A program made the position numbers and the translations under genes. Source: a virus (Duplodnaviria; Heunggongvirae; Uroviricota; Caudoviricetes). From it: 64,000 nucleotides of DNA. Shown one piece after another: positions 1-64,000 of the stretch. A model generated the notes under the pieces. The model was not told the origin of the DNA. It worked only from the letters and a program-made list of their open reading frames with translations, and did not search any database. Numbering within the stretch: position 1 is the stretch's first letter; every line of letters begins with the position of its first letter. The DNA lies in IMG/VR virus record IMGVR_UViG_3300036770_002544, positions 10,654-74,653 of that record, one strand, 5' to 3'.

Positions 1-8
1 TGACACAC

Positions 9-1112
9 TTGCATCAAAATACACAAATTGTCAAAGGCTACGCCGAAACATGGACTTTGGAATTTACAAAACAGCAGTTGAGTAACAAAAATCAAGTTGC
101 TAGGCTAGAAATTGACAACCATACATATGATGATGTAGATTTTAAATCAAGTAAAATACACTGGGATAAAACTGATTTTATTAGTCCCAACGACTGGCTT
201 CCTTTAGAAGTAGCTCGTGGTTGTGCTTTTAGCTGTCATTACTGCGACTATCCTAGGCGTAGTAATTTTGACAGTTACAAGAACGCCGAAGCTCTCAAAC
301 AAGAACTTGTTCGCAATTACGAAGAGTTTGGCGTCACTCGATATCTCTTGGTTGACGACCTGTACAACGACAGTCGCGACAAAGTTCGTATACTTTACGA
401 TAAGGTATGGAGTCAACTGCCATTTAAACCCGAATGGGCCAGCTACATGCGCCTAGACATGTTCTGGGCAGACCCCGAAAGCATAGAAATCGTGCGTGAG
501 TCTGGCGCAAGGATCGGTAGTTTCGGCATCGAAACCTTGCACGATCGTGCGGGCAAAGGCGTGGGCAAAGGACTAGGTCGAGAACGAATCTTACAAACTT
601 TGACAAACCTAAAACAAAGTTGGGGAGACCAGGTCTTGGTTTGTGCAAATTTTATAGCAGGACTTCCGCTTGAGCCATTGGACAGCATAAAGGAAACCAT
701 GGCCTGGTGCCTAGAAACTGATTTGCTGTACAGTTATGCATGGAACCCAATGAACATCAGTAATAGCGCAAGGATTGAAATTGCTAGCGACAAAAAATAT
801 TTGCACAAAATCACGCAAAACAATCACAAATACGAAATAAAGTGGCTGACCCATGACAACTGGGTCAATTCTCAAGGAGTTACCTGGGAACAGGCAGATC
901 AGTTGGTCATGGACCACATGAGCAAGGTCCCTCATGGTATCAAAGTGAATTTTACTGACTATGTTGATTTACGAATGTCCGGGCTAGATCACAATGACAT
1001 CGTAGGCCTAAAATCAGGTGCTACACAACGAGTCAAACTGATTACCGCAGTTGATACAATTAGATCTCGAATTCGTTCTAGACTAGAATCGGTAGTGAAC
1101 ACTAAAATTTAG
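9..1112 (+). CDS. radical SAM domain protein (the 5' end may lie upstream of the window)
   Basis: Cx3Cx2C cluster motif CAFSCHYC near the N-terminus. Long ORF with coding-like composition. Confidence 0.6.
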   Translation: MHQNTQIVKGYAETWTLEFTKQQLSNKNQVARLEIDNHTYDDVDFKSSKIHWDKTDFISPNDWLPLEVARGCAFSCHYCDYPRRSNFDSYKNAEALKQELVRNYEEFGVTRYLLVDDLYNDSRDKVRILYDKVWSQLPFKPEWASYMRLDMFWADPESIEIVRESGARIGSFGIETLHDRAGKGVGKGLGRERILQTLTNLKQSWGDQVLVCANFIAGLPLEPLDSIKETMAWCLETDLLYSYAWNPMNISNSARIEIASDKKYLHKITQNNHKYEIKWLTHDNWVNSQGVTWEQADQLVMDHMSKVPHGIKVNFTDYVDLRMSGLDHNDIVGLKSGATQRVKLITAVDTIRSRIRSRLESVVNTKI

Positions 1113-1123
1113 TCAAAAAGTAG

Positions 1124-1152
1124 TTGACAATAAATTCATAGTTTGCTACAAT
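1124..1152 (+). promoter_or_regulatory. sigma70-type promoter (TTGACA-N17-TACAAT)
   Basis: ttgacaataaattcatagtttgctacaat. It precedes a roughly 800-nt ORF-poor, GC-richer stretch and the tRNA array. Confidence 0.45.
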
Positions 1153-1961
1153 AGATACATGTTAAGAAATTAACAAAACAGAAAAGTTGTTCGCTGTAAA
1201 GAAAACACTCGTGCTAGTCCTGAAAATTTGCGGTAATGATTATAATCCGCGAGCATGGACCTGCTAATCATTGTTCTTTAAAAATTTCGGCTAAGATTTT
1301 TTCTTAGCATTGTTGAGCATACTGACTTTGCTTAACCTCTATCTCAGTATACATGAGAATAAGTTAAGTAAGGCTCGTGAGACCAACGCTAGAGGATGGG
1401 AAGATTGTTACCTACCCCAAAAGCGTCTAAACAATCTGTGGTTCAGTGTGTTCAACAATGTTAAGATGTTAAGATTTTAAGGGCAGTTTATTGTCCTGTA
1501 GCGTATGGTTCGCCCAGCGTTACGAAGAATAAGTCGAGTGATCGACCCAAAGGAGGTAAGCCTACGCAACTCCGCCAGCAATGGTTCGTGTAAACAAGCC
1601 TGCTCACTGCCGCGAGGCAGCGTTCACTGATAAGACCGGTGGATGTATATGTGAAGCAAGTGTAGTGGAAAGAATGTCTGCTCAAGCGCCAGCAATGGTA
1701 ACGCAAGTGGATAGAGAGAAACAGGTGGTGCTGTCCTCACTACAAAACCAACTTGTCAGCAAGTATGAGAAAGGGTAGTGTTATGATCCGAGGAGTCGCT
1801 CCCAAGGGTTGTAGTGCATTGTTAGTGGTTAGTGGGTATAGCAATATACACACCGGTCGCAAAACAACACTGAGTAGTCCGCGAGACAAAAGGTATTTGG
1901 TGAGTTGTATTGGGTAGAGCAAAACTTTATTCAGCAACTGAGTCAGCTCATCAAGGTAGGT

Positions 1962-2034
1962 TCAGTTATAGCACAATTGGTAGTGCATCTCCCTGTTAAG
2001 GAGACGGCTGAAGGTTCAACTCCTTCTAACGTTT
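1962..2034 (+). tRNA. tRNA-Asn(GTT)-like, weak acceptor stem (possible pseudo-tRNA)
   Basis: D-arm gcac/gtgc. Anticodon arm ctcc-CTGTTAA-ggag. T-arm gaagg-TTCAACT-ccttc. The acceptor halves do not pair well. Confidence 0.45.
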
Positions 2035-2453
2035 AAAAAGCAAAGACTGACTCGGTTATCAGTGAAAAGCATCTAATGCTTGACACGCAAGTGAATCAAG
2101 TCCATCGTAGCTCGCAAGGCGAAAGTGGTTTGTACTAGAAGTTTCGTAAGGTGTTAGCGCACTTGAATGGCTCGCAAGGTCAACGGAGAAGAAGGTACAG
2201 AGTAACTGGTAACGACAAGCCTACTGCCTGGCTTTAAAAACGGCGATGCTGACAACAGACAGTGATACCGCAAGGGTTGCTGTGGATGTCGAGAGAAGGT
2301 ATGCTCGCAAGGTGTACTATAATGCTCGAGGTGTTGTTGGCTTAAGGTGTAATCTCAACCTTAGGCACTATTATAAAACACATTACTAAGAGTCCAGGTT
2401 CAGAGCGTGGCATAGTGTGTTTCATAATAGTTATAAATAACTGTAACAAATTG

Positions 2454-2530
2454 ACGCGGTGTGTTAGAAGTGGTATCTGGCCAGGCTCATAACCTGGAGA
2501 TCGGAGGTTCGAATCCTTCCACCGCAACCA
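2454..2530 (+). tRNA. tRNA-Met/Ile2 (CAT)
   Basis: Anticodon arm ccagg-CTCATAA-cctgg. T-arm ggagg-TTCGAAT-ccttc. 3' end caccgca-a-CCA. Confidence 0.6.
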
Positions 2531-2577
2531 AATTCTGGCGTGTTGTATAAATACAACACTTGAAAAACAAATCGTGG

Positions 2578-2606
2578 TTGACACGAGAAGGTAAATAAAG
2601 TACAAT
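2578..2606 (+). promoter_or_regulatory. sigma70-type promoter (TTGACA-N17-TACAAT)
   Basis: ttgacacgagaaggtaaataaagtacaat. The roughly 185-nt unit it drives ends at the hairpin terminator at 2769-2797. Confidence 0.5.
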
Positions 2607-2768
2607 AGGACTTATGATGAAACACACAAAACATTCACAGTTGAACTCTACAATGTGCCAAGCGCAAGCCTGGTCACGTGGGTTTACGATTGTGAATAGT
2701 ATTCCCGGTAGTCAAGGGTCCGTTGGAGACAAAGTGTAACCTAAAAGTACACTAAGAATCTAAAAGGA

Positions 2769-2797
2769 CCCTGGAACTAAAAACTCCAGGGTTTTTC
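2769..2797 (+). terminator. rho-independent terminator
   Basis: ccctgga-actaaaaac-tccaggg followed by ttttt. Confidence 0.7.
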
Positions 2798-2983
2798 ATT
2801 TTAGTGCAAGGCAACGCGAGCCTGTATCACTTTAAACTACAAATGGGCGGCCTGTAGGATGAAGCACTTCTTGTAGTGTGAAAAATTACAGCGTATCGAA
2901 GCATTTTCAGGCCGCAAGGCAAGTGGGTTCATCCATGTAGAATGCTTCGATACACACATTGGAAACAGTGTGTTAAAAATTAT

Positions 2984-3058
2984 GGGCTGTAGGTGTTGTT
3001 GGGGGCACACGGGCTTTGCAAGCCTGGAGGAACGGTTCGATCCCGTTACGGTCCACCA
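2984..3058 (+). tRNA. tRNA-Ala(TGC)
   Basis: Acceptor gggctgt/acggtcc with G:U pairs. D-arm gtgt/acac. Anticodon loop TTTGCAA. T-arm aacgg-TTCGATC-ccgtt. CCA encoded. Confidence 0.7.
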
Positions 3059-3065
3059 TAATTGT

Positions 3066-3139
3066 ATCTCGCTGGTGTAATGGCAGCATAGCGGTCTCCA
3101 AAACCGTTGGTCGGGGTTCGAGTCCCTGGTGGGATGCCA
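3066..3139 (+). tRNA. tRNA-Trp(CCA)
   Basis: Acceptor atctcgc/gtgggat. Anticodon arm gcggt-CTCCAAA-accgt. T-arm cgggg-TTCGAGT-ccctg. Ends in gCCA. Confidence 0.65.
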
Positions 3140-3181
3140 AGTTTGGTTGTAGTCGCAGGTTCGAGTCCTGCCCGCTGGTCA
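3140..3181 (+). pseudogene. tRNA 3'-half fragment (T-arm plus acceptor remnant)
   Basis: gcagg-TTCGAGT-cctgc T-arm with no matching 5' half. It shares a cgctggt direct repeat with the preceding tRNA. Confidence 0.35.
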
Positions 3182-3193
3182 AGTTAAAAGCAG

Positions 3194-3216
3194 CCGCGGT
3201 AGTTTAGAGGTAAAAC
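3194..3216 (+). pseudogene. tRNA 5'-half fragment
   Basis: gccgcggtagtttagaggtaaaac resembles acceptor plus D-arm (compare the tRNA-Phe 5' end gccgcggtagctca). No downstream anticodon or T arms. Confidence 0.3.
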
Positions 3217-3233
3217 AACACCATTTTTATTGT

Positions 3234-3308
3234 AGGGGGTTCGCCAAGTGGTAAGGCATCTGATTTTGATTCAGACATCCGGTGGTTCGATCCCATCACC
3301 CTCTGCCA
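3234..3308 (+). tRNA. tRNA-Gln(TTG)
   Basis: Acceptor agggggt/accctct. D-arm gcc-aagtggtaa-ggc. Anticodon arm tctga-TTTTGAT-tcaga. T-arm ggtgg-TTCGATC-ccatc. gCCA. Confidence 0.7.
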
Positions 3309-3315
3309 AAAATTT

Positions 3316-3340
3316 AGCCGTGTAGCTCAGAGGAAGAGCA
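3316..3340 (+). pseudogene. tRNA 5'-half fragment immediately upstream of the HNH gene
   Basis: gccgtgtagctcagaggaagagca equals acceptor plus D-arm. No anticodon or T arms follow. Confidence 0.35.
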
Positions 3341-3381
3341 AATCGTATGCAGAGCATAAATACATGTAAGGAGTGCTCTGT

Positions 3382-3762
3382 ATGAAAGCAGTATGTAAAA
3401 CATGCAAAAATGAATTTGTAGTTGGAAGAAGTTCTACCGGAAAGTATTGTTCGTTAACTTGTTCAAAAGTAGGACAATCAAACGACCGTAGGCAAAACTT
3501 TTTAGAAGGTAAAATGACTAGCCGTGCACTCATGAAAGTTCATATGACTGACATACACGGCTGGAAATGTATGTGTTGTAATAATACTGAGTGGAACAGT
3601 AAGCCTATACCACTCGAATTAGATCATATCGACGGTAATGCAGGAGATAATAGGCCACAAAATTTAAGATTACTGTGTCCAAATTGTCATGCGCAAACGC
3701 CAACACATAAAGCAAAAAATAAAGGAAACGGAAGAGGTAGTCGAGGTCTTCCGTGGTATTAA
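3382..3762 (+). CDS. HNH homing endonuclease
   Basis: HNH motif ELDHIDGNAGDNRPQNLRLLCPNCHA plus N-terminal Cys pairs. SD taaggag 9 nt upstream of the ATG. Confidence 0.8.
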   Translation: MKAVCKTCKNEFVVGRSSTGKYCSLTCSKVGQSNDRRQNFLEGKMTSRALMKVHMTDIHGWKCMCCNNTEWNSKPIPLELDHIDGNAGDNRPQNLRLLCPNCHAQTPTHKAKNKGNGRGSRGLPWY

Positions 3763-3763
3763 C

Positions 3764-3828
3764 ACCAGGTTAGCTCAGTGGTAGAGCAGCGGCTTGATAA
3801 GCCGTTGGTCGCAAGTTCAAATCTTGCA
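3764..3828 (+). tRNA. tRNA-Ile(GAT)
   Basis: Perfect acceptor accaggt/acctggt. D-arm gctc-agtggtag-agc. Anticodon arm gcggc-TTGATAA-gccgt. T-arm gcaag-TTCAAAT-cttgc. aCCA. Confidence 0.8.
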
Positions 3829-3834
3829 CCTGGT

Positions 3835-3930
3835 ACCAAACAATCCACTGTAGGCTTGGACGCCCGGAATGCATGCGCCGAAGAGACGGTTCGATTCCGT
3901 CCTTGGATAAACCAGGTTCGATCCCTGGAC
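3835..3930 (+). tRNA. atypical roughly 95-nt tRNA-like RNA with two T-arm-like hairpins (class II tRNA, composite or pseudo-tRNA)
   Basis: Perfect 7-bp acceptor ccactgt...acagtgg. Two hairpins gacgg-TTCGATT-ccgtc and ccagg-TTCGATC-cctgg. No clean anticodon arm was found by eye. Confidence 0.35.
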
Positions 3931-3943
3931 AGTGGGCCTTTTT

Positions 3944-4014
3944 ATTCCGCAGAATCCGAGCTAGGTGCACGGACTTGACTGTTAATCAATGATTAGCTGG
4001 GTTCGAACCCCAGA
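3944..4014 (+). tRNA. tRNA-Asn(GTT)-like, degenerate acceptor and D arms
   Basis: Anticodon hairpin ttga-CTGTTAA-tcaa. T-arm ctggg-TTCGAAC-cccag. 3' end atgcgga-g-CCA. The 5' acceptor pairs only 5 of 7. Confidence 0.4.
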
Positions 4015-4018
4015 TGCG

Positions 4019-4094
4019 GAGCCAAACATGGGGGCAGCAGAGGGCTGCGGTGATCCCTTGCAAGGATCATGACTACAAGGGTTCGATACCCTGG
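4019..4094 (+). tRNA. tRNA-Ala(TGC)-like second copy, imperfect acceptor
   Basis: Anticodon arm gatcc-CTTGCAA-ggatc. T-arm aggg-TTCGATA-ccct. Ends ggcctcc-a-CCA. Confidence 0.45.
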
Positions 4095-4123
4095 GCCTCC
4101 ACCAAATAAGCAGATGACGTTTC

Positions 4124-4131
4124 TGCTCTTT
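4124..4131 (+). promoter_or_regulatory. TATAAATA box (T4-type late-promoter-like)
   Basis: tataaata lies 29 nt upstream of the 4160 ATG. A second copy sits at 2432-2439 upstream of a tRNA. Confidence 0.3.
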
Positions 4132-4159
4132 TGTATAAATAAAACAAAGGAGATCGAGC

Positions 4160-4546
4160 ATGAACGTTAATCAAAAGGGCAACATAGGCTTGCTAAAAGT
4201 CATAGGAGACTTGTATAATAAAGGCTACACAGTGTTTAAGCCTTTTGACGATTACAATCCAGTTGACTGTATTGCGATGAACGCAGAAGGCAAGACATTT
4301 AGATTACAGGTGAAGTATCGCAGTCCCGATCGAGATGACTCGTACGAGATTTCTGCTTCATCTATGGTAAATGGTAAGAGAGCACAAATTAACCGCGGAC
4401 TCATTGATTATTGGGCTGTATACCTGTCAGATTTAGACCAGGTAGTGTACATGCCGATAAGTATGATGGAAGGTAAAAAAGTTCACTACATTACCAGAAA
4501 ACAATTAGGTGAGATGGATGAGAGGTTGAAATCGGCACCCTGCTAA
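4160..4546 (+). CDS. hypothetical protein (possible small PD-(D/E)xK-like nuclease)
   Basis: RBS aaggagatcgagcATG. The 3' end overlaps the 5' half of tRNA-Ser by about 38 nt. Confidence 0.5.
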   Translation: MNVNQKGNIGLLKVIGDLYNKGYTVFKPFDDYNPVDCIAMNAEGKTFRLQVKYRSPDRDDSYEISASSMVNGKRAQINRGLIDYWAVYLSDLDQVVYMPISMMEGKKVHYITRKQLGEMDERLKSAPC

Positions 4547-4599
4547 GGTGTTTTCTTAGGAAACTAGGGACGTGGGTTCGAATCCCACTCTCACCACCA
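4508..4599 (+). tRNA. tRNA-Ser(GCT), class II
   Basis: Acceptor ggtgaga/tctcacc. Anticodon arm gcacc-CTGCTAA-ggtgt. Long variable arm. T-arm gtggg-TTCGAAT-cccac. aCCA. Confidence 0.8.
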
Positions 4600-4629
4600 A
4601 TTCGAAGTCTAGCAAACTTCAAAGTTTTC

Positions 4630-4703
4630 GCCCCTGTAGTTAAATGGTAGAACATCGGTTTTGTAATCCGAGGACGGGAGTTCGATTCTCTCTAGGGGCA
4701 CCA
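4630..4703 (+). tRNA. tRNA-Thr(TGT)
   Basis: Acceptor gcccctg/taggggc. D-arm gtt-aaatggtag-aac. Anticodon loop TTTGTAA. T-arm gggag-TTCGATT-ctctc. aCCA. Confidence 0.7.
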
Positions 4704-4710
4704 AATTTAT

Positions 4711-4786
4711 TCCTCAGTAGCTCAGTTGGTAGAGTAGCGGACTGTTAATCCGTTGGTCGCTGGATCGTGCCCAGCCTGGGGAGCCA
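4711..4786 (+). tRNA. tRNA-Asn(GTT)
   Basis: Acceptor tcctcag/ctgggga. D-arm tagctcagttggtagagta. Anticodon arm gcgga-CTGTTAA-tccgt. T-arm gctgg-ATCGTGC-ccagc. gCCA. Confidence 0.85.
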
Positions 4787-4794
4787 AACAAAAT

Positions 4795-4870
<76 letters not shown>

Positions 4871-4876
4871 GGATCA

Positions 4877-5909
4877 GATGTATACTCTAGACTTTTGCGA
4901 AGTTTATATCACTAATGTATGCAATTTAAATTGCACTCATTGTAATCGTTTTAATAATTTTGCTTTTGCAGGACACTCGCGGTGGGAAGATTACCAGCAC
5001 GATTACCAGCAATGGGCAAAAAAAGTAAATTTTAACAGTATCAGTATCCTTGGTGGAGAACCGTTATCCAACCCTGATTTTTTAAATTGGATGCATGGTA
5101 TTGCCACCGTGTGGAACAGTGCAGAAATATCTATTCTCACCAATGGGACACAGTTAGATAGATGGCCCAGTTTGTACAAAGAAATAAAAAAATACAACGG
5201 TCGTGTCACTGTTGTTATAAGCGAACATAGTCCGCAGCACTGGCTTGATGCCATTGGCAATGTAAAAAATTTTTTGCAAGGAACAATAGAAAATCAGGAA
5301 CATAAAACTTGGAAACAGTCTTATGATTCGATCAAAGATTCGTCATGGCCCGACTGCAATACCCCTGATGATTTTTATACCTTGCCTGAGCACATTCAAA
5401 CCGAATGTCAAACAGTGTTTAACATACACCCAACAAACAATGAATTTTCAGCCACCAGCGAGCGTGTTCATTTTTACAAAGACTCTAACAATGTAAAAAT
5501 TCTACTAGAGCCAAGTTGGATGTTTAAACCTAATGCATTGATATACCAAAGCACAAATCAAATTGATTTATACAACAGTGATCCAGAAAAAGCAATAAAA
5601 GCATGCACCATGAAAAAATGTCCGCAGTTCAGTCGCGGCAAACTTTACAAGTGCCCGCCGGTGACTGTGCTAGGTGATTTCATACAGCAATTCTCAATCA
5701 ATGTGTCTGACGCTGATAAGCAACTGATAGATGCGTATAAGCCTGCGTCACACTGTTGGCCTGATGATCAACTTAAGAAATTTTTAGATGATTTAACAGA
5801 TTTAAAAACAATCCCACAATGCAAGTTTTGTCCAGAAGAACTTCCATTTATTAAGTTTTCAGCTGGGACTAAAAAAATCAAACTGTTAAAAAAACAAAAC
5901 TTATCATAA
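4877..5909 (+). CDS. radical SAM protein with C-terminal Cys-rich (SPASM/twitch-like) region
   Basis: CNLNCTHC Cx3Cx2C at residues about 15-22. Extra Cys pairs near the C-terminus (CTMKKCPQF, CKFCPE). The table ORF 4767 start runs through tRNAs; the true start is taken as ATG 4877. Confidence 0.7.
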
Positions 5910-5913
5910 AAAA

Positions 5914-5989
<76 letters not shown>

Positions 5990-6038
5990 AACAAGCCTAC
6001 ACTCAATCCTGCCGCGATGACAGTCCCTGGGCTTTTAC

Positions 6039-6117
6039 ACCACTTTAGCTCAGTTGGACTTAGAGCACTGTGCTACGAACGCAGGGGTCGGGAGTTCGAA
6101 TCTCTCAGGTGGTACCA
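6039..6117 (+). tRNA. tRNA-Arg(ACG)
   Basis: Acceptor accactt/aggtggt. D-arm gctc/gagc. Anticodon arm ctgtg-CTACGAA-cgcag. T-arm gggag-TTCGAAT-ctctc. aCCA. Confidence 0.85.
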
Positions 6118-6242
6118 TTTTGTAATACTTGTGTTTGCCAAAAAGGTAAACCAAAGTATACATTTTTCGGGGCTCGGACGTTTTACAGCGATTCTTTTCT
6201 GCAGAACGTACAAAGATCCACAAGCAAGTAAAACAACAGCAA

Positions 6243-6271
6243 TTGACTCAAAATGACATCTGTTGTATAAT
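6243..6271 (+). promoter_or_regulatory. sigma70-type promoter (TTGACT-N17-TATAAT)
   Basis: ttgactcaaaatgacatctgttgtataat, upstream of the tRNA-Lys pair. Confidence 0.5.
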
Positions 6272-6379
6272 ACATTTTTAATTAGGAACATTGACATGAA
6301 ACGTTCAGCGAAACGATAGTGTCGTCTCAGTACCCTGTATGGTCTGGGATGGCACGTAAAAGACAATTTTTACATCCAT

Positions 6380-6454
6380 CCCTTTGAGATGTTAAGGCAG
6401 CATGCCGGACTCTTAATCCGTGACGTGTGGGTTCGACTCCCACCAGAGGGACCA
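6380..6454 (+). tRNA. tRNA-Lys(CTT)
   Basis: Acceptor ccctttg/cagaggg with G:U pairs. Anticodon loop CTCTTAA. T-arm gtggg-TTCGACT-cccac. aCCA. Confidence 0.7.
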
Positions 6455-6458
6455 TATA

Positions 6459-6535
6459 GGGTTGATAGTTTAATGGCTAAAACATCCGGCTTTTAACCGG
6501 TAAGAGTCAGGGTTCGAATCCCTGTCGACCCACCA
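6459..6535 (+). tRNA. tRNA-Lys(TTT)
   Basis: Acceptor gggttga/tcgaccc. Anticodon arm ccgg-CTTTTAA-ccgg. T-arm caggg-TTCGAAT-ccctg. aCCA. Confidence 0.85.
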
Positions 6536-6668
6536 TATAAAAACATTTTTGACGGGCATCATCGCCAACGCATAGTCGCGGTGCTCTGTTCGGTGACCCT
6601 GGCAGGTTGCGAAAATCTATTGTGCCAGCAATAAGAGAATTATTGAAAATGTTTCTATATGGTATTAT

Positions 6669-6743
6669 GGAGTCGTTAGTTTAGTGGTAAAACCGCGGGT
6701 TGTGATTCCGCTATCACGGGTTCGATTCCCGTACTTCTCCCCA
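6669..6743 (+). tRNA. tRNA-His(GTG) with G-1
   Basis: Anticodon arm gcggg-TTGTGAT-tccgc. D-arm gtt-tagtggtaa-aac. T-arm acggg-TTCGATT-cccgt. 3' end acttctc-c-CCA with an extra 5' G. Two internal acceptor mismatches. Confidence 0.65.
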
Positions 6744-6744
6744 A

Positions 6745-6819
6745 GGTGATATGACGTAGACGGATGCGTAGCGGTTTCATAAGCCGACGAGGTTGGGTCG
6801 GTACCAACTATCACCACCA
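6745..6819 (+). tRNA. tRNA-Met(CAT)-like with non-canonical T-loop
   Basis: Perfect acceptor ggtgata/tatcacc. Anticodon loop TTCATAA. T-arm gttgg-GTCGGTA-ccaac lacks TTC. aCCA. Confidence 0.55.
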
Positions 6820-6820
6820 C

Positions 6821-6895
6821 CGGTCCTTATTTCAATGGATAGAATGCCATGCTTCGAACTTGGCGATGTGGGTTCGATTCCTGCAGGACCGGCCA
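6821..6895 (+). tRNA. tRNA-Arg(TCG), anticodon assignment tentative
   Basis: Perfect acceptor cggtcct/aggaccg. Anticodon loop CTTCGAA. T-arm gtggg-TTCGATT-cctgc. gCCA. Confidence 0.55.
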
Positions 6896-6938
6896 AATGA
6901 TTTGTTAGTGCTGTATATGAACGAATAAATATTTTTTT

Positions 6939-7703
6939 ATGACTATTACTAAATTCACTACTGCACAACAACAGCTTTTGAAATTTGTATTAACGTGTGT
7001 CTCTTCTGTGCTGGGTATCTATGTATACCTAATACTAGGCGGCACCTTACTCAAGGCATTTCTGATATATCTATGTTTTGTATTAGTATCTAGAGTTGCA
7101 AACCTAGGTTATCATAGATGGCTGGCACACAACTTGTTAGAACCTGATTTGTTTGGTAGAATTTTTATACTATGGTGTATGGTAAGTTCGGCGTTAGTGA
7201 AGCCTTTGCCCTATGTCATAGGTCATAGACTGCATCACAAATATTCAGACACTGATAAAGATCCTCATCATCCCGGACTAGGGTTATGGGCTTGCTTGAT
7301 AGGAAACTTTAATGTCGTTGAAAACTTAACAATACCAGTAAAAGATTTGTATAGAAAAAAAGAAGTAATGTTTGTCAATAGATATTACTATCAATTATAT
7401 CTTGCAAACTTGCTATTGTTTTGGTTCATTGACAAAGATATAGTGCTACTAAGTTTCTCACTGTTAAACTTGCGTATGTGGGTCAACATAACTGTGTTCA
7501 ACTATCTTGCACACGGAGGTAAGCACGGAAAATCTCCTAAAAATTTGCCAGCCTGGACTAGTTACGTGTTAGGATATTCGGGAGAACAGTTACACAAAAA
7601 TCATCATGATGATCCTTCGTCTAGCGATTTTGGTAAATTGTCAAGATGGAATTTTGATATCATGTACAAAGTGTACAGCAAAATAGTCAAAGTTAAAAAT
7701 TAA
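6939..7703 (+). CDS. membrane fatty-acid (acyl-lipid) desaturase, delta-9-like
   Basis: Three His boxes HRWLAH, HRLHH, HKNHH. Multiple hydrophobic segments. Confidence 0.8.
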   Translation: MTITKFTTAQQQLLKFVLTCVSSVLGIYVYLILGGTLLKAFLIYLCFVLVSRVANLGYHRWLAHNLLEPDLFGRIFILWCMVSSALVKPLPYVIGHRLHHKYSDTDKDPHHPGLGLWACLIGNFNVVENLTIPVKDLYRKKEVMFVNRYYYQLYLANLLLFWFIDKDIVLLSFSLLNLRMWVNITVFNYLAHGGKHGKSPKNLPAWTSYVLGYSGEQLHKNHHDDPSSSDFGKLSRWNFDIMYKVYSKIVKVKN

Positions 7704-7752
7704 CACTCGGTGATTTCTGTACTACTATTAATCATAGTGTAGGTTATCATCT

Positions 7753-7781
7753 AGTTGACAACAAAACAATCTGCTGTTATA
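7753..7781 (+). promoter_or_regulatory. sigma70-type promoter (TTGACA-N17-TATACT) with palindrome over the -10
   Basis: ttgacaacaaaacaatctgctgttatact. gctgt-tatacta-cagc inverted repeat. Upstream of tRNA-Val. Confidence 0.5.
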
Positions 7782-7818
7782 CTACAGCATGTTCTTTAAA
7801 AATTAAGTTTGATAGTTT

Positions 7819-7903
7819 GCCCCTGTAGCTCAGTGGTAGAGCATCGCTTCGACAAAGCGAGGGTCGGTGGATCGTTCCCACCCAGTGGTACCAGTGTTAT
7901 TTA
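7819..7903 (+). tRNA. tRNA-Val(GAC)
   Basis: D-arm gctc-agtggtag-agc. Anticodon arm tcgct-TCGACAA-agcga. T-arm ggtgg-ATCGTTC-ccacc. cagtggt-a-CCA. Confidence 0.75.
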
Positions 7904-8088
7904 CACTGAGAATCTATCCAGGCCAGTGCCGACATCATGTTGGTAAAATAGCGCATGGTAAGTTTTTCATCGTAAATATCATTGACAAAGATGTAACAAG
8001 CGTCAGCAGTGTCGTTAACTGATAGGTGTATATGCATGTATCCGTTGGCAACTATGAAGTCTCGTGTTTGCATATTTTTATTTATTTT

Positions 8089-8162
8089 GCGGGATTGGCA
8101 TAAGGGTTGTGCAGTAGCCTTCCAAGCTACCCATAGCGGTTCGAGACCGCTATCCCGCTCCA
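8089..8162 (+). tRNA. tRNA-Gly(TCC)
   Basis: Perfect acceptor gcgggat/atcccgc. Anticodon arm gtagc-CTTCCAA-gctac. T-arm agcgg-TTCGAGA-ccgct. tCCA. Confidence 0.8.
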
Positions 8163-8169
8163 CAATTTA

Positions 8170-8244
8170 GGGTGATTAGCTCAGCGGTAGAGTCGCTGCC
8201 TTACACGCAGTTTGTCGGGAGTTCGATCCTCTCATCACCCACCA
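8170..8244 (+). tRNA. tRNA-Val(TAC)
   Basis: Acceptor gggtgat/atcaccc. D-arm gctc-agcggtag-agt. Anticodon arm gctgc-CTTACAC-gcagt. T-arm cggga-GTTCGAT-cctct. aCCA. Confidence 0.85.
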
Positions 8245-8252
8245 ACTTATTT

Positions 8253-8330
8253 CCGAGTGTAGCGCAGTCTGGTTAGCGCATCTGCTTTGGGAGCAGAGGG
8301 TCGTAGGTTCGAATCCTACTACTCGGACCA
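8253..8330 (+). tRNA. tRNA-Pro(TGG)
   Basis: Acceptor ccgagtg/tactcgg. D-arm gcgc-agtctggtta-gcgc. Anticodon arm tctgc-TTTGGGA-gcaga. T-arm gtagg-TTCGAAT-cctac. aCCA. Confidence 0.85.
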
Positions 8331-8337
8331 ATTCAAT

Positions 8338-8415
8338 GTACAGGTGGCAGAGTGGCCCAATGCAAGGGATTGCAAATCCCTAAAGCCGTCGGTTCAAATC
8401 CGACCCTGTACTCCA
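8338..8415 (+). tRNA. tRNA-Cys(GCA)
   Basis: Acceptor gtacagg/cctgtac. Anticodon arm aggga-TTGCAAA-tccct. T-arm gtcgg-TTCAAAT-ccgac. tCCA. Confidence 0.8.
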
Positions 8416-8420
8416 TCTAA

Positions 8421-8510
8421 GGAAGCGTGGTCGAGTGGTCTATGGCTCCGGTCTTGAAAACCGGCGATTACGAAAGTGGTCCGTGAGTTCGAATCTCACC
8501 GCTTCCACCA
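8421..8510 (+). tRNA. tRNA-Ser(TGA), class II
   Basis: Acceptor ggaagcg/cgcttcc. Anticodon arm ccggt-CTTGAAA-accgg. Long variable arm. T-arm gtgag-TTCGAAT-ctcac. aCCA. Confidence 0.85.
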
Positions 8511-8515
8511 TATAT

Positions 8516-8591
8516 GCCGCGGTAGCTCATCAGGTAGAGCAGCAGACTGAAAATCTGTGTGTGGCTGGTTCGAGTCCAGCTCGTGGCACCA
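8516..8591 (+). tRNA. tRNA-Phe(GAA)
   Basis: Acceptor gccgcgg/tcgtggc. D-arm tagctcatcaggtagagca. Anticodon arm gcaga-CTGAAAA-tctgt. T-arm ctggt-TCGAGTC-cagc. aCCA. Confidence 0.85.
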
Positions 8592-8592
8592 A

Positions 8593-9234
8593 TCAATGTC
8601 TATTAGGATCTCGAGTTTTTTCAAACTCTGGCACATGTTCGTTGCAACCAGGAAACCATGCTGGGGCAGGTGGAAGATCACACACTTCTCTAGTGAGATC
8701 TATCAACAAAATGAGACGCCGCTCTGAAGTGTTGTTCCAAACACTATGCAACTTTTGATTGTTGAAAGAAAAGACATCATCCCATAGTACAATTTCGTTT
8801 TCAACTTCGAAACCAATGTCGCCATCAGGAACGTACAAAGGAATATGGATGCGAATGCTTTTGGCATCTCTGTTTTCTATGCCAGTGTGTCTGTAAATAA
8901 TAGAGTTGGGTTCTACAATACTGTAACCAGCTAGGTGGCAGTGTTGTCCAAAAGCTTCAACTAATGAAAATGCAGTGGGATACCGAAGTCTATTGGATTC
9001 TGCAAGAACTCCTGATATATGTTTGATGCCTGATATTTTCCAGGCATTTTCTTTATCGTACAAGGTAGAATTTTGTCCAGTAGGATTTTGACGGTAAGGC
9101 ACGCTAGTAAATTTTTCTCCCGACTGGAAGTCTGGGTGCGCTTTGACAAAGTCTGCAAGTAAAGCAGGTTGTAACGCTCTAAACAATGCAGCAAATTTAA
9201 CTTCGTCGCCGCGATAGATATTTTTAAGTTCCAT
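8593..9234 (-). CDS. aspartyl/asparaginyl beta-hydroxylase-family (AspH-like, 2OG-Fe oxygenase cupin) protein
   Basis: Motif HTGIENRDAKSIRIHIPL matches the AspH H-x-G...N...R-x-H-x-PL signature. Paralog of 10868-11545. Confidence 0.6.
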   Translation of the reverse strand: MELKNIYRGDEVKFAALFRALQPALLADFVKAHPDFQSGEKFTSVPYRQNPTGQNSTLYDKENAWKISGIKHISGVLAESNRLRYPTAFSLVEAFGQHCHLAGYSIVEPNSIIYRHTGIENRDAKSIRIHIPLYVPDGDIGFEVENEIVLWDDVFSFNNQKLHSVWNNTSERRLILLIDLTREVCDLPPAPAWFPGCNEHVPEFEKTRDPNRH

Positions 9235-9291
9235 AGATACTTTCTTTAAAAATATTTATTGATCGTTATGGTACATTTATAATTTAACATT

Positions 9292-9366
9292 GTCCCTGTA
9301 GTTCAATGGATAGAACCGGTTCCTCCTAAGAACAAAATATCAGTTCGATTCTGGTCAGGGATACCA
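9292..9366 (+). tRNA. tRNA-Arg(CCT)
   Basis: Acceptor gtccctg/cagggat. D-arm gttcaatggatagaac. Anticodon loop CTCCTAA. T-arm atcag-TTCGATT-ctggt. aCCA. Confidence 0.75.
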
Positions 9367-9371
9367 AGCAT

Positions 9372-9448
9372 GCCCTGGTGGTGGAATTGGCAGACACACT
9401 GCGTTGAGGTCGCAGGTTCTACGGGTTCGAGTCCCGTCTAGGGTACCA
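9372..9448 (+). tRNA. tRNA with anticodon GAG (Leu-decoding) but short variable loop
   Basis: Acceptor gccctgg/ctagggt. Anticodon arm ctgcg-TTGAGGT-cgcag. T-arm acggg-TTCGAGT-cccgt. aCCA. At 77 nt it lacks the class II long arm expected of bacterial tRNA-Leu. Confidence 0.65.
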
Positions 9449-9802
9449 AGTTTTGTAGTAACCAGAGTCCTGTGTAAAAGGTGTTGCGGACGTCATGCGC
9501 TCTTTTTATCGCATGGGTCAATAAAGATCGAAGCGCAAACTAATAAGGTTGTGTCCTTGCCTACTACAGATTAGTTTTGCAAACAATAAAAACGTGTAGG
9601 GGTAATACCCCTTGAAGCTCTGTGCAGAGATGCACATCTTCTATGGATCAGTTGGTGGGATGAGAGGTCCTTCCCTGTTGCCGGTGTCAAGAGTTATCCA
9701 TTGTGGGAGCCGGAGTGCCAACCCAGGTCGATAGTTTACAGCCACACGCCCTAGCGAAACCGGATTGTTTGCAATTTTTTATTGTTGTTGAGAAGAAAAG
9801 AA

Positions 9803-10018
9803 ATGTATAAAATAGCAGAAAAAGAATTTGCCAATCTGGAGTTGGCAATGGCACATGCCAGGCAGTTAAATGAGTTTGTAACTATTGCTGGACCCGACTT
9901 TGAAGTTTGTGGCCGCTTTGGGGTAGATAGCGTTGAACGCGGGCTGTGCCCTGATGGTATTGCATACGATTGGAACAAGGCCAGTCGTACAGGTCGCGTA
10001 CAACGCGAACGAGTCTAA
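9803..10018 (+). CDS. hypothetical small protein
   Basis: ORF following a roughly 330-nt structured noncoding stretch. Weak RBS. Confidence 0.3.
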   Translation: MYKIAEKEFANLELAMAHARQLNEFVTIAGPDFEVCGRFGVDSVERGLCPDGIAYDWNKASRTGRVQRERV

Positions 10019-10108
10019 CGGAGGGTTAACTGGGCTGGGCCCAGCACTGTCTCGAAAACAGATGGACTGTGAAAACGGTTGGAGTTCGATTCTGCCATCC
10101 CTCTTCCA
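10019..10108 (+). tRNA. tRNA-like element (Ser CGA-type loop) with non-canonical T-arm
   Basis: Acceptor ggagggt/tccctct-t-CCA. Hairpin ctgt-CTCGAAA-acag. D region ctggg-ctgggc-cccag. The T-arm does not fold canonically. Confidence 0.3.
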
Positions 10109-10113
10109 ATTTT

Positions 10114-10184
10114 TGGCTCACTCTAGCTGATCTTGCGGGGTCCAAACTCTCAAGTCTCGGGTGCGATTCCTGAAGGGCCAGCCA
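10114..10184 (+). tRNA. tRNA-like element (acceptor plus T-arm only clearly foldable)
   Basis: Acceptor tggctca/agggcca-g-CCA. T-arm tcggg-TGCGATT-cctga. No clear anticodon arm. Confidence 0.3.
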
Positions 10185-10241
10185 TATACCGGTTTACACA
10201 AAACCGTAATATCAAGTATAATATATACTTGTGCAACCAAT

Positions 10242-10318
10242 GCCCCTGTGATGGAATTGGTATACGTGTCGGATTCAAAATCCGAATTTTGCGGGTTCGA
10301 GTCCCGCTGGGGGCACCA
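10242..10318 (+). tRNA. tRNA with anticodon CAA (Leu-decoding), short variable loop
   Basis: Acceptor gcccctg/tgggggc with G:U pairs. Anticodon arm tcgga-TTCAAAA-tccga. T-arm gcggg-TTCGAGT-cccgc. aCCA. Confidence 0.6.
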
Positions 10319-10333
10319 TTTTATAGAAAGACC

Positions 10334-10807
10334 ATGATGAAGAAAATCGATCTAGAACAAGTACGCCAGTTTATTGAAGCACAAACACCAGAAACAAAAA
10401 TCTATCTGGGTTGTGACTCCGAACGTCTGCGTGTCGACGGCCGTTGGTATGCCGATTATATTCTAGCGATTGTTGTTCACATCAATGGCAACAACGGTTG
10501 TAAGATTTTCGGCGAAGTACATCGTGAACCGGTGTGGGATGCCAAGCCAGGCAAGCCAAGTATGCGTCTTATGACCGAAGTGTACAAAGTCAGCGAACTG
10601 TATCTCAAGTTAGCAGAAGTGTTAGAAGGTCGACAAGTCGAAGTTCACTTGGACATCAACCCCGACGAACACTATGGATCAAGCTGTGTTATTAGCCAAG
10701 CTGTGGGCTACATCAAAGGCACTTGCAACGTGGTTCCGTTCGTCAAGCCACATGCGTTTGCTGCTAGTTATGCTGCTGACCGATTCAAGGGTTTGAGAGC
10801 AGCCTAA
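10334..10807 (+). CDS. hypothetical protein
   Basis: ATG immediately after the tRNA. The table ORF 10133 start runs through the tRNA, so the internal Met start MMKKIDLEQ is taken. Followed by a strong terminator. Confidence 0.5.
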   Translation: MMKKIDLEQVRQFIEAQTPETKIYLGCDSERLRVDGRWYADYILAIVVHINGNNGCKIFGEVHREPVWDAKPGKPSMRLMTEVYKVSELYLKLAEVLEGRQVEVHLDINPDEHYGSSCVISQAVGYIKGTCNVVPFVKPHAFAASYAADRFKGLRAA

Positions 10808-10817
10808 ACAAACATGG

Positions 10818-10858
10818 CCCCCGTCAGTTGCCTACTAGGGACTGCTCGGGGGTTTTTC
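10818..10858 (+). terminator. bidirectional rho-independent terminator between convergent genes
   Basis: cccccg-tcagttgcctactagggactgct-cggggg followed by ttttt. Confidence 0.7.
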
Positions 10859-10867
10859 TTGATTAAA

Positions 10868-11545
10868 TTATTGCTGACAACTATGTAACATCTTGGGCAG
10901 TTGTCCTCGTACAAAATCTGGTACATGTTGATACCGAGTTACATCAGTTTTTATTCCCGGTTCAAGCCCCAGCACATCACGATGAAGGTCTAGCAAGTAG
11001 ACCAATCTGCGATGATCAGTATAATTGTATGCACTGTGTATGAACTGATTGTCAAACGCAAACAAATCTGACCAATCAATCTCTACGCCTTCAACTTCAA
11101 AGAAAATATCGCCAGGTGGCACTATCAACGGTATGTGTATTCTCACATACAGTCCATCTCTGTTTTCTACGCCGGTATGTCGTGAAATCACTGCATTATG
11201 CTCTAAGATACTGTAGGTGCTAACTGGGCAGGCATCGCCATATTTTTCAGTTAGTGCAACTGCTGTGGGGAAACGTTCTCGAATATCGTTGTGTTTGGTC
11301 TTGTCTATGACCAAATTGTGTCGAGGATTGGTATATTTTAATGGATCAACTTTCCAAGCATCGGGCCTGCTTTTGTAAGGATCGGTACTGAATATTGGGT
11401 TTTGATATGGGACACCTTTGGCAAAGTCGCCTTGAACAAAGTCAGTGTGGTAGGCCAAAAACTCTTCTAGTAGTTTAGGTGCTAGGGCTAGTAACTCGTC
11501 GGCTATTGGGATTTCTTCTCGGAGCCATATAGATTTTCTTGTCAT
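10868..11545 (-). CDS. aspartyl/asparaginyl beta-hydroxylase-family protein (paralog)
   Basis: HTGVENRDGLYVRIHIPL motif. Roughly 45 percent identical by eye to the 8593-9234 product. Confidence 0.6.
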   Translation of the reverse strand: MTRKSIWLREEIPIADELLALAPKLLEEFLAYHTDFVQGDFAKGVPYQNPIFSTDPYKSRPDAWKVDPLKYTNPRHNLVIDKTKHNDIRERFPTAVALTEKYGDACPVSTYSILEHNAVISRHTGVENRDGLYVRIHIPLIVPPGDIFFEVEGVEIDWSDLFAFDNQFIHSAYNYTDHRRLVYLLDLHRDVLGLEPGIKTDVTRYQHVPDFVRGQLPKMLHSCQQ

Positions 11546-11613
11546 AAAAATATTTACTCTAGTAATTCCGTGCGGAACAAAAATCAGTTGTGCAAATCGA
11601 GGTATATAAAGTT

Positions 11614-12165
11614 ATGCCTAACTGTTTTGAAATTCAACTTGCACTTCCGGTGTTGTTTGACCCCAGGCCATATGACACTGATCTAAGTCCTGCACCTTAT
11701 TACATTGATCCTGGGTCGGAGTTTGTTGTATGGTTGCATAGTCTTGGATTAGAAATAACAAAAGCTGGTGCGGAACAGTTCTATACTCCACCTGGCGGAA
11801 CCATTCCTGTTCACATCGACGGTAGAAATTTTGACAACAAAGTGAAGTTAAACTTTCAACGTGGGGGAAAAGGTAGCACCATGCGATGGTACCAGTTAAA
11901 CAACGCCAATTCAACCATGAACTCAAAAAATGGAGATTTTGGTGAGTTTTTTATGATACAACCGGAGCAGGTAACACAGACATGGCAAGCAGAAATTGGA
12001 TCCCCTAGTTTGATCAATGCAGGAATCTTACACAATGTTGTTAACGGCCCTGAACCCAGATGGGTTGTGAGTGTACCTTTATGGGATGTGACTGCTAATC
12101 AAAACTTACAATGGCATACTGCAGTAGATAAATTTCAACAATGGATTGTTCAAAAACATGATTGA
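11614..12165 (+). CDS. hypothetical protein
   Basis: ORF, with a possible GTG start at 11590. Its stop overlaps the next start (ATGATTGA). Confidence 0.45.
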   Translation: MPNCFEIQLALPVLFDPRPYDTDLSPAPYYIDPGSEFVVWLHSLGLEITKAGAEQFYTPPGGTIPVHIDGRNFDNKVKLNFQRGGKGSTMRWYQLNNANSTMNSKNGDFGEFFMIQPEQVTQTWQAEIGSPSLINAGILHNVVNGPEPRWVVSVPLWDVTANQNLQWHTAVDKFQQWIVQKHD

Positions 12166-12985
12166 CGTCGACCTAACAGATTTAAAAACAAGAGGTTTTG
12201 CGGTTGTAAAGAATTTTCTAACCGACTTGGAAATTAAACCACAATTACAAAATTACGAGATTCAAAAAAACAATCAATCGTCCCAAATCAAAATAAAAAA
12301 TTACTCTGTGATCAAAGCAAGCACTGAGCATAATTTAACTGACAAAATTAAACGTTTACTTGACAAAGTTGCTCAACAAACAGACATATCTATAAATCTT
12401 GTGGGACCAACAGGTGTGTATTTTGACACACAACTAGTAAATACTGGATGGCATCAAGACCATTTATCTTATTATACTTGGCAAACAGGCTACCATCAGA
12501 TAAACTTTTGGATACCTTTGATCAAGCCGTGCCCAACCATGTCAGGGCTTTGCGTGGTTCCAATGGATACGTTAAAAACACACATAGGCGATTTGTTCGA
12601 ACAACACATATTGGATCAAGGTGCAAAGAGATTTATACCAACAGACAACCGTACTCATGTGATTGACGACGACTCCGGACATGAGTTTGAGTTACCAGTT
12701 AATCTCAATGATATTGCAGTGGCTCCAGAACTGCAAGCAGGTGATTTGCTGATAGTCAGAGGAGATGTAATACATACTACCCAGGATTCTGACACCAATC
12801 GTGTTGCCCTTGCAATAAGAGCAGTAGACGGAAACAAGGCAGTTGATCGAACAAAGTTTCAACAGCAGTGCAACATGAAAAAAATGTTGCTCGACGCTGA
12901 TTCGGGCACTAAAAAAATTAACAATTACTTTGCTGCTGGACACAATCAGTTTGTCATACACGACCTTTATAGAGGACGTATTTGA
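12158..12985 (+). CDS. phytanoyl-CoA dioxygenase (PhyH)-family 2OG-Fe(II) oxygenase
   Basis: GWHQDHLSY motif, and a distal His in GDVIHTTQDS. Confidence 0.65.
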   Translation: MIDVDLTDLKTRGFAVVKNFLTDLEIKPQLQNYEIQKNNQSSQIKIKNYSVIKASTEHNLTDKIKRLLDKVAQQTDISINLVGPTGVYFDTQLVNTGWHQDHLSYYTWQTGYHQINFWIPLIKPCPTMSGLCVVPMDTLKTHIGDLFEQHILDQGAKRFIPTDNRTHVIDDDSGHEFELPVNLNDIAVAPELQAGDLLIVRGDVIHTTQDSDTNRVALAIRAVDGNKAVDRTKFQQQCNMKKMLLDADSGTKKINNYFAAGHNQFVIHDLYRGRI

Positions 12986-13031
12986 CCTGGCGTACTACAA
13001 TTTAAAACATATACCTAGGAGTTGCTAGTTA

Positions 13032-13331
13032 ATGATTGGAATTGACTTAGTTGATGTTCGTAGATTTGAGGCAACAACAAGACTGCCTCAATTTATCAAA
13101 CGATTCCATGTTAGTGGGGACTCGCCACTGGATGTAGCAAAAACTTGGGCATGTTTGGAAGCCATTATCAAAGCAGAAGATCAACCGTTTGACCCAACAA
13201 GTATTAGTATTCAATTTGTCGCAGGACAACGACCGCAAGTCAATGATCCGCACAATATACTAAGCAAGCCGTATATACTAAGTCTGAGCCATGATGCAGA
13301 TCTGGTCATCGCAGTAGCATTGCGGACTTGA
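13032..13331 (+). CDS. acpS: holo-ACP synthase-like 4'-phosphopantetheinyl transferase
   Basis: N-terminal MIGIDLVDVRRFE and LSLSHDADLVIAVAL resemble AcpS signatures. SD aggag 8 nt upstream. Confidence 0.6.
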   Translation: MIGIDLVDVRRFEATTRLPQFIKRFHVSGDSPLDVAKTWACLEAIIKAEDQPFDPTSISIQFVAGQRPQVNDPHNILSKPYILSLSHDADLVIAVALRT

Positions 13332-13356
13332 CAAGTGTTGTATTTTTTGTTATACT
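13328..13356 (+). promoter_or_regulatory. sigma70-type promoter (TTGACA-N17-TATACT)
   Basis: ttgacaagtgttgtattttttgttatact. Shares the TATACTACA box with promoters 7753 and 19741. Confidence 0.5.
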
Positions 13357-13378
13357 ACACAATCACAAAAGGTGCTAA

Positions 13379-13699
13379 ATGAGCAACGATCTAGCAAAAT
13401 TCTTAAACAGCCGCAGGCGCCATAAAACTGACGTAGCAATTGCCCGGCAAGTTAAAATTGCCAAGAGTCACGGCTTGGGATTTAACGACAAACACATTAA
13501 AGAACCACATCGGCATGCTAAACATCATGCTATGGACTGCGGTAACCCACAATGTGGACTATGCGGCAATCCACGACATGTTCGCAAAGGTGGTTCAGGT
13601 GGTGGCGGACTAACTGTACAAGAACGTCGACAGCATCAAGATCTTGAACGCACCACCGATCGACACTCAAACGGCATTAAACCAAAGGACTCAGAATGA
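13379..13699 (+). CDS. hypothetical basic Cys/His-rich protein
   Basis: ORF with SD aaaaggtgctaaATG. Gly-rich linker GGSGGGG. Confidence 0.45.
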   Translation: MSNDLAKFLNSRRRHKTDVAIARQVKIAKSHGLGFNDKHIKEPHRHAKHHAMDCGNPQCGLCGNPRHVRKGGSGGGGLTVQERRQHQDLERTTDRHSNGIKPKDSE

Positions 13700-13968
13700 A
13701 AATTAACCCCAAAGACCCTACCATTGGCCTTTCAAATCAAGCCGCTGTTGACGCAATCGGCAACCGTTACGATCTAGTTTTGATTGCTGCTCGTCGAGTG
13801 CGAGAACTGCATCGCGGTGATGCTCGTAAGGTAGACGAGCACCGATGCGGTGCTACATTAACTGCACTGCTAGAAATTGAAGAAGGCAAAGTAGGTCGTG
13901 ACTATTTGTACAAAGAAACCGACGTTGAGACTCGCCGAACAAGAAAACATCGTACTAGTACTTTGTAA
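13696..13968 (+). CDS. rpoZ: RNA polymerase omega subunit (RpoZ)-like protein
   Basis: AVDAIGNRYDLVLIAARRVRELHRGD...TLTALLEIEEGKV parallels E. coli RpoZ ([23 protein letters not shown]...IALREIEEGLI). Confidence 0.5.
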   Translation: MKINPKDPTIGLSNQAAVDAIGNRYDLVLIAARRVRELHRGDARKVDEHRCGATLTALLEIEEGKVGRDYLYKETDVETRRTRKHRTSTL

Positions 13969-13981
13969 TTACTTTTACTGA

Positions 13982-14010
13982 TTGCCCAAAATCTCCTGAT
14001 GTGCTATAAT
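13982..14010 (+). promoter_or_regulatory. sigma70-type promoter (TTGCCC-N17-TATAAT) embedded in an inverted repeat
   Basis: ttgcccaaaatctcctgatgtgctataat. The inverted repeat aaaatctcct / aggagatttt spans the -10 and the SD. Confidence 0.55.
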
Positions 14011-14032
14011 AACGCATATTAGGAGATTTTTT

Positions 14033-14251
14033 ATGTTTGACTGGCTTAAACAATTGTTCGGCAAAGGTACTGTTCGTGTTGAATTTGAGGCAGTCGACGA
14101 TAAGTTTGATGTGCTCAAGGGCAGTGCAAAAGTGCCATATATCGGCCGATATGACGAAGATGAAGTCAAGCGCATTGTGCGAAACAAAATTGCAGTGCAG
14201 CATGGCGTTATCGTTACCAAAATTAATGTAGTTGCCCGCGACGGGTTTTAA
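14033..14251 (+). CDS. hypothetical protein
   Basis: SD aggag. First gene of a tightly coupled operon. Confidence 0.5.
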   Translation: MFDWLKQLFGKGTVRVEFEAVDDKFDVLKGSAKVPYIGRYDEDEVKRIVRNKIAVQHGVIVTKINVVARDGF

Positions 14252-14260
14252 GGAAATAAC

Positions 14261-14674
14261 ATGCCCTGGATTCAGAACGTTAGCATGAGCGATGTCAAGC
14301 AAGGCTTGCACTTCGACGCCGGTGTTAACAGTATGCTGATCCAAATTGTTGATCCGGCATACGAGTTTCCCGTTCCGTTGAAGAAGTTCAAGGAAGTACA
14401 CCAGTTTGAGTTCTTGGACGTTGAGGCAACGGATAAGGAATTTGAGGAGTTTGCTTGCACACAAGAGCAGGCTGCAGAACTTGTTCGCTTGCTCAAGCAT
14501 GCATTGTCTAATCGTATGAACGTTGTAGTTCACTGCCACGCCGGTATTTGCCGATCGGGTGCAGTCTGCGAAGTGGGTACTATGATGGGGTTCGATGATA
14601 CAGAAGTGTTTCGTGCGCCTAATCTGTTGGTCAAGCATTTGATGATGAAGCAATTAGGATGGACTTATGAATAA
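14261..14674 (+). CDS. protein tyrosine / dual-specificity phosphatase
   Basis: CX5R active-site motif VVHCHAGICRSGAV. SD aaggaaataacATG. Confidence 0.7.
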   Translation: MPWIQNVSMSDVKQGLHFDAGVNSMLIQIVDPAYEFPVPLKKFKEVHQFEFLDVEATDKEFEEFACTQEQAAELVRLLKHALSNRMNVVVHCHAGICRSGAVCEVGTMMGFDDTEVFRAPNLLVKHLMMKQLGWTYE

Positions 14675-14975
14675 AGTAATTCGGGATGGAATGGTTGCAG
14701 TGCTGTACTCTCCCGAACACGGTGCAGGCTGGTGGACCTGGAATACCGAGCACACAGATATGTTGTTTGACCCGGGCATGGTTGGCCTAGTTGAAAAGTA
14801 CGATGTTGAGCAGATGCGTGTTTATGCAGAACTCAAGTGGCCCGATGCTTACTTAGGTGGATTGGACAGCCTACAAATCGAGTGGCTCCCAGAAGGCTCA
14901 AAGTTTATTGTAGAAGAATACGATGGGTTTGAAAGTATTCTTACTATCGAGAACACTGTTTGGATAACAGCATGA
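14667..14975 (+). CDS. hypothetical protein (C-terminus ESIL...W resembles the downstream array family)
   Basis: ATGA start/stop overlap with both neighbours. Confidence 0.45.
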   Translation: MNKVIRDGMVAVLYSPEHGAGWWTWNTEHTDMLFDPGMVGLVEKYDVEQMRVYAELKWPDAYLGGLDSLQIEWLPEGSKFIVEEYDGFESILTIENTVWITA

Positions 14976-15136
14976 AAAACCCTTTGCAGTGGCAATACAA
15001 TGGTGCGGCGCCAATGCAAGTACTCATAGCCTGGTGTGAGCAACACATTCCCGATGAGTATGTTTATCACGGTTGGGAAAGTATTTTGTTTCTAACTGAA
15101 CGTGCAAAGACATTATTTTTGCTGAGGTGGTCATGA
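14972..15136 (+). CDS. LRWS-family small protein, array member 0 (54 aa, below the ORF-track cutoff)
   Basis: Hand translation MKNPLQWQYNGAAPMQVLIAWCEQHIPDEYVYHGWESILFLTERAKTLFLLRWS. ATGA overlap upstream; TGAGGTGGTCATGA junction downstream. Confidence 0.5.
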   Translation: MKNPLQWQYNGAAPMQVLIAWCEQHIPDEYVYHGWESILFLTERAKTLFLLRWS

Positions 15137-15372
15137 AACCCTGTGAACTACAACCAATGATAGTCCGAGCCGTGGAAAGAATAGGAATAAATGATTATTG
15201 GCAACTTCCTCCGGAAGCAAGAGTAATTACCGGCAATCCTAAATATGACGCACAACTTCATTATATGTTAGTTGAGTTTGGGGTGGAAGTAGAGTTAGAT
15301 CGATACGGCATGAAAGATTACCGTGTAGTTGATGAACAAAAATTCATGATGTTTTTGTTGAGGTGGTCATGA
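15133..15372 (+). CDS. LRWS-family small protein, array member 1
   Basis: Ends ...EQKFMMFLLRWS. Junction tgaggtggtcATGa. Confidence 0.6.
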   Translation: MKPCELQPMIVRAVERIGINDYWQLPPEARVITGNPKYDAQLHYMLVEFGVEVELDRYGMKDYRVVDEQKFMMFLLRWS

Positions 15373-15581
15373 CAGCACAATACAGTCGTAGCCGAGATCT
15401 TGTTCATCGTGTGGAAGTGCCACATTCGGGTGGTTGGGTCTGGGGCGAGGATCAAAGGTTTGAATGGTGCAAACAGAACTGCCAGGACGATTATCGTGGC
15501 GCAATGTTTCGCCGAGACCGAACTGTGTGGCATTTTAAATCACAGAAGGATGCTGTGATGTTTGCGCTGAGGTGGTCATGA
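15369..15581 (+). CDS. LRWS-family small protein, array member 2
   Basis: Ends ...QKDAVMFALRWS. Identical junction. Confidence 0.6.
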   Translation: MTAQYSRSRDLVHRVEVPHSGGWVWGEDQRFEWCKQNCQDDYRGAMFRRDRTVWHFKSQKDAVMFALRWS

Positions 15582-15817
15582 CAATACCCGAACATTACAA
15601 CCATCGAGTACAAGTAAAGTTAAAATTGCGAGACATCTTTGAACTTGAACATAGACTCGAGGAATTAAATTATATCCGCGCTTGGTTAGACGAATTAGTA
15701 GAATGGCAACCGGATGCGTTTACGATAAAATATTATGATCGAGGAAATGGTGCTGTAATCGATGTTTGGTTTGCCGATGAACGACATGCTATGATTTGTG
15801 CGTTGAGGTGGTCATGA
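15578..15817 (+). CDS. LRWS-family small protein, array member 3
   Basis: Ends ...ERHAMICALRWS. Identical junction. Confidence 0.6.
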   Translation: MTIPEHYNHRVQVKLKLRDIFELEHRLEELNYIRAWLDELVEWQPDAFTIKYYDRGNGAVIDVWFADERHAMICALRWS

Positions 15818-16014
15818 AATACTGGAACAAAGACAAACGGATTCGCCAGCAGAACTGGTATGCAGTCCCATCGGGTAACAGGCGGCCCTATGCTGACACC
15901 AAACGCGAGTTACAACTATTTGACAGTCCGGGTAAGTTTTATCTATACTACGGCAGTAGCACTATTTGGTTTGAGCGTGAACAAGATGCATTGTGGTGGA
16001 GATTGAAATCATGA
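15814..16014 (+). CDS. LRWS-family small protein, array member 4
   Basis: Ends ...EQDALWWRLKS. ATGA overlap. Confidence 0.55.
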   Translation: MKYWNKDKRIRQQNWYAVPSGNRRPYADTKRELQLFDSPGKFYLYYGSSTIWFEREQDALWWRLKS

Positions 16015-16199
16015 AAGTTTATCAAGTTGCAGGTTATCCAAAGAATCATTATTTTGTCAAAGACTTTCAAGAGTTATTGAACATAATGAGTTGGATGACC
16101 AAGAACGATGTAGGTTACTTGCACGAATCTAGCAGCATACATGGCTATGGGTTTAGTGTTAAAAAGAATTTTGAATGGTTTAGTTTGAAGTGGTTATGA
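16011..16199 (+). CDS. LRWS-family small protein, array member 5
   Basis: Ends ...KNFEWFSLKWL. ATGA overlap. Confidence 0.55.
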   Translation: MKVYQVAGYPKNHYFVKDFQELLNIMSWMTKNDVGYLHESSSIHGYGFSVKKNFEWFSLKWL

Positions 16200-16405
16200 G
16201 TTACGAAGTTGTAATACCGTATGATCCTGCTTGGGAACCACTAGACTGGGCCAAGGAACATTGTCCTAGTTATATTACAAACCGAGCAATTGCTCAAGAA
16301 ACAAAATATGATATAATAGTTCGTGCGTACTATAACGATTACGATGTTGTCTATTATTTCAGCGAAGGAAAGGATGCAACAGCGTTTGCATTGAAGTGGA
16401 AATGA
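16196..16405 (+). CDS. LRWS-family small protein, array member 6
   Basis: Ends ...GKDATAFALKWK. ATGA overlap. Confidence 0.55.
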   Translation: MSYEVVIPYDPAWEPLDWAKEHCPSYITNRAIAQETKYDIIVRAYYNDYDVVYYFSEGKDATAFALKWK

Positions 16406-16656
16406 AACTAATAAAATTAAATCAAAGACACAACCTAGGACGCAGAGGTTTTAAGTATGCGTTTGTGTTTACTCGTTACGGCCCTGATGTGCCCAACGAA
16501 TTCAAGGTAGAACGGTTAGTAAAAGATGCAGAAGGTATGGGTACATTTTATGGCAATACCTTTTATGGTAAGCGCAAGGATCGTAGTTCTCGTTCGCCTT
16601 ACTACATTGGGTTCAACCACGAATCAACTGCTACTCTAGTGCAGTTACAATTGTAA
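16402..16656 (+). CDS. small protein, terminal array member (divergent, lacks the C-terminal motif)
   Basis: ATGA-coupled to member 6. Followed by the palindrome gtaatact-ca-agtattac. Confidence 0.5.
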   Translation: MKLIKLNQRHNLGRRGFKYAFVFTRYGPDVPNEFKVERLVKDAEGMGTFYGNTFYGKRKDRSSRSPYYIGFNHESTATLVQLQL

Positions 16657-16670
16657 TACTCAAGTATTAC

Positions 16671-16699
16671 TTGCCCAAAAAGCAGTTTTCTGCTATAAT
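16671..16699 (+). promoter_or_regulatory. sigma70-type promoter (TTGCCC-N17-TATAAT)
   Basis: ttgcccaaaaagcagttttctgctataat. SD aaaggagg follows. Confidence 0.55.
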
Positions 16700-16724
16700 A
16701 AGCAATTAAAGAAAGGAGGCGACT

Positions 16725-17339
16725 ATGCCCGCAGTATTTTTAGTTAGCGACACGCACTTTGGTCACACAGGCGTATGTCGCTTTACCCGAGAGGACGGGG
16801 TTACAAAGTTACGGCCCTGGGACTCGGCCGAAGAAATGGACGAGGCGATGATCAAGTCTTGGAACGAGCGTGTTCGTCCCAACGATAAGGTCTATCACTT
16901 GGGCGATGTGGTTATTAACCGCCGTGCGTTAAAGACATTAAGCCGCTTAAACGGCGACAAAGTTTTAATCCGCGGCAACCACGACATCTTCCGTGACACA
17001 GAGTACATGGAATATTTCCGCGAGTTACGTGCATACCACGTTATGAACGGAATGATCTTAAGCCATATTCCTGTACACGAAGCAAGTTTAGGGCGCTTTG
17101 GTACTAACATTCACGGTCACTTACATGCCAGTCGTGTAAAGCGGGCTCGCGGTGTTGATGCAAAGACTGGTGCAGTGTTATACAGCGATGAAAACGATTT
17201 ACGTTATCACTGTGTATGTGTAGAGCAAACACCCGACTTTGCACCTATCTTGTTAGAAGATGTGTACAAGCGCATCGAAGCCGAAGGCGGAACAGTAGGG
17301 TTCAATCCCAATGCTTACGGCAACGGTAGTGCCATGTGA
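16725..17339 (+). CDS. calcineurin-like metallophosphoesterase (Ser/Thr phosphatase-like)
   Basis: DTHFGH, GDVV, GNHD, GHLH motifs. SD aaggagg. Confidence 0.75.
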   Translation: MPAVFLVSDTHFGHTGVCRFTREDGVTKLRPWDSAEEMDEAMIKSWNERVRPNDKVYHLGDVVINRRALKTLSRLNGDKVLIRGNHDIFRDTEYMEYFRELRAYHVMNGMILSHIPVHEASLGRFGTNIHGHLHASRVKRARGVDAKTGAVLYSDENDLRYHCVCVEQTPDFAPILLEDVYKRIEAEGGTVGFNPNAYGNGSAM

Positions 17340-17346
17340 GACCGGT

Positions 17347-17709
17347 ATGCAGTTTATCCTAGATGAACAGTATATTTGCGATGTAACGGTTAGAACGGAA
17401 CACGATTTTATCAAGGACCGTTCTAACCCTACAAACGAAGATCTTATTAAAATCCTTAAAGGATGGGACAAGAGTCTAACCATTAGTAACAAAGATCACG
17501 ACGAGTTTACAAAACTACGCAACCAACTTGCAGAACTGGGGTATATCGAAATCCAACGAGGTTGGTGGAATGGCGATCGTGTACTAAAACCTTTTATGCT
17601 TAACGAGTGGCGGTTCCATAAGGGTCATAAATTCCCTAGTGCGGCGGCTTTGCGTAACAGTATAGAGTGTGCTCGTAAGCATGGTTGGAAGGGTATTAGT
17701 AGTTTATAA
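17347..17709 (+). CDS. hypothetical protein
   Basis: ORF directly after the phosphoesterase. Confidence 0.4.
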   Translation: MQFILDEQYICDVTVRTEHDFIKDRSNPTNEDLIKILKGWDKSLTISNKDHDEFTKLRNQLAELGYIEIQRGWWNGDRVLKPFMLNEWRFHKGHKFPSAAALRNSIECARKHGWKGISSL

Positions 17710-17793
17710 GGTAAGAGGCAAGAACCAAATGCTTGCACTATATTCGTAAATGATATTTTAAAACGCAGGTTTATACGTGCAATTAAATACAAT

Positions 17794-18138
17794 ATGCGTC
17801 TCGAAAAAAGTGTTGCTGTTGCAGTTGAATTTGCTGAAAAAGTTGCTCTGGCTCGAGTGCGATTTAAAAATGCAAAACTTTCCCAAATGGATATGGATTG
17901 GTACGAATCAAAATGGAAAACATTTTCAAATTCTGCCGAAGTAGATCACATGCTCAACACGTTAACTGATGCTTTATCGTTGTATTGGGACGTTGATCAG
18001 GAACTAAAATTAGACCCTACAAATTTAAAATTATTTTTAAACAGGGCAGAAATGACCAGACAAATTAGCAAAATTAGGCACAAGTTATTTTTGTTAGCAT
18101 CTGATGCTAACACAAACAAAGCATCAGATGGCATATGA
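17794..18138 (+). CDS. hypothetical protein
   Basis: ORF. Confidence 0.4.
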   Translation: MRLEKSVAVAVEFAEKVALARVRFKNAKLSQMDMDWYESKWKTFSNSAEVDHMLNTLTDALSLYWDVDQELKLDPTNLKLFLNRAEMTRQISKIRHKLFLLASDANTNKASDGI

Positions 18139-19693
18139 TTGTATTATTTTTACAGATGTAACTTACACAAATCTGGTGTATAAGCCAATGGGTGCTTATA
18201 AGTTAGCAAATCATCTGAGATCCAGTGGGTACAGTTGTTTAGTAGTTGATCATTTTCATACTTTTACTCAGCAGCAAATTTTAGATATTATTGCTGCGTC
18301 AGTAGGACCAGAAACTAAATTTGTTGGGTTTAGTATTGCTTTCTTCAATAGTGTAGAAGGTACTAATCCAATGGATCCGATATCTGATAATACCTATAAA
18401 CCGTTAGAATATAATCAATCGTTTTGTCCGCAAGGACAGGCATTTGAAATTGCATTGGTCTCTGCCATTCACGATATCAACAGCCATTGCAAAATAGTAT
18501 TAGGTGGTGCGGCCAGGATCAGCAATCAGATTAAAAATCCCAGGGTAGATTACGTGATTTCGGGATTCGCCGAAGTTGCTATATTAGATTTAGTGCATTC
18601 TTTGGAGCTTGGTCAGGTTCCGGGTACAGCAGTAAAAAATATATGGGGAACGCACATCATAGATGGTGGATCAGCTGAGTCATTTGACTATCAGCACAGC
18701 GAGATGGTATGGCAACCCGAAGATGTGGCTGGTATAAAAGTTTTACAACTCGATGTATCTCGTGGCTGCAAATTTAACTGTACTTTTTGCGACTGGAGCA
18801 TGCGTGGTACCAAGAATAACAAATGGACACGCGAAATAGACGTTCTTGCTTCAGAACTTCAGCGCAATTATGATCAGTATGGCATATATCGATACTTTGT
18901 ACATGACCATACTTTTAACGAAAGTGACTACAAACTCAATGTAGTCAAACAAGCAGTCAAACAATTAACATTTCAGCCCATCATCTGGTGTCACGTCAGA
19001 CCAGATTTACTAGTTAAATACCCCAACCGTACTGATACCATGTACGAAGTTGGTGTCAGGAGCATGATGATGGGTATCGAGACCCTGGACCCAGATGTGG
19101 CCAAAACTGTAGGCAAAGGTCTTGCACCAGAAAAAATCATTGCTGAATTAAAAAATATTCAACAACGCTACGGCAACGAGTTGTTGACCCATGGTAATTT
19201 TGTCATTGGCTTACCAGGCGAATCTATTGACAGTGTTCTTGCTACCGCTGCACGATTAGAAAACGGAGATATTTCGTTGCACCATTGGAGCTACAATGCA
19301 TTGATGATCAGCACAGATCATAACAATTGGTGGGGGTCTACATACGAACAAGATCCGGCCAGATACGGCTACACAGAAAACAAAAACACAATCACGACAG
19401 GATTTAATATTGATTATAGAAAAAATTCACTGATGAACTGGCGCAATGATCATATGACCTTTGAACAAGCTATGCATCTGAACAAAAAGTTATACGACTC
19501 GGCAGCCGATAACCCAGCCTATCTGGTAGACAGCATGGTCAGTTGGGCATTGATGGGTTTCACTGACCTAGACTTTAAAGGCATACAGAAGTTGCGTCCC
19601 CGGGATATTGATTGGTTTTCAGTGTCCAAGCAACGATTGCACTATCTATACGATTACAAGAAAAATATAATTAAACATGTGCACGGTAAATAA
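18128..19693 (+). CDS. radical SAM protein with N-terminal B12-binding-like domain (class B-like)
   Basis: CKFNCTFC Cx3Cx2C at about residue 210. The N-terminal region is Rossmann-like. Confidence 0.65.
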   Translation: MAYDCIIFTDVTYTNLVYKPMGAYKLANHLRSSGYSCLVVDHFHTFTQQQILDIIAASVGPETKFVGFSIAFFNSVEGTNPMDPISDNTYKPLEYNQSFCPQGQAFEIALVSAIHDINSHCKIVLGGAARISNQIKNPRVDYVISGFAEVAILDLVHSLELGQVPGTAVKNIWGTHIIDGGSAESFDYQHSEMVWQPEDVAGIKVLQLDVSRGCKFNCTFCDWSMRGTKNNKWTREIDVLASELQRNYDQYGIYRYFVHDHTFNESDYKLNVVKQAVKQLTFQPIIWCHVRPDLLVKYPNRTDTMYEVGVRSMMMGIETLDPDVAKTVGKGLAPEKIIAELKNIQQRYGNELLTHGNFVIGLPGESIDSVLATAARLENGDISLHHWSYNALMISTDHNNWWGSTYEQDPARYGYTENKNTITTGFNIDYRKNSLMNWRNDHMTFEQAMHLNKKLYDSAADNPAYLVDSMVSWALMGFTDLDFKGIQKLRPRDIDWFSVSKQRLHYLYDYKKNIIKHVHGK

Positions 19694-19740
19694 AAACAGC
19701 AGCGCCAACAAGGGTTGACGCCGGATTTCAATACAGACGC

Positions 19741-19769
19741 TTGACATGTAGATGTCTTTACTGTAGAAT
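19741..19769 (+). promoter_or_regulatory. sigma70-type promoter (TTGACA-N17-TAGAAT) with palindrome
   Basis: ttgacatgtagatgtctttactgtagaat. ctgtag-aatatac-tacag inverted repeat over the -10. Confidence 0.5.
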
Positions 19770-19842
19770 ATACTACAGAACGCCTGCCGTATGCAGAGTT
19801 CTTCTGCAAGCTAATACAACCATAATATTTTTAGGAATTAAC

Positions 19843-20811
19843 ATGATTCGATCATTCTCACGCCTGGTTGCGTTTGCGCTAGCCAGTATTGCTATCACTT
19901 CTGCTAATGCAGAAGTCTACCCTTCAAAACCCATCAATATCGTTGTGCCATACAACGCTGGCGGCGGTATGGATAACGTTATCCGTAAAATGACCACCGA
20001 ATTAGAAAAGGAACTTGGGCAGCCAGTTACTGTTGTAAATCAAGCAGGAGCTGGTGGTAATGTTGGCACTCGTAAACTTGCTGAATCTGCCCCTGATGGT
20101 TATACCATTGGTATGAGCGGTGGCTCTACGTTTGGCACTAATCAGGTATTCAACAAAGAAGTACCATATGATGCAGGCAAACAATTTGAGTTTGTTAGCA
20201 TGGTTGGTACTTTGCCACGTATTGTTGTGGTCAGTGCTGCAGGCCCAATTAAAACAATCGACGACCTAAAGAAAGAAGCACTAACTAATCCCAAGTTTAC
20301 AATGGCGGCTGCACTCAACAGTCCAGACATCTTGATGGGTGAAATTTTCAAACACAAAATGCTAGGCAAGCCAGTTATTGCCAGTTACGGTGCAGCAACT
20401 AACACCATGATGGTCGATTTGGTTGGTGGCCGTATTCATGCAGTATGGAACAGCGTTCCAGCATTGAATGCTTGCTTGACTAACAATACCTGTGTAGCAC
20501 TTGCAGTTACTGGCAAACAACGTCTCAAAGGCTTGCCCAATGTCCCAACCTTTGCCGAAGTGGGTCTTGCTGAAGTAGATGCTCCTGCTTACTATGGCAT
20601 CGTTACACCCAAAGGTGTTGCTGCTGACAAGATTGCCAAACTAAACCGTGCGTTTAACCGTGTAATTCAAAATGAAAAAGTTGCCAGCGATCTTGATAAA
20701 ATGGGTGTGGTTACTATTGTGAGTTCTCCTGCCGAAACCAAAGAACAACACTTACAAGGTATTGCTAATGCCAAGAAGTATGCCGCAGTGGCAAACATTG
20801 TGGCAAAATAA
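19843..20811 (+). CDS. TctC-family (tripartite tricarboxylate transporter) periplasmic substrate-binding protein with signal peptide
   Basis: Signal peptide MIRSFSRLVAFALASIAITSANA. Typical Bug/TctC-like region YPSKPINIVVPYNAGGGMDNVIR. Confidence 0.65.
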   Translation: MIRSFSRLVAFALASIAITSANAEVYPSKPINIVVPYNAGGGMDNVIRKMTTELEKELGQPVTVVNQAGAGGNVGTRKLAESAPDGYTIGMSGGSTFGTNQVFNKEVPYDAGKQFEFVSMVGTLPRIVVVSAAGPIKTIDDLKKEALTNPKFTMAAALNSPDILMGEIFKHKMLGKPVIASYGAATNTMMVDLVGGRIHAVWNSVPALNACLTNNTCVALAVTGKQRLKGLPNVPTFAEVGLAEVDAPAYYGIVTPKGVAADKIAKLNRAFNRVIQNEKVASDLDKMGVVTIVSSPAETKEQHLQGIANAKKYAAVANIVAK

Positions 20812-20814
20812 ATC

Positions 20815-21432
20815 ATGCATGTTCTAGTCACAGGAGCATCCAGTGGAGTTGGTCTTGCTTGTGCAAAATTGCTAGAGCAACAAGGACACGCTGTGACCAC
20901 GTGGTCCAGTGCAGACTGTGACTTTGATTATCCGGATAGAATCTTTGATCATGATCTATCCGGATATGACATGATTATAAACTGTGCAGGGCATGGTCAA
21001 GGGCATAATCATAATTTTTTTACCAACACCTGGCAAAATCAACTTAGCCAGGTCATGGTTAACTACGTATCAAACATATTCCTGTATAAACATTATGTAA
21101 ATTCTGTGAGCACAGGAAGATATGTTTGGGTAGGATCTAGACTCACTGCATGCCCTAACAGCAAGCCTTGGCAGGCTGTGTACACCACTACTAAATCTGC
21201 TAGCGCAATAACAATTGAATCGGCTAATCAAGATCAATCACATGTGTCTACGCTGGAGGTTATGTTAGGGCTTACTAGATCTAATTTTAGATACAGAAGT
21301 CAATTGGGTTTCACTGATCAACAAGAAATTGAACAAATGTGGAATTCCCAAGGAGCAATCAGTTCAGATCAAGCAGCCAGTCGAATCATTGAGTCTGCAT
21401 TCAGTGATTGCAAAAAAATATTAATAGAATAA
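20815..21432 (+). CDS. short-chain dehydrogenase/reductase (SDR)-like
   Basis: N-terminal TGASSGVG NAD(P)-binding motif. Confidence 0.6.
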   Translation: MHVLVTGASSGVGLACAKLLEQQGHAVTTWSSADCDFDYPDRIFDHDLSGYDMIINCAGHGQGHNHNFFTNTWQNQLSQVMVNYVSNIFLYKHYVNSVSTGRYVWVGSRLTACPNSKPWQAVYTTTKSASAITIESANQDQSHVSTLEVMLGLTRSNFRYRSQLGFTDQQEIEQMWNSQGAISSDQAASRIIESAFSDCKKILIE

Positions 21433-21433
21433 T

Positions 21434-22024
21434 ATGTTTTACACAATATTAGATTGTCCTCCTTTGCCAGTTGAGTTTGAGCAAGAAGTTATTGCAACAG
21501 TAAGGGGCACAGAACGACTTAAAGTTAAAACGTTCAAAGATGCCCCAGGTCGCAAAGAATATAGAGAACGTATAGTAACCATGCCCGATGGCAGTCGATG
21601 CACTAGCGTCACTAGTCAAAAGTGGTCAATTAGTGCAGAACTTGAGCAGTGGATTCGAGACAATGTCTACAACGGGCCATGGGTAGATGTTGGTATTAAC
21701 AGCCATAATACTGTCAGCAACGTAATGGGACCACATGTCGACGATATTAAAAACGAAATTATTCTTTATGTTGTTGAAACTGGCGGGGACAATGTAGAGA
21801 CTGCTTGGTGGCAGGAACAAGGCTTTCCTGTAGAGAGACCAGACAAACTGCCAGCAAACAACAACGGCGAATTCTATACCAGCACAGACGACTACAGCAA
21901 GCTCGTTGAACTTGAGCGTGTGTGTTTGCCCACTGGTAAATGGGTACGCATGAACACCTTGGTATTACACAGTGTTGAAAATATCACTGGTGTAAGAACC
22001 ATTGTCAAGATTGGGTTAGACTAA
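21434..22024 (+). CDS. hypothetical protein (paralog A)
   Basis: C-terminus ...WVRMNTLVLHSVENITGVRT parallels the next gene. Confidence 0.45.
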   Translation: MFYTILDCPPLPVEFEQEVIATVRGTERLKVKTFKDAPGRKEYRERIVTMPDGSRCTSVTSQKWSISAELEQWIRDNVYNGPWVDVGINSHNTVSNVMGPHVDDIKNEIILYVVETGGDNVETAWWQEQGFPVERPDKLPANNNGEFYTSTDDYSKLVELERVCLPTGKWVRMNTLVLHSVENITGVRTIVKIGLD

Positions 22025-22629
22025 TGTTTACGTGGATGCCGATGGCACATTTACCACAGGTACCCGAGTACCTGGTCAACATTGCACAAAATTTAATCAG
22101 TACTAAGACAGACGGGGATAGCGATTTTACCAAAGAAATTGACCACTCGAAGTATCTAAACAGATGGTTAGATCTAAACGATGGCTCTCGCGTACAATCA
22201 AGATCGCAACGTGGCATAATGATGCCACAAATTTGGGACGATTGGGTAAAGGCAAACATCACACAAAAATACATCGAAACCAGCATACGTGTAAGTGAAG
22301 GTAATAGTACCACACACGGCGCACATTGCGACTTTAGACGCAAGTGGAAATTATATTATTTGCTGAGCCGCGGCGGCGATAACGCAACAACTTATTTTTA
22401 TCGTCAAAAAGGACACCCAATTGTTCGTGAAGAGATTACCGATGACGACACACGGCTTATTGCAGTTACTGACTACTCTGAACTAGAAGTGGTTGACTCA
22501 GTGCAATGGCCATTGAATCAATGGGTTCTGCTGAATACCATGATACTGCACGGAGTAGAAGGCATAACTGGCTTGCGATCAAATTTTACTGTTGGTATTC
22601 CTCCTGATTATTCTTTGTTGTTTAATTAA
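22024..22629 (+). CDS. hypothetical protein (paralog B)
   Basis: C-terminus ...WVLLNTMILHGVEGITGLRS. ATG overlaps the preceding stop. Confidence 0.45.
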   Translation: MFTWMPMAHLPQVPEYLVNIAQNLISTKTDGDSDFTKEIDHSKYLNRWLDLNDGSRVQSRSQRGIMMPQIWDDWVKANITQKYIETSIRVSEGNSTTHGAHCDFRRKWKLYYLLSRGGDNATTYFYRQKGHPIVREEITDDDTRLIAVTDYSELEVVDSVQWPLNQWVLLNTMILHGVEGITGLRSNFTVGIPPDYSLLFN

Positions 22630-22632
22630 TGT

Positions 22633-23784
22633 ATGAGCCTAAAAACATTTGACACAGCAGATTACTACTGGCAAGTAGGTGATCAAAAAACTTTTAGTAA
22701 GCAGCAGGCTATTATCTGGGCAGGCGGTGACGTTAGCAAAATACACTATTACTTCATGGACGAATTGTGGGATTCACAAGACTGGACACAAAAGCCCAAG
22801 CACACAGTACACGAACTCATGCGTACCAGGTGCAGGCAACTGAGATCACAATACAAAAATGTGCGTGTGGCTTACAGTGGTGGGTATGACAGTCAAGGTA
22901 TCATTGATGCATTTGCTAGATCAAGTATTCCTGTTGATAGTGTGTTAATACGAATTAAAAACTACAAAGTTACTCCAGAAAACAAAATTGCGGTACAGCA
23001 AGCTCGTGCGTTACAAAATACCATATGGCCCAATCTAAAAATAGAAACCGTTGAACTAGAAGCCAACGACTTTTACCAATTCTATCAGCAGCACAAGGAT
23101 GACTGGATTGTGCAACCTGCTGGCGGTTACGAGCCTTGGTTTTACAAAGTAAACCTGAGTTTTCTTGAAAACTACAATCCAGATTTTCAACGTGCTCGAG
23201 ACAACTATGTCACACAAAATACCTGTGATGTTTACGGTATAGAAAAGCCAAGGCTTTGGATTGAAAATGGTGCATGGTATGCTACCATGATTGACAAAAC
23301 ATTGAACTGGGTAGCCAACACCAGTGTTGAAAGTTTTTATATCAGTCGAGACTTACCCGAGTTGCATGTAGCACAAACTTGGGCCATGCTTGACTGGATT
23401 GAGAGCCAACCATTTACTACACAAGAAGAAGTACATACATTTTTACACTCAATACAAAGTCACAAACAAGGGTGGGACAAGTACAGAGATTGGAACTTAG
23501 CAATAGGTCGCAGCATGGTACTCAACATGTATAGTTACGAAGGCGGCGGTACTAAGGGTTATAATAGTGGGGACCCAAGAAACAACAAAGGATGCCAGGA
23601 TTTAATGGCTGAAGCAAGGCGCACTCATGCTGATGCAATTGCAACGTGGGAAGGCGTACTTGGAGATTTCGAAACACAGTACGCTAATGCAATCGAAAGC
23701 AGTGGCGAAATTGCCGGGTGCTGGAGTAAAAAATATTACATCAAACCAGTAGAGCCCGGACGTTTGAATAGGAACAAACAATGA
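22633..23784 (+). CDS. hypothetical protein
   Basis: ORF. Confidence 0.45.
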   Translation: MSLKTFDTADYYWQVGDQKTFSKQQAIIWAGGDVSKIHYYFMDELWDSQDWTQKPKHTVHELMRTRCRQLRSQYKNVRVAYSGGYDSQGIIDAFARSSIPVDSVLIRIKNYKVTPENKIAVQQARALQNTIWPNLKIETVELEANDFYQFYQQHKDDWIVQPAGGYEPWFYKVNLSFLENYNPDFQRARDNYVTQNTCDVYGIEKPRLWIENGAWYATMIDKTLNWVANTSVESFYISRDLPELHVAQTWAMLDWIESQPFTTQEEVHTFLHSIQSHKQGWDKYRDWNLAIGRSMVLNMYSYEGGGTKGYNSGDPRNNKGCQDLMAEARRTHADAIATWEGVLGDFETQYANAIESSGEIAGCWSKKYYIKPVEPGRLNRNKQ

Positions 23785-24416
23785 AAAAACTCTATGACTT
23801 TTTATACCAAACACAAGTAGACCCTGCAAATCCTGGGCGTTGGTATACTTTACGTCCAAATCAGCCTTTGCTTGACTGTCTCAGCGAAATGAACATTCGT
23901 TCTTGCAAATTGGAATCATTTGTTACCACCTATAATGATTACAATTATACAAAACAGGCTGCACAGTTCAATATGACTGTAGAAGAAATAAAAAGTTGGA
24001 TGCTTGATCCCGAATATCAGCGATACTCAGACAATGCCAATAGTCGAATTGCTATATTACCCACAGACTTAGAATCACGTATAAGACACGAATTGGCAGA
24101 ATACCTAGGGCTTGTTGAGGATACCTTGCTCATGCGCATTCAAGTACAGGCGCCCGGCGAAATGATTGCTTTGCACCTAGACCCGTTAAAGACAAAACTG
24201 TTTGGCGCAGAGGACGAAGAAATTTTAAGATATGCTTGGTTTTTAGAAGATCAAGCACCCGGACAAATTTGGATCATGGGCGAAACAAATCAACCTGTGT
24301 TTTGGAGGTCTGGGGATTTGGTTTATTTTGACAATACTAAATTACCTCATGCCACTGCCAATGTTGGGTATAACGATCGTTACGTTATGATCATCACTGG
24401 CACAAAGAGCAGTTAA
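23781..24416 (+). CDS. putative 2OG-Fe(II) oxygenase-like (HxD...H) protein
   Basis: ALHLDP and KLPHATANVG motifs. Confidence 0.4.
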   Translation: MKKLYDFLYQTQVDPANPGRWYTLRPNQPLLDCLSEMNIRSCKLESFVTTYNDYNYTKQAAQFNMTVEEIKSWMLDPEYQRYSDNANSRIAILPTDLESRIRHELAEYLGLVEDTLLMRIQVQAPGEMIALHLDPLKTKLFGAEDEEILRYAWFLEDQAPGQIWIMGETNQPVFWRSGDLVYFDNTKLPHATANVGYNDRYVMIITGTKSS

Positions 24417-25813
24417 TCTTCTTCTAACCATGTGTTGTACTCAGATCCTTTTTTGCCTATCTTTGGTATGCGCAATTGAAATTTGAGAGTGTCTCCTTCG
24501 TGCAGTTCGCAATCATGTAACTCGTAATCCCCGATTGTAGTAACTGTACCGTCTTTGGCAATTTTAGTTGCACATGATATTGCATGCCAGTCCTTGTTTA
24601 AGTCAGTCCATAAATCTTGTTCTTGTTTCCTCAGCGAACCTTCGTAAGGAACTTCGTAGCTGTCCGAATGTTGAGCAAATGATATGTAATAGTGAGACCA
24701 ATTAAAGTGAACATTGATCAATACTATCATACCTTTGAGTACCTTGACTTCGGCTAATGCCATGCGCTCTTCTGCAGGAATCCATTGCGGAAAGTCACCT
24801 TCGAGAATAACTCTATCATCAAACATAGATCCGGGTATTGTTGTGCCTGAGTATTTCCAATGTCTGCGTATTTTTACATCTATTCTAGTGTCAGGATCAT
24901 ACACAGATCCTACCAATTTAAATTTACGATAAATTAGATCGTTCCAGTAGGGTTCTCGACGGCCAAACACCACAGTCTTTTGTAGTTTAAGTCCACCTTT
25001 TCTGTGATCCATACAGGTACCTAGATCACTGTGGTTGAATGGATCGTGCCCCCATTCTGAGTTTCCTAAATTTTTAAGTTTGTATCCTTTTTCTTGATAC
25101 ATTAATTTTAGTTCGTCAAAAACATTGCCGTCGGCGCGGCTAGACAACTTTAAAACTTTTTCTGTTACATATAACTCTGCAAATTCTGTTAAAAACTCTC
25201 CTGCAAGGGAACGATTCCAACAAAGCCAACCTGTCTCTGTGCTACCACGGCCATCGTGCCAATCAGGCATAACATACTCTCTGCCCAAGTACGAAACAAC
25301 CTCATTATGAGACGGTGCCATTTTTTCAAGTAAATTGTGAGTTACTTGATCAAAAATAAACACGTCAGCATCAAGCCATATCAATCTATCTGCTGTGGAC
25401 TTTTTGTGTGCAATGTATTGTGCAATCACTTTGTAAGAATATTTTAAAGCATTAGCCGATGACATTGAGATTTGCCCCCAGTTGGTACGAGCTAGCCAAC
25501 CCGAAACATGTGCTGAATCCTGTTCACTAGGGACTAGTCCGGTGCAATCAGGACGCTCCTTCCATTTTTTTCTTGTTGCAGCATACTCTAAATGTTCAAC
25601 ATCAATGTCTAGCACAATCACTCTAGGACTCTCGTGCTCAAACACAAAATCATTGATCACTACATACAAGTTGGTATCTTCAGGAAAATACTTGACAAAG
25701 TTGTCAACAAATGTTTTTCCATATAATTCGTATGCAGTTTTATGAAAACTAGTAACAACATCAAACTTCAATTTGTACTCTCCAAAATTTCCTAGTAGTA
25801 TTGATACCAGCAT
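24413..25813 (-). CDS. putative nucleotide-sugar glycosyltransferase (DxD)
   Basis: WLDADVFIFDQ DxD motif. 466-aa ORF. Confidence 0.45.
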   Translation of the reverse strand: MLVSILLGNFGEYKLKFDVVTSFHKTAYELYGKTFVDNFVKYFPEDTNLYVVINDFVFEHESPRVIVLDIDVEHLEYAATRKKWKERPDCTGLVPSEQDSAHVSGWLARTNWGQISMSSANALKYSYKVIAQYIAHKKSTADRLIWLDADVFIFDQVTHNLLEKMAPSHNEVVSYLGREYVMPDWHDGRGSTETGWLCWNRSLAGEFLTEFAELYVTEKVLKLSSRADGNVFDELKLMYQEKGYKLKNLGNSEWGHDPFNHSDLGTCMDHRKGGLKLQKTVVFGRREPYWNDLIYRKFKLVGSVYDPDTRIDVKIRRHWKYSGTTIPGSMFDDRVILEGDFPQWIPAEERMALAEVKVLKGMIVLINVHFNWSHYYISFAQHSDSYEVPYEGSLRKQEQDLWTDLNKDWHAISCATKIAKDGTVTTIGDYELHDCELHEGDTLKFQLRIPKIGKKGSEYNTWLEED

Positions 25814-26666
25814 TGTCTATTTTACGATGTAGTACATATCTGTTGTCCCAGATTACTATTTGGTCTGGACGCCATCTGTGTTGATATATCCATGCAGGAT
25901 TGTTTAGCTGTTGCTTCAACATGTTAACAATAGCATCGCTTTCGGCCTCTGACAAGTTCAACAGCCGAGGATGATCTTTTGGACTAAAATTCAACCAATC
26001 ATTGTTTTTTACAATTTTATCAACAAACGGCGTTGGAATATGAGTTTTTAATTTAAAAATTGCAGCCACAACATCTTTAATGTTGCCGGACTTTAGTGCA
26101 TGCTGCATTGCTAATGACAAGTAATAATGATGATTCCTATAAAATGTACTAGTGTGTTCTATCTCCAACTGTGACAGCAGATTTTTGATCGGATCACTTA
26201 GCGAATCGTAAATTCCTTTGAGATTGCAAAAACTTGTATCCCCTAATAGCTCATTACCATCAGACTTGCTAAACTTTACAGTAGCGATTCCAATCATTCG
26301 TTTGTCAGTGTAGCTTGCGCCATCTTGATGCCAGTCGTTTAGATCTATAGACTTTGGTAGCCCCGGGGCGGTTACAGAAGTAAGATCGTCTACCCCAATG
26401 TCGGATCCAGTGTAGTAATCAAGTTCTGTAGTTGGTGTTATTTTGTAATAGGACACCTGAGGAAACAACTTTCCAATTTTTTGAGCATAGTCAACCAGAC
26501 ATTGTTGAGTATTAATGCTAGCGTTTTGAACTACTAATACCTTGTGTTTTTTCAAAAGGTCAATGACCTGTGATGGTTCTAGACTTTGTGCATCAAGTTG
26601 AGCCCCAAAACTCCAGTTTAATGTTTGCATCACAATATTTAACACAGCCAATGTTGCTTTAAACAA
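25761..26666 (-). CDS. TauD/TfdA-family 2OG-Fe(II) dioxygenase
   Basis: WHQDGASY and VIWDNRYVLHRKI...R motifs. Confidence 0.6.
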   Translation of the reverse strand: MFKATLAVLNIVMQTLNWSFGAQLDAQSLEPSQVIDLLKKHKVLVVQNASINTQQCLVDYAQKIGKLFPQVSYYKITPTTELDYYTGSDIGVDDLTSVTAPGLPKSIDLNDWHQDGASYTDKRMIGIATVKFSKSDGNELLGDTSFCNLKGIYDSLSDPIKNLLSQLEIEHTSTFYRNHHYYLSLAMQHALKSGNIKDVVAAIFKLKTHIPTPFVDKIVKNNDWLNFSPKDHPRLLNLSEAESDAIVNMLKQQLNNPAWIYQHRWRPDQIVIWDNRYVLHRKIDNAGINTTRKFWRVQIEV

Positions 26667-26684
26667 AAGTATTAATTTTTAGAG

Positions 26685-26713
26685 TTGACTGAATATTCGT
26701 CGTTTGCTATAAT
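26685..26713 (+). promoter_or_regulatory. sigma70-type promoter (TTGACT-N17-TATAAT, TGn extended -10)
   Basis: ttgactgaatattcgtcgtttgctataat. SD aaaggag follows. Confidence 0.55.
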
Positions 26714-26743
26714 ACACACATGTTAACGCAAAAGGAGTCAACA

Positions 26744-26920
26744 ATGAGCAAGATGAGTGAACTGGCACTGGACATTGAGTACCTTCTCAAAGAAGGCCGG
26801 AGTTTTGCGCAAATTGCACGTGAGCTAGAAATCCCAGTGCAATTTGTAGTTGAGGCCGCAGACGTCATCGAACGCGACAACGATCAAGACTGTAGCCCTT
26901 TTGCAACAATCAACAGTTGA
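26744..26920 (+). CDS. hypothetical small acidic protein
   Basis: SD aaaggagtcaacaATG. Confidence 0.45.
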   Translation: MSKMSELALDIEYLLKEGRSFAQIARELEIPVQFVVEAADVIERDNDQDCSPFATINS

Positions 26921-26989
26921 CTGATAATTCACAATCCTATACAATATAGGCTTAGTTAAACAATTTCCCCACCACCGAAAGGCACTGCA

Positions 26990-28075
26990 ATGAGCGATAC
27001 CCGCACCGTAACTTCCGTCCAAGCCCGCAAGTCTATTCTGACTGCGTTCAAAGTCAAACGTCCCATCTTCCTGTGGGGTCCTCCTGGTATCGGCAAGTCC
27101 GAACTGGTTGAAGGTATTACCAAGGATCTTGGCGGCGTCATGTATGACCTGCGTCTGGGTCAAATGGAACCCACTGACATTCGTGGCATTCCGTTTTATA
27201 ACAAAGAAAATGGCAAGATGGACTGGGCTGCTCCTATTGACTTGCCCGATGCTGAAACTGCTGCTCAGTATCCTGTTGTCGTCCTGTTCTTGGACGAAAT
27301 GAACTCGGCCCCTGCCTCAGTGCAATCGGCTGCCTACCAGCTGATCCTGAACCGCCGAATTGGCAAGTACGTACTGCCCGACAACGTGGTTATCGTTGCA
27401 GCCGGTAACCGTGAAAGCGACAAAGGCGTTACTTTCCGCATGCCAACTCCACTGGCAAACCGTTTCTTGCACCAAGAAATGAAGGTTGACTTCCCGTCTT
27501 GGCAGGAATGGGCTGTGCAAAACAACATCCACAAGGACGTGGTTGGTTACTTGAGTTTTGCCAAGCAAGATCTGTATGACTTTGATGCCAAGAGCTCAAG
27601 CCGTGCGTTTGCTACTCCACGTAGCTGGACTTTCGTGAGCCAGTTGCTGAACGACGAAGCACTGGATGACGACACTGCTACCAACCTTGTGGCTGGTACT
27701 GTGGGCGAAGGCCTTGCTGTTAAGTTCATGGCACACCGCAAGATTGCAGGTCGCATGCCTAGCCCAACTGACATTCTCAAAGGCAAGGTCAAGGACTTGA
27801 ACGTCAAGGAAGTGTCGGCTATGTACTCGCTGGTTATTTCCATGTGCTACGAACTCAAGGCTGCTGTGGAAGCCAAGATGGACATGAAAGAGTTCCATGA
27901 AATGGCAGACAACTTCTTTGCCTACATGATGAAGAACTTTGAAACTGAGTTGGTTGTTATGGGAGCAAGGATTGCACTTACGACCTATAATTTGCCATTC
28001 CAACCTACCAAGCTCAAGAACTTCGACGAGTTCCACCAGCGTTTTGGTAAGTACATTTTGCAGGCTAGCGCCTAA
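26990..28075 (+). CDS. MoxR/CobS-like AAA+ ATPase
   Basis: Walker A FLWGPPGIGKS, Walker B VVVLFLDEMN, sensor VIVAAGNRE. Confidence 0.75.
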   Translation: MSDTRTVTSVQARKSILTAFKVKRPIFLWGPPGIGKSELVEGITKDLGGVMYDLRLGQMEPTDIRGIPFYNKENGKMDWAAPIDLPDAETAAQYPVVVLFLDEMNSAPASVQSAAYQLILNRRIGKYVLPDNVVIVAAGNRESDKGVTFRMPTPLANRFLHQEMKVDFPSWQEWAVQNNIHKDVVGYLSFAKQDLYDFDAKSSSRAFATPRSWTFVSQLLNDEALDDDTATNLVAGTVGEGLAVKFMAHRKIAGRMPSPTDILKGKVKDLNVKEVSAMYSLVISMCYELKAAVEAKMDMKEFHEMADNFFAYMMKNFETELVVMGARIALTTYNLPFQPTKLKNFDEFHQRFGKYILQASA

Positions 28076-28113
28076 TTGATGGTGGTGGGGGGCAGTGGCA
28101 ACACTGCCCCTTT

Positions 28114-28449
28114 TTGTTTATGCACTATAAAATCACAAAAATGGATGGTAGGTACAGCCACTATGGCTACACTTATCTGCTTGAATTTTCAAAGCATGTT
28201 TATACTGGCACTGGCGTGTTAGACTTTGATCGTAGCCGACGTTGGTTTAACGAACACTTTGGGTGGAGTCAAGATGTTGAGACTCGTGCCAAAATGAAGG
28301 AAAATCTGTACTACCACAAAGGTGCTTATACCCCCGAAGACATCAATCCTGTGTGGGCTTATGCAGTTAAGTACGGCGATTATCGAATCTATGTAGATAA
28401 CGAAAAGACCTTGAGTTGGTTTGTAATGGCACATCCATGCGCGGAATGA
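28114..28449 (+). CDS. hypothetical protein
   Basis: ORF. Overlaps the next ORF. Confidence 0.35.
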   Translation: MFMHYKITKMDGRYSHYGYTYLLEFSKHVYTGTGVLDFDRSRRWFNEHFGWSQDVETRAKMKENLYYHKGAYTPEDINPVWAYAVKYGDYRIYVDNEKTLSWFVMAHPCAE

Positions 28450-28670
28450 CACACAGATTTGACTTTCGAGCCCAGGACATTGATCCGTTGCCTCGAATAA
28501 AGTGGTGCCGGGAAAATCTTGGACCGCGTGGTCAACGCTGGGACTTTGATGGTGGGCGTGGTATAACTATATACATCCGGGATCAAGCAGACGTTGATCT
28601 CTACGAAAAAACCTGGAGATTTTGGAATGTCCTCAAAGGTGATTGTAAAGAAGAATCTCGTAATATTTAG
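28416..28670 (+). CDS. hypothetical protein
   Basis: ORF. Overlaps both neighbours, so a possible frameshift. Confidence 0.3.
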   Translation: MVCNGTSMRGMTHRFDFRAQDIDPLPRIKWCRENLGPRGQRWDFDGGRGITIYIRDQADVDLYEKTWRFWNVLKGDCKEESRNI

Positions 28671-28926
28671 AAAGCGTTCTGATTGGGAAGAAATCTGGCA
28701 ACGCATAAAGCAAGAGTACGGTGCCAAAATTACCATCAGTTATGTGTGCCGTCGAGAGCTTGGATTTACAGTTAGAACCCATACCGAATGGATTCAGTTC
28801 GATATTAGTGGTGGCCGCCCTCGCTACTATGCAGAGGAGCAAATTCACCTGGACTTCTACAACGAAAGTACACAGAGTTGGTTCTTGCTACGCTACTTAA
28901 ACAATTCTGCAGGCGCAGATGCATAA
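28594..28926 (+). CDS. hypothetical protein
   Basis: ORF. Confidence 0.35.
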   Translation: MISTKKPGDFGMSSKVIVKKNLVIFRKRSDWEEIWQRIKQEYGAKITISYVCRRELGFTVRTHTEWIQFDISGGRPRYYAEEQIHLDFYNESTQSWFLLRYLNNSAGADA

Positions 28927-28997
28927 AACGTCAAAAGAATCGCTGTAAAACGTCCGAACTACCAAAAATGTATACTTTTTTAGTACTAGGTTTTTGG

Positions 28998-29026
28998 TTG
29001 ACCCAAAATTCGCCTTTTGCTATAAT
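28998..29026 (+). promoter_or_regulatory. strong sigma70-type promoter, repeat copy 1 (TTGACC-N17-TATAAT)
   Basis: ttgacccaaaattcgccttttgctataatata. Near-identical to the copies at 29968 and 30294. Confidence 0.6.
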
Positions 29027-29052
29027 ATAAGCATAGTAAGAAGGAGTTAGTA

Positions 29053-29217
29053 ATGGACAACCCCTACACCAACAACCCAACTGAGCGCGGTCCGGAAGTT
29101 TATGTCAAGCCTGTTCTGGCTAAAGATTTTCAAGATGAGGCTTGGCAGCGCTTCAAGCAGATCATGGAAGCGGATACCGAAATCATTGAAGCAATCAAAC
29201 GTTTGAAGGATAAGTGA
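29053..29217 (+). CDS. small hypothetical protein (54 aa, below the ORF-track cutoff)
   Basis: SD aaggag. Hand translation MDNPYTNNPTERGPEVYVKPVLAKDFQDEAWQRFKQIMEADTEIIEAIKRLKDK. Confidence 0.45.
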   Translation: MDNPYTNNPTERGPEVYVKPVLAKDFQDEAWQRFKQIMEADTEIIEAIKRLKDK

Positions 29218-29218
29218 A

Positions 29219-29413
29219 ATGATTGAAAACGGAATGCCCATTTACATCATTCAGATCAACATGGCAGAACCCAATCAAAATCCCGAGTGGGACAACATGG
29301 GCGTCTATCAAGACTACAATCAAGCACTGAAGCACATTGAATGGTGCAAGGGCGAATACGGCACCGAGATCGAGTTCCGTGTTGATGTGCAATCGTTTTA
29401 CGCAAAGGCTTAA
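29219..29413 (+). CDS. small hypothetical protein
   Basis: ATG 1 nt after the previous stop. Confidence 0.4.
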   Translation: MIENGMPIYIIQINMAEPNQNPEWDNMGVYQDYNQALKHIEWCKGEYGTEIEFRVDVQSFYAKA

Positions 29414-29414
29414 T

Positions 29415-29669
29415 ATGAACGAACGAATTAAACAACTTGCTGAACAGGCAGGACTTAAAGTCGAATCGTGGATGACTAATCCGCCCAAGCCTTTTCAGAT
29501 TCTTGGTAGCACTGAACAGTTTGAAAAGTTCGCCGAGTTGATTGTTCGGGAATGTGCTAACGCCGCAGACATGGCACAAGACGCTGGTTGCGAATATGCC
29601 GGTGACTATGTTGCTGAGTACATGGGCTATGGTCAAGAAGAAGGCGTAACAGAATGGAGAGCAAAATGA
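29415..29669 (+). CDS. hypothetical protein, paralog of 31623-31853
   Basis: MNERIKQLAEQAGL...FEKFAELIVRECANAADMAQ versus MNPHIAKLAEQAAQ...IQRFAELIVQDCVNIANTAE. Confidence 0.5.
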   Translation: MNERIKQLAEQAGLKVESWMTNPPKPFQILGSTEQFEKFAELIVRECANAADMAQDAGCEYAGDYVAEYMGYGQEEGVTEWRAK

Positions 29670-29971
29670 GCATCCAAACCGTAGCACAAAATCTGCGTAA
29701 CACAATCGCCGGCAAGGAACAGCACCTGAAAACTTTGAATAGGACTCTGGCTACTGCGGATCTCAACGACACTGAACGCACTGTAATCAGAACCACTAGT
29801 ATGTTTCTGGAAGTGAATCTAGATGAACTCCGGCGTATCCTTGCTGATGTGGAGGCATGTGAATCTCCAGCAAATCCTACTTGCACAGTGCAAGACTGGA
29901 TTACTAACCCGGATCGTATGGGTGGGCAGTTTACACAAGAAGAAATTGATAACGCAAATCGCTGGATTTGA
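29666..29971 (+). CDS. hypothetical protein
   Basis: ORF; alternative ATG at 29654. Confidence 0.4.
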   Translation: MSIQTVAQNLRNTIAGKEQHLKTLNRTLATADLNDTERTVIRTTSMFLEVNLDELRRILADVEACESPANPTCTVQDWITNPDRMGGQFTQEEIDNANRWI

Positions 29972-29996
29972 CCTAAAATTCGCCTTCTGCTATAAT
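29968..29996 (+). promoter_or_regulatory. strong sigma70-type promoter, repeat copy 2
   Basis: ttgacctaaaattcgccttctgctataatatacacataac. Confidence 0.6.
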
Positions 29997-30024
29997 ATAC
30001 ACATAACACAACCAAGGACACACA

Positions 30025-30297
30025 ATGGCTTTGCCCAAAGAAGTTACACTTACTAAAGACGGCGGCAACTTTTATCGAGCGATGGCTTTTCACTATCTTG
30101 TGGTCGCAGTAGCCATTGTCCCGGTCTTGGCCCTGCTACTGCTGGCTATCATCAATCCTTTTTGGTTCCGCGACAGTGCCTTTAACTGGGCTGAACGCCG
30201 AGTAAACCAACTGTCACGCTGGCGAAATCTTGTGAAGTATCGCATCTACTTGGGCACTGATCCTGAACTGTGGCATGCACTCAAAGACCGCAATTGA
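30025..30297 (+). CDS. small membrane protein
   Basis: Hydrophobic helix LVVAVAIVPVLALLLLAIINPFWF. Confidence 0.45.
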   Translation: MALPKEVTLTKDGGNFYRAMAFHYLVVAVAIVPVLALLLLAIINPFWFRDSAFNWAERRVNQLSRWRNLVKYRIYLGTDPELWHALKDRN

Positions 30298-30322
30298 CCA
30301 ATAAATCGCCTTCTGCTATAAT
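30294..30322 (+). promoter_or_regulatory. strong sigma70-type promoter, repeat copy 3
   Basis: ttgaccaataaatcgccttctgctataatatacacataacgc. Confidence 0.6.
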
Positions 30323-30349
30323 ATACACATAACGCAACAAAGGACACCA

Positions 30350-31621
30350 ATGACTGCCACTACTGCTAACAAAGACGACAAGCAAAAATTCGCTAACTTG
30401 CTGGGTCCAACTGACCCTAAAATTGACCGCGAAGTTCGCGAAAAACTGATTACTGCCCGCGTGGGTTTGTTGCTTCGTGCCAGTTTCTTTGGCAACTTGG
30501 CTACCCGTCTCAAACTGACCAACGCCGACGAATGGTGTTCTACTGCGGCCACTGATGGTCGTAACTTCTATTACAACAGCCGATTCATTCAAATGCTTCG
30601 TCCCAAAGAGATCGAATTCTTGTTTGGTCACGAGGTTCTGCACTGCGTTTATGATCACTTTGGTCGCCGCGGCGATCGCGATCCGCAACTGTTCAACATT
30701 GCCAACGACTTTGCTGTCAACGCAGACTTGATCAAGCACCGTGTGGGCGAAAAGATTACCACAGTGCCTTGCCTGCACGATACCAAGTACGATGGTATGA
30801 GTTCCGAAGAAATCTACGATCAACTGTACGAAAACGCCAGCAAGATCAATCTCAGCGACCTGCTGGACAAGATGATCGACGAGCACTTGGACGGCGAAGG
30901 TGATAGCGAGGGCGAAGGTGATAGCGAGGGCGAAGGCAAAGGTCGCCCCAAGCTCAGCGAAGAAGAAAAGCGCCAGATCCGCGACGAGATCAAGGAAGCC
31001 ATGCTGGCAGCGGCTCAAACTGTCGACGGTGCAGGCAACATTCCTGCTGGCGTTATGCGCATGATCAAGGAGCTTACTGAGCCCCAAATGAACTGGCGTG
31101 AACTGCTACGCATGAACTTGGAGTCTACTATCAAGTCGGACTTTACTTGGATGCGAGCAAGCCGACGCGGCTGGCACATGGATGCTGTCATGCCTGGCAT
31201 GAAGAACGACGAAATGATTGACATTGCTATTGCAATTGATACTTCGGGCTCAATTGGCGAAAAGATGCTCAAAGATTTCCTCAGCGAAATCCAAGGTATC
31301 ATGGACTCGTTCCCTGCATACAAGATCCATATTGTTAGCTTTGATACTGACACTTACAATCCTGCTCAGTACGATAGCGATAACTTGGATTCTATTGTTG
31401 ACTACGAACCTGCTGGCGGCGGAGGTACCGACTTTGACGCCATCTATCGCTATCTCAAGGACGAGGAAATCCAACCTCGACGCTTGGTAGTGTTTACAGA
31501 CGGCTACCCATTTGGTAGCTGGGGCGATGAAGAATACTGTGACGTGACTTGGATCTTGCACGGTACTACTACCATTGTTCCACCTTGGGGTGCTTATGCC
31601 TACTACGAGGAAAAGAAGTAA
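30350..31621 (+). CDS. VWA-domain protein with N-terminal HExxH metallopeptidase-like domain (DUF2201/CobT-like partner of the MoxR ATPase)
   Basis: HEVLH zinc-binding motif. MIDAS DTSGS. Acidic linker GEGDSEGEGDSEGEG. Confidence 0.65.
   Translation: MTATTANKDDKQKFANLLGPTDPKIDREVREKLITARVGLLLRASFFGNLATRLKLTNADEWCSTAATDGRNFYYNSRFIQMLRPKEIEFLFGHEVLHCVYDHFGRRGDRDPQLFNIANDFAVNADLIKHRVGEKITTVPCLHDTKYDGMSSEEIYDQLYENASKINLSDLLDKMIDEHLDGEGDSEGEGDSEGEGKGRPKLSEEEKRQIRDEIKEAMLAAAQTVDGAGNIPAGVMRMIKELTEPQMNWRELLRMNLESTIKSDFTWMRASRRGWHMDAVMPGMKNDEMIDIAIAIDTSGSIGEKMLKDFLSEIQGIMDSFPAYKIHIVSFDTDTYNPAQYDSDNLDSIVDYEPAGGGGTDFDAIYRYLKDEEIQPRRLVVFTDGYPFGSWGDEEYCDVTWILHGTTTIVPPWGAYAYYEEKK
30895..30950 (+). repeat. 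in-frame tandem 18-nt repeat encoding a GEGDSE linker
   Basis: ggcgaaggtgatagcgag x2, then a partial copy. Confidence 0.6.
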
Positions 31622-31622
31622 T

Positions 31623-31853
31623 ATGAATCCGCATATTGCCAAACTTGCCGAACAGGCAGCACAAGAATCGTTTGATCCCGAAAACGATACCGCACTGGAG
31701 GTATCAGACGATGAAGTGTCCTACCAAATTCCAGAAGGATTTATCCAGCGTTTTGCTGAGTTGATTGTACAGGACTGTGTGAATATTGCTAACACCGCAG
31801 AACCGTATCAGTCAGCTGATCTTATACAAAAGCATTTTGGAGTTGAATCATGA
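31623..31853 (+). CDS. hypothetical protein, paralog of 29415-29669
   Basis: See 29415. Confidence 0.5.
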   Translation: MNPHIAKLAEQAAQESFDPENDTALEVSDDEVSYQIPEGFIQRFAELIVQDCVNIANTAEPYQSADLIQKHFGVES

Positions 31854-32026
31854 TTAAGATGTTTACAATGTGGCTTATGTTGAGTGCCGCAATCGGGCTT
31901 GGTATCATAGCATTTCGGCAAATGTCGGGCAAGGAGCAATGGCAATTGACAAAATTAGTTGCCTATGCTACAATGTGCTCACTAATTGCTGTAGTGTTAT
32001 TGGGCATTATGGTTATTTTGTTTTAA
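31850..32026 (+). CDS. small membrane peptide (58 aa, below the ORF-track cutoff)
   Basis: ATGA overlap with the preceding stop. Two hydrophobic segments. Confidence 0.35.
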   Translation: MIKMFTMWLMLSAAIGLGIIAFRQMSGKEQWQLTKLVAYATMCSLIAVVLLGIMVILF

Positions 32027-32121
32027 AGGATGTATATGATCAATGACGTTTGGCTTAGGCCGCTGTATTTTGTTCTTGGTTTTGCATTTTGTTTCTTTCT
32101 TTTTTCTACAGGAGTTCTTTA

Positions 32122-32916
32122 ATGAAAAGCGTTTTTAAAATTGGTTTTATCGCGGCCGCGGTTGCTCTCGCTACCGGTTGTACTCGTATCGAAACTGGTG
32201 AGGTTGGTGTCCGTGTTGGCTTTGACAAGCAAGTTAAGTCTGGCGAACTGCTACCCGGCTCGTTCAACCAAGTGCTAATTGGTGATGTGTTGACATTTCC
32301 TGTTAAGGACGTTAATGTGGTCCTAGAGAATATGACTCCCGTGGCCAAAGACAACAGCACCATGAAAGAAATGGATGCTGTGGTTGTTTATAACATCAAC
32401 CCACAGAGTGTTGCAGAGTTGTATTCAACCAAGAACAAGGCATTCCACGCTGATGCCAAAGGCGACACTTATGTGATGTATAACTACATCGTCCAAAATG
32501 CTCGTAACGCCATTTACAAGGCTGCACGTAAGTACGAAGCATTGGATATGGCAGACAATCGCAGTGACATGGAAAACTTCATCAAGGAAGAAATCGTTCG
32601 TAACCTTGCTGAAGAAAAACTGGACGGTAGTATCACTATCAGTCAAGTACTAATCCGTAACGTAGTGCCTGCTGATTCGGTTGTGGAAAGTGCCAACGCA
32701 CTGGTTCGTAGTAAAAACGAACTCAAACAAAAAGAAGTTGAAGTGAAGACTGCCGAAGCAGAATCACGCCGTATGGCTGCTCTTGCTAACAACAGCCAAA
32801 GTTCTATCCAGTTCATGCAGGCACAGGCTATGCTGAACATCTCCGAAGGTATCAAGAATGGTAAAGTGCAGACCATTGTTGTTCCTAGCAACTTCACTGC
32901 ACTAATGACCAAGTAA
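32122..32916 (+). CDS. SPFH/band-7 domain lipoprotein
   Basis: Lipobox LATGC after the signal peptide MKSVFKIGFIAAAVA. Stomatin/prohibitin-like core with C-terminal coiled coil. Confidence 0.55.
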   Translation: MKSVFKIGFIAAAVALATGCTRIETGEVGVRVGFDKQVKSGELLPGSFNQVLIGDVLTFPVKDVNVVLENMTPVAKDNSTMKEMDAVVVYNINPQSVAELYSTKNKAFHADAKGDTYVMYNYIVQNARNAIYKAARKYEALDMADNRSDMENFIKEEIVRNLAEEKLDGSITISQVLIRNVVPADSVVESANALVRSKNELKQKEVEVKTAEAESRRMAALANNSQSSIQFMQAQAMLNISEGIKNGKVQTIVVPSNFTALMTK

Positions 32917-33024
32917 TATGAACTCGGACAAGGCTTTCTTTGGCACCATCCTGGCAATGATGGCCTTGTTGTTTGGTCATCCTGGTACTGCATTGTTAAT
33001 CTTTATTTTAGGGTGTATATTGTA

Positions 33025-33291
33025 ATGTTTAACTGGTTTAACAAAGAAAAATCGTACAGTGACGCCAGCTATGCCGCAGATCAACGATATTACAACAAAC
33101 TGGAAAAGAAAATGACAGAAACAGACGAACCATATCGTGTTGGCGTTACACTAGATGGAAAAGTTACACTAACTCTTATTGCCGGTGTAGGAAACAGCAT
33201 GACTTTAACTATGAGCCCGGAAGCATGTGAAGCGATGATCCGTGTTCTTCGTGCAACCTATACAACCGAAAAGGCGGCAGAAAATGTATAA
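33025..33291 (+). CDS. hypothetical protein
   Basis: ORF. Confidence 0.35.
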   Translation: MFNWFNKEKSYSDASYAADQRYYNKLEKKMTETDEPYRVGVTLDGKVTLTLIAGVGNSMTLTMSPEACEAMIRVLRATYTTEKAAENV

Positions 33292-33517
33292 AACTGCGTA
33301 CAAAGAAGTTGAAATTGAAATTGATCTCAGTGACTTCGACGACGATGATTTGATTGAAGAAATCGAAAGTCGCGGCATTGATCTCAATTCTAAGTACATT
33401 AGTGGTGACGAAATGCGAGAACTGCTGACCAAAGTTTGGCAGTATCGTAGGGAAGGTCGGGACTATCAACGAGAACTAGATGATCTAATTTGGTACGGCA
33501 TTGGAAGAGTGGTATGA
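33284..33517 (+). CDS. hypothetical acidic protein
   Basis: ORF overlapping the upstream stop. Confidence 0.35.
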   Translation: MYKTAYKEVEIEIDLSDFDDDDLIEEIESRGIDLNSKYISGDEMRELLTKVWQYRREGRDYQRELDDLIWYGIGRVV

Positions 33518-33762
33518 TTAACTTAATTTTATATTGTGCATTAGGTATTGCACTAGCAGCCAGCGGCATCAGTATCGTGGATAAACCATGGCAGTTTATT
33601 GTGATCATAATCATAGTCGTTGCCATTGATTACTACGGAAGACTAGGATGAGCGAAATAACCAAAGTTGACTGGTTTGTTTTGGGACTATTAGTTGGATA
33701 CTTTTGGTATCCAATTTGGACTATAGCAAAGAAGATTGTACACGAAGCAAAGGTAGCAAAAA

Positions 33763-33966
33763 ATGAGTGGCGAAAACCAAGAGACTGAGACTCGGACACG
33801 CTTTGATCTTGAGCAAGAGATTCTGGAGTGCTGGAAAGTTACTACAGACATCAAAATGTTTGCCGAGCAAGGCGGAGATTTAAAAGTACTGTCTGCATAC
33901 TACGAACAAAAATTCGAACGTTTGTGGAACACGTTTGAATCACTTGTGCACGAATCCAAACTGTAA
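33763..33966 (+). CDS. hypothetical protein
   Basis: SD aaggtagcaaaaaATG. Confidence 0.4.
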   Translation: MSGENQETETRTRFDLEQEILECWKVTTDIKMFAEQGGDLKVLSAYYEQKFERLWNTFESLVHESKL

Positions 33967-34205
33967 TGGGCAATCAAACTGATTATTTCAATCGTATTGG
34001 CTACAAGCCTACGTACCATATTGGCGATCGTGTAATCGGTAAATGGAACAAGATCCCGTTTGTAGGCACTGTTGGCAACGATCGGTTAATCAATCATAAT
34101 GACGGACCTGAAATAACTGTACACTTAGATCTTCCAATCAAGTATCGAGATCGGGTATATACGTTCTTAATAGTCAAGCATAAAGACGTTAAACCCTACA
34201 AATAA
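33966..34205 (+). CDS. hypothetical protein
   Basis: ATG overlaps the previous stop (TAATG). Confidence 0.4.
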   Translation: MGNQTDYFNRIGYKPTYHIGDRVIGKWNKIPFVGTVGNDRLINHNDGPEITVHLDLPIKYRDRVYTFLIVKHKDVKPYK

Positions 34206-34223
34206 ATTTGTTGGCCATGTGCA

Positions 34224-34436
34224 TTGTTAGTAAATATCTGCATGGAAAACAAACAATTAACCATTGCTGATCTAGCATCGATTCAATCGTTACTAGACAC
34301 TGCTTGTGCTCGTGGCACATTCAAAGGGCACGAGATGCGAGCAGTTGGTGAGATTTACGATAAGCTGACTGCGTTTTTAACCGCAGCAAAAGCAACTGCT
34401 CAAGCTTCAGAGCAACAACCCCCACAAGGAGATTAA
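34224..34436 (+). CDS. hypothetical protein
   Basis: ORF. Confidence 0.4.
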   Translation: MLVNICMENKQLTIADLASIQSLLDTACARGTFKGHEMRAVGEIYDKLTAFLTAAKATAQASEQQPPQGD

Positions 34437-34437
34437 C

Positions 34438-35175
34438 ATGTTAAAACACATCGGAAGACACGGCGATCGCAAGGTAGCCATTTTGTTTAGAGAAGTACCT
34501 GGCGAAGATCACATGTGCCTTGTGATTTATCCCGAAGTGCTGCCCAGCCACATTCATGATTCAATTATGAAAACACTGGAAAGCCCAGTTGGTCAACAGG
34601 CCACAAACTTAGCCGATGCACTACATCGCAACCTGCTGCCAGATGGTCGTGTGCAACTAGAAGCTTTGCATCGCGAAGGCATGATCAAGAAGATTCCTAC
34701 CAATCAAGTTATTGTAACTCCTAATGCCACTAGCAGTGTCAAACTGGACGAACTCAACAAGATTGTGCGTGAGATGGAAACAGGCGAAAACGCTGTGAAA
34801 CGTTTGCAAGAAATTGACGCTGCCACTGGCATCGTTGATCCGCTGACCAAACGCAAAGCCGAAGCTGAGTTTAAACGTAGCCAACAGAACCCCCAACCAG
34901 CAGTTGAGCCTATGCAAGCCACTATGGATGGTGCGTTAGATGACAAGACCTTGGCCAACAACATGCTAGCACAAGCCAAGCGCATGGAGGTCGAGGCCAA
35001 GAGCATGATCGCCGAAGCGGCCAGAATGAAGAAAGAAGCTCAACGTATGCATCCAAGTGTGATTGCTGCTGAGCCAGTGGCTGCAGCACCCGTTGCTGAA
35101 ACAGCACCATCAAAACGTCGCGGACGTCCTTCTAACGCAAACAAGGCGATGGCAGGTGATGCAGTTCAGCGATGA
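34438..35175 (+). CDS. hypothetical protein with C-terminal coiled coil and Ala/Pro tail
   Basis: ORF. Confidence 0.45.
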   Translation: MLKHIGRHGDRKVAILFREVPGEDHMCLVIYPEVLPSHIHDSIMKTLESPVGQQATNLADALHRNLLPDGRVQLEALHREGMIKKIPTNQVIVTPNATSSVKLDELNKIVREMETGENAVKRLQEIDAATGIVDPLTKRKAEAEFKRSQQNPQPAVEPMQATMDGALDDKTLANNMLAQAKRMEVEAKSMIAEAARMKKEAQRMHPSVIAAEPVAAAPVAETAPSKRRGRPSNANKAMAGDAVQR

Positions 35176-35461
35176 GTTCTTGGACAAGTGGGAACACATC
35201 ATTGAAGAAGTGACCAAGACCGAAGTTCCACTTGAATGCATTAAAAAAGTAGTGATTAGACTACATGGCAAGAAACAACGCACTGTTAATCTTGCTACAC
35301 TACGAAAACAAGGATTGGACATCGATGAAATCGAAGTAGTCCTTTCCCGAACACTAACCGAGATCGGCGATCAGGTTCGTGATATCGACTTTGTAGTTGA
35401 CGCTGCATTAGTAGCTGAGATTGCACAGCCCGCAACCGACAAACTGCTCAACGGCCTATAA
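35159..35461 (+). CDS. hypothetical protein
   Basis: ORF overlapping the previous stop. Confidence 0.4.
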   Translation: MQFSDEFLDKWEHIIEEVTKTEVPLECIKKVVIRLHGKKQRTVNLATLRKQGLDIDEIEVVLSRTLTEIGDQVRDIDFVVDAALVAEIAQPATDKLLNGL

Positions 35462-35490
35462 GCTGTTGAGCTTTTTACTCCTTAACTATT

Positions 35491-36168
35491 ATGAATGTAT
35501 CCCTGGTATCCTACAGTCAACCCACTGAACAATTTGCCCAACAAGGCATCAATGATGCTCAAGAACTTATTGCGTATTGCGCCCGTGTGTCCAATCCTGC
35601 CAATCAGTTTAACACTGAGACAAGCGAAAAGCTCATCCGATACCTTATCAAGCACCAACACTGGAGCCCACTCGAAATGGTCTCGGCCTGTATTGAAATC
35701 ACTACAACCCGAGACATTGCACGACAGATTCTACGTCACCGAAGTTTCAGCTTTCAAGAGTTCTCCCAGCGATATGCTGATCCTACAGCTGAACTCGACG
35801 AAGCGTTTGTGCTACGTGAGGCACGATTGCAAGACACCAAAAATCGACAAAACAGTATAGAAACTGATGATACCATGCTAGCCATTGAGTGGGAACGTGC
35901 TCAAAAACGAGTGTTGCATGTGGTCAAGCAAGAATACAAGTGGGCTATTGATGCAGGTATTGCCAAAGAACAGGCTCGTGCAGTGCTGCCCGAAGGTCTT
36001 ACCATCAGCAGATTGTATATGAACGGCACTCTGCGTAGCTGGATCCATTTTATTCAACTACGTGCCGGCAACGGAACACAAAAAGAGCATCAACACATTG
36101 CCCTAGCCTGTGCTCAAGCAATCGCAGCAATCTTCCCAATGGCAACCGATCTAGTTGTAAACAGCTAA
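35491..36168 (+). CDS. thyX: flavin-dependent thymidylate synthase
   Basis: ThyX signature RHRSFSFQEFSQRY. Confidence 0.8.
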   Translation: MNVSLVSYSQPTEQFAQQGINDAQELIAYCARVSNPANQFNTETSEKLIRYLIKHQHWSPLEMVSACIEITTTRDIARQILRHRSFSFQEFSQRYADPTAELDEAFVLREARLQDTKNRQNSIETDDTMLAIEWERAQKRVLHVVKQEYKWAIDAGIAKEQARAVLPEGLTISRLYMNGTLRSWIHFIQLRAGNGTQKEHQHIALACAQAIAAIFPMATDLVVNS

Positions 36169-36177
36169 TGCCAATGC
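36151..36177 (+). promoter_or_regulatory. sigma70-type promoter (TTGTAA-N17-TATAAT, TGn)
   Basis: ttgtaaacagctaatgccaatgctataat. Confidence 0.4.
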
Positions 36178-36188
36178 TATAATAGCAC

Positions 36189-36506
36189 ATGGCTATTACC
36201 ACAGCATTTGACAAAACACAGTTTCGACCTAGAGAAACTAAAGTAATCGATGGACAAGCAATTACATATAGTGATGTGCTTGTCCATTCTTTTGTGCTGT
36301 CCGATGTCGATGACCCTGAAATATATGCCGCCGGGCCAATCTGGGATTGGCAACATAGCGAGCAAGGACAATGGGTATTAGAGCATGCAGTCAATGAGCC
36401 TTGGTATACAATAGATGTAGACTTTGCATCATACGGATACCGATGCAGAATTGTTGCTAGGCTAGCAGAACAAGATCAAACATTTTTTAAATTAAAGTGG
36501 AAATAA
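36189..36506 (+). CDS. hypothetical protein
   Basis: ORF. Confidence 0.4.
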   Translation: MAITTAFDKTQFRPRETKVIDGQAITYSDVLVHSFVLSDVDDPEIYAAGPIWDWQHSEQGQWVLEHAVNEPWYTIDVDFASYGYRCRIVARLAEQDQTFFKLKWK

Positions 36507-36507
36507 A

Positions 36508-37476
36508 ATGAAATTTTTAGTAACAGGCGGACACGGTCTTATTGGGCACAATGTGGTTCAACGACTACAAGCAAGGGAAGAAGATGTAGTTGTTGTTGAC
36601 AATCATACTAACTACGGCATTATTCCGCAAGCAGAAATTGATTACTTAATCGGCGAGCGTCTCAAGAAACTCAAAGATCATACACAATATAGTTACGATA
36701 TTGCCAATACAGATGTAGTTGAAGCAGTGTTTGCTAACGAAAAACCCAATGTAGTAATTCATTGTGCAAGTTTTCCTAGACAAAAAGTAGTCAATGCAAA
36801 TCCCGTACACGGCGCCGATGTAATGATGCGTGGATTAATCAACTTGCTCGAGGGTGCCAAATCTCACGGTGTTGAGCGTTTTGTTTACATTAGTTCTAGC
36901 ATGGTCTACGGCGACTTTGAAGATCAAGTATTAGAAGGTGATGCTTGTAATCCGCAAGGACAATACGGCATCATGAAACTAGCAGGAGAATGGCTTGTCA
37001 AAGATTATGCGCGAAGAACTGGTATGGAATATGTCATTATCCGTCCGTCGGCGGTCTATGGGCCTTTGGATGTGGAAGATCGAGTTGTTGCGAAATTTAT
37101 GCTCACGGCCATGCGTGGCGGAACACTCAAGGTTAACGGCGCAGGAGAAACACTCGATTTCACGTATGTTGACGATGCAGCAGCAGGTATTGTGGCAGCA
37201 GCGACTCGCATCATGGCAAAGAACAACACTTACAATATTACTAAATCTCATTCAGTCACCCTCTATGAAGCCGCCCAGATGGTGGTTGACATTGTGGGCA
37301 AAGGCAGCATCGAAGTGAGAGACAAAGACGCAGACTTTCCGTCACGCGGCGCATTAAATATTGATCGTGCTCGTACCATTCTTGGTTACGATCCTAAAGT
37401 AGATGTAGAAGAGGGGTTCCGTGCCTACTACACTTGGCTTACAAATTCCGTTTACTGGTCTCCGAAAACAGTATAA
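36508..37476 (+). CDS. NAD-dependent sugar epimerase/dehydratase
   Basis: N-terminal VTGGHGLIGHNV Rossmann motif. SDR-extended fold (YxxxK context). Confidence 0.7.
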   Translation: MKFLVTGGHGLIGHNVVQRLQAREEDVVVVDNHTNYGIIPQAEIDYLIGERLKKLKDHTQYSYDIANTDVVEAVFANEKPNVVIHCASFPRQKVVNANPVHGADVMMRGLINLLEGAKSHGVERFVYISSSMVYGDFEDQVLEGDACNPQGQYGIMKLAGEWLVKDYARRTGMEYVIIRPSAVYGPLDVEDRVVAKFMLTAMRGGTLKVNGAGETLDFTYVDDAAAGIVAAATRIMAKNNTYNITKSHSVTLYEAAQMVVDIVGKGSIEVRDKDADFPSRGALNIDRARTILGYDPKVDVEEGFRAYYTWLTNSVYWSPKTV

Positions 37477-38524
37477 CAACCTTCGCGAAGAAGTCCTGGC
37501 TGCAACTGATGAAGTGCTGCGGTCAGGAAATCTTATGAACGGCAATTATACTGCTGAGTTTGAGCATTGGCTAGCAAAAAAGAATCGTACACAGTATGCA
37601 GTAACTTGCCACTCAGGTACACATGCACTAGAAATACTCGCTGAGTATTATATTACTCAAACAACTGTACATCCAAAGATCCTTGTACCTACACTAACTT
37701 ATGTTGCATCGGCTAATGCATTCTTACGTGCAGGATGGGATGTTGAACTTGTAGACACAGATGCCTACGGGCTTATGGATCTAAAAAAGATTCCCGATCA
37801 CTCATATGAAGCGGTGCTGCTAATTGGATTATACGGTCATTCCATTTTGCACTACTACGATGTTAGGCAGTGGACCAGTTGGATTACTGGAAACACCATT
37901 GTATTAGAAGATGCTGCACAACACTGGTTAAGCTCTGATTGTACACGCATAGGTCAAGGTGCTGCTATCAGTTTTGATCCGATGAAGAACTTGTCTAACT
38001 ACGGCAACGGTGGTGCAGTTGTAACAAACAGTTTTGAGTTGGCAGAGTTTGCAAGGGGCTGGCGAGATGCTGGCAAACCCAACTACGATTATGCAGGTAC
38101 TAACAGTCGCATGAGCGAAGTTGACTGTGCCACTATGCTAGTTAAAACCAAGCACTTGGATCGCTGGCAGGCACGTAGGGCTAGTATTGCAGACTATTGG
38201 CGCAGTAGATTTAAAGATTCTAACATACGATGTTTAATTACAGAGAATAATAGTCATAATCACGCACATCACAAGTTTGTTATCGATATCAATAACAGAG
38301 ATGCGGTTAAGCAACGTTTAGCCGACTACAAAATAGAAACCAAGATTCACTACGAGCGCCCACTGCACGAAGTTGAAATGTTCGCCGCACACTGTTACGG
38401 TCCGGACATGTTGTCTGCTGCATCTTCTTTATCAAGACGTGCACTAAGTCTACCATTTTACTCTGAGCTAACAGACTTAGAAGTTGAATACATTAGCGAT
38501 CGGGTACTAAGTTGCGTTGCATAA
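37421..38524 (+). CDS. DegT/DnrJ/EryC1-family PLP-dependent sugar aminotransferase
   Basis: Family-typical N-terminus and SFDPMKN Lys region. GTG start overlapping the upstream gene. Confidence 0.6.
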   Translation: MPTTLGLQIPFTGLRKQYNNLREEVLAATDEVLRSGNLMNGNYTAEFEHWLAKKNRTQYAVTCHSGTHALEILAEYYITQTTVHPKILVPTLTYVASANAFLRAGWDVELVDTDAYGLMDLKKIPDHSYEAVLLIGLYGHSILHYYDVRQWTSWITGNTIVLEDAAQHWLSSDCTRIGQGAAISFDPMKNLSNYGNGGAVVTNSFELAEFARGWRDAGKPNYDYAGTNSRMSEVDCATMLVKTKHLDRWQARRASIADYWRSRFKDSNIRCLITENNSHNHAHHKFVIDINNRDAVKQRLADYKIETKIHYERPLHEVEMFAAHCYGPDMLSAASSLSRRALSLPFYSELTDLEVEYISDRVLSCVA

Positions 38525-41087
38525 ACGCATAACTTGCTAACCACGCCCAATCATAACTCTTGCGCAGTTCTGTAAAGTCACCATTGACTGCTTTGTAATA
38601 TTCAACAGCATCCTCTGCGCCATACACACTCCACTGTTCGTTATCAACTAATCCATTGGTTTCAGGATCAAGCCATTGTCGAAGTCTGTACTGGCTTTCT
38701 ACATCGGGGCTACCGCATAGTTTAACGACTTCACGGAAAGCAGTGCGCCAGGCCATCCAAGGAGTATAACTGTAGTAAGCAGTACCAGACATAATAGGTA
38801 CAACTTCGTGTGCGCTGTCTAGCGTAAAGTCTAATCCCACACCCGGATTGCCTAATGTCAATTGCCGATTGTACGCAATCATTGCCTGATGACCATACTC
38901 GAGACCGTTTACAGGATTACGTGCATGGAAGATATAATGCTTAGGCTGCTGCATACGATCCGGTTGCCACGCCCAATTAAACTCAGGGTTGATTGCTAGT
39001 TTAGCAAACACAGCAAAGAACCAAGGTGTAGTACTGGCTTGTGCTGCTGCATGATAAGCAGCAACACGGCCATTAATACCGTCAACTCTGTGCAGTTTGT
39101 TCGGTTGATGGCCTACTACATTGCTGAGCATTTTCCAATTTGTTTCTGCATTGGGTTCACCGTTGCTAATAAACACAACATCCAGAGGTTGGTCACTTAG
39201 ACGTCTAGTGTATGTTTTGTCTATGTAAGGATAATCATACAACTGTTTTTTGATGCTGCCTTTGGCAATATTAGGAACAATAACTGCATTTGCGCCTTTG
39301 CTCAGAGGCACAATAGTCTTTGTTTCTTGGCGCCATAACGGAACAGTAGGCACGGTAACGGGCACGCCATTGGTAGTGAACAATGCCAAAGGCCCTGACC
39401 AATCTGTGGTCTTAACTATATCAACATGTGAATCGCTAGTGTGCTCAACAACCGGCATTGATCTGCGTGGCACAGATACATCCACAAAGTTCACGTCGTA
39501 CCATTCTAGTAGTGCTTTCTTTTCAGCTCTAGCAGCAAAGGTAGGCACATGCATGTAGAACGTGTCTCCAAACTTTTGTTCGTTAGAACGGAAAACATGC
39601 AGCATGGTGGCTTGCCACTGCTCAGGATGCCAGGAAAAGTCAAAGCCAGAGTAGTCACAGATTGAGCTGCACACCCACACCCATTCATGTTCAGTACCGA
39701 TGCTCTTGGCCAAGCGTATGAGTGTATCTCTATAGTTGTCAAAGTAACGCACACGTCGAACAGTGTTGGGTATTTGTCCTGCTAAACCATCCATGTGATC
39801 TATTTCGTAGATTGCTGCTGCGCCTGCTGTGGTCTCGATGCGAATCTGATCCACATACTTGACTTCTGTTGCACCAGGAACTGTGTATTGCGGCCCACCT
39901 GTACGCTGATGTTGCGTAGCAAACTGATACACATAAGGTGGTTCTGTTGCGTCAGGATGCCAGGTCCAATCAAATGTGCTAGTATCCACCCCGTCTGGCA
40001 CAGTCCAGTTGTTGTCTCGGGAGGTCTTTACTGCACGTGGCAGCGACACATACTTGACTTCTGTTGCCCCGGGCACTGTGTAAACTGGCCCGCCTGTGCG
40101 TTGCCATTGGGTGCCGAACTGATAGATCAGTGGAGGATCTCCTGGATCAGGGCACCAAGTAAAATCAAAAGACTCCAGACCCTCGGGCACAGTCCAGCAA
40201 TCAGCTACATCAATCAATCTAGCACGTGGCCAGCTCACATACTTGCGTTCCGTTGCGCCAGGCGCATGATATTCAACTGTAGGCATGATTTCAGCAGGCC
40301 ACCACTGGTTGCCAAACACATAGATGTAAGGAGGATCTCCTGGGTCAGGTTGCCACGAATAGTCCCAGTCACAATCCACTAGAGTATGCCAGCGATTGCA
40401 GTGTCGTTCGGGCAGTCTAGCGTGTGGATGAGTAACATACTTGACTTCTGTTGCACCGGGTACTGAGTATTGTACAGTAGGAAATACTTCAGCAGGCCAC
40501 CACTGATTGCCAAACACATAAGTGTATGGTGGGTCTTGCGGATGCGGGCGCCATGAATAGTCAAACTCACAATCAGTAAACTGTTTCCACCAAGGCAAAT
40601 CTGGTTTGGCTCGTAGCTGTGCTTTGGGTACTAAGTGATGTTTGATACTAGTGTACCCTGGTTCTGTATACACAGGGCCGCCTTCGTCCCACCATTGCGT
40701 GGCAAATTCATGCAGGTACGGAGGATCTGCTGGATCAGGGTGCCAACTGGTATCCCAGTCAACTATGTCTGGACCAACAGCCCAGTTCAACGGATTAGGC
40801 TTTCGTGTTATAATCGGACTTACATGATAGTTGGTTTCACTGTAGCCTGCTTTGGGAACAAGATACACTCCAGAATCTTTTTGGTGTTGACTGGGCCATG
40901 CATGTCGTTGTGTCGACTCCCAAGGCTTGGGTACATAAAGCCAATCCCAGTGATCTAGATCAGCTAAGTATGTGATCCACCAAAAATACTCTGTACGACT
41001 CAACCGCTGTGCATGTTCCAAACTGTCAGCTGGCTGCTCATGCGCTACAGCATTGGGCTTGGTTCCGAAATAAAATACATCAAACAT
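38493..41087 (-). CDS. large repeat-containing protein (five ~66-aa W-x-PDPxDPPY-x-Y-x-F-x-QW repeats plus C-terminal domain)
   Basis: 864-aa ORF. Tandem repeats visible at protein level at about aa 112-415. Confidence 0.6.
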   Translation of the reverse strand: MFDVFYFGTKPNAVAHEQPADSLEHAQRLSRTEYFWWITYLADLDHWDWLYVPKPWESTQRHAWPSQHQKDSGVYLVPKAGYSETNYHVSPIITRKPNPLNWAVGPDIVDWDTSWHPDPADPPYLHEFATQWWDEGGPVYTEPGYTSIKHHLVPKAQLRAKPDLPWWKQFTDCEFDYSWRPHPQDPPYTYVFGNQWWPAEVFPTVQYSVPGATEVKYVTHPHARLPERHCNRWHTLVDCDWDYSWQPDPGDPPYIYVFGNQWWPAEIMPTVEYHAPGATERKYVSWPRARLIDVADCWTVPEGLESFDFTWCPDPGDPPLIYQFGTQWQRTGGPVYTVPGATEVKYVSLPRAVKTSRDNNWTVPDGVDTSTFDWTWHPDATEPPYVYQFATQHQRTGGPQYTVPGATEVKYVDQIRIETTAGAAAIYEIDHMDGLAGQIPNTVRRVRYFDNYRDTLIRLAKSIGTEHEWVWVCSSICDYSGFDFSWHPEQWQATMLHVFRSNEQKFGDTFYMHVPTFAARAEKKALLEWYDVNFVDVSVPRRSMPVVEHTSDSHVDIVKTTDWSGPLALFTTNGVPVTVPTVPLWRQETKTIVPLSKGANAVIVPNIAKGSIKKQLYDYPYIDKTYTRRLSDQPLDVVFISNGEPNAETNWKMLSNVVGHQPNKLHRVDGINGRVAAYHAAAQASTTPWFFAVFAKLAINPEFNWAWQPDRMQQPKHYIFHARNPVNGLEYGHQAMIAYNRQLTLGNPGVGLDFTLDSAHEVVPIMSGTAYYSYTPWMAWRTAFREVVKLCGSPDVESQYRLRQWLDPETNGLVDNEQWSVYGAEDAVEYYKAVNGDFTELRKSYDWAWLASYAFMQRNLVPDR
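39845..40755 (-). repeat. five in-frame roughly 198-nt tandem repeats inside the 864-aa gene
   Basis: WHPDPADPPY / WRPHPQDPPY / WQPDPGDPPY / WCPDPGDPPL / WHPDATEPPY units, each followed by GATEVKYV. Confidence 0.6.
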
Positions 41088-42177
41088 GCTTAGAATAGAC
41101 GAGATTTACAATAATACATTTTGGCCTTGGTTGCGCCAACATAGACCAGGTGTTAGATTGTTGACCTGTGACCCATTTGGCCGAAGCGACCCCGACAGTG
41201 TGATTGGCTATGGTCATGAAGACGTACACGAATACAATTATATATTCTTTTTTGATCAAGAGCCAATACATTTGAACATACACACCGCAACATTTGATCG
41301 TGTTAGAGCAAACAACGGGGACTTACCTCCCGGAGGCTTTATTTGTACTAGCGAGAAAGATAGTGAAAATGTAGATGTAGTATGCGATAAATTTGGTTGG
41401 AAACCCTTGTACTACTTCTTTCACGGGTGGGCTGCACTAGACTGGTACAGAGGCTATGACAAAACGTTTTTGATCAGGCCGTTTGAACAACGAGCAATCA
41501 CTCGTACATTCTTAGCGCCTAATCGGATTGTAGCCGGAGAACGACAGCATCGATTAGAAATGCTGTATCATATATTCCGAAACAACCTGCAGCACAATCA
41601 CATCAGTTGCCCTGCTGTGTGCCCTGCTGAAAATATTAGCATACTGGATGCTGTTAAACCACTCAAAGACAAGTATCCTGACATTGAATCGGTGTTTGCT
41701 GCTCAATCCTTGCCCATTAACTTTGCAGGAGAAACTGATCATCCTATGCACTCGTGTTGGCTTAGTTTGTTTGATCAAGCAGGTGAAAGTATGTTATATC
41801 TAGTAACAGAAACAGTTGCTACTGGTCGCAGACACCACATCACTGAAAAAACATTCAAGCCTATTGCCCTGGGTATGCCGTTTGTTATTGTGGGCACCCG
41901 TGGCAGTTTGGAGTATCTGCGTAGCTATGGCTTCAGAACCTTTGATGGTATATGGGACGAAAGCTACGACTTAGAAGAAGATAGCGTCCGAATTGAACGC
42001 ATCGCTAGTCTGCTGCGTAGTCTCGACGAGCTGCCAGCAGCAGCTAAACAAGACTTGTTCAATCAGTGCCAAGAAGTAGTTGAACACAATTGGAACCACT
42101 TCTACAACGGTGGCTTCGAAGCGGTGTTGTGGAAAGAACTTAACGAGATGTTAAATGGAATTGAATCTAGTAGCTGA
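41086..42177 (+). CDS. TEKxFKP-family protein (putative glycosyltransferase-like), paralog 1
   Basis: C-terminal TEKTFKPIALGMPFVIVGTRGSLEYLRSYGFRTFDGIWDESYD. Confidence 0.5.
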   Translation: MLRIDEIYNNTFWPWLRQHRPGVRLLTCDPFGRSDPDSVIGYGHEDVHEYNYIFFFDQEPIHLNIHTATFDRVRANNGDLPPGGFICTSEKDSENVDVVCDKFGWKPLYYFFHGWAALDWYRGYDKTFLIRPFEQRAITRTFLAPNRIVAGERQHRLEMLYHIFRNNLQHNHISCPAVCPAENISILDAVKPLKDKYPDIESVFAAQSLPINFAGETDHPMHSCWLSLFDQAGESMLYLVTETVATGRRHHITEKTFKPIALGMPFVIVGTRGSLEYLRSYGFRTFDGIWDESYDLEEDSVRIERIASLLRSLDELPAAAKQDLFNQCQEVVEHNWNHFYNGGFEAVLWKELNEMLNGIESSS

Positions 42178-43333
42178 CAACGTTGTTAAAGGACGTATCT
42201 ACCCTGCATTTGCTACGCATCAAGCAAGGCCTTATACACAAGCCTGGCGTGAATTTGGTCTACATTTTCCGTACACTATTCCTCTACGACTGCAAGAATA
42301 CTGTGACCACCACGGAGTTAACATCTGCATTCATCATATGCACAGTAATCTACCTCCGAACACTTTTTATCCTGTGGGCTTAGGATTCTTTGACTTTGGC
42401 ATTGATTATTTTACATTGTTACCTACAGAAGTATTTGCCAGTGTGTTTAAAGGCAAGATAAAAGTATTGTTCTACTATCACGAAGGAGACAACCCTGATA
42501 GGATCAAGCAACGACTAGACCAACTGGCACAGCATGCTCGACTGCCTGTTAACTGCTATGTGTTCGTGAGCGCTAACTCTGCTGCTAAAGACATTCCCGG
42601 CTTTGTATACTTCAATGACTTTGAGTTATGGTACTGGCAACGTAATCAGGAAGTAGAACCATTATCTGTGCATTCTGATTCCCGGGAGTGCGAGTTTACT
42701 GTGTTAAATCGTTTGCACAAAAGTTGGCGAGCCACTGCGATGGCAGACTTGCATCGTCAAGGCTTACTAAACAACAGTTATTGGAGCTACTGTGAAACAG
42801 GTGAGCTGGACAACAACAATCCTATCGAAATTAACAGCTTTGCACAACTAGAGTATGATACTCTGAATTTCCTTGCAGGAGCACCATACTTTAGCGATGA
42901 ACTAGATCAAGCCGAACGCAACAATCACGCTATTACTCAAGCCAAGTATCATTCAAACAGCTATTGCAGCATAGTAATGGAAACACATTTTGACGCAGAT
43001 CAGTCCGGCGGCACATTCTTAACTGAAAAAACATTTAAGCCCATCAAGCATGGACAGATGTTTTTTATTGCAGGACCTGCAGGCAGCTTGCAAGCATTGC
43101 GTGACCTAGGCTATCGTACATTTGATTCAGTATTAGACAACACCTACGACCGAATTCAAAACAATACTCAACGTTGGGCTAAATTGTGTGATTCTATAAA
43201 GCAGTCCCGGCACAGATTGTCAGATAGATTTGCTGCAGTCAAGGCAGATATCGAGCACAACCAACGGTTATTTTCAGAGCTCAAGACTCAACGTTTAAAT
43301 AACTTAATCAAGGACATACATGAACAAAGTTAA
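42155..43333 (+). CDS. TEKxFKP-family protein, paralog 2
   Basis: TEKTFKPIKHGQMFFIAGPAGSLQALRDLGYRTFDSVLDNTYD. Confidence 0.5.
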   Translation: MELNLVADNVVKGRIYPAFATHQARPYTQAWREFGLHFPYTIPLRLQEYCDHHGVNICIHHMHSNLPPNTFYPVGLGFFDFGIDYFTLLPTEVFASVFKGKIKVLFYYHEGDNPDRIKQRLDQLAQHARLPVNCYVFVSANSAAKDIPGFVYFNDFELWYWQRNQEVEPLSVHSDSRECEFTVLNRLHKSWRATAMADLHRQGLLNNSYWSYCETGELDNNNPIEINSFAQLEYDTLNFLAGAPYFSDELDQAERNNHAITQAKYHSNSYCSIVMETHFDADQSGGTFLTEKTFKPIKHGQMFFIAGPAGSLQALRDLGYRTFDSVLDNTYDRIQNNTQRWAKLCDSIKQSRHRLSDRFAAVKADIEHNQRLFSELKTQRLNNLIKDIHEQS

Positions 43334-44345
43334 TTCGTACACTAGTTGGCAACCGTTAGAAGAAGTTATAGTGGGGCGTGCCTACAGTCCGGACTACTTT
43401 GATTTTATTGATAATCCCCAAGTGCGCAATCAGCTACAACAGATTCTAGCCGAAACTGAGGAAGATCTTGACAATCTAAGCAAGACTATCCAACGCTATG
43501 GTGCCACTGTTCGTAGACCCAATCTGCCCAGCAAAGACAGCTTTGTGTGGCATCAAACCGAGGGCGGTGGTGCTCCATTGCCGCCGCTCACACCGCGTGA
43601 TTGGCAAATCACCTTAGGCGACAAACTGCTGCGAGTGCTTAACATGGAAGAACTAGACGAGATCTGCGCTGAGTACGGAGATCAAGTGGTCAACCCGCAT
43701 GCTAGCCGCTGGGACGAAAACTGCATTCTTAACGGTGCATCAGCTTCGTGCATAGTGCGTGTGGGTCGTGATGTATTCTTTGACAATTCAGACTTCTTAC
43801 GGCCCGAACAAACTCGTTGGATTGTGGACAATGTACTGGGTCCTGAATATCGCATACACGAAGCAGTCACAGATGGGCACGGCGATGCTGTGTTTGCTAT
43901 TCTCAAGCCGGGTGTACTATTAAGTTCTAAGCATGATGTTAACCTAGACTTAGCACGTGATTTTCCTGGTTGGGATGTGTGCAAGATCTGGGATAGCTCA
44001 ATTTGGGCAGCAATGGAAGTAGGCAAATTCAAGTATGAACAAAGCCCGGGTGCTTGGTATGTGCAAGGACAAACTCCTACTCCTGAGTTCACACAGTTTG
44101 TTGACACTTATCTAAGCAAGTGGACAGGATTTGTAGCCGAGACAGTTTTCGATGTTAACTGTCTTGTGCTAGACGAAGAGAATGTAATCTTCAGCGCCTA
44201 CAACAAGCAGGTGTTTGATTACTGTAAGCAGCATCGGATTAATCCGATTATCAGTGAGTTGCGTCACAGCTACTTCTGGGACGGCGGTATATCGTGTTGT
44301 ACGCAGGATATCCGTCGTCGTGGAGGTTTAGAAACTTATCTATAA
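43320..44345 (+). CDS. guanidino-group-modifying (amidinotransferase / agmatine-deiminase superfamily)-like protein
   Basis: C-terminal catalytic-Cys motif DGGISCCTQDI. Confidence 0.45.
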   Translation: MNKVNSYTSWQPLEEVIVGRAYSPDYFDFIDNPQVRNQLQQILAETEEDLDNLSKTIQRYGATVRRPNLPSKDSFVWHQTEGGGAPLPPLTPRDWQITLGDKLLRVLNMEELDEICAEYGDQVVNPHASRWDENCILNGASASCIVRVGRDVFFDNSDFLRPEQTRWIVDNVLGPEYRIHEAVTDGHGDAVFAILKPGVLLSSKHDVNLDLARDFPGWDVCKIWDSSIWAAMEVGKFKYEQSPGAWYVQGQTPTPEFTQFVDTYLSKWTGFVAETVFDVNCLVLDEENVIFSAYNKQVFDYCKQHRINPIISELRHSYFWDGGISCCTQDIRRRGGLETYL

Positions 44346-44368
44346 AAAAGCCCCGCAAGGGGCTTTTT
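44345..44368 (+). terminator. bidirectional rho-independent terminator
   Basis: aaaaagcccc-gcaa-ggggcttttt between convergent genes. Confidence 0.75.
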
Positions 44369-44370
44369 CT

Positions 44371-45849
44371 TTAGCTACACACCTTAACACCGTATTGCTG
44401 TTCAAATCGATCAGCGTCTGCTCTATCGTTGACCATGGGCTCGCCACGTATGTTTAAACTAGTGTTGAGCAACATAGGGCAGTCGGTCATTACATACCAT
44501 TTTTCAAGCAGTTGTCTAATTCCTGATCCATCTTTCGGCACTGTCTGGACACGACTAGTACCGTCAGCGTGAACGATAGCAGGAAATAAGTCAGGAAGCC
44601 TGCAACGAGCGACGACTTGCATATACCTACTGTCGTTCCAGCCACGAGGCATATCAAAGTAAGTATCAGCCAGTTCCTCCAAAATAACGGGCGCAAAAGG
44701 TCTAAATTTTTGTCTACGTTTGATTTCATTTACTCGATCCTTGATTTCTGGTCCTCTTGGGTCTGCAAGAAGGCTTCTGTGTCCAAGGGCCCGTGGCCCC
44801 CACTCAGCTCTACCACTAGCAACGCCAACAATCCGATCAGTGACAAGCACATCAAGTATATTGTTAACTGGATAAGGACCAGGAATATTATGACCGAGGT
44901 AAGCACTGGTCCAGTTGAGGCGCTGCCCATAAGCCAAAGCAGCGGCTCCGAGACTACTGCCAGCATCACTAGGACAAGGCATAATCCAAATATTTTCAAA
45001 GCATTCTCCCAATCTACGATTTGCGCTGCAATTCAATGCTACACCGCCCATGTAGACTAAATTATCGCTCCAACCAAATGCACGAGCACGGCGCATTACA
45101 TTCATTATTAAATCTTCTGCAAGATCTTGTGCACCAGCAGCAATATCCATGTCGCCAACATAGCTCAAGTACTTTTGGCTTAGGCCCATGTGCAGATTTT
45201 CTTTGAATGTAATCTCCCACGGATCAGCTACCAAGTCCTGCCGCATGAGATCGCCAAACCCACGTTCACCGTAGGCCGCCATGCCCATCAAAATATATTC
45301 TTCGTCTAGTACGCGGAGGCCAACGCGGCTAGTCGCTGCTGAATAAAAGAGTCCGATACTATGTGGGTAGCCGCGACTCCACAATTTTTTATAATGCGCT
45401 TGATCATGTTGATCATATTCTGCTCCCCAGATTGTAATTGTGTCCCATTCACCTATTGCATCAATAACCACAACTGTAGCGCGATTGTAAGGACTGGTTT
45501 GAAATCCCGCTGCTGCATGACACAAGTGATGGTTGTGTGTACTGATAGGTACGCCTCGATATCTGTTGCCAGTTTCGCTGCGTATGATTTGTTTGGCGGT
45601 TAACTGATCCCAGTCAACACCTTGCCCGGCCCAGAGTTGTCGTGCTTGGCGTGCCCAGGGACGCTCGTAATACGCAATATGTCCGATGCTGTATTCGTCT
45701 ACGTCATCTAGCAATGCATCGCAGAGATTTTTATCGTGCTTGTTTTTACTGTAGCGTTCACTGTGGCTGGCAAATTTTATATCTCCAGAATCACTTACCA
45801 CAGCAACTGCAGCATCATGAAACCCTGAGCTGATTCCTAAATAGTTCAT
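44371..45849 (-). CDS. NodU/CmcH-family carbamoyltransferase
   Basis: N-terminal YLGISSGFHDAAVAVV and the HHLCHAA motif. Confidence 0.7.
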   Translation of the reverse strand: MNYLGISSGFHDAAVAVVSDSGDIKFASHSERYSKNKHDKNLCDALLDDVDEYSIGHIAYYERPWARQARQLWAGQGVDWDQLTAKQIIRSETGNRYRGVPISTHNHHLCHAAAGFQTSPYNRATVVVIDAIGEWDTITIWGAEYDQHDQAHYKKLWSRGYPHSIGLFYSAATSRVGLRVLDEEYILMGMAAYGERGFGDLMRQDLVADPWEITFKENLHMGLSQKYLSYVGDMDIAAGAQDLAEDLIMNVMRRARAFGWSDNLVYMGGVALNCSANRRLGECFENIWIMPCPSDAGSSLGAAALAYGQRLNWTSAYLGHNIPGPYPVNNILDVLVTDRIVGVASGRAEWGPRALGHRSLLADPRGPEIKDRVNEIKRRQKFRPFAPVILEELADTYFDMPRGWNDSRYMQVVARCRLPDLFPAIVHADGTSRVQTVPKDGSGIRQLLEKWYVMTDCPMLLNTSLNIRGEPMVNDRADADRFEQQYGVKVCS

Positions 45850-45948
45850 TTATAGATAAAAGGATCTCTTTTGCGTAGTTCTTTTAACTTTTTACGATAT
45901 CGAATTTCCAAGGTGATCCGTGCCCATAAAGTTTTGATCCAGTTCATA

Positions 45949-46155
45949 TTATATCCTTCTGAATTTTGGAGTAGCGTCTGCACCGGCTTCGTATTCCAAG
46001 CCTGTTAATGCATCAGCTAGGTCTTGTAGTGATTTTTGATCCAGTCTGTGTCTAATCACTTCTGCTGTGCCACTGCTGTACACAAAATAAAACAAATCTT
46101 GTGGGTTTTGACTCAACTGAGTTTTAAATATTTCTTGGACTTGATCTAGTGTCAT
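45949..46155 (-). CDS. hypothetical small protein
   Basis: ORF coupled to the upstream gene. Confidence 0.35.
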   Translation of the reverse strand: MTLDQVQEIFKTQLSQNPQDLFYFVYSSGTAEVIRHRLDQKSLQDLADALTGLEYEAGADATPKFRRI

Positions 46156-47195
46156 GTTAATATCCTTGTTTGTTGTTCTTGGTAGTTGTTGTCGCTCCAG
46201 CGGTATTCATATGTTGCTGCTGCTTGAGAAGTTTTAATTGAGTACACGTCAGTAAAATTACTTAGCTGTCCCCAAATGCTGTTATAATCAGTTGTGCCAA
46301 AGCTGCGAATCAGATCTACTTGTCCCACTTGTGGGTGACCAATAGTTAAACTTTTATCTTCGGGGTCAAACCCGTTATTGGTTAACCATTCTTTGAATTC
46401 TGCTAACTGTTTGATCTGCCAGTGGTAAGCCCCTGGATCCTTGGCCCATTCGATGTCAAAATCTCCTGCAGCCAACGTCTGGCCATGTAGTGTAGTAGTA
46501 GTAAGTTCGTTTATTCTACTGTCGCGCCCTTCGTCATTGAACACTTCCCAATGATGCTTGCCTACTGCTTTATTAACACCCAAATAAACACCGCCTAGTT
46601 TGCGATTGATTGTTTCAATACCAAATAATTCAAAGTCCTGCTCATCTAATTTAAAGCGTGGCGCTTGTAGCCAGCACATGAGCTGACTAGGGCGTTGCCA
46701 TTCGGGAGCAGTGTGTAATTTACGAACGCTGAGAATAAGACTTTCGTATTCGTGACACAGCAAGTTTAATTGTCTAATATGCCAGCGAGTATTTGCATCT
46801 GCTTTTAGATAATAAGGGCTAATGTTTTGTGCTGTGCCTTGTAAATCTTCAAAGTAACGATGCAAGTGATTTGTACGGTCGTGATTTAAACGCCATTCGT
46901 CCTCGACTGTATTTTCAACAGTAAAATGATCATTGATTTGATACCCTACATCACTGGCGTTAATTGCAGCGATGCTAGCATTAATTTGTTTGCAAACAAA
47001 GTCTGGGGTTCTATCACCGGTTGCAAACCCTAAAAAACAATAATTCTTTTCTAAATGATAATTTTGTTCTATTAGATTGTTTAATGCTGCTAACCATTTT
47101 CTGCTAAGGCTGTTATCTTCTACATTAATAAACACTGGCAAAATGTTGCCATGTTTATTCCTCAAAGTCATTGTAATACAATCAAGCAATGCCAC
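46152..47195 (-). CDS. hypothetical protein
   Basis: ORF. Confidence 0.45.
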   Translation of the reverse strand: MALLDCITMTLRNKHGNILPVFINVEDNSLSRKWLAALNNLIEQNYHLEKNYCFLGFATGDRTPDFVCKQINASIAAINASDVGYQINDHFTVENTVEDEWRLNHDRTNHLHRYFEDLQGTAQNISPYYLKADANTRWHIRQLNLLCHEYESLILSVRKLHTAPEWQRPSQLMCWLQAPRFKLDEQDFELFGIETINRKLGGVYLGVNKAVGKHHWEVFNDEGRDSRINELTTTTLHGQTLAAGDFDIEWAKDPGAYHWQIKQLAEFKEWLTNNGFDPEDKSLTIGHPQVGQVDLIRSFGTTDYNSIWGQLSNFTDVYSIKTSQAAATYEYRWSDNNYQEQQTRILT

Positions 47196-48474
47196 GCCAC
47201 CATGCTCCTATTTCTGGTCTACTATTTAATATAGTTTCCATGCTAGTAATAGATTGTCGAATACTTTCTAACTTCAACGCACGTTGTTTGCCTTTAACAA
47301 GCCCAGCACGATATTCGTCAGGCCATTGTTCTTCAAATGTAGGACGATTCTTTAACTGAGTCAATATTCCACGCATTTCGCCGCTGGTACAGTCTACCAG
47401 CAGTTCGTCCACCCAGGGATCTAATAGATGTCTTGGTAGTGCTAGTGGGCTCATTACAATGTCGGGTGTAAAACTAAAGATTACTTTTGCCAACAATTCT
47501 ACACCATACTGCTGTGCCAGTTGTTGTATATTGTTAACTTCAAACATGCCGGGTAAGGTCAGTGTAAAATCTAACCGCATTTGCCTACGATTCTTTTGGT
47601 GCTTTAGTCCTGCTTCAAAGTTTCGACAAAACTGATTGTAGTCCAGTCCGGTTCGTATGTATTCGCCAATAGCTCCGGTTCCATCAAGACTGGCACATAT
47701 TTGCCAATCACGTATGTGATCAAGTATATCACTGTACAGATTAATACCGCGATAATCCACGCGGCTGAGGTTAGTATTATATCTAGCGTAAACACGAGGT
47801 CCATCTCCTAATTCTACAATGCGCTGCATATAGCGCCAGTGCTGTTCATACATTAAAGGTTCGCCGCCAACCCAATAGACCTCTTCGACAGCATGATTTT
47901 CAACGGCGGTAGAGAACTCGGCTTCAACTTGACTATCTTGGAACTGTGTGATTGCATCACGACTATCTTTTCGCATCCAATTATTCTTTGGGTTAGCCCA
48001 GTTAACCATGTTATATTGCTTTTCCTCACTCTCCCATGACGATGAAAGCATATCTCCGCAAGTTCTGCATTTGAAATTGCATAAATTGGAAAACCTATAA
48101 TCCCACGAAACAGGTGCCATAGTTGTCGAACCATCGGGCAGCGTTTTATTGTAAACTTCGGCAAGTTTGTGCCCGAATAAATGATCGAAGTAGGTTCTAT
48201 AGACACTAGTGTTAAGGAGTCGGTCATTGCATACCTCGCATTCCGGTAATGTTTCTCCGGCCATCATACGACGGCGCACTGATTTCATATGCTCACTATT
48301 CCAGTGCTGTTCCAGCGTTAAAGGAATATATTTTCCTGTGCCCGTTGCTGTGTCAATGTATTGTTCAAAATTTTGTGCAGGCTCACGGCTAGCACAGCAC
48401 ATCCTACGCTCAGTTTGCGGGCTCAGATAAGTGTGTGTCCAGGGTGCTAGGCACAGGGTATTGGGTTTATCCAT
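47182..48474 (-). CDS. radical SAM protein, Cys-rich N-terminal family, paralog 1
   Basis: CNFKCRTC. N-terminal LCLAPWTHTYLSPQTERRMCC. Confidence 0.65.
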   Translation of the reverse strand: MDKPNTLCLAPWTHTYLSPQTERRMCCASREPAQNFEQYIDTATGTGKYIPLTLEQHWNSEHMKSVRRRMMAGETLPECEVCNDRLLNTSVYRTYFDHLFGHKLAEVYNKTLPDGSTTMAPVSWDYRFSNLCNFKCRTCGDMLSSSWESEEKQYNMVNWANPKNNWMRKDSRDAITQFQDSQVEAEFSTAVENHAVEEVYWVGGEPLMYEQHWRYMQRIVELGDGPRVYARYNTNLSRVDYRGINLYSDILDHIRDWQICASLDGTGAIGEYIRTGLDYNQFCRNFEAGLKHQKNRRQMRLDFTLTLPGMFEVNNIQQLAQQYGVELLAKVIFSFTPDIVMSPLALPRHLLDPWVDELLVDCTSGEMRGILTQLKNRPTFEEQWPDEYRAGLVKGKQRALKLESIRQSITSMETILNSRPEIGAWWRGIA

Positions 48475-49477
48475 TTATGAAATCAAACATGGGTTGTTGT
48501 ATTGTGCTCAATGCTAACTGTTTAGTTATGCTAGCATCAAAGAACCTGTGTTGATTATAACGTAGTTTTTCTAGTACTTTAGGTTGATCTACGCTGCGTC
48601 GATCAAACTCCAAGAGTACATTGACAATGTATTGCACACGTTGCTTCCAGTCTGTAATATCGTCATATTGCTCATCAAACAATTCAGGGAAAGTTTCAAA
48701 TCCTTGGCTTCGTAGATATGCCAAGCTACCTGGAGTGCTAACTAGCAGCAAAGGGTGTTGAGCTGCTAAAGGTTTGTAGCTTTTTTCACACAAGAACAAA
48801 TGATTTTGACGGGTTAGACTGTAACCCGAAGTGGCTTCACTTATATAAGTTTCCACTGCTAGTGTACATGCTGTGTTGTGCATCCAGTCGGGGTTGATAT
48901 AACGTTGCTGCAGCACAGGATCATGATAATCATTGGGCAAATTGATGCCGCGAGCTTGATAACTGTGTATGCTATCTAACAAATGGTTGCCTAGACTTTC
49001 GTACACATAGTCACGTTCAGGACGTTGCTTGCCCAGACTCATAAAGAATTTTTTCTTAGAGTCCGATGGGGTCCACACAACTTCGTGCACTCCTGTATTG
49101 CGCATCTGCACTTGATCCATTATCCAATACCAATGAGGTGTGGCAATGATTTGCACGCCAGGCAAGGGATTGGGCTCATGTCCTGAAATAATAAAACAGC
49201 CTTGTCCCGGGTGCTGCATGAAACTATACAATACATGATGCATTTCGTAGTGTATGTAATGTTCATTTTTGGCGTCAAAAATTACTCGATAACCTTGTGC
49301 CAAATGTGTTGCAATACGATCATGCCCAGGGCCATACATGTTATAATAGAACACAGTGTCTTGAGGATACTTAACAGCAGGATTAAAGAATTCAAATTTA
49401 GTGCCTTCGGGAACAATCATTCTCATTGTTTCCTTAGGTGCCCCAAAAGGATCGTAAACAAATACTAGCTTAGCCAT
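48467..49477 (-). CDS. TEKxFKP-family protein, paralog 3
   Basis: CEKSYKPLAAQHPLLLVSTPGSLAYLRSQGFETFPELFDEQYD. Confidence 0.5.
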   Translation of the reverse strand: MAKLVFVYDPFGAPKETMRMIVPEGTKFEFFNPAVKYPQDTVFYYNMYGPGHDRIATHLAQGYRVIFDAKNEHYIHYEMHHVLYSFMQHPGQGCFIISGHEPNPLPGVQIIATPHWYWIMDQVQMRNTGVHEVVWTPSDSKKKFFMSLGKQRPERDYVYESLGNHLLDSIHSYQARGINLPNDYHDPVLQQRYINPDWMHNTACTLAVETYISEATSGYSLTRQNHLFLCEKSYKPLAAQHPLLLVSTPGSLAYLRSQGFETFPELFDEQYDDITDWKQRVQYIVNVLLEFDRRSVDQPKVLEKLRYNQHRFFDASITKQLALSTIQQPMFDFING

Positions 49478-50690
49478 TCTTTTTGTAATCTAGTAATTGA
49501 GCCATTTCGGGTGCTACTTGTGCAAAATCCTGATTTCTTTTTTGATCTAGATCTTGTATTTTCATTCTAGTCATGAACCCGTCTGTGCTAGCGCCACCGT
49601 TCATGAAATCAATTATTCGATCAAATTCTTGTTTGAACTGCAGAGGTATTGAAGCTGTTTGCAGGTACGCAGTAACAGCTTGTTTAGCAGTATCTGGTAA
49701 GGTAGCAATGGAGAAATACCAAGCGTCATGCATGATATTCCAATATACAAAATCAAATGATTCCTGATTTTGATCTATCCAGTGTGCCAATTGATCTATA
49801 TAACGCACGTTGAATATGTTTACTGTGGCGCATATTTGCAACTGAATGTTCGTGTGTATTTCTTTAAGGTCTCTAAAACGATCTAGATTTTCACACACTT
49901 CGGTCCACACTGCATTACTACGCTGATATTCAAAGCGCTCACCTAAATCATCAATACTAAATGCAATTTCTACAGTTTTAAAATGCTTCCAGATCTGCTC
50001 TGCAGATTCTGGATATTGGGTGCCATTAGTGTTGTAGTGTATTTCTACCTGGTGTGCGATACCACGATCTACAATACCTTGCAGCATTTGAAAATGCTCT
50101 TGAATCATAAAAGGCTCACCGCCGGTGAATTCGATATAACGTATGTCGCCAAGGACCGCATCAATTTCATTCCAGAATTGAGTATTTTCTCTGGGCCAGG
50201 AGCCTGCCCGCAGCATAGTGTATGCGTGTGACTTTTTTTGTTCTGCCCGGTCCATGAACTGTAGTTCTTCAGTAGCAAATTGACTTGAACTCCATGAGCC
50301 GCATATGCGGCATTTCAAATTGCAGATGTTGCCCAGCTTCAGGTCAAGAAACTGCAAAGGCTTGGCGTCTGTGGTCCAGTCTGTGTCTGTCACAGTGTGC
50401 TTGAGTCTGTTAAGAGTGTGCATGCGCTTTGATGTACGGCCAGCACGTTCTTCATTCCAGCACTTGCGACAGGTCTGCGGTTTTTGCCCAGCTAAAAACT
50501 GTTCTCTCAGTTGTTGCATGGAGTTGCTGTTTTGAATTTCTACAAATGTAGCAGTATGCAAACTAAACTTGTTACCACTGTTATCTACTAACTCGTCATC
50601 GGCTAGGCAGCAGGGACGCACAGTACCAATAGGACTAGCTTCTAAGCTAATCCAAGGTAGTACGCAAAATCGATCGTGTGGTAAGTTCAT
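49470..50690 (-). CDS. radical SAM protein, Cys-rich N-terminal family, paralog 2
   Basis: CNLKCRIC. FCVLPWISLEASPIGTVRPCC. Confidence 0.65.
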   Translation of the reverse strand: MNLPHDRFCVLPWISLEASPIGTVRPCCLADDELVDNSGNKFSLHTATFVEIQNSNSMQQLREQFLAGQKPQTCRKCWNEERAGRTSKRMHTLNRLKHTVTDTDWTTDAKPLQFLDLKLGNICNLKCRICGSWSSSQFATEELQFMDRAEQKKSHAYTMLRAGSWPRENTQFWNEIDAVLGDIRYIEFTGGEPFMIQEHFQMLQGIVDRGIAHQVEIHYNTNGTQYPESAEQIWKHFKTVEIAFSIDDLGERFEYQRSNAVWTEVCENLDRFRDLKEIHTNIQLQICATVNIFNVRYIDQLAHWIDQNQESFDFVYWNIMHDAWYFSIATLPDTAKQAVTAYLQTASIPLQFKQEFDRIIDFMNGGASTDGFMTRMKIQDLDQKRNQDFAQVAPEMAQLLDYKKNG

Positions 50691-51949
50691 AGTAAAGCTC
50701 GTAATTCAGGAATAATATCCAAGCAAGATTCGTTTCTAATGCTGTCTAGTTCATTGGTCTTTCGCCAGAATGTATCTATTAGATGAGTGTTGTCTGTGGC
50801 GTGCATAAAAGCAATTGCTGATTCAAATCCTACTGTAGCGCGGTTAAGTCGATCTAACGGTTTTAACCACGCTAGGTGAGATTGATACAGTTCGGTTAAT
50901 TCTTGCTTGTACTCAGCTGGCGCAATGTCGATTCTGTAGTGTGCAGGATCTTGCAGGATATTTACGTTTAAATCCTGCGGCTTAATCAACCCTTTTTCAA
51001 CCCACACACGATGGAACTTAGGCAAATGTCGTGCATTCAGGATGCTCAATGTAGGGCTAATGTAAAAATCTACCTCTGGACAAATAGACAGCATATCTTT
51101 ACGATTCTTTTCTACTTGTCCCCATGCGGTGCCTTTGCGTATGTATTCTGCACGGGTGCCCATGTCATCTAAACTAGCGCCTACAGCAACACTCTTAAAC
51201 TGCTTCCAGTATTCAAATACACTCTTACCTTTTAAATCAGTGTGTGTAAAGTTAGTATTGTATATTAAACGGACATCTGTACGCCCTCTGCGCACTAACT
51301 CGTCAAGAATGCGATAATGTTCTTCCATTAGCAATGGTTCGCCGCCTGCAAAGTAAATTTGTTCTACATAGTCTAAGTGAGGTTCAAGTTGTTCCCACAT
51401 GTCTAGTTCCGTACGGCCTGCATAATTCAATACAGTGTTGTGTTCTTTCCAATTGCCGCCAGCAAGTTTGGCTTGATCTTGATACCATTGACTGCTAAAG
51501 ATGTGCCCGCAACTACGGCAACGCAAATTACACAAGTTACTAAAGCGAATATCCCAGTAAGTTAACTCAAAAGGATTGCTATCTAACTTTTTAATTTGAT
51601 GCCCGTGATGCTTGTTGGCACTACGACGACCACTAAAGAATCCCGACTCTTCTTGTTCGTAGCATCGAGTACATGCCGGATGCTTTGTTTCATTGAGCAT
51701 ATCTTGGCGTAATTTTTCTAGAGGTTCGCTACGCCAAATTTCTTCTAACGTTTGTGTTCTACAATTACCGATTACACCAGGCTTCATTTCGGCGTGGCAG
51801 CAAGGGTATGCTTCGCCAGTAGGATAAGCATGCAGGTGTATCCAAGGATAGATACAAAATGTTTTTGATTCTTTTAATAAGAATTCTTCACGTTCTGTAA
51901 GTTCTACAGGACGTACAAGGTCAGCAGAATTATATTTGTATTGACTCAT
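50687..51949 (-). CDS. radical SAM protein, Cys-rich N-terminal family, paralog 3
   Basis: CNLRCRSC. FCIYPWIHLHAYPTGEAYPCC. Confidence 0.65.
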   Translation of the reverse strand: MSQYKYNSADLVRPVELTEREEFLLKESKTFCIYPWIHLHAYPTGEAYPCCHAEMKPGVIGNCRTQTLEEIWRSEPLEKLRQDMLNETKHPACTRCYEQEESGFFSGRRSANKHHGHQIKKLDSNPFELTYWDIRFSNLCNLRCRSCGHIFSSQWYQDQAKLAGGNWKEHNTVLNYAGRTELDMWEQLEPHLDYVEQIYFAGGEPLLMEEHYRILDELVRRGRTDVRLIYNTNFTHTDLKGKSVFEYWKQFKSVAVGASLDDMGTRAEYIRKGTAWGQVEKNRKDMLSICPEVDFYISPTLSILNARHLPKFHRVWVEKGLIKPQDLNVNILQDPAHYRIDIAPAEYKQELTELYQSHLAWLKPLDRLNRATVGFESAIAFMHATDNTHLIDTFWRKTNELDSIRNESCLDIIPELRALL

Positions 51950-53313
51950 AAACTATTGTACCAGTCTACTAGTAGGTCGCCGGGGCTACGAATACCAAAC
52001 TCTCTTAAGGGATCAAACGATGATGTAAAACTCTTACTACGGCGGATATCATACTGCTCATAGAATCTTTTAAAATCGTTGTGCAGTGCAGGTCGATCAA
52101 ACGTATCGCTGTGCGGTGTTTTAACTACATCCAAGTAATCGATTAGTCGCTGGGTATGATTAATTTCGTGCTCGTGCAGTAGTTCTGCGTTATGCTGTTG
52201 ATTGTGTTTTAACCAGCGGCACAGTACATTACCATAATGCTCGCGAAGTTTGTCGCTTAGTACTAGTGGGCTTTGGAAGCTAGGGAATCTCAAAATGTTT
52301 AGTGTAAAGTTGATATAATCTTTACCGTACTGGCGTTTCCAAGCAAGCAATTGATTCAAGTGTGCTGGCAAACTGTTTAAACACAGTGCGTTAATTGTGC
52401 ACATGCAGTGAACCACAATACCAGCATCTAGCAATTTTGTAACATTCTTGCGCCAGGTGGCGTAGTCTAATCCGTCGCGAATGTATTCTGCTTCGCGACC
52501 AACTGCTTCCTGACTAGTATAAATTTCTACATCTAGGCCTTGAATGCTATCTAGTAAGCGATCAACATCAACGTCTGCACCGAGGTTACTGTTAATTGCC
52601 AGGCGTGTATTACTGCGCCCAGGGTTGTTCTTAAACCAATCAATTAGTTTCCAGGTGTGCCCCGACATTAGTGGCTCGCCGCCGGTTATTCGCAGTTCTT
52701 GCAGTGTGCGGTGGAGGTCTGATTCCCACCAGGCAAAGAACGCTTCCACGTAAGGATTAGTCTCACCGAATTTATAAAGTTGAGCACTATCATGAGTGTG
52801 AGTAAAGTGGTTCCTACCGTCACTAACCAGGTTGGTGTAAGGTCCATTCTGTTTAATGTCTTTAACCCAGGTACTACTAAAAGCAGGGTTGCAATAAGAG
52901 CAAGCAAACTGACAAGTTCTGTCGAATGCGATTTCAAGAGTTTTGAGATTGACGTCTTGATCTGCAGGAGTATTGTATGCTTCATGTAATGCCTCAATGG
53001 GATAAATTTTACTTTTATACACACGATCGCTAACTGCATTACGACCCATGTCTTCGATCTTCCAGCAATACTCGCAGCCAGCAGGACGTTCGCCTGCTAA
53101 CATCTTGCGACGATCATCTTTCTTTTGATCGGTATTGTGCAGCAGCCTAGGGTTGGCACTGACTTTATCTTTGTCAACCAAATGGGCCGGCGGGTGGTGG
53201 CAGCTAGTGCTCATGCCGCTACCAAGCCAAATGGTAGCATTATACCACTTTGCAGCACAAAAACTATCGCTAAGTTTGTCCAGCACTTGCTGGCGGAATT
53301 CAAGATCTGTCAT
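51946..53313 (-). CDS. radical SAM protein, Cys-rich N-terminal family, paralog 4
   Basis: CQFACSYC. FCAAKWYNATIWLGSGMSTSCHHPP. Confidence 0.65.
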   Translation of the reverse strand: MTDLEFRQQVLDKLSDSFCAAKWYNATIWLGSGMSTSCHHPPAHLVDKDKVSANPRLLHNTDQKKDDRRKMLAGERPAGCEYCWKIEDMGRNAVSDRVYKSKIYPIEALHEAYNTPADQDVNLKTLEIAFDRTCQFACSYCNPAFSSTWVKDIKQNGPYTNLVSDGRNHFTHTHDSAQLYKFGETNPYVEAFFAWWESDLHRTLQELRITGGEPLMSGHTWKLIDWFKNNPGRSNTRLAINSNLGADVDVDRLLDSIQGLDVEIYTSQEAVGREAEYIRDGLDYATWRKNVTKLLDAGIVVHCMCTINALCLNSLPAHLNQLLAWKRQYGKDYINFTLNILRFPSFQSPLVLSDKLREHYGNVLCRWLKHNQQHNAELLHEHEINHTQRLIDYLDVVKTPHSDTFDRPALHNDFKRFYEQYDIRRSKSFTSSFDPLREFGIRSPGDLLVDWYNSL

Positions 53314-54421
53314 TGAGGTATTGTTCTAAACTAACAGGAAGTTGGGCACGTTGTTCACGGTTGTACTCTACAAGACGTTGCTGGTTGTATTTACAAATGT
53401 CACGACTAGCATCCCAGAATTTAGCAGCACCGGTCCGGCTAATGTCGCGCACTGTATCTATTATACGCTCTGCACGGGCTTGCGGGCAATCAATTTGATC
53501 GTAGTGTTCATCGATCAATGTATCAAACGTTTTAAATCCTGCGTTACGCAAGTCACGCAAATAACCTGCATTGGCCGCTACCACAAATGGGTGTGCCATC
53601 AAAACGGGCTTCCAAATCTTTTCTGTTCTAAATGTATGAGGATAGTCGTAAATGGTTTCTGTTACCAGACTGAACCAGGTGTCTGTATAGCAGCGTGGAT
53701 TTACTATGGCGTCGCCCCAGGTGTTGTTGAACAGTTTGTGTTTGACAAATCCGCCATCAGTATAAAGATCAGGTGTTAATCTTTCTCTGGCACGTTCTAT
53801 TTCGTATTCCTGGGGCAGCAGTCTAATAGGCTCTGTTTTAAATGTACTCAACTGGGATGTAAATGCCATTTCTACATGACTACCCAAATTGGTCCATAAT
53901 GCATGTGTCAGCAAACCTTGATCTTTAAGACCATCAATTAGATATTTGCGATGCGGACGTAGCCGACCGTTTAAAAAAAGAAATTCGTACGGACGGTGTG
54001 TTTTATAGTCCAAGGCGCCTTGTAGTTGTGCAGCTTTATTTTCGTCGTACTCAACAATATTACTAAAGTAACAGTCTGTTTTGCAGTAGTTCCAGCCCGG
54101 TTCTAAATCGCCTGACGTTAGTAGGCCAATACGCCCGTCGCGCACATGGTCAGTAATTCGCAGTCTCGTGAGCTGTAGTAACACAGTTTCAGATCCTTCA
54201 GCAGGATTTGAAAAAATGATACGTCCGGGGTATCGATTGGCAAGATCAATAATTCGTGTCCAATTTTCTTTTAAGACCACACGACCTACAATGTACGTAG
54301 CCTCAGGGTCAAAAGAATCAGGCCATTGCCAAAATGATGCGTCTGCATAAGGTTTAAGCAGATCCCAGGTTTCGGCCCATTCATCAACAATCAGTTTATG
54401 AATTCCTAGCATGGTACTCAC
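53300..54421 (-). CDS. TEKxFKP-family protein, paralog 4
   Basis: TEKIWKPVLMAHPFVVAANAGYLRDLRNAGFKTFDTLIDEHYD. Confidence 0.5.
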   Translation of the reverse strand: MSTMLGIHKLIVDEWAETWDLLKPYADASFWQWPDSFDPEATYIVGRVVLKENWTRIIDLANRYPGRIIFSNPAEGSETVLLQLTRLRITDHVRDGRIGLLTSGDLEPGWNYCKTDCYFSNIVEYDENKAAQLQGALDYKTHRPYEFLFLNGRLRPHRKYLIDGLKDQGLLTHALWTNLGSHVEMAFTSQLSTFKTEPIRLLPQEYEIERARERLTPDLYTDGGFVKHKLFNNTWGDAIVNPRCYTDTWFSLVTETIYDYPHTFRTEKIWKPVLMAHPFVVAANAGYLRDLRNAGFKTFDTLIDEHYDQIDCPQARAERIIDTVRDISRTGAAKFWDASRDICKYNQQRLVEYNREQRAQLPVSLEQYLNDRS

Positions 54422-55787
54422 ATTCTGTCCACCAGGACTTCATTTCAGGGAATGTTCTTAAAAAATCAGTTCCGCGGCGACGATCGTGTTCACTAAAGAA
54501 CCGATAGAAATCAGCCTTGGCTGCTGAATGGTCTTGCTGCTGACCTGCTCGCATCCAGGCGATATCACGCTCTAGACGCTGCACTTCGTAGTCCTTGAAT
54601 CCATGCAAGGGGTTAGATTCAGTGACCAGATTGGCCAACATGTAGTCTCGCACTGACTCAAGCTTTTGGGCATAGCTCTCGGGCATGATCTGCAAGCTTT
54701 GCCAAGCAGGTTCCCGCAGTACCGGAGTATCAAACCACACACGCTGATATGTATGAGAATATAATTTTCGCAAGTGCAAGATCCATTCCATATAGGTTTG
54801 CAGTCCAGTGATACTGAGATTGTTCATTGTAATGATAAACGTTAAACTATTGCGATGCGGAGCTTCGGTAAGATAACGATTTACGTTGGTTGCAACACGA
54901 TGCGAATCCATACCGTGTCTGATGTATTCTGCTTGTAATCCATTGCCCGAGTCCAGGCTCACATACTGCATGAAATGTTCGATCTGAGTGTTGCACAGAC
55001 GCTTGACATAGTCTAGATACTTTTCAAACAGTGCATCATCAACTGAAAAATTCGATGTCACATTTAAATGCAAATCAGATTTGGGCAATGCTAACACATA
55101 GTCAAACACACGATAGGTGTTTTTATCCATAAGTGGTTCGCCACCAGTCATGCGGAAATGCTTCAGCTGAGGATACAGCGTGGGCCACCACTGCCAAAAT
55201 GCTTCAACATAGGGATTGTGTTCCCTAGCGGGAATAACACGCCTAGCCCCTGTAAAGTGTTCAGGAGCATTATGTGGTGAGGCAGTAGGGAAAGCGCCAA
55301 AACGATTAGCTTCGTCTGCCCAGCTAGAGCTAAACTGGGGAGAGCAATAACTGCACTTGAGGTTACAAGCATTGTTAAAATTAACCTCAACATAGCTAGG
55401 GATGACGTCATCTTCTGTTCCTGTACTGTTCTTTATACGTTCAAAGTCCACCGCTGCCCAGGGTTCACCTGATCTATAGTGTCTGTCACTCAGCTTATTT
55501 TCAGCTTCCATGTTCCAGCAGTAGCTGCATTCCGCAGGTTTTTGCTGCTGCAACATCAAGACACGTTGCGCTTTCTTGTGTTCAGTATTGTGCAGGGCGC
55601 CAGGATCGGCAGCAATGGCAGCAGGATCAATTGGATGCAGTGGCGGGTGATAGCACGAGTTGTTCATGCCTGTCTGCAGGTGCAAACTGACCTGTTTCCA
55701 TTTGGCAAGACAAAGAGCAGGACCTAGGTCCTGCTTCATTTGTTCAGCAGTTCCCATAAATGTTGATTTGTCTGTTGATTGGGTCAT
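54396..55787 (-). CDS. radical SAM protein, Cys-rich N-terminal family, paralog 5
   Basis: CNLKCSYC. LCLAKWKQVSLHLQTGMNNSCYHPP. Confidence 0.65.
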   Translation of the reverse strand: MTQSTDKSTFMGTAEQMKQDLGPALCLAKWKQVSLHLQTGMNNSCYHPPLHPIDPAAIAADPGALHNTEHKKAQRVLMLQQQKPAECSYCWNMEAENKLSDRHYRSGEPWAAVDFERIKNSTGTEDDVIPSYVEVNFNNACNLKCSYCSPQFSSSWADEANRFGAFPTASPHNAPEHFTGARRVIPAREHNPYVEAFWQWWPTLYPQLKHFRMTGGEPLMDKNTYRVFDYVLALPKSDLHLNVTSNFSVDDALFEKYLDYVKRLCNTQIEHFMQYVSLDSGNGLQAEYIRHGMDSHRVATNVNRYLTEAPHRNSLTFIITMNNLSITGLQTYMEWILHLRKLYSHTYQRVWFDTPVLREPAWQSLQIMPESYAQKLESVRDYMLANLVTESNPLHGFKDYEVQRLERDIAWMRAGQQQDHSAAKADFYRFFSEHDRRRGTDFLRTFPEMKSWWTECEYHARNS

Positions 55788-56383
55788 AGATATTGTTTCA
55801 AAAACTCAAGTACTTCAGCATTGCCCTGTGCGCTCATGTGGTTCGTGCTGCCTGGGTGAGCTTTCCAAACGTTGTGTAGACTTTTAACCTTAGGTAACTG
55901 ATAATCAAAAAATGTTATATGCACAGCATCGGGTAGTTTCCCCACAGCATAGCTAACCAGCAAGCTATGCGTGAACTCAGCTTGTTCTATGTCAAATACA
56001 TTTTCAAACCACCAAACCACATCAGCAGCATACTGATCAGGCAGTCTAGCATGCATGTCTGCATACAGCAAGTCGCAATTGCGATGCGTAGCACTGGTTC
56101 TGTAATAAGGGTTTGTCTCTACATAGATTCTATTGGGACTGGTGTGAACAAAGATTACCTTGCTATACTTGCTAGTATCAATTGAGTTGAGCTTTTTTAT
56201 CAGTCTATATTCACTGCTGCCACACATGGAAACGTTGTCTACAACATAGTTATCAATACACATAGTCCAGCTTGGTGTATCGGTGCTGGCACTAAAACTA
56301 TCACCAATGATCAGTAGCTTCTTTACCATGCTTGTGAAAGTGTATCTAATTTGCGAATAAAACTGGTGCTGAGAACAGAGCAA
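55784..56383 (-). CDS. SGNH/GDSL-like hydrolase
   Basis: N-terminal LLIIGDSFSAS. Confidence 0.45.
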   Translation of the reverse strand: MLCSQHQFYSQIRYTFTSMVKKLLIIGDSFSASTDTPSWTMCIDNYVVDNVSMCGSSEYRLIKKLNSIDTSKYSKVIFVHTSPNRIYVETNPYYRTSATHRNCDLLYADMHARLPDQYAADVVWWFENVFDIEQAEFTHSLLVSYAVGKLPDAVHITFFDYQLPKVKSLHNVWKAHPGSTNHMSAQGNAEVLEFLKQYL

Positions 56384-57150
56384 CAGTATTGCTTTTCAAG
56401 TCTGGGACGAATCCAGTAGTCTACCCAGCTCATGTGTACGTTGCTGGGTGGGTGCATTTTGTTTATATCATTGTATATGGGCAGGTTGTTGTTCATGGCA
56501 TATTGAATCAGTGACACAAACTCGAACCATTCCGAACTCAACACAGGCTTTATCTTTGCACTCAAAGGCTGACTTAAAAAGTCATGTCGCTGTAGTTCGG
56601 CACCTTGTGTTAGGTATGCGTTTATTTCCTGCTCCTGGTACTGCCATATTTCCATGTCAAATAACGGGAAAAGATCTATGCCACGACTCTCACACAGCTT
56701 TTCCAGGGCGCTAAACACAAGCATATTGTTGACACAAGCAATGTCTGGGTCGAAGAAGTTGTTGTAGTAATGTTGTTTTATCAAGGGCCAGTGCGATCCT
56801 GTGCTCCAAAATCCAAACTGACCAGGCACAGCAGGTTGTCCTGCAATGTCTATGGGACGGTGCTTTTCGTTAATATAGTCAGCAGTTTGACTAGGATTTA
56901 GATACATGTCAAACTTGTCAATGCCAGTGAACATAGGCATGCACAAGGTGTTTTTTGAATCAGCATTTAGTATAGCATTGATACAACTAACCGCAATATA
57001 ATAGTTACTAGTACCGCGAGCACTGAGATTGATCACTCGGCGAGGCCGTAGTATTTCGCATACAATATCTGCCCATGTAAACCAAGGGCTTGCAGTTATG
57101 CTAGCACCGCTAATGATCAGTGTATCAATTTGTTTCATAACAGTTGACAA
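56323..57150 (-). CDS. SGNH-like hydrolase (divergent)
   Basis: N-terminal LIISGASITASPW. Confidence 0.35.
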   Translation of the reverse strand: MSTVMKQIDTLIISGASITASPWFTWADIVCEILRPRRVINLSARGTSNYYIAVSCINAILNADSKNTLCMPMFTGIDKFDMYLNPSQTADYINEKHRPIDIAGQPAVPGQFGFWSTGSHWPLIKQHYYNNFFDPDIACVNNMLVFSALEKLCESRGIDLFPLFDMEIWQYQEQEINAYLTQGAELQRHDFLSQPLSAKIKPVLSSEWFEFVSLIQYAMNNNLPIYNDINKMHPPSNVHMSWVDYWIRPRLEKQYCCSVLSTSFIRKLDTLSQAW

Positions 57151-58279
57151 AGTGTTTTAGTTCTTCCATTACACCAAGATTGTGTGCGCGAAACTGTTGT
57201 TCAAGTTTGCCGCTCCAGGCCAGTTCAAAATTGTGCTCTACTGAGGGCTGGGCCATTCTAGCTAAGTCCGGTACAGGCGTTTCTAGTATCCAGTTAATTT
57301 GGCTTAGTATTACTTCCAAGCGTTGGTTGTCGTTAAAGGCACCATCATAGTCACGGGCCCATACATAGTCAAATACAAAGCCCCAGGATTCTAGCTGTTT
57401 TTTGAGTCCAGCTTGTCCAGTAAACAAAATAGCGTTGCCCCCAAACAAGGGCTTCCAAGTTTTTTCTGTTATGTAAGGGGTAGGTAATTTGCCAAACTCC
57501 GGAGTTTGACTCAAGGACTGTGTTTCGTTGATGGAGTTTATAACTGTGTCAAAATAAGCAGGATGATTAAAACAAGAACCACTAAGTGGATTGTTATCAA
57601 ACTGTTCTGCATTAACACTATTGTTTTTTAAAAACTCTTTGTATTCCAGCAGTTTGTCAGCATGATAAAGCCCGTGTGGTTCAAACACAAATCCATCTTG
57701 ATTTCTAATATCAAAGCCTCGATTCCAAGTATACAATGCATGGGCACTTTGCATACTGTGTAGTTTGGCTGTTACGTAAAACTTAAATTCATTAAGTCTT
57801 GAGCTTAGGCTGCTTAACTTGTATTTGCGTTTTGATAAATCAATCTGTGTTGGAGGATTGTTTTTAATGTGTATGGCCCGAAACCAGGTGGCATGATGTA
57901 TTATTTGAAATACTTTTACTCTTTCAAGGTTGGCAAATCCGTTTGGTTGCGCATCTGTTATAACAACAAACTGCGCCTGCGGATTACGGTTGTATAAGTC
58001 TAAAAACCATAAATCACCAAATGGTTCAAAGAACCATGACAGAATGTACAGTTCTTTTCCGTTGGGCACAGTAGGACAACATGGTTGTTGGCTAGCAATG
58101 TTCATCAAGCAGTAAGTATTTTTGTTGTGCTTTTTGAGCCAGGAGAAGTCTGCGTCAACAAACTCAAAGTTTCCGTTTTCTACAGTTTGATTTAGTTTAT
58201 AAAACCAATTGTGCATTACCAGCCTTCCTGCTGACGAATTACATCCATTTCTCTGACCATAACACCTCGATTGCGCCAA
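57125..58279 (-). CDS. TEKxFKP-family protein, paralog 5
   Basis: TEKTWKPLFGGNAILFTGQAGLKKQLESWGFVFDYVWARDYD. Confidence 0.5.
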   Translation of the reverse strand: MAQSRCYGQRNGCNSSAGRLVMHNWFYKLNQTVENGNFEFVDADFSWLKKHNKNTYCLMNIASQQPCCPTVPNGKELYILSWFFEPFGDLWFLDLYNRNPQAQFVVITDAQPNGFANLERVKVFQIIHHATWFRAIHIKNNPPTQIDLSKRKYKLSSLSSRLNEFKFYVTAKLHSMQSAHALYTWNRGFDIRNQDGFVFEPHGLYHADKLLEYKEFLKNNSVNAEQFDNNPLSGSCFNHPAYFDTVINSINETQSLSQTPEFGKLPTPYITEKTWKPLFGGNAILFTGQAGLKKQLESWGFVFDYVWARDYDGAFNDNQRLEVILSQINWILETPVPDLARMAQPSVEHNFELAWSGKLEQQFRAHNLGVMEELKHFVNCYETN

Positions 58280-59139
58280 TCACCACGATAGTGATGCTTG
58301 AAGAATGCCGACTGCTCTGCTTCAAGTATAGCCATAGGCAAATCTAATTGTGTTCCAAGATCAGGACCAATTTGATTAGCCAGTATACGAGGATTGGAAT
58401 CTTTTACCGTGTCCCACAACTTAGCGAGAGCATCGAAGTCTTGAACTTGTGTGTGATCCCAATTTGTAAGCATAGTCATATAAGTGCCTTGGCGGGCACC
58501 AGCAATTGCCCATTCACCGTGTTCAGCATCAACACCTACATTGTGCCAAATTGTTAGATGGTCTAGGTTGCGTAGGACTTGATTTTTGAATTCGTCAATA
58601 GTAGGTTTGCGTCCGCGCTGCAAACACATTTTAACACCCTCACGAAATCCCGCACGCCACGCTTGGAAAGGCGAACCGTTGGGATACGTCGTCGAAAAAC
58701 AATCGTGCATCGCCCAATAAAGGGGATCGAAACAGAACTCCACCTGCGTTTCGTGGGATCCATTTGAATGTTCATGAGTTTGCATATTATGTACAAACTC
58801 CTTCGTCCATGAAGATAAACCACCATTGCCATACATCAGTCCATTAATCTTGTTACGAGCACGCCAGCGGAACACAGCGTTCTCATATTCTTCATTAGGA
58901 AAAACAAGCGTTTGATTAAAAAACGTTGGATCAGGCAAGTTGTCACCGTCGATGAGAATAAATCTGGCTGTATCTGAGGCCTGGGCTGCCGCTTTGTGAG
59001 CAGCATCGCTGCCCTTAACGCCGTCCACCCGTTTGGCCCAAGGCACCATGTTCTTAATTTTAACCCAAAATTCTTCACGTTGTGGCTCATCGTATGTAAG
59101 GTAAATGCAATCTAAATCTGCAATGTCAATTTGTTTCAT
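58216..59139 (-). CDS. hypothetical protein
   Basis: ORF. Confidence 0.45.
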
Positions 59140-59497
59140 AAGTTATTTTGTTCCAAAGTTGATGCGGTTGGTCTGCGCTGACTACTACAGCAACATCTCT
59201 AGGATCACACATGGTCCCTTGTGTATCACTAATTTCTAGTCTGGCAGTGGTCTGCCAGGTTAATTCTACCAATTGCCCGTTGCGAACACGCACGTTGCTG
59301 GCATTACGATGATACTGTTCTTGCGTAATCTCAATGTATGTACCTGGCAAATCTTCCATGCTGTAGAATAAAGGAATACCCTGTGCATCGTGATACAGCC
59401 TATAAAAGACCGGGACCACAGCAGGAACAGCATTTAAAATGTCCCAAAACTCTTGCTCAGTCATGTTCTTTGTGCCCTGTAATGTATAGCACCCCAT
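59126..59497 (-). CDS. hypothetical protein
   Basis: ORF. Confidence 0.4.
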
Positions 59498-60228
59498 TGC
59501 GCTACGGTATTAATTCGATAAGGATCGCTTTCAAACGTTAGTTCATGCATCCAATCTTCGGTCGCTGTACCAGCATGATGTCGCTTCATATGTACAATCT
59601 GTGGGTAGGTTGCAAACGGCAGCGTTACACGATCCCTACCCATGATTTCTGCTGCCATTGCGTATACTAAATCTGTACTAGCACGTTCTTCGGGAAACTT
59701 TAATAAAATCTTGTAGGATTCCCAGTTTGTAAAGATTTCCTTGACCAAATTAAAAAATTCTTGTGCAGTTTCGCTCAATCGCCAGTAGGTAATTGCATTG
59801 TACACATCGGGCAAGTTGTTGGCATCAAAACATTTTCTATAGTTACGTGCAGTACTTGTATCTCCGCGCCAGGTTCTGCATCCAGTACTAATCACAACGT
59901 CTCGATGTCTAAACAAATCCCACCAATGATCAATTGGTGTAGCAATCAACATGTCTGCTTCAAGTTTAATTGTTTCTCTAAATGGTGTGTTCTTAAACAC
60001 TAACCAATCGTTTGCCCAGGGATTGTCAGTGTCAATGTTTTCAACTATATGTGTATAGGCAAACAGTGCGGGCTCAGCTGCATATTTCTCATTGGTCAGC
60101 AAACAAATACGTGCATTGGGATTATGTGCCAAAAGCGTTGTAGCCAATGCACGGGCACAGTCAACATAGTCTGTCTTGCCTATGTTCCAGGCAGGAATAA
60201 TATAACCTTGTTCTTCAACGGGACGCAA
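59461..60228 (-). CDS. putative glycosyltransferase-like protein
   Basis: ORF; weak nucleotide-sugar transferase-like N-terminus. Confidence 0.35.
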
Positions 60229-61018
60229 TTATCTTCTCCAACTGGCTTTTGCCCATGGCATGAAAGTCTATGCCTGAGGTGCCTACTTGACGAGCAACAT
60301 TGTTAGAATCAATATATTCCAATGCAAAGTAATCATCCCGTAATTGAGAAACCGCAGCAGTAGGCAATACAGATGCCAAACTCCAAGGAATTTTATCAAC
60401 ATGATTAGTATGTCCGCTAACAATACCTAATGCAATGCTCAATGCAAAATCATTTCTATATGTTGATCGGTCAATGTGATACAAGTCTCGATAGTGCTGC
60501 CAATTTTCACGCACCATTGTCATTGCATCGAAAATATATTGGACGACGTTTGTACGTTTAAAACACATAACTGTGGCCCACCACATGGGCATTTGATGAC
60601 GTCCAAAAGTATTAAGACCGTCGAGTGGTAGGCCAGTTGTTACATCCCAGGCATTTTTATGGCAAAGAAAATCTGTGTCAATATCCCAGAGTTGATTTAA
60701 AGCATCGCTGCAAACCACATAGTCAGCATCTAGTACCAGTGTATGGTCCCAGGGTGTTAGATTAAACGCATCAACCCGTCCGGCATTGTGCCAAGACACA
60801 GTGTTTTGATAATCTTCAAACCAACGTGTTCCACCGGTGGCCGCAGATGCCATAATGACTTTCTCAAAACCCTGAGTTCGGCTTGTATCCTTGCAATCTG
60901 TGACGACTGCAACTGGAATGTCGAGGTGGCGACGAATACGTTGAGCACTCCAGTGAGCCATAGCAACGTAGTCGGTTTGTTCATTGTTAAAAGCAAAGAT
61001 AAGTGCGCCGCGAGTCAT
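60215..61018 (-). CDS. putative glycosyltransferase (DxD)
   Basis: LVLDADYVV DxD motif. Confidence 0.45.
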   Translation of the reverse strand: MTRGALIFAFNNEQTDYVAMAHWSAQRIRRHLDIPVAVVTDCKDTSRTQGFEKVIMASAATGGTRWFEDYQNTVSWHNAGRVDAFNLTPWDHTLVLDADYVVCSDALNQLWDIDTDFLCHKNAWDVTTGLPLDGLNTFGRHQMPMWWATVMCFKRTNVVQYIFDAMTMVRENWQHYRDLYHIDRSTYRNDFALSIALGIVSGHTNHVDKIPWSLASVLPTAAVSQLRDDYFALEYIDSNNVARQVGTSGIDFHAMGKSQLEKIIASR

Positions 61019-61320
61019 CGTTTTTTATTGTTTGCTTCGTGTTCTATTAACCAAGCGTTCATGATTTCTTGAAAGCGTTCACCTACCTGGTGTCCTAGTT
61101 CAATGGTATTAATTTTGACAGGGTTTCCATACAAGTCTAGTATTACTGCTTCTTCGGTTGGTATTGCTTGCAGTAGTACCATCAAGTGCTGGTCAGCACG
61201 AAACATTCCGCCGTTGTATGCAAACAACATTCGCGCTTCGTACTTTTCTTTAAGAATTCGTTTTGCAGTTTCGTGATCAAAACGGGCTCGTGCGTGAGCC
61301 ACAAGGGCATTGGTATCCAT
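61015..61320 (-). CDS. hypothetical protein
   Basis: ORF. Confidence 0.4.
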   Translation of the reverse strand: MDTNALVAHARARFDHETAKRILKEKYEARMLFAYNGGMFRADQHLMVLLQAIPTEEAVILDLYGNPVKINTIELGHQVGERFQEIMNAWLIEHEANNKKR

Positions 61321-61352
61321 CGTGTTATTTTACAGGAAAAGAGAACAAAAGT

Positions 61353-61373
61353 AAAGGGGCTGCTGCCCCTTTT
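61353..61373 (-). terminator. hairpin terminator (minus-strand transcription, after the tail-fibre genes)
   Basis: aaagggg-ctgctg-cccctttt. Confidence 0.5.
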
Positions 61374-61375
61374 GG

Positions 61376-62344
61376 TTAGACTGTTGTAGCTGCTACTGTG
61401 GGTGTGCCCCAACTTGCACTAGTCAAATATGTAGTCGAGGGTGGATAATAGGTACAAATTGTACATGGTGCTGTACCCGGTGTCGCGCCGCTGGCTGCGG
61501 TACCGCCTGAAATTGGGTCGCCATCGCTGGCCGACCAAACTGTAGCAAATGTTAGCACTGTGCTCGCAGCATTTAAAGATGCAGTAACTTGAATATAGTT
61601 GCTAGTGTATGGAACGGTGTCTGCAAACTGTTTGTAAATTATTACCCCTGCGCCACCAGCAGTCAAATCATAAAACCCAGTGGTAGTAGCCAAAGTGTTG
61701 GGTGTACCAGTTCCGCCAATTTTGGTTGTGCCTGTGTAAGCTGTACCAGCAATAGTAGCTGTACCTGTTCCGCCAGTGAAGTAAATGTCGCCGCACAAGG
61801 TGTTGGCCAAGTCGTTCCATTCTGGGTCACCTAGTGCACCTGTCGCTGTTTTGCTAAAATCCAGTTTGATACGTCCGCCACCGTTGAAAAAATAACGAGC
61901 AGCAGCAGCACTAGCAAATGTCACAGTGTTAGTAATGGTAAAACTCCAGGTGGCGCCCGAAGTGGCAGCAGTCTTTGAGTTAGTTCCAGTCCAACCAGTG
62001 TACTGTGATCCATTACCAACAGCATTGCGTCGGTTGTTAGTAATGTTAGTTAAGTCAGTGTTCAGAGCAGCAAGAATCTGAATCAGATTGCCAGTAACAG
62101 GAGCAGTCCTAGAAGTAATAGTTGTGCCAGTTTGGCTAGCCATGCTCGAAATGGTGTTAACAAGACTGGCCCAGTTAGTAGCTGTAACTGTTCCGCTGGC
62201 GCTGACAGTGCTCAGTGCGGTTTGTCCCCACCCTTTATCGCTTGAGCCGGTGCTCCAAAGGTCGTTAACGTTAGCGCCTGCTGTAGTGCTTGCAAAACCG
62301 TTAAAGTCTGTGGCCTGGATCAAGCCGCCTGATGAATAAGTCAT
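61376..62344 (-). CDS. tail fibre / structural Gly-Thr-rich protein
   Basis: Low-complexity T/G/A-rich composition typical of fibre proteins. Adjacent to the fibre gene. Confidence 0.5.
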   Translation of the reverse strand: MTYSSGGLIQATDFNGFASTTAGANVNDLWSTGSSDKGWGQTALSTVSASGTVTATNWASLVNTISSMASQTGTTITSRTAPVTGNLIQILAALNTDLTNITNNRRNAVGNGSQYTGWTGTNSKTAATSGATWSFTITNTVTFASAAAARYFFNGGGRIKLDFSKTATGALGDPEWNDLANTLCGDIYFTGGTGTATIAGTAYTGTTKIGGTGTPNTLATTTGFYDLTAGGAGVIIYKQFADTVPYTSNYIQVTASLNAASTVLTFATVWSASDGDPISGGTAASGATPGTAPCTICTYYPPSTTYLTSASWGTPTVAATTV

Positions 62345-62357
62345 TTTTTTATCCTAA

Positions 62358-63929
62358 TTATTTGCTTATGGTTACAATAGCCTCAACTTCGCCTAGTTCG
62401 GGAGTCAGCTTGTGTGCCAACGCACGACCTAGAACGTTGAACGCAGTTGCTTCTCCAGGTCGGGCAGCTCGCGCAACTCCGTTACCAGCTGATACCAATC
62501 GATCACCTTTGTTTACCGTACCAATCACCTGAACCGGAACTCGTCCAGTCATGGCCACAGCAGGGTGAGTATTGTCATCGCCAGCACCGCCGTTCATCAG
62601 ATAAGCAGCACGGGTACTAATAACACCAAACACATTGTCGCTGAGTTCGTCTCGGGCACGAGTGATTTCTTTTTCGCCACCCAGTTCAACTACCGTACCA
62701 GCTTCAAGCACTTCGTCAGCAGCAAAACGTTCTGCAACGTCAGCGTACAAGGCTGTAGTAGATTGAGCAAACACACGGTTAAACGGATTCGAAGCAGAAC
62801 CAATGTTGCCGGTTGCGTTACCTGCTGTAGTAATGTTGTTTACGTTAACAACGTTAGCATACACTGTGCTGGTGTCAATTACAACCACATTGGACACGCC
62901 GCCTACGTTGAAGTTGATGTTACCGCCCGAAGTACCAATCGCACCTTCTGAGGTACCGTTCTGGAACTTAGTAACACTAACGCCTAAGCTCAAACCAGTC
63001 AGTTGCGAGCCATTACCAAGGAAATATGTACCCGAAATGTTAGCACTGCTGGTAATGTTACCTGTTGCAGTAATCAAGCCAGCAGTGCTGACGTTGCCAG
63101 CAATCACGTTAGCAGTCGCGCTAACAGTGGCACCTTGTACTAGAGCTGCAGTCAGCACGTTGCCACCAGTAATGTTGGCGGTTGCACTGACTTGTCCGGC
63201 AGTGACCAAATTACCGCCTGTGACGTTGCCAGTTACCCCAAGTGTTGTGCCCACTGTGGCAGCGTTAGCAATAGCAAAAGTACCGTTGGAACCCAAGGCA
63301 CGAGCCACGTTATAGGTTGTGCCACCCACGTTGGCTTGAATAACCAAGTTACCGTTTGAAATGTCGCTCTTAACGTTAGCATCTGTTGTGGTAGTGTTCA
63401 CATTGAACACGTTAGCAGCACCAACAAACAAACCTGTGTTATTTTGCACACGCACAGTACCTGTAGTCGCTGTATTAGCAGTGGCTCTCATGAAGTCTGT
63501 GGAGTCTAAATTGTCTAACAACTGAGCATTGGTTGCGCTGCCGGAAAACACTGCCGAACCACCTAGACCTGAGGTGGGCAATGTAATACCAGTAGAGATT
63601 GTAGGGAATGTAGTAACTGTAGGAGCAGCAGGAGTAAAGTCAGCATCCTTGCTGACAATGGCAACTCTAGTGTTGTTCACATACAAGCTAGTAACAAAGT
63701 GCGGTGTGCCGCCGTTGTCGTTGATTGTTTCAGGAATAGCGCCAGTTGTACCTTCAGCTGATGTAAACGCAGGACCAACCACAATAAAGCCTGTGCCTGT
63801 GTATACTTTGACCTGCTGGTTGACGGTATCGTACCACAAGTCACCAGTAACGTTAGATGTTGGCGCAGTAGAGCTAGAAGTTGCTGCACTGATGGTTTTG
63901 AACAGTGTGCCGTTGTAAACCTTCAGCAA
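62358..63929 (-). CDS. tail fibre protein with internal short repeats
   Basis: Repeats of ...ANITGGNVLTAALVQGATVSATANVIAGNVSTAG... Confidence 0.6.
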   Translation of the reverse strand: MLKVYNGTLFKTISAATSSSTAPTSNVTGDLWYDTVNQQVKVYTGTGFIVVGPAFTSAEGTTGAIPETINDNGGTPHFVTSLYVNNTRVAIVSKDADFTPAAPTVTTFPTISTGITLPTSGLGGSAVFSGSATNAQLLDNLDSTDFMRATANTATTGTVRVQNNTGLFVGAANVFNVNTTTTDANVKSDISNGNLVIQANVGGTTYNVARALGSNGTFAIANAATVGTTLGVTGNVTGGNLVTAGQVSATANITGGNVLTAALVQGATVSATANVIAGNVSTAGLITATGNITSSANISGTYFLGNGSQLTGLSLGVSVTKFQNGTSEGAIGTSGGNINFNVGGVSNVVVIDTSTVYANVVNVNNITTAGNATGNIGSASNPFNRVFAQSTTALYADVAERFAADEVLEAGTVVELGGEKEITRARDELSDNVFGVISTRAAYLMNGGAGDDNTHPAVAMTGRVPVQVIGTVNKGDRLVSAGNGVARAARPGEATAFNVLGRALAHKLTPELGEVEAIVTISK

Positions 63930-63932
63930 GTT

Positions 63933-64000
63933 GTTGGTTTTGTCCCACCACAGCTGACCAGTTAGCGGAGCGCTTGGAGCTGTAGTGTTTGAACCACTTT
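63933..64000 (-). CDS. 3' end of a further structural gene (truncated by the window edge)
   Basis: The open frame continues to the window edge on the minus strand. Confidence 0.3.

Follow-up and report, generated by a model that had tools for sequence, protein, structure and literature searches.

The question raised by this locus is whether its tRNA array, in which unusual tRNAs, tRNA pieces and an endonuclease gene lie among ordinary tRNA genes, is in decay or whether its odd members are there by design. The window, which is the whole stretch of 64,000 nucleotides that was analysed, is best read (probability about 0.85) as holding an uncultivated phage's tRNA island, with a GOLLD RNA at its head and two cassettes of endonuclease and tRNA genes remodelling the array. 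The overall arrangement of this island is already known, and the locus is a further example.

Between 2455 and 10318, ARAGORN at default settings recognised 26 tRNA genes on the + strand. The CAT tRNA at 6745-6816 was added by Rfam (39 bits against a threshold of 29) and two further tRNAs, 3946-4024 (GTT) and 10020-10104 (CGA), by relaxed ARAGORN, making 29 cloverleaf genes in total, nearly all with an encoded CCA (Table 1). This bears out the array of about 30 members reported in the first-pass annotation, and both Ala(TGC) copies are also real, each carrying G3.U70 on reading of the sequence. There are two CAT tRNAs, at 2455 and 6745, rather than the three claimed, and the acceptor mismatch noted in the former is C1xA72, the hallmark of bacterial initiator tRNA. 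The GOLLD RNA, the second endonuclease gene at 4160-4546, the small conserved ORF and the structured RNA at 2812-2975 are additional to that annotation.

Table 1. Features of the GOLLD RNA and tRNA array region, all on the + strand
Feature	Position	Basis or remarks
Sigma-70-like promoter upstream of GOLLD, TTGACA-17-TACAAT	1124-1152	11/12 consensus, TG extension
GOLLD RNA	about 1468-2384	Rfam RF02032; homology to IMG/VR GOLLD loci
tRNA-like domain, GOLLD linker	1964-2032	Asn-type loop CUGUUAA, 4-bp acceptor stub, no CCA
Candidate conserved hairpin just 3' of GOLLD	2370-2428	Chance-level mir-3 match, sequence reading
tRNA-Met(CAT), initiator-like, C1xA72	2455-2530	ARAGORN; Rfam 51.5 bits
Sigma-70-like promoter	2578-2606	11/12 consensus
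Small conserved ORF, 41 aa	2614-2739	Alignment, tblastn
Intrinsic-terminator-like hairpin with T run	2767-2803	Sequence reading; near-invariant in 10 loci
Conserved structured RNA	2812-2975	RNAalifold
tRNA-Ala(TGC)	2984-3058	ARAGORN, Rfam
tRNA-Trp(CCA)	3066-3139	ARAGORN, Rfam
Permuted tRNA-like module	3145-3224	Minimum-free-energy fold; includes halves 3140-3181, 3194-3216 of the first-pass annotation
tRNA-Gln(TTG)	3234-3308	ARAGORN, Rfam
Resident tRNA-Ile(GAT) remnant, nt 1-31	3315-3345	Match to Ile(GAT) genes of relatives
9-bp hairpin enclosing HNH Shine-Dalgarno sequence and spacer	3349-3381	Fold
HNH homing-endonuclease gene	3382-3762	Pfam HNH_3 and HNH; PHROGs HNH, E 1e-24
tRNA-Ile(GAT), HNH-linked allele	3764-3838	Rfam 75.4 bits, top tRNA score in array
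Composite of tRNA fragments	3839-3945	Fold: outer 7-bp helix CCACTGT/ACAGTGG, two T-arm hairpins
tRNA-Asn(GTT), non-canonical	3946-4024	Relaxed ARAGORN; 11-nt D loop, GCCA end
tRNA-Ala(TGC), small D loop	4029-4104	ARAGORN; homologs in 13 loci
Inserted cassette: hairpin, PD-(D/E)XK gene, tRNA-Ser(GCT)	4105-4629	Comparison with L159
PD-(D/E)XK endonuclease gene	4160-4546	Pfam PF11645, E 1.7e-14; phrog_5018
tRNA-Ser(GCT)	4508-4599	ARAGORN, Rfam
tRNA-Thr(TGT)	4630-4703	ARAGORN, Rfam
tRNA-Asn(GTT), canonical	4711-4786	ARAGORN, Rfam
tRNA-Gly(GCC)	4795-4870	ARAGORN, Rfam
tRNA-Thr(GGT)	5914-5989	ARAGORN, Rfam
tRNA-Arg(ACG)	6039-6117	ARAGORN, Rfam
tRNA-Lys(CTT)	6380-6454	ARAGORN, Rfam
tRNA-Lys(TTT)	6459-6535	ARAGORN, Rfam
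tRNA-His(GTG)	6670-6743	ARAGORN, Rfam
CAT-anticodon tRNA, perfect acceptor stem	6745-6819	Rfam, relaxed ARAGORN
tRNA-Arg(TCG)	6821-6895	ARAGORN, Rfam
tRNA-Val(GAC)	7819-7893	ARAGORN, Rfam
tRNA-Gly(TCC)	8089-8162	ARAGORN, Rfam
tRNA-Val(TAC)	8170-8244	ARAGORN, Rfam
tRNA-Pro(TGG)	8253-8330	ARAGORN, Rfam
tRNA-Cys(GCA)	8338-8415	ARAGORN, Rfam
tRNA-Ser(TGA)	8421-8510	ARAGORN, Rfam
tRNA-Phe(GAA)	8516-8591	ARAGORN, Rfam
tRNA-Arg(CCT)	9292-9366	ARAGORN, Rfam
tRNA-Leu(GAG), 5-nt variable loop	9372-9448	ARAGORN
tRNA-Leu(CAA), 5-nt variable loop	10242-10318	ARAGORN
tRNA-Ser(CGA)-like, divergent class II	10020-10108	Relaxed ARAGORN; 8-bp acceptor, 6-bp D stem, CCA

The match to RF02032 covers the full model (1-416) and scores 213.4 bits, where the Rfam threshold is 150 (E 1e-59). 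The GOLLD RNA consists of a 5' domain (about 1468-1896) and the Rfam-modelled 3' part (1897-2361); IMG/VR GOLLD loci share 77-83% identity with the 5' domain and the 3' end, in a homology that begins at 1468-1472 and stops at 2384. Homologous GOLLD loci inside tRNA arrays numbered about 40 at first and later more than 100. The approximately 310 nt from the promoter (1152) to the conserved start (1468) are kept in few relatives only, and homology to L082 and L024 begins at 1115, near this promoter. With 2362-2454, 3' of the GOLLD, as query, 7-8 matches were found in related loci, individually spanning about 2362-2444. GOLLD forms a 14-mer cage with the linker inside, the linker sometimes carries tRNAs, and GOLLD genes are sited near tRNA islands (PMC12286853).

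The cloverleaf previously taken for a decayed tRNA-Asn copy with a broken acceptor stem (1962-2034) lies inside this RNA, in its variable linker. It is found by ARAGORN at the relaxed threshold only, and its Rfam tRNA match of 57 bits covers model positions 4-67 only; the D, anticodon and T arms are normal, while the acceptor is cut to a stub. The domain has the same position in the GOLLD of relatives. Across 17 related GOLLDs the cloverleaf is 97.4% paired, with compensatory change in 15 of 18 pairs, including all 4 pairs of the stub, a covariation reached by none of 500 shuffles. The stub is therefore built so and, being of 4 bp and followed by no CCA, the domain is therefore not chargeable. 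Most stubs among 90 distinct GOLLD linkers have 4-5 bp. The loops of GOLLD tRNA-like domains are almost always YU-N-UUAA. This domain is a built-in tRNA mimic, integral to the GOLLD, and not a copy of an array gene. By analogy with the solved 14-mer it would sit inside the cage, although the cage-forming GOLLD of PMC12286853 is a different RNA with a short, disordered linker.

Among the three GTT copies that had been listed, then, the canonical gene at 4711-4786 stands, the one at 1962-2034 belongs to the GOLLD, and the third is a conserved tRNA. The span given for this last (3944-4014, "broken") missed the 3' end; the true element, at 3946-4024, has 6 of 7 acceptor pairs and homologs in 16 related loci, and in L024 and L039 its acceptor pairs have changed in a compensatory manner. 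It is a complete, conserved non-canonical tRNA-Asn. The two Leu-anticodon tRNAs (GAG, CAA) do lack the class II long arm, as had been noted, at 77 nt each, but this is not decay: Leu tRNAs of 77-78 nt recur among relatives, and tRNA-Leu(GAG) has a 97.4% identical copy in L161. The Ser(CGA)-like tRNA, which scores 36.6 bits with Rfam tRNA-Sec, under the threshold of 47, has an 88.5% identical homolog in L114.

At the HNH gene there is a true disruption. The piece 5' of it, described as a tRNA half (3316-3340), is indeed tRNA-derived; its full extent, 3315-3345, takes in the acceptor 5' strand, D arm and anticodon-stem 5' strand of tRNA-Ile(GAT). Its first 25-26 nt are 100% identical to the starts of the Ile(GAT) genes of L180, L152 and L149, with 96-100% identity to L134, L126, L162 and L156, and in these seven relatives the resident-type gene is whole. 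The match to L152 reads on to nt 31 with one inserted base in the window (sequence reading); it breaks off at the anticodon loop, and from there the sequence is HNH 5'UTR. The colinear relative L149 reads Trp-Gln-Ala-Ile-Asn-like, with no HNH at the site and an intact Ile gene instead. Comparison with related loci thus locates the insertion after nt 31 of the resident gene. The HNH gene does end 1 nt before the tRNA-Ile at 3764, which is unlike the resident type, and the cagagca...tgctctg hairpin around its SD is confirmed by folding. HNH homologs occur in many tRNA arrays; the closest, in L117 (64.6% identity), is likewise preceded by a GAGCA...SD...TGCTC hairpin and has an Ile(GAT) gene 8 nt downstream, while others, of 35-48% identity, neighbour different tRNAs. 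By these alignments, the 5'UTR hairpin, HNH gene and accompanying tRNA-Ile have replaced the rest of the resident tRNA-Ile(GAT), leaving the 31-nt stub, and the one junction suggests a putative HNH target site.

In L159, ATTTTC alone separates the corresponding Ala (93.5% identity) and Thr genes, and this comparison shows the PD-(D/E)XK gene and tRNA-Ser(GCT) to be a clean insertion in a 6-nt Ala-Thr spacer; the last 39 nt of the endonuclease gene are shared with the tRNA. Two free-standing cassettes, in each of which a homing-endonuclease gene is directly followed by a tRNA gene, are reshaping the array. The enzymes presumably cleave tRNA arrays that lack the cassette in relatives infecting the same cell; during repair the cassette would be copied in along with its own tRNA allele, which its enzyme presumably spares. 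A precedent is SegB of T4, a homing endonuclease in a tRNA cluster, which recognises the T-arm motif and drives the tRNA region's inheritance (PMC2330249).

It is distinctly unlikely that the odd copies in general (1962-2034, 3944-4014, the halves and the Leu tRNAs with a short arm) are, as first proposed, duplicates in decay following damage by an endonuclease. The Ile stub is a true remnant, and 3140-3233 and 3839-3945 are specific to this genome and flank the HNH cassette, so disruption holds there; it fails for the GOLLD domain, which covaries, for 3946-4024, conserved with its CCA kept, and for the short-arm Leu tRNAs. Conservation and covariation rule out decay of these three, which are selected designs. 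The two flanking pieces have no homolog among about 200 related loci, the matches of 3839-3945 elsewhere being of T-arm size only; lying beside the HNH cassette, they are as expected of local scars. The other two reported halves (3140-3181, 3194-3216), also tRNA-derived, fall within the first of them, which is extra sequence relative to L149 and L156, where 8-9 nt separate Trp from the next tRNA.

It is possible, though rather doubtful, that 3145-3224 is instead a functional, discrete permuted tRNA mimic, a stem-closed module showing a tRNA elbow and capped acceptor helix, which ordinary tRNA maturation would free from its place between tRNA-Trp and tRNA-Gln. Its order is closing stem, T arm, closed acceptor-like hairpin and D arm; the two acceptor strands form a 7-bp helix with a single bulge, and the closing stem is its own, at both ends of the insert and within typical spacer. 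Analogues would be the YrlA tRNA-like module and a permuted module in the GOLLD linker of L018, of the same layout and with an identical T arm. Seven distinct orphan modules of this layout occur in 1.84 Mb against none in reversed-sequence controls, and in the L130/L131/L167 family the UUGGUC loop is constant while the hairpin covaries. However, the scan also yields 34 chance matches at ordinary tandem tRNA junctions, a covariance model from 3145-3224 found nothing else above junction level, its minimum free energy does not improve on that of shuffles (z = 0.01), and the module, itself without homologs, adjoins a known scar field. It is extremely unlikely that 3127-3249 is a YrlA-type Y RNA binding Ro60 (Rsr) protein. 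The T arm, acceptor-like hairpin and D arm align to the YrlA core (Rfam, E 0.011 in 14 kb), but at 28.6 bits, far under the threshold of 69, and ordinary junctions of tandem tRNAs reach 28-33 bits with the same model, an artefact of which the YrlA authors warn (PMC4201824). The outer Ro-binding helix is unpaired and overlaps the flanking tRNAs, and none of the 11 window ORFs of at least 400 aa has a Pfam TROVE match.

The evidence for a phage origin is the IMG/VR relatives and the gene content. A Mycobacterium 32-tRNA cluster contains a GOLLD, an HNH gene and an internal pseudo-tRNA (PMC6582537), a layout which would also suit a horizontally acquired array of a bacterial chromosome or plasmid, and no phage structural genes were identified within the window, where PHROGs matches are to HNH, ATPase and other accessory genes. 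This origin is nevertheless very unlikely, as every relative recovered is an IMG/VR viral contig. A close cultured phage was looked for and not found. Because the related contigs reach 424 kb, the source is probably an uncultivated jumbo phage.

Sequence analysis predicts five near-consensus sigma-70-type promoters, from which runs of CCA-encoding tRNA genes would be transcribed; the tRNAs would then presumably be freed by RNase P of the host and by processing of their 3' ends. The first transcription unit would comprise the GOLLD RNA, of about 0.9 kb, and then the initiator-like tRNA-Met. The promoter 3' of this tRNA shows no variation across 10 loci in its GGTTGAC and TA.AAT columns. The small ORF that follows aligns with indels of 3 nt and a conserved VNSIPG-type motif, at 44-60% identity in 7 loci (tblastn). 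The stem of the terminator-like hairpin is listed by the terminator scan on the minus strand only. The structured RNA 5' of the first tRNA-Ala(TGC) matched no Rfam family at E<5; RNAalifold predicts 26 pairs across 13 loci, 18 of them with compensatory change.

The tRNA array is headed by a GOLLD RNA. The Rfam scan matches model RF02032 over its whole length (model 1–416 of 416) at 213.4 bits against a threshold of 150 (E ~1e-59), and the element at 1962–2034 that the first-pass annotation took for a degenerate Asn copy falls within the unstructured linker of this model. GOLLD loci were gathered from IMG/VR via two conserved motifs and then with nhmmer, giving some 40 relatives at first and over 100 in the end, every one within a tRNA array on an IMG/VR contig (individual loci have L-numbers here). 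In the nearest relatives (77–83% identity) homology runs from window position 1468–1472 through 2384, so that the RNA would be about 0.9 kb; the region upstream of the Rfam-type match, the less conserved 5' domain, is matched in at least 13 GOLLD loci (nhmmer). There is a near-perfect predicted promoter upstream, and tRNA-Met begins 94 nt downstream.

GOLLD is among the largest bacterial and phage RNAs without known function, and an RNA-only cage has recently been shown. It is found in phages near tRNA islands and assembles into a 14-mer cage that holds the linker inside, tRNAs being sometimes present in the linker; the cage assembly was seen by cryo-EM for env-38 alone (PMC12286853). Like the RF02032 GOLLDs of phage and prophage tRNA islands, the one in the window is a full-length, above-threshold match that heads a tRNA array, is followed by tRNA-Met and carries a tRNA-shaped insert in its variable linker. 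GOLLD also accompanies a 32-tRNA cluster in Mycobacterium, together with an HNH gene and an internal pseudo-tRNA (PMC6582537), and the window resembles these horizontally transferred arrays in its roughly 30 tRNA genes, its GOLLD with an internal 'pseudo-tRNA' and its HNH endonuclease. It differs in having a second endonuclease, of the PD-(D/E)XK type, in having insertion junctions that can be mapped and, judged by its relatives, in appearing to be viral. The locus has all the testable features that define a GOLLD and a phage tRNA island bearing free-standing homing endonucleases. Among cultured phages there is no close relative, only tRNA-sized matches (megablast and tblastn), and exact-protein look-ups gave no match or only a 1.4-kb contig.

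In the solved env-38 GOLLD the linker is short and disordered, whereas in the window and at least 90 distinct relatives it is predicted to be a folded tRNA mimic with no full acceptor stem. The relatives carry the tRNA-shaped insert at an equal offset from the GOLLD 3' end. When 17 distinct sequences were aligned and pairs counted for a cloverleaf with a 4-bp acceptor stub, 97.4% of cells were paired and 15 of the 18 pairs had compensatory changes, including all four pairs of the stub. None of 500 shuffles reaches the observed values, and slid controls drop to 34–47% paired. The stub is mostly 4–5 bp among 90 distinct GOLLD linkers. The window copy is not a functional tRNA gene, having four acceptor pairs, no CCA and an Rfam tRNA match at positions 4–67 only, and its relatives share the same short stub. 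Standard tRNA finders call this domain a tRNA or pseudo-tRNA. By its covariation in 17 sequences it is instead an integral domain of the GOLLD linker, an unchargeable, built-in tRNA mimic, designed rather than decayed, and the reading of it as a degenerate Asn copy is wrong.

The anticodon loop of the mimic appears to be strongly constrained. Canonical anticodon arms occur in 82 distinct linkers, which are mutually related sequences and not independent events; among them the anticodon is N-N-U in 79 (GUU 44, UUU 22, CUU 5, UCU 4, AUU 2, GAU 1, UGU 1) and the loop reads YU-N-UUAA in 72 (loci L004 to L202). The loop is thus of the Asn or Lys type. Position 34 varies freely and is the sole difference between near-identical linker backbones. 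No earlier description of the YU-N-UUAA constraint was found in the literature examined on GOLLD, and the constrained loop is a new lead. In one large GOLLD subfamily the inward-facing linker would be a selected tRNA mimic, and this narrows the search for a ligand of the cage.

Features of the array and of related loci (window positions, except where a locus is named)
Position	Strand	Feature	Detail
1124–1152		predicted promoter	upstream of GOLLD
1468–1896		GOLLD 5' domain	
1897–2361		GOLLD, RF02032 match	
1964–2032		tRNA-like linker domain	anticodon loop 1996–2002
2578–2606		predicted consensus promoter	of the 41-aa ORF
2614–2739	+	41-aa ORF	
2812–2975	+	structured RNA candidate	
3140–3233		piece between tRNA-Trp and tRNA-Gln	permuted module 3145–3224; 5' piece 3193–3233
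3315–3345		tRNA-Ile(GAT) stub	
3346–3381		HNH 5' leader	hairpin 3349–3381
3382–3762	+	HNH gene	
3764–3838	+	tRNA-Ile(GAT)	
3839–3945		piece after tRNA-Ile	
3946–4024	+	non-canonical tRNA-Asn	
4029	+	small-D-loop tRNA-Ala(TGC)	start
4160–4546	+	PD-(D/E)XK gene	
4508–4599	+	tRNA-Ser(GCT)	
4711	+	canonical tRNA-Asn	start
6239–6371		conserved spacer	near-consensus promoter 6243–6271; weaker match 6291–6320
6537–6664		conserved spacer	weaker promoter match 6549–6576
6745–6816	+	CAT tRNA	
7898–8085		conserved spacer	
9551–9780		conserved spacer	
9782–10018	+	78-aa ORF	
10020–10108	+	Ser(CGA)-like gene	10020–10104 by relaxed ARAGORN
10340–10807	+	RNase H-like gene	PF04308
9–1112, 4878–5909, 18104–19693, 47182–55787, 8593–9234, 10868–11545		radical SAM, beta-hydroxylase-like, carbamoyltransferase and MoxR/VWA regions	five radical SAM genes in 47182–55787
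L018 4770–4832		orphan permuted module	also L077
L079 1631–1693		orphan permuted module	
L130 4937–4990		orphan permuted module	
L131 7934–7987		orphan permuted module	
L167 2003–2056		orphan permuted module	
L005/L052		orphan permuted module	
L018 8196–8535		permuted tmRNA gene	
L015 ~1620–1700		Tyr-anticodon element	

With default settings ARAGORN finds 26 tRNA genes, all on the + strand between 2455 and 10318, and the rest of the 64-kb window yields no others. A further CAT tRNA (39 bits against a threshold of 29) comes from Rfam, and a GTT and a CGA gene come from relaxed ARAGORN, giving 29 cloverleaf genes, in agreement with the roughly 30 first estimated; nearly all encode CCA, and tRNAs for Asp, Glu and Tyr are absent among them. 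Both of the Ala(TGC) genes that had been noted are present, while the three CAT tRNAs claimed reduce to two. The CAT tRNA at 2455 does have an acceptor mismatch, C1xA72, which is the mark of the bacterial initiator tRNA.

The element annotated as a broken Asn copy at 3944–4014 had been cut off at its 3' end. The complete element has six of seven acceptor pairs, a D loop of 11 nt, CUGUUAA as its anticodon loop and a GCCA end as in the canonical tRNA-Asn, and it scores below the default ARAGORN and Rfam tRNA thresholds. It has homologs in 16 related loci, with the acceptor and D stems preserved by double changes in L024 and L039. Having a cloverleaf, an anticodon loop, a T arm, CCA and compensatory conservation, the features of a functional tRNA gene, it is best described as a putative conserved non-canonical tRNA-Asn missed by default tools. 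The first-pass annotation was partly right, and its most striking claim, the decaying Asn copies, was wrong. Two other unusual genes are conserved, the small-D-loop tRNA-Ala, with homologs in 13 loci, and the Ser(CGA)-like gene, with a homolog 88.5% identical in L114. Standard tRNA finders miss conserved non-canonical tRNAs such as the second Asn and the Ser(CGA)-like gene.

As had been observed, two Leu-anticodon tRNAs lack the class II long arm; both are 77 nt, with 5-nt variable loops (GTTCT and ATTTT) where class II bacterial tRNA-Leu has a long variable arm, so neither is of class II by this character. They share an identical D arm (GTGGTGGAATTGGCAGACAC) with the class II Leu tRNAs of related phages, and the A73 discriminator and Leu anticodons with class II bacterial tRNA-Leu. 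Leu tRNAs of 77–78 nt recur in several related arrays, one being 97.4% identical in L161, and since they are conserved the short-arm Leu tRNAs are probably used. E. coli LeuRS is not known to need the long variable arm.

Disruption by an endonuclease, which had been proposed for the array as a whole, is supported at the HNH gene and not for the Asn copies, which are conserved. The HNH gene is identified by Pfam HNH_3 and HNH, both above cut-offs, and by PHROGs (E 1e-24); its stop codon lies 1 nt before tRNA-Ile and a 9-bp hairpin encloses its Shine-Dalgarno sequence, all as first described. Locus L149 is partly colinear with the window, reading Met, a conserved 450-nt segment, Ala, Trp, Gln, Ala, Ile(GAT), Asn-like and Ser(GCT), and has no HNH gene at the site, where its Ile(GAT) gene is intact. 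In the window the order is Met, the conserved 450-nt segment, Ala, Trp, the piece carrying the permuted module, Gln and the stub, and then HNH, Ile(GAT), the piece after tRNA-Ile and Asn-like. The stub matches the first 25–26 nt of tRNA-Ile(GAT) exactly in L180, L152 and L149, and at 96–100% in L134, L126, L162 and L156; read by eye, the match to L152 extends as far as nt 31 if one extra base in the window is allowed for. It stops at the expected start of the anticodon loop, and the hairpin of the HNH 5' UTR follows directly. Comparison with related phages thus locates the insertion point within a resident tRNA-Ile(GAT), after nt 31, and the cassette has replaced all of that gene except its first 31 nt. 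The Ile(GAT) downstream of HNH differs from the resident type, is very canonical and scores highest of all tRNAs in the array. The closest HNH homolog, found in L117 (64.6% identity over the full length), likewise has its Shine-Dalgarno sequence enclosed by this hairpin, and an Ile(GAT) lies 8 nt after the gene. By the stub and this shared arrangement, the mobile unit is the hairpin, the HNH gene and the tRNA-Ile gene together. More distant HNH homologs likewise abut tRNA genes.

A separate observation comes from L015, where an HNH homolog ends exactly at a class II tRNA-Tyr and upstream of it lies a degenerate Tyr-anticodon element, tRNA-like and without the long arm on reading of the sequence. 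With the window, this makes two cases in which an HNH gene separates an intact tRNA from a remnant or variant of the same anticodon.

The ORF of the other cassette encodes a PD-(D/E)XK endonuclease (PF11645, E 1.7e-14), and the last 39 nt overlap tRNA-Ser(GCT). In L159 the small-D-loop Ala gene (93.5% identical) is followed by ATTTTC and then by the same Thr(TGT) gene, an interval of 6 nt as against 525 nt in the window, where it holds a hairpin, the endonuclease gene, tRNA-Ser and 30 nt. The endonuclease domain is thus accompanied by presence in one locus and absence from another, and by this comparison the cassette was inserted cleanly into a spacer of 6 nt. Neither endonuclease had a significant match in sequence searches of the PDB.

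T4 SegB, a homing endonuclease of the T4 tRNA cluster, recognises a T-arm motif and drives inheritance of the region (PMC2330249). The window resembles SegB and other homing endonucleases of phage tRNA clusters in that the genes lie between tRNA genes, are present in some relatives only and are co-inherited with adjacent tRNA genes (PMC2330249). SegB is a GIY-YIG enzyme whereas the putative homing endonucleases of the window are HNH and PD-(D/E)XK; unlike in SegB, the gene of each of the latter touches or runs into the tRNA gene that follows it, and with one of the insertions the resident gene for the same tRNA was cut short. These two exact junctions, a new lead, mark endonuclease-plus-tRNA cassettes as units of change in phage tRNA arrays, which would explain the shuffled tRNA order between relatives. 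The order is shuffled among the GOLLD relatives in a way that fits such cassette traffic.

Three pieces of the array (3140–3233, 3346–3381 and 3839–3945) have no homolog in about 200 related loci. The last folds into a 7-bp outer helix with two T-arm hairpins and no anticodon arm, and looks like nested tRNA fragments in this predicted fold; ARAGORN with introns or very low thresholds gave inconsistent calls on it. The permuted module, which is extra sequence in a spacer otherwise of 8–9 nt (L149, L156), has in its predicted fold a closing stem (GGUUGU/ACAACACC) and, in order, a T arm, an acceptor-like hairpin of 7 bp with a single bulge, and a D arm. As in a permuted tRNA gene of the red-alga type, a 3' half lies upstream of a 5' half and the two are joined at the acceptor ends, but joining the processed ends would, by reading, give a loop of about 16 nt and not 7 nt. 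The order of T arm, closed acceptor-like hairpin and D arm, and the pairing of the ends at the position expected for the anticodon stem, are those of the tRNA-like module of YrlA, from which the window module differs in falling below threshold, in lacking the Ro-binding helix and motif and in having no rsr gene seen in the window (PMC4201824). The core aligns to the YrlA model (RF02553) at 28.6 bits against a threshold of 69, the columns of the Ro-binding outer helix are unpaired and fall inside the flanking tRNAs, and ordinary tandem tRNA junctions score 28–33 bits with the same model, a known artefact (PMC4201824); YrlA identity was rejected. The search for rsr (TROVE), confined to the window, gave no match among its 11 ORFs of at least 400 aa. 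A derivation of the 5' piece from an L149-type tRNA-Gln was also considered; the similarity is confined to the D arm and no claim is made.

A scan of 1.84 Mb for the permuted layout found seven distinct orphan modules, none in reversed-sequence controls, and 34 chance junction matches among 2018 predicted tRNAs. The L018 module lies inside a GOLLD linker, has a T arm identical to that of the window module and carries ACCA in its hairpin loop, while those of L130, L131 and L167 make up a family in which the UUGGUC loop stays constant and the hairpin covaries. The covariance model built for the module (R1) could not separate modules from tandem tRNA junctions, all non-training sequences scoring at most 40.6 bits, and a MAFFT alignment of these heterogeneous modules was not achievable. 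It is rather doubtful that the window module is a functional mimic and not a scar; the permuted modules are nevertheless a new lead. On a joint reading given roughly one chance in eight, GOLLD may be a cage bearing 14 unchargeable tRNA decoys that bind or soak up a host factor reading YU-N-UUAA, for which an anticodon nuclease against tRNA-Lys or tRNA-Asn, or a modification enzyme, would be candidates, and the orphan permuted modules, in the window and in the L018 linker, would be a second family of mimics.

Several other features of these loci may be recorded. Between a terminator and tRNA-Ala there is a conserved structured RNA of about 165 nt, for which RNAalifold over 13 loci predicts 26 pairs, 18 with compensatory changes; with no Rfam match at E<5 it is a candidate for an unlisted structured RNA, a new motif of GOLLD-type tRNA arrays. 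The 41-aa ORF, with its own predicted promoter and a strong terminator, is conserved in at least seven loci with 3-nt indels and a VNSIPG-type motif. The 78-aa ORF has matches in eight related loci (37–64% identity) and the RNase H-like protein is about 71% identical in L020, L023 and L038, both genes recurring in related arrays. Four non-coding spacers are conserved in 3–23 related loci, two of them with promoter-like sequences (the weaker matching 9–10 of 12 positions), and the central part of 6537–6664 may be a small RNA.

Radical SAM enzymes are unusually numerous in the window; of the five encoded in the run 47182–55787, three have SPASM domains. The window also carries two Asp/Asn beta-hydroxylase-like genes, a carbamoyltransferase and a MoxR-type ATPase with a VWA protein. 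Two radical SAM genes used as anchors in IMG/VR and metagenomes retrieved distant relatives (27–50% identity) without tRNAs or GOLLD. The tmRNA gene of L018 is of the permuted, two-piece type (alpha_tmRNA 150 bits, tmRNA_permuted 124 bits).

What the first reader, a model, noticed from the sequence alone, without database searches (positions are those of the whole stretch)
2578..2797. Promoter-to-terminator unit of about 185 nt with no convincing ORF: candidate phage sRNA
A near-consensus promoter (TTGACA-N17-TACAAT) at 2578-2606 and a strong hairpin/U-run terminator at 2769-2797 bracket about 160 nt. Only a 39-codon ATG ORF with no SD lies inside. Immediately downstream (2893-2952) is a second long-range inverted repeat gtatcgaagcatt / aatgcttcgatac enclosing a GCAA tetraloop hairpin (gccgcaaggc).
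Basis: seen in the sequence. Interest (0 to 1): 0.5.

Follow-up and report, generated by a model that had tools for sequence, protein, structure and literature searches.

The report
Leader-ORF attenuator inside phage tRNA array
The promoter-to-terminator unit is real and conserved in over a hundred uncultivated phages, but it is not a plain non-coding sRNA: it holds a conserved small ORF plus a helix that competes with the terminator, which looks like a translation-sensing switch placed in front of phage tRNA genes.

Summary
In detail: promoter at 2578-2606, hairpin and U-run at 2766-2796, a 41-codon ORF at 2614-2739 with no SD, and no Rfam family.

Comparison with 154 unique related contexts from viral, metagenome and genome contigs changes the interpretation. 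120 of them are full units sharing these features:
- a TTGACA-N17-TAyAAT promoter;
- an ATG 5-10 nt after the -10 (leaderless) in 117 units, and a 40-48 nt leader in 3 (an AAGGAA Shine-Dalgarno was read in L042/L043/L054);
- a 21-48-codon frame that stays open although the peptide is poorly conserved, except for a Trp codon in 24 of 26 clusters;
- a stop codon that never precedes the end of a 5' arm (xGGGUCy), which pairs with the first 6-9 nt of the terminator stem and covaries with it;
- same-strand tRNA genes or SD-led ORFs directly downstream, with no promoter detected in between.

Best reading (about 0.55): a ribosome-dependent transcription attenuator. Translation to the stop codon blocks the antiterminator, so transcription terminates. 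A stalled or absent ribosome allows read-through into a second structured RNA (2798-2979) and the tRNAs. The terminated product would still appear as a roughly 185-nt RNA. All evidence is computational.

The parts
2540..2559 (+). Small hairpin (GTGTTGTA-TAAA-TACAACAC) 18 nt upstream of the -35. It marks the 5' edge of the conserved module.
   Evidence: Read. Similar hairpins with an ATAAATA loop appear in homologs (alignment). The 98%-identical relative L091 resumes homology at 2541, after a 2-kb insertion. Function not tested.
2578..2606 (+). Sigma-70-type promoter TTGACA-N17-TACAAT.
   Evidence: The promoter criterion (at least 10/12, as found by the search) is one of the three filters that define the 120 full units out of 154 unique contexts. 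The transcription start is predicted, not measured.
2614..2739 (+). Leader ORF of 41 codons (MMKHTKHSQLNSTMCQAQAWSRGFTIVNSIPGSQGSVGDKV). The ATG lies 7 nt after the -10, so the mRNA is predicted to be leaderless.
   Evidence: The frame from the aligned ATG is open in every homolog. P(open) per sequence is 0.10-0.37, and the summed log10 P over 15 representatives is -10.3, though they are not independent. The ATG is 5-10 nt after the -10 in 117 of 120 units, and an SD-led version occurs in L042/L043/L054/L031. Amino-acid constraint is weak. There is no Pfam or PHROG family, and 41 database clusters are all 'hypothetical'.
2671..2673 (+). Nearly invariant in-frame Trp codon (codon 20).
   Evidence: Trp is present in 118 of 120 units and 24 of 26 peptide clusters. 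It falls at codon 16-26 (median 20), and the first Trp codon lies a median 42 nt (IQR 42-43.75) upstream of the 5' arm.
2631..2700 (+). Domain 1: a long irregular hairpin inside the ORF. Its apical part carries CCAGG/CCUGG in most homologs, with the Trp codon in the 3' strand.
   Evidence: Predicted in the minimum-energy fold of nearly all of the 21 homologs. On alignment A5, 75% of cells are paired against 25-39% for slid controls, and 18 cells are changed on both sides against 10.6+-3.0, with 4 of 500 shuffles reaching that. Mean folding z-score is -1.7. Support is moderate.
2715..2772 (+). Domain 2, the predicted antiterminator. The 5' arm AGGGUCC (2715-2721) pairs with GGACCCU (2766-2772), and the stop codon (2737-2739) lies inside this stem-loop.
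   Evidence: It forms in 20 of 21 homologs when the terminator's 3' arm is left out. On A3, 90% of cells are paired and 23 cells are changed on both sides against 7.1+-2.0, with 0 of 500 shuffles reaching that. Arm/hairpin combinations are UCC/GGA 45, UCU/AGA 23, UUC/GAA 16 and UGU/ACG 3, among others. The stop codon never begins before the end of the 5' arm in any of the 120 units.
2766..2796 (+). Intrinsic terminator GGACCCUGGA-ACUAAAAAC-UCCAGGGU followed by UUUU. Its first 6-9 nt are shared with domain 2, so the two structures are mutually exclusive.
   Evidence: The outer stem pairs show compensatory changes. Energies constrained to terminator or antiterminator differ by -4.4 to +7.4 kcal/mol, apart from one outlier, L024. 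The loop ACUAAAMAC stayed nearly invariant although the first search left it free.
2798..2979 (+). Unit B: a separate conserved structured RNA between the terminator and the first downstream tRNA.
   Evidence: Alignment. RNAalifold gives 32 consensus pairs, 10 of them with compensatory changes. No Rfam match, and the simple scan lists no promoter-like site inside it. Function unknown.
2984..3139 (+). tRNA-Ala(UGC) at 2984-3058 and tRNA-Trp(CCA) at 3066-3139, the first genes downstream and the presumed targets of read-through.
   Evidence: The scan lists no + strand promoter-like site between 2606 and 3926. Across the family, 64 of 65 units with at least 1.5 kb of downstream sequence have a same-strand tRNA there and none has an opposite-strand tRNA. 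Trp is the first downstream tRNA in 47 units and Ala in 17.
2455..2530 (+). tRNA-Met(CAU), the usual upstream neighbour of the unit (context only).
   Evidence: It is the nearest upstream same-strand tRNA in 64 of the 84 units that have one.

Best explanation
The unit is a ribosome-dependent (leader-ORF) transcription attenuator embedded in a phage tRNA array.

**Proposed mechanism.**
1. Host RNA polymerase starts at the sigma-70 promoter, so the transcript begins at or within a few nt of the AUG (a leaderless mRNA).
2. The first 15 nt or so are A-rich and unpaired. A ribosome loads there and translates through domain 1, which contains a nearly invariant Trp codon.
3. The ribosome then translates through the 5' arm (AGGGUCC) of domain 2 and reaches a stop codon that lies inside domain 2.
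4. While the ribosome occupies that region, the 5' arm cannot pair with GGACCC(UGG). The terminator hairpin therefore forms, and transcription ends at the U-run, releasing an RNA of about 185 nt.
5. If no ribosome is there, because it never loaded or because it stalled upstream (for example at the Trp codon), domain 2 forms first. It forms first because it is transcribed before the terminator's 3' arm. It sequesters the terminator's 5' arm, and the polymerase reads through into unit B and the tRNA genes, or in other phages into SD-led small ORFs.

**Net logic.** Healthy translation shuts off this promoter's contribution to the downstream RNAs, and impaired translation turns it on.

**Shown here:** conservation of each part, the open frame, the two mutually exclusive helices with covariation, the position of the stop codon, and the downstream gene arrangement.

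**Inferred:** the transcription start, that translation occurs, that termination is conditional, and what signal is sensed.
For: 1. The frame stays open while the peptide drifts. This suggests the act of translation is selected rather than the product.
2. The start codon is 5-10 nt after the -10 in 117 of 120 units, and one sub-lineage carries the same ORF behind an AAGGAA SD.
3. The antiterminator helix overlaps the terminator's 5' arm and covaries with it. On A3, 23 cells are changed on both sides against 7.1+-2.0, with 0 of 500 shuffles reaching that. GGA/UCC, AGA/UCU, GAA/UUC, ACG/UGU and CGG/CCG variants all occur. The terminator's outer stem covaries too.
4. The antiterminator forms in the folds of 20 of 21 homologs when the terminator's 3' arm is left out, and the two states are close in energy.
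5. The stop codon never begins before the end of the 5' arm, and it ends 16-31 nt before the hairpin, although ORF length ranges from 21 to 48 codons.
6. Downstream genes appear to depend on read-through. In L044 and L034 tRNA-Gly starts 8 and 29 nt after the U-run. SD-led ORFs start 16-27 nt after it in about 15 loci. The scan lists no promoter-like site in window 2607-3925.
7. The unit always sits in same-strand tRNA arrays: 64 of 65 units, with none facing an opposite-strand tRNA.
Against: - There are no expression data. The transcription start, translation and conditional termination are all predictions.
- There is only one conserved regulatory-type codon (Trp), not a run of them.
- A permutation test found no link between leader residues and the identity of the next two tRNAs (P = 0.28-0.46).
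- tRNA-Trp is among the first two downstream tRNAs in only about 6 of 23 peptide clusters.
- Leaky terminators followed directly by genes are common in phages, so the lack of an intervening promoter is not decisive.
- The near-invariant terminator loop (ACUAAAMAC) is not explained by this model. The same hairpin also ends an unrelated 135-aa gene outside tRNA arrays, with no competing arm.
- Support for domain 1 is only moderate.
- The family was collected through the hairpin sequence, so more divergent members were not sampled.
Confidence: 0.55

Rival explanations
1. It is an autonomous small-protein gene. The 36-48-aa peptide, with its invariant Trp and frequent NSIPG...GS, is the functional product. 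The hairpin is an ordinary, somewhat leaky terminator, and the RNA helices serve only mRNA stability or translation rate.
For: The frame is open and an SD-led variant exists. Trp is nearly invariant and the NSIPG motif recurs in the largest cluster. Gene callers have called the peptide in 41 database clusters. The same hairpin acts as a plain terminator after another gene.
Against: Amino-acid identity is no higher than nucleotide identity, and there is little third-position excess. Compensatory RNA changes appear to drive amino-acid changes, for example 5' CUAUUC to CUGUUC (Tyr to Cys) opposite 3' GAAUAG to GAACAG. A covarying helix that competes with the gene's own terminator is hard to explain for a constitutive end. 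The minimal 21-22-codon variants share almost no peptide sequence with the rest, yet keep the ORF, arm, terminator and tRNA layout.
Confidence: 0.2
2. It is a trans-acting, possibly dual-function, small RNA. The terminated RNA of about 185 nt acts on host or phage targets through its conserved hairpin loop or single-stranded parts, as the attenuator-derived rnTrpL does in Sinorhizobium. The ORF would be secondary.
For: The module runs discretely from promoter to terminator. The loop ACUAAAMAC is nearly invariant although the first search left it free. The U-rich 3' end is typical of Hfq-type sRNAs (established knowledge). There is precedent in PMC7968998 and PMC7298713.
Against: No target was sought or found. 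The frame is kept open and the stop codon position is constrained. The same hairpin and loop occur as a terminator of an unrelated gene, so the loop need not be a seed. This rival is compatible with the attenuator model rather than exclusive of it.
Confidence: 0.12
3. It is a RiPP precursor peptide modified by one of the phage's many radical-SAM enzymes.
For: The window encodes at least seven radical-SAM proteins, one with a weak SPASM-domain match below Pfam's cut-off. In L091 a radical-SAM cassette sits directly upstream of the unit. The Trp is invariant, and WSRSF/WSRGF motifs recall the Trp-containing core of darobactin (from memory, not tested).
Against: Radical-SAM homologs were detected in only 15 of 47 loci that carry the unit, and several loci over 10 kb have none. 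The peptide is poorly conserved outside the Trp. The tRNA context is universal, whereas the radical-SAM context is not.
Confidence: 0.05
4. It is a purely non-coding sRNA, and the ORF is accidental.
For: The RNA structure is significant (z = -3.5). There is no SD in the window copy.
Against: The frame from the homologous ATG is open in all homologs. Across 21 sequences the other two frames contain 62 and 42 stops (frame 0 is stop-free by definition, so the shuffle test is the valid one). An SD-led version exists, and the spacing from stop codon to hairpin is fixed.
Confidence: 0.04

Closest known systems
Leader-peptide transcription attenuators of amino-acid operons (E. coli trpL, hisL, pheL, thrL; established knowledge)
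   Same: A short ORF at the 5' end, an intrinsic terminator before the regulated genes, an antiterminator that shares sequence with the terminator's 5' arm, a stop codon placed so that a finishing ribosome blocks the antiterminator, and a conserved Trp codon upstream of it.
   Different: One Trp codon instead of a run of regulatory codons. The mRNA is leaderless. No 1:2 pairing sequesters the antiterminator arm, so the untranslated state is predicted to read through rather than super-attenuate. The downstream genes are tRNAs and a structured RNA in a phage, not biosynthetic enzymes.
Ribosome-mediated attenuators that sense translation inhibition (uORF plus terminator/antiterminator upstream of resistance genes, e.g. 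B. subtilis vmlR, PMC9226507)
   Same: An upstream ORF whose ribosome occupancy decides between terminator and antiterminator. The output rises when translation is impaired.
   Different: No antibiotic-resistance gene is involved. The context is a phage tRNA array, the ORF is leaderless, and the signal is unknown.
Sinorhizobium meliloti trpL attenuator, which gives the sRNA rnTrpL and the peptide peTrpL (PMC7968998, PMC7298713)
   Same: The terminated attenuator transcript is a discrete small RNA that also encodes a peptide.
   Different: No trans target or peptide function is known here, and the sequences are unrelated.
Small stable RNAs of the phage T4 tRNA cluster (species 1 and 2, rnaD/rnaC; from memory)
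   Same: Small RNAs of unknown function encoded among phage tRNA genes.
   Different: No DNA similarity to any of 50,697 GenBank phage records, only tRNA matches. As I recall, the T4 RNAs are processed from tRNA precursors rather than being promoter-terminator units containing an ORF.
T-box riboswitches (tRNA-sensing antiterminators; established knowledge)
   Same: A terminator/antiterminator switch linked to tRNA biology.
   Different: No Rfam T-box hit even at E<=10. No specifier loop or T-box motif was seen. An ORF is present, and the downstream genes are tRNAs rather than synthetases.
GOLLD RNA (Rfam RF02032), the neighbour at 1897-2361
   Same: It is also found in phage tRNA arrays, and it co-occurs with the unit in this window and in L019.
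   Different: It is a separate element, separated from the unit by tRNA-Met. The unit and unit B do not match the GOLLD model.

Membership tests
Ribosome-dependent (leader-peptide) transcription attenuator | A short translated ORF in the 5' part of the transcript, upstream of the regulated genes | tested here: met
   The ORF is open in all homologs from a homologous ATG at the predicted start, and an SD-led variant exists. Translation is inferred, not measured.
Ribosome-dependent (leader-peptide) transcription attenuator | An intrinsic terminator between the leader ORF and the downstream genes | tested here: met
   A 10-pair hairpin plus U-run at 2766-2796, conserved and with covarying outer pairs.
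Ribosome-dependent (leader-peptide) transcription attenuator | A mutually exclusive antiterminator helix that shares nucleotides with the terminator | tested here: met
   2715-2721 pairs with 2766-2772. On A3, 90% of cells are paired and 23 cells are changed on both sides against 7.1+-2.0, with 0 of 500 shuffles reaching that. The energies of the two states are comparable.
Ribosome-dependent (leader-peptide) transcription attenuator | The stop codon is placed so that a terminating ribosome prevents the antiterminator from forming | tested here: met
   The stop codon begins 0-42 nt after the end of the 5' arm and ends 16-31 nt before the hairpin in all 120 units. This is geometry only.
Ribosome-dependent (leader-peptide) transcription attenuator | Regulatory codons cognate to the regulated pathway | tested here: inconclusive
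   A single Trp codon is present in 24 of 26 clusters at a fixed distance from the arm. tRNA-Trp is the first downstream tRNA in 47 units. However, leader residues do not track the identity of the downstream tRNAs (P = 0.28-0.46).
Ribosome-dependent (leader-peptide) transcription attenuator | Termination efficiency changes with translation status | not testable with these tools
   This needs in vitro coupled transcription-translation, Term-seq or reporter fusions.
Trans-acting non-coding sRNA | No translated ORF | tested here: not met
   The open frame is conserved and an SD-led variant exists.
Trans-acting non-coding sRNA | A conserved accessible seed complementary to targets | not tested
   The loop ACUAAAMAC is conserved, but no target search was possible because the host is unknown.
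Any Rfam 15 family | A covariance-model match at or near the gathering score | tested here: not met
   Only noise-level hits fall in 2531-2983, for example STnc180 at 17 bits against a 50-bit threshold.
RiPP precursor with radical-SAM maturase | Consistent co-location with the modifying enzyme gene | tested here: not met
   A radical-SAM homolog was found in 15 of 47 loci that carry the unit.
Type I toxin-antitoxin | A small hydrophobic, membrane-active peptide | tested here: not met
   The peptides are rich in Ser, Gly and Thr, hydrophilic, and have no hydrophobic stretch. An antisense RNA was not specifically searched for.

The most novel reading that the evidence does not exclude
Large uncultivated phages gate part of their tRNA arrays, together with an unknown structured RNA (unit B), with a leaderless, Trp-codon-bearing leader ORF that reads the state of host translation. 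When ribosomes stall or fail to load, for example after tRNA depletion or cleavage by host defences or when Trp-tRNA is scarce, the antiterminator wins and the phage makes more of its own tRNAs. This would be the first attenuator known to control tRNA genes, and the first feedback loop between translation capacity and phage tRNA supply.
Probability: 0.35. Interest if true: 0.85.

Novelty: new variant of a known kind. Interest (0 to 1): 0.65.

Why it matters
Phage tRNA arrays are usually treated as passively expressed gene sets, and how their output is controlled is largely unknown. A conserved module that couples ribosome progress on a tiny ORF to read-through into tRNA genes would give phages a way to adjust tRNA supply to the state of host translation. 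That bears directly on current work on tRNA-targeting defence systems.

The promoter is a near-consensus sigma-70 site and the whole unit is under 260 nt. The model can therefore be tested in E. coli with reporter fusions even though the phages themselves are uncultivated.

The work also defines three unannotated elements for databases: the attenuator unit, a second structured RNA (unit B), and a small protein family encoded directly downstream of the unit in other phages.

Tried and rejected
- **Neighbour-gene route to homologs.** The radical-SAM gene at 9-1112 gave one viral locus (L001) with no tRNAs and no GOLLD. Exact-protein lookups of nearby genes gave nothing useful.
- **GenBank phages.** No DNA similarity to the unit, only tRNA matches.
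- **RNAalifold on raw MAFFT alignments.** It recovered only the terminator and did not recover domain 1. I had to use per-sequence folds and named-structure counts instead.
- **Codon-position and synonymous/non-synonymous signal.** Weak, so coding could not be argued from that signal. The argument rests on the open frame, the start position and the SD-led variant.
- **My stop-count comparison (0 versus 62 and 42).** This is partly circular because frame 0 was defined as the open one. The shuffle probabilities for a fixed start are the valid test.
- **Codon-specific sensing matched to the next tRNAs.** Not supported (P = 0.28-0.46).
- **RiPP precursor.** Radical-SAM linkage is inconsistent.
- **Family libraries.** Pfam and PHROGs have nothing for the leader peptide, and Pfam has nothing significant for the downstream small protein.
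- **Literature.** No report of an attenuator or leader ORF in phage tRNA arrays in the searchable library.
- **Generic terminator cassette in this phage.** Rejected for this window: the hairpin occurs only once in 64 kb. It does serve as a plain terminator in another context in related contigs.

Full report
**Context.** The first 12 kb of the window is a + strand phage tRNA array. ARAGORN tRNAs in 1-12000. A GOLLD RNA sits at 1897-2361 (Rfam RF02032, 213 bits) with a tRNA-like insert at 1965-2030. The finding lies between tRNA-Met(CAU) at 2455-2530 and tRNA-Ala at 2984-3058. The window resembles known phages only at its tRNAs. It encodes many radical-SAM proteins and uses sigma-70-type promoters, with 12 near-consensus sites against 1.35 expected.

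**Check of the observation.**
- Promoter TTGACA-N17-TACAAT is at 2578-2606.
- The hairpin is 2766-2775 paired with 2785-2794, with a 9-nt loop and a U-run at 2792-2796. The consensus scan missed it on the + strand only because its loop limit is 8 nt.
- The single ORF runs 2614-2739, which is 41 codons, with no SD.
- The inverted repeat is at 2893-2905 and 2941-2953, around a GCAA hairpin.
- The predicted transcript folds better than all 200 shuffles, z = -3.5.
- No Rfam family matches, even at E<=10.

**Relatives.**
- A search of viral contigs that fixed only the terminator stem and U-run and left the loop free returned 27 loci. BLAST then showed homology across 2541-2975 in many of them.
- A relaxed pattern gave 81 viral loci, 6 genome loci and at least 120 metagenome loci.
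- After removing duplicates there are 154 unique contexts. 120 of them are 'full units', meaning a promoter of at least 10/12, an ORF ending 15-35 nt before the hairpin, and a complementary 5' arm of at least 7/9.
- The full units fall into 26 peptide clusters at 60% identity.
- A 98%-identical relative (L091) has a 2-kb radical-SAM cassette inserted between tRNA-Met and position 2541. This shows that the unit starts there and behaves as a module.

**The ORF is real.**
- In the alignment of 21 first-round homologs the promoter is conserved, and an ATG follows the -10 by 6-10 nt. In the full set the gap is 5-10 nt in 117 of 120 units. The transcript should therefore begin at or next to the AUG, which explains the missing SD.
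- From that homologous ATG the frame is open for 21-48 codons in every member. For a fixed start the chance of that is 0.10-0.37 per sequence, and the summed log10 P over 15 representatives is -10.3, though they are not independent.
- L042, L043 and L054 carry the same ORF behind a leader of about 45 nt with AAGGAAACAAAATG, and L031 has a similar SD-led arrangement. That is independent evidence of translation.
- The peptide is nonetheless weakly constrained. Amino-acid identity is about equal to nucleotide identity, and third positions are only slightly enriched in differences.
- The peptide has no Pfam or PHROG family. It appears only as 'hypothetical protein' in 41 metagenomic clusters.
- The main exception to the weak constraint is a Trp. 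It is present in 118 of 120 units and in 24 of 26 clusters, at codon 16-26, and the first Trp codon lies a median 42 nt (IQR 42-43.75) upstream of the 5' arm.

**RNA architecture.** Folding each homolog on its own gives the same three-part layout in nearly all of them.
- **Domain 1 (window 2631-2700)** is a long hairpin inside the ORF. Named-helix counting gives 75% of cells paired against 25-39% for slid controls, and 18 cells changed on both sides against 10.6+-3.0, with 4 of 500 shuffles reaching that. Mean folding z-score is -1.7. Support is moderate.
- **Domain 2 (2715-2772)** pairs xGGGUCy with the first 6-9 nt of the terminator stem. It forms in 20 of 21 homologs when the terminator's 3' arm is withheld, and its energy is close to that of the terminator state.
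- Domain 2 covaries: GGACCC with GGGUCC, AGACCC with GGGUCU, GAACCC with GGGUUC, CGGCCC with GGGUCG or GGCCG, ACGCCC and GCACCC with GGGUGU. On alignment A3, 90% of cells are paired and 23 cells are changed on both sides against 7.1+-2.0, with 0 of 500 shuffles reaching that.
- A caveat applies to that count. The arms were located as the best complement near the hairpin, although nearly all share the same GGGU motif and therefore the same register.
- **The terminator.** Its outer pairs also show compensatory changes. Its inner stem was fixed by the search pattern and says nothing either way.
- **Stop codon.** It never starts before the end of the 5' arm (0-42 nt after it), and it ends 16-31 nt before the hairpin, in all 120 units. 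A ribosome that finishes the ORF must therefore have opened domain 2 and be sitting inside it.

**What lies downstream.**
- In 64 of 65 units with at least 1.5 kb of downstream sequence there is a same-strand tRNA within that distance, and none has an opposite-strand tRNA.
- In the window, the simple scan lists no + strand promoter-like site between 2606 and 3926.
- In L044 and L034 a minimal unit (a 21-22-codon leaderless ORF, no domain 1 and no Trp) is followed after 8 and 29 nt by tRNA-Gly.
- In about 15 loci an SD-led small ORF starts 16-27 nt after the U-run.
- These genes can only be transcribed through the terminator.
- In many loci, including the window, the terminator is followed by unit B (2798-2979). 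Unit B is a separate structured RNA with 32 consensus pairs, 10 of them with compensatory changes.

**Interpretation.** The combination fits a ribosome-dependent transcription attenuator. The elements are an ORF kept open with a drifting peptide, a start at the 5' end, a stop inside a covarying helix that competes with a covarying terminator, and promoter-less genes immediately downstream.
- A ribosome that reaches the stop codon blocks the antiterminator, and transcription terminates.
- A ribosome that is absent or stalled upstream leaves domain 2 free to form before the terminator's 3' arm is made, and transcription reads through.
- Because nothing sequesters the 5' arm in the untranslated state, the default is predicted to be read-through, unlike trpL.
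- Transcripts arriving from upstream, for example from the promoter at 1124 through GOLLD and tRNA-Met, would carry the AUG internally without an SD. On this model they would pass the terminator. This is inference.

**What is sensed is open.**
- The fixed position of the Trp codon relative to the RNA elements (a tight 42 nt) contrasts with its variable distance to the stop codon (7-26 codons). This favours a stall site on the mRNA over a nascent-chain effect at termination.
- tRNA-Trp is the most common first downstream tRNA, in 47 units. That is largely one big cluster, however.
- A permutation across 23 clusters found no relation between leader residues and the next two tRNAs.

**Unexplained.**
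- The terminator loop ACUAAAMAC is almost invariant.
- The same hairpin ends an unrelated 135-aa gene outside tRNA arrays in other contigs. It may be a preferred terminator of this phage group or the binding site of a factor.

**Rivals.**
- An autonomous small-protein gene (0.2) is weakened by the weak peptide constraint, by RNA-driven amino-acid changes, and by the competing helix.
- A trans-acting or dual-function sRNA (0.12) is compatible with the attenuator model, has a precedent in rnTrpL/peTrpL (PMC7968998, PMC7298713), and is untested.
- A RiPP precursor (0.05) is weakened because radical-SAM genes accompany the unit in only 15 of 47 loci.
- A purely non-coding sRNA (0.04) is contradicted by the open frame and the SD-led variant.

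**Novelty.** Leader-ORF attenuators are classical. A leaderless one that guards tRNA genes and a structured RNA inside phage tRNA arrays was not found in Rfam, Pfam, PHROGs or the searchable literature. I rate it a new variant of a known kind. All conclusions are computational.

Noticed in passing
window 1124-2361: A GOLLD RNA (Rfam RF02032, 213 bits, 1897-2361) with an embedded tRNA-like element at 1965-2030. It is preceded by about 740 nt without a convincing ORF (1153-1896), probably its variable 5' half, and by a consensus promoter at 1124-1152. L019 aligns to 1520-2340 at 77% identity.
   Followed up: partly
window 2798-2979: Unit B: a conserved structured RNA of about 180 nt directly upstream of the next tRNA. 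It has at least four helices, 10 pairs with compensatory changes, and conserved single-stranded motifs (AACGAGR loop, CAAAYGGGCGG, GAAAAAU). It has no Rfam match and its function is unknown.
   Followed up: partly
L007, L014, L020, L022, L029, L033, L041, L047, L058, L062, L064, L067 (16-27 nt after the hairpin's U-run): A family of SD-led small proteins (43-60 aa, motif ...LTxEQxxKLIExKxERA...) is encoded immediately after the terminator in many related contigs. It has no significant Pfam hit. The window lacks it.
   Followed up: partly
L025, L037, L088 (about 19 nt after the U-run, before unit B); a similar ORF start in L024: A 15-codon SD-led ORF, MTTEEYW(K/Q/R)WIH(D/N)NVQ, with two Trp codons, sits between the terminator and unit B. 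Its stop codon lies in a small hairpin. It could be a second leader ORF.
   Followed up: no
window 3127-3249: A weak YrlA (Y-RNA-like) Rfam hit (28.6 bits against a 69-bit threshold, E = 0.0017) spans the gap between tRNA-Trp and tRNA-Gln. The gap contains T-arm-like and D-arm-like pieces that ARAGORN does not call as a tRNA.
   Followed up: no
window 2540-2559 and 2590-2597; homologs: A hairpin with an (A)TAAATA loop lies just upstream of the -35, and a conserved TAAATA motif lies in the promoter spacer. Several homologs have a full TATAAATA there, which resembles the T4 late-promoter consensus (from memory). This could be a second promoter class or a regulator binding site.
   Followed up: no
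L091 92-2166, against window 2535-2540: A near-identical relative has a 2-kb cassette (a 501-aa radical-SAM gene plus a 128-aa ORF) inserted exactly between tRNA-Met and the unit. The window itself holds at least seven radical-SAM genes, plus HNH (3373-3762) and PD-(D/E)XK (4160-4546) endonuclease genes inside the tRNA array. This suggests frequent cassette insertion between tRNA genes.
   Followed up: partly
L030, L036, L039, L040, L045, L051 (e.g. L040 5218-5625, with the hairpin near 5649): The same hairpin, with an AAUUAAAAAC loop, follows a 135-aa protein gene (ending ...ATFTNL) in contigs with no tRNAs and no competing 5' arm. There it appears to be a plain terminator.
   Followed up: partly
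window 1153-1170 and 7784-7810: Two other strong promoters are followed within 5-6 nt of the -10 by an ATG that opens only a 4-5-codon ORF (MLRN*, MFFKN*). These may be chance or mini-ORFs at transcript starts.
   Followed up: no
window 2376-2424, against L018 8855-8903: A 49-nt stretch just 3' of the GOLLD match is 98% identical to a stretch in an otherwise divergent contig.
   Followed up: no
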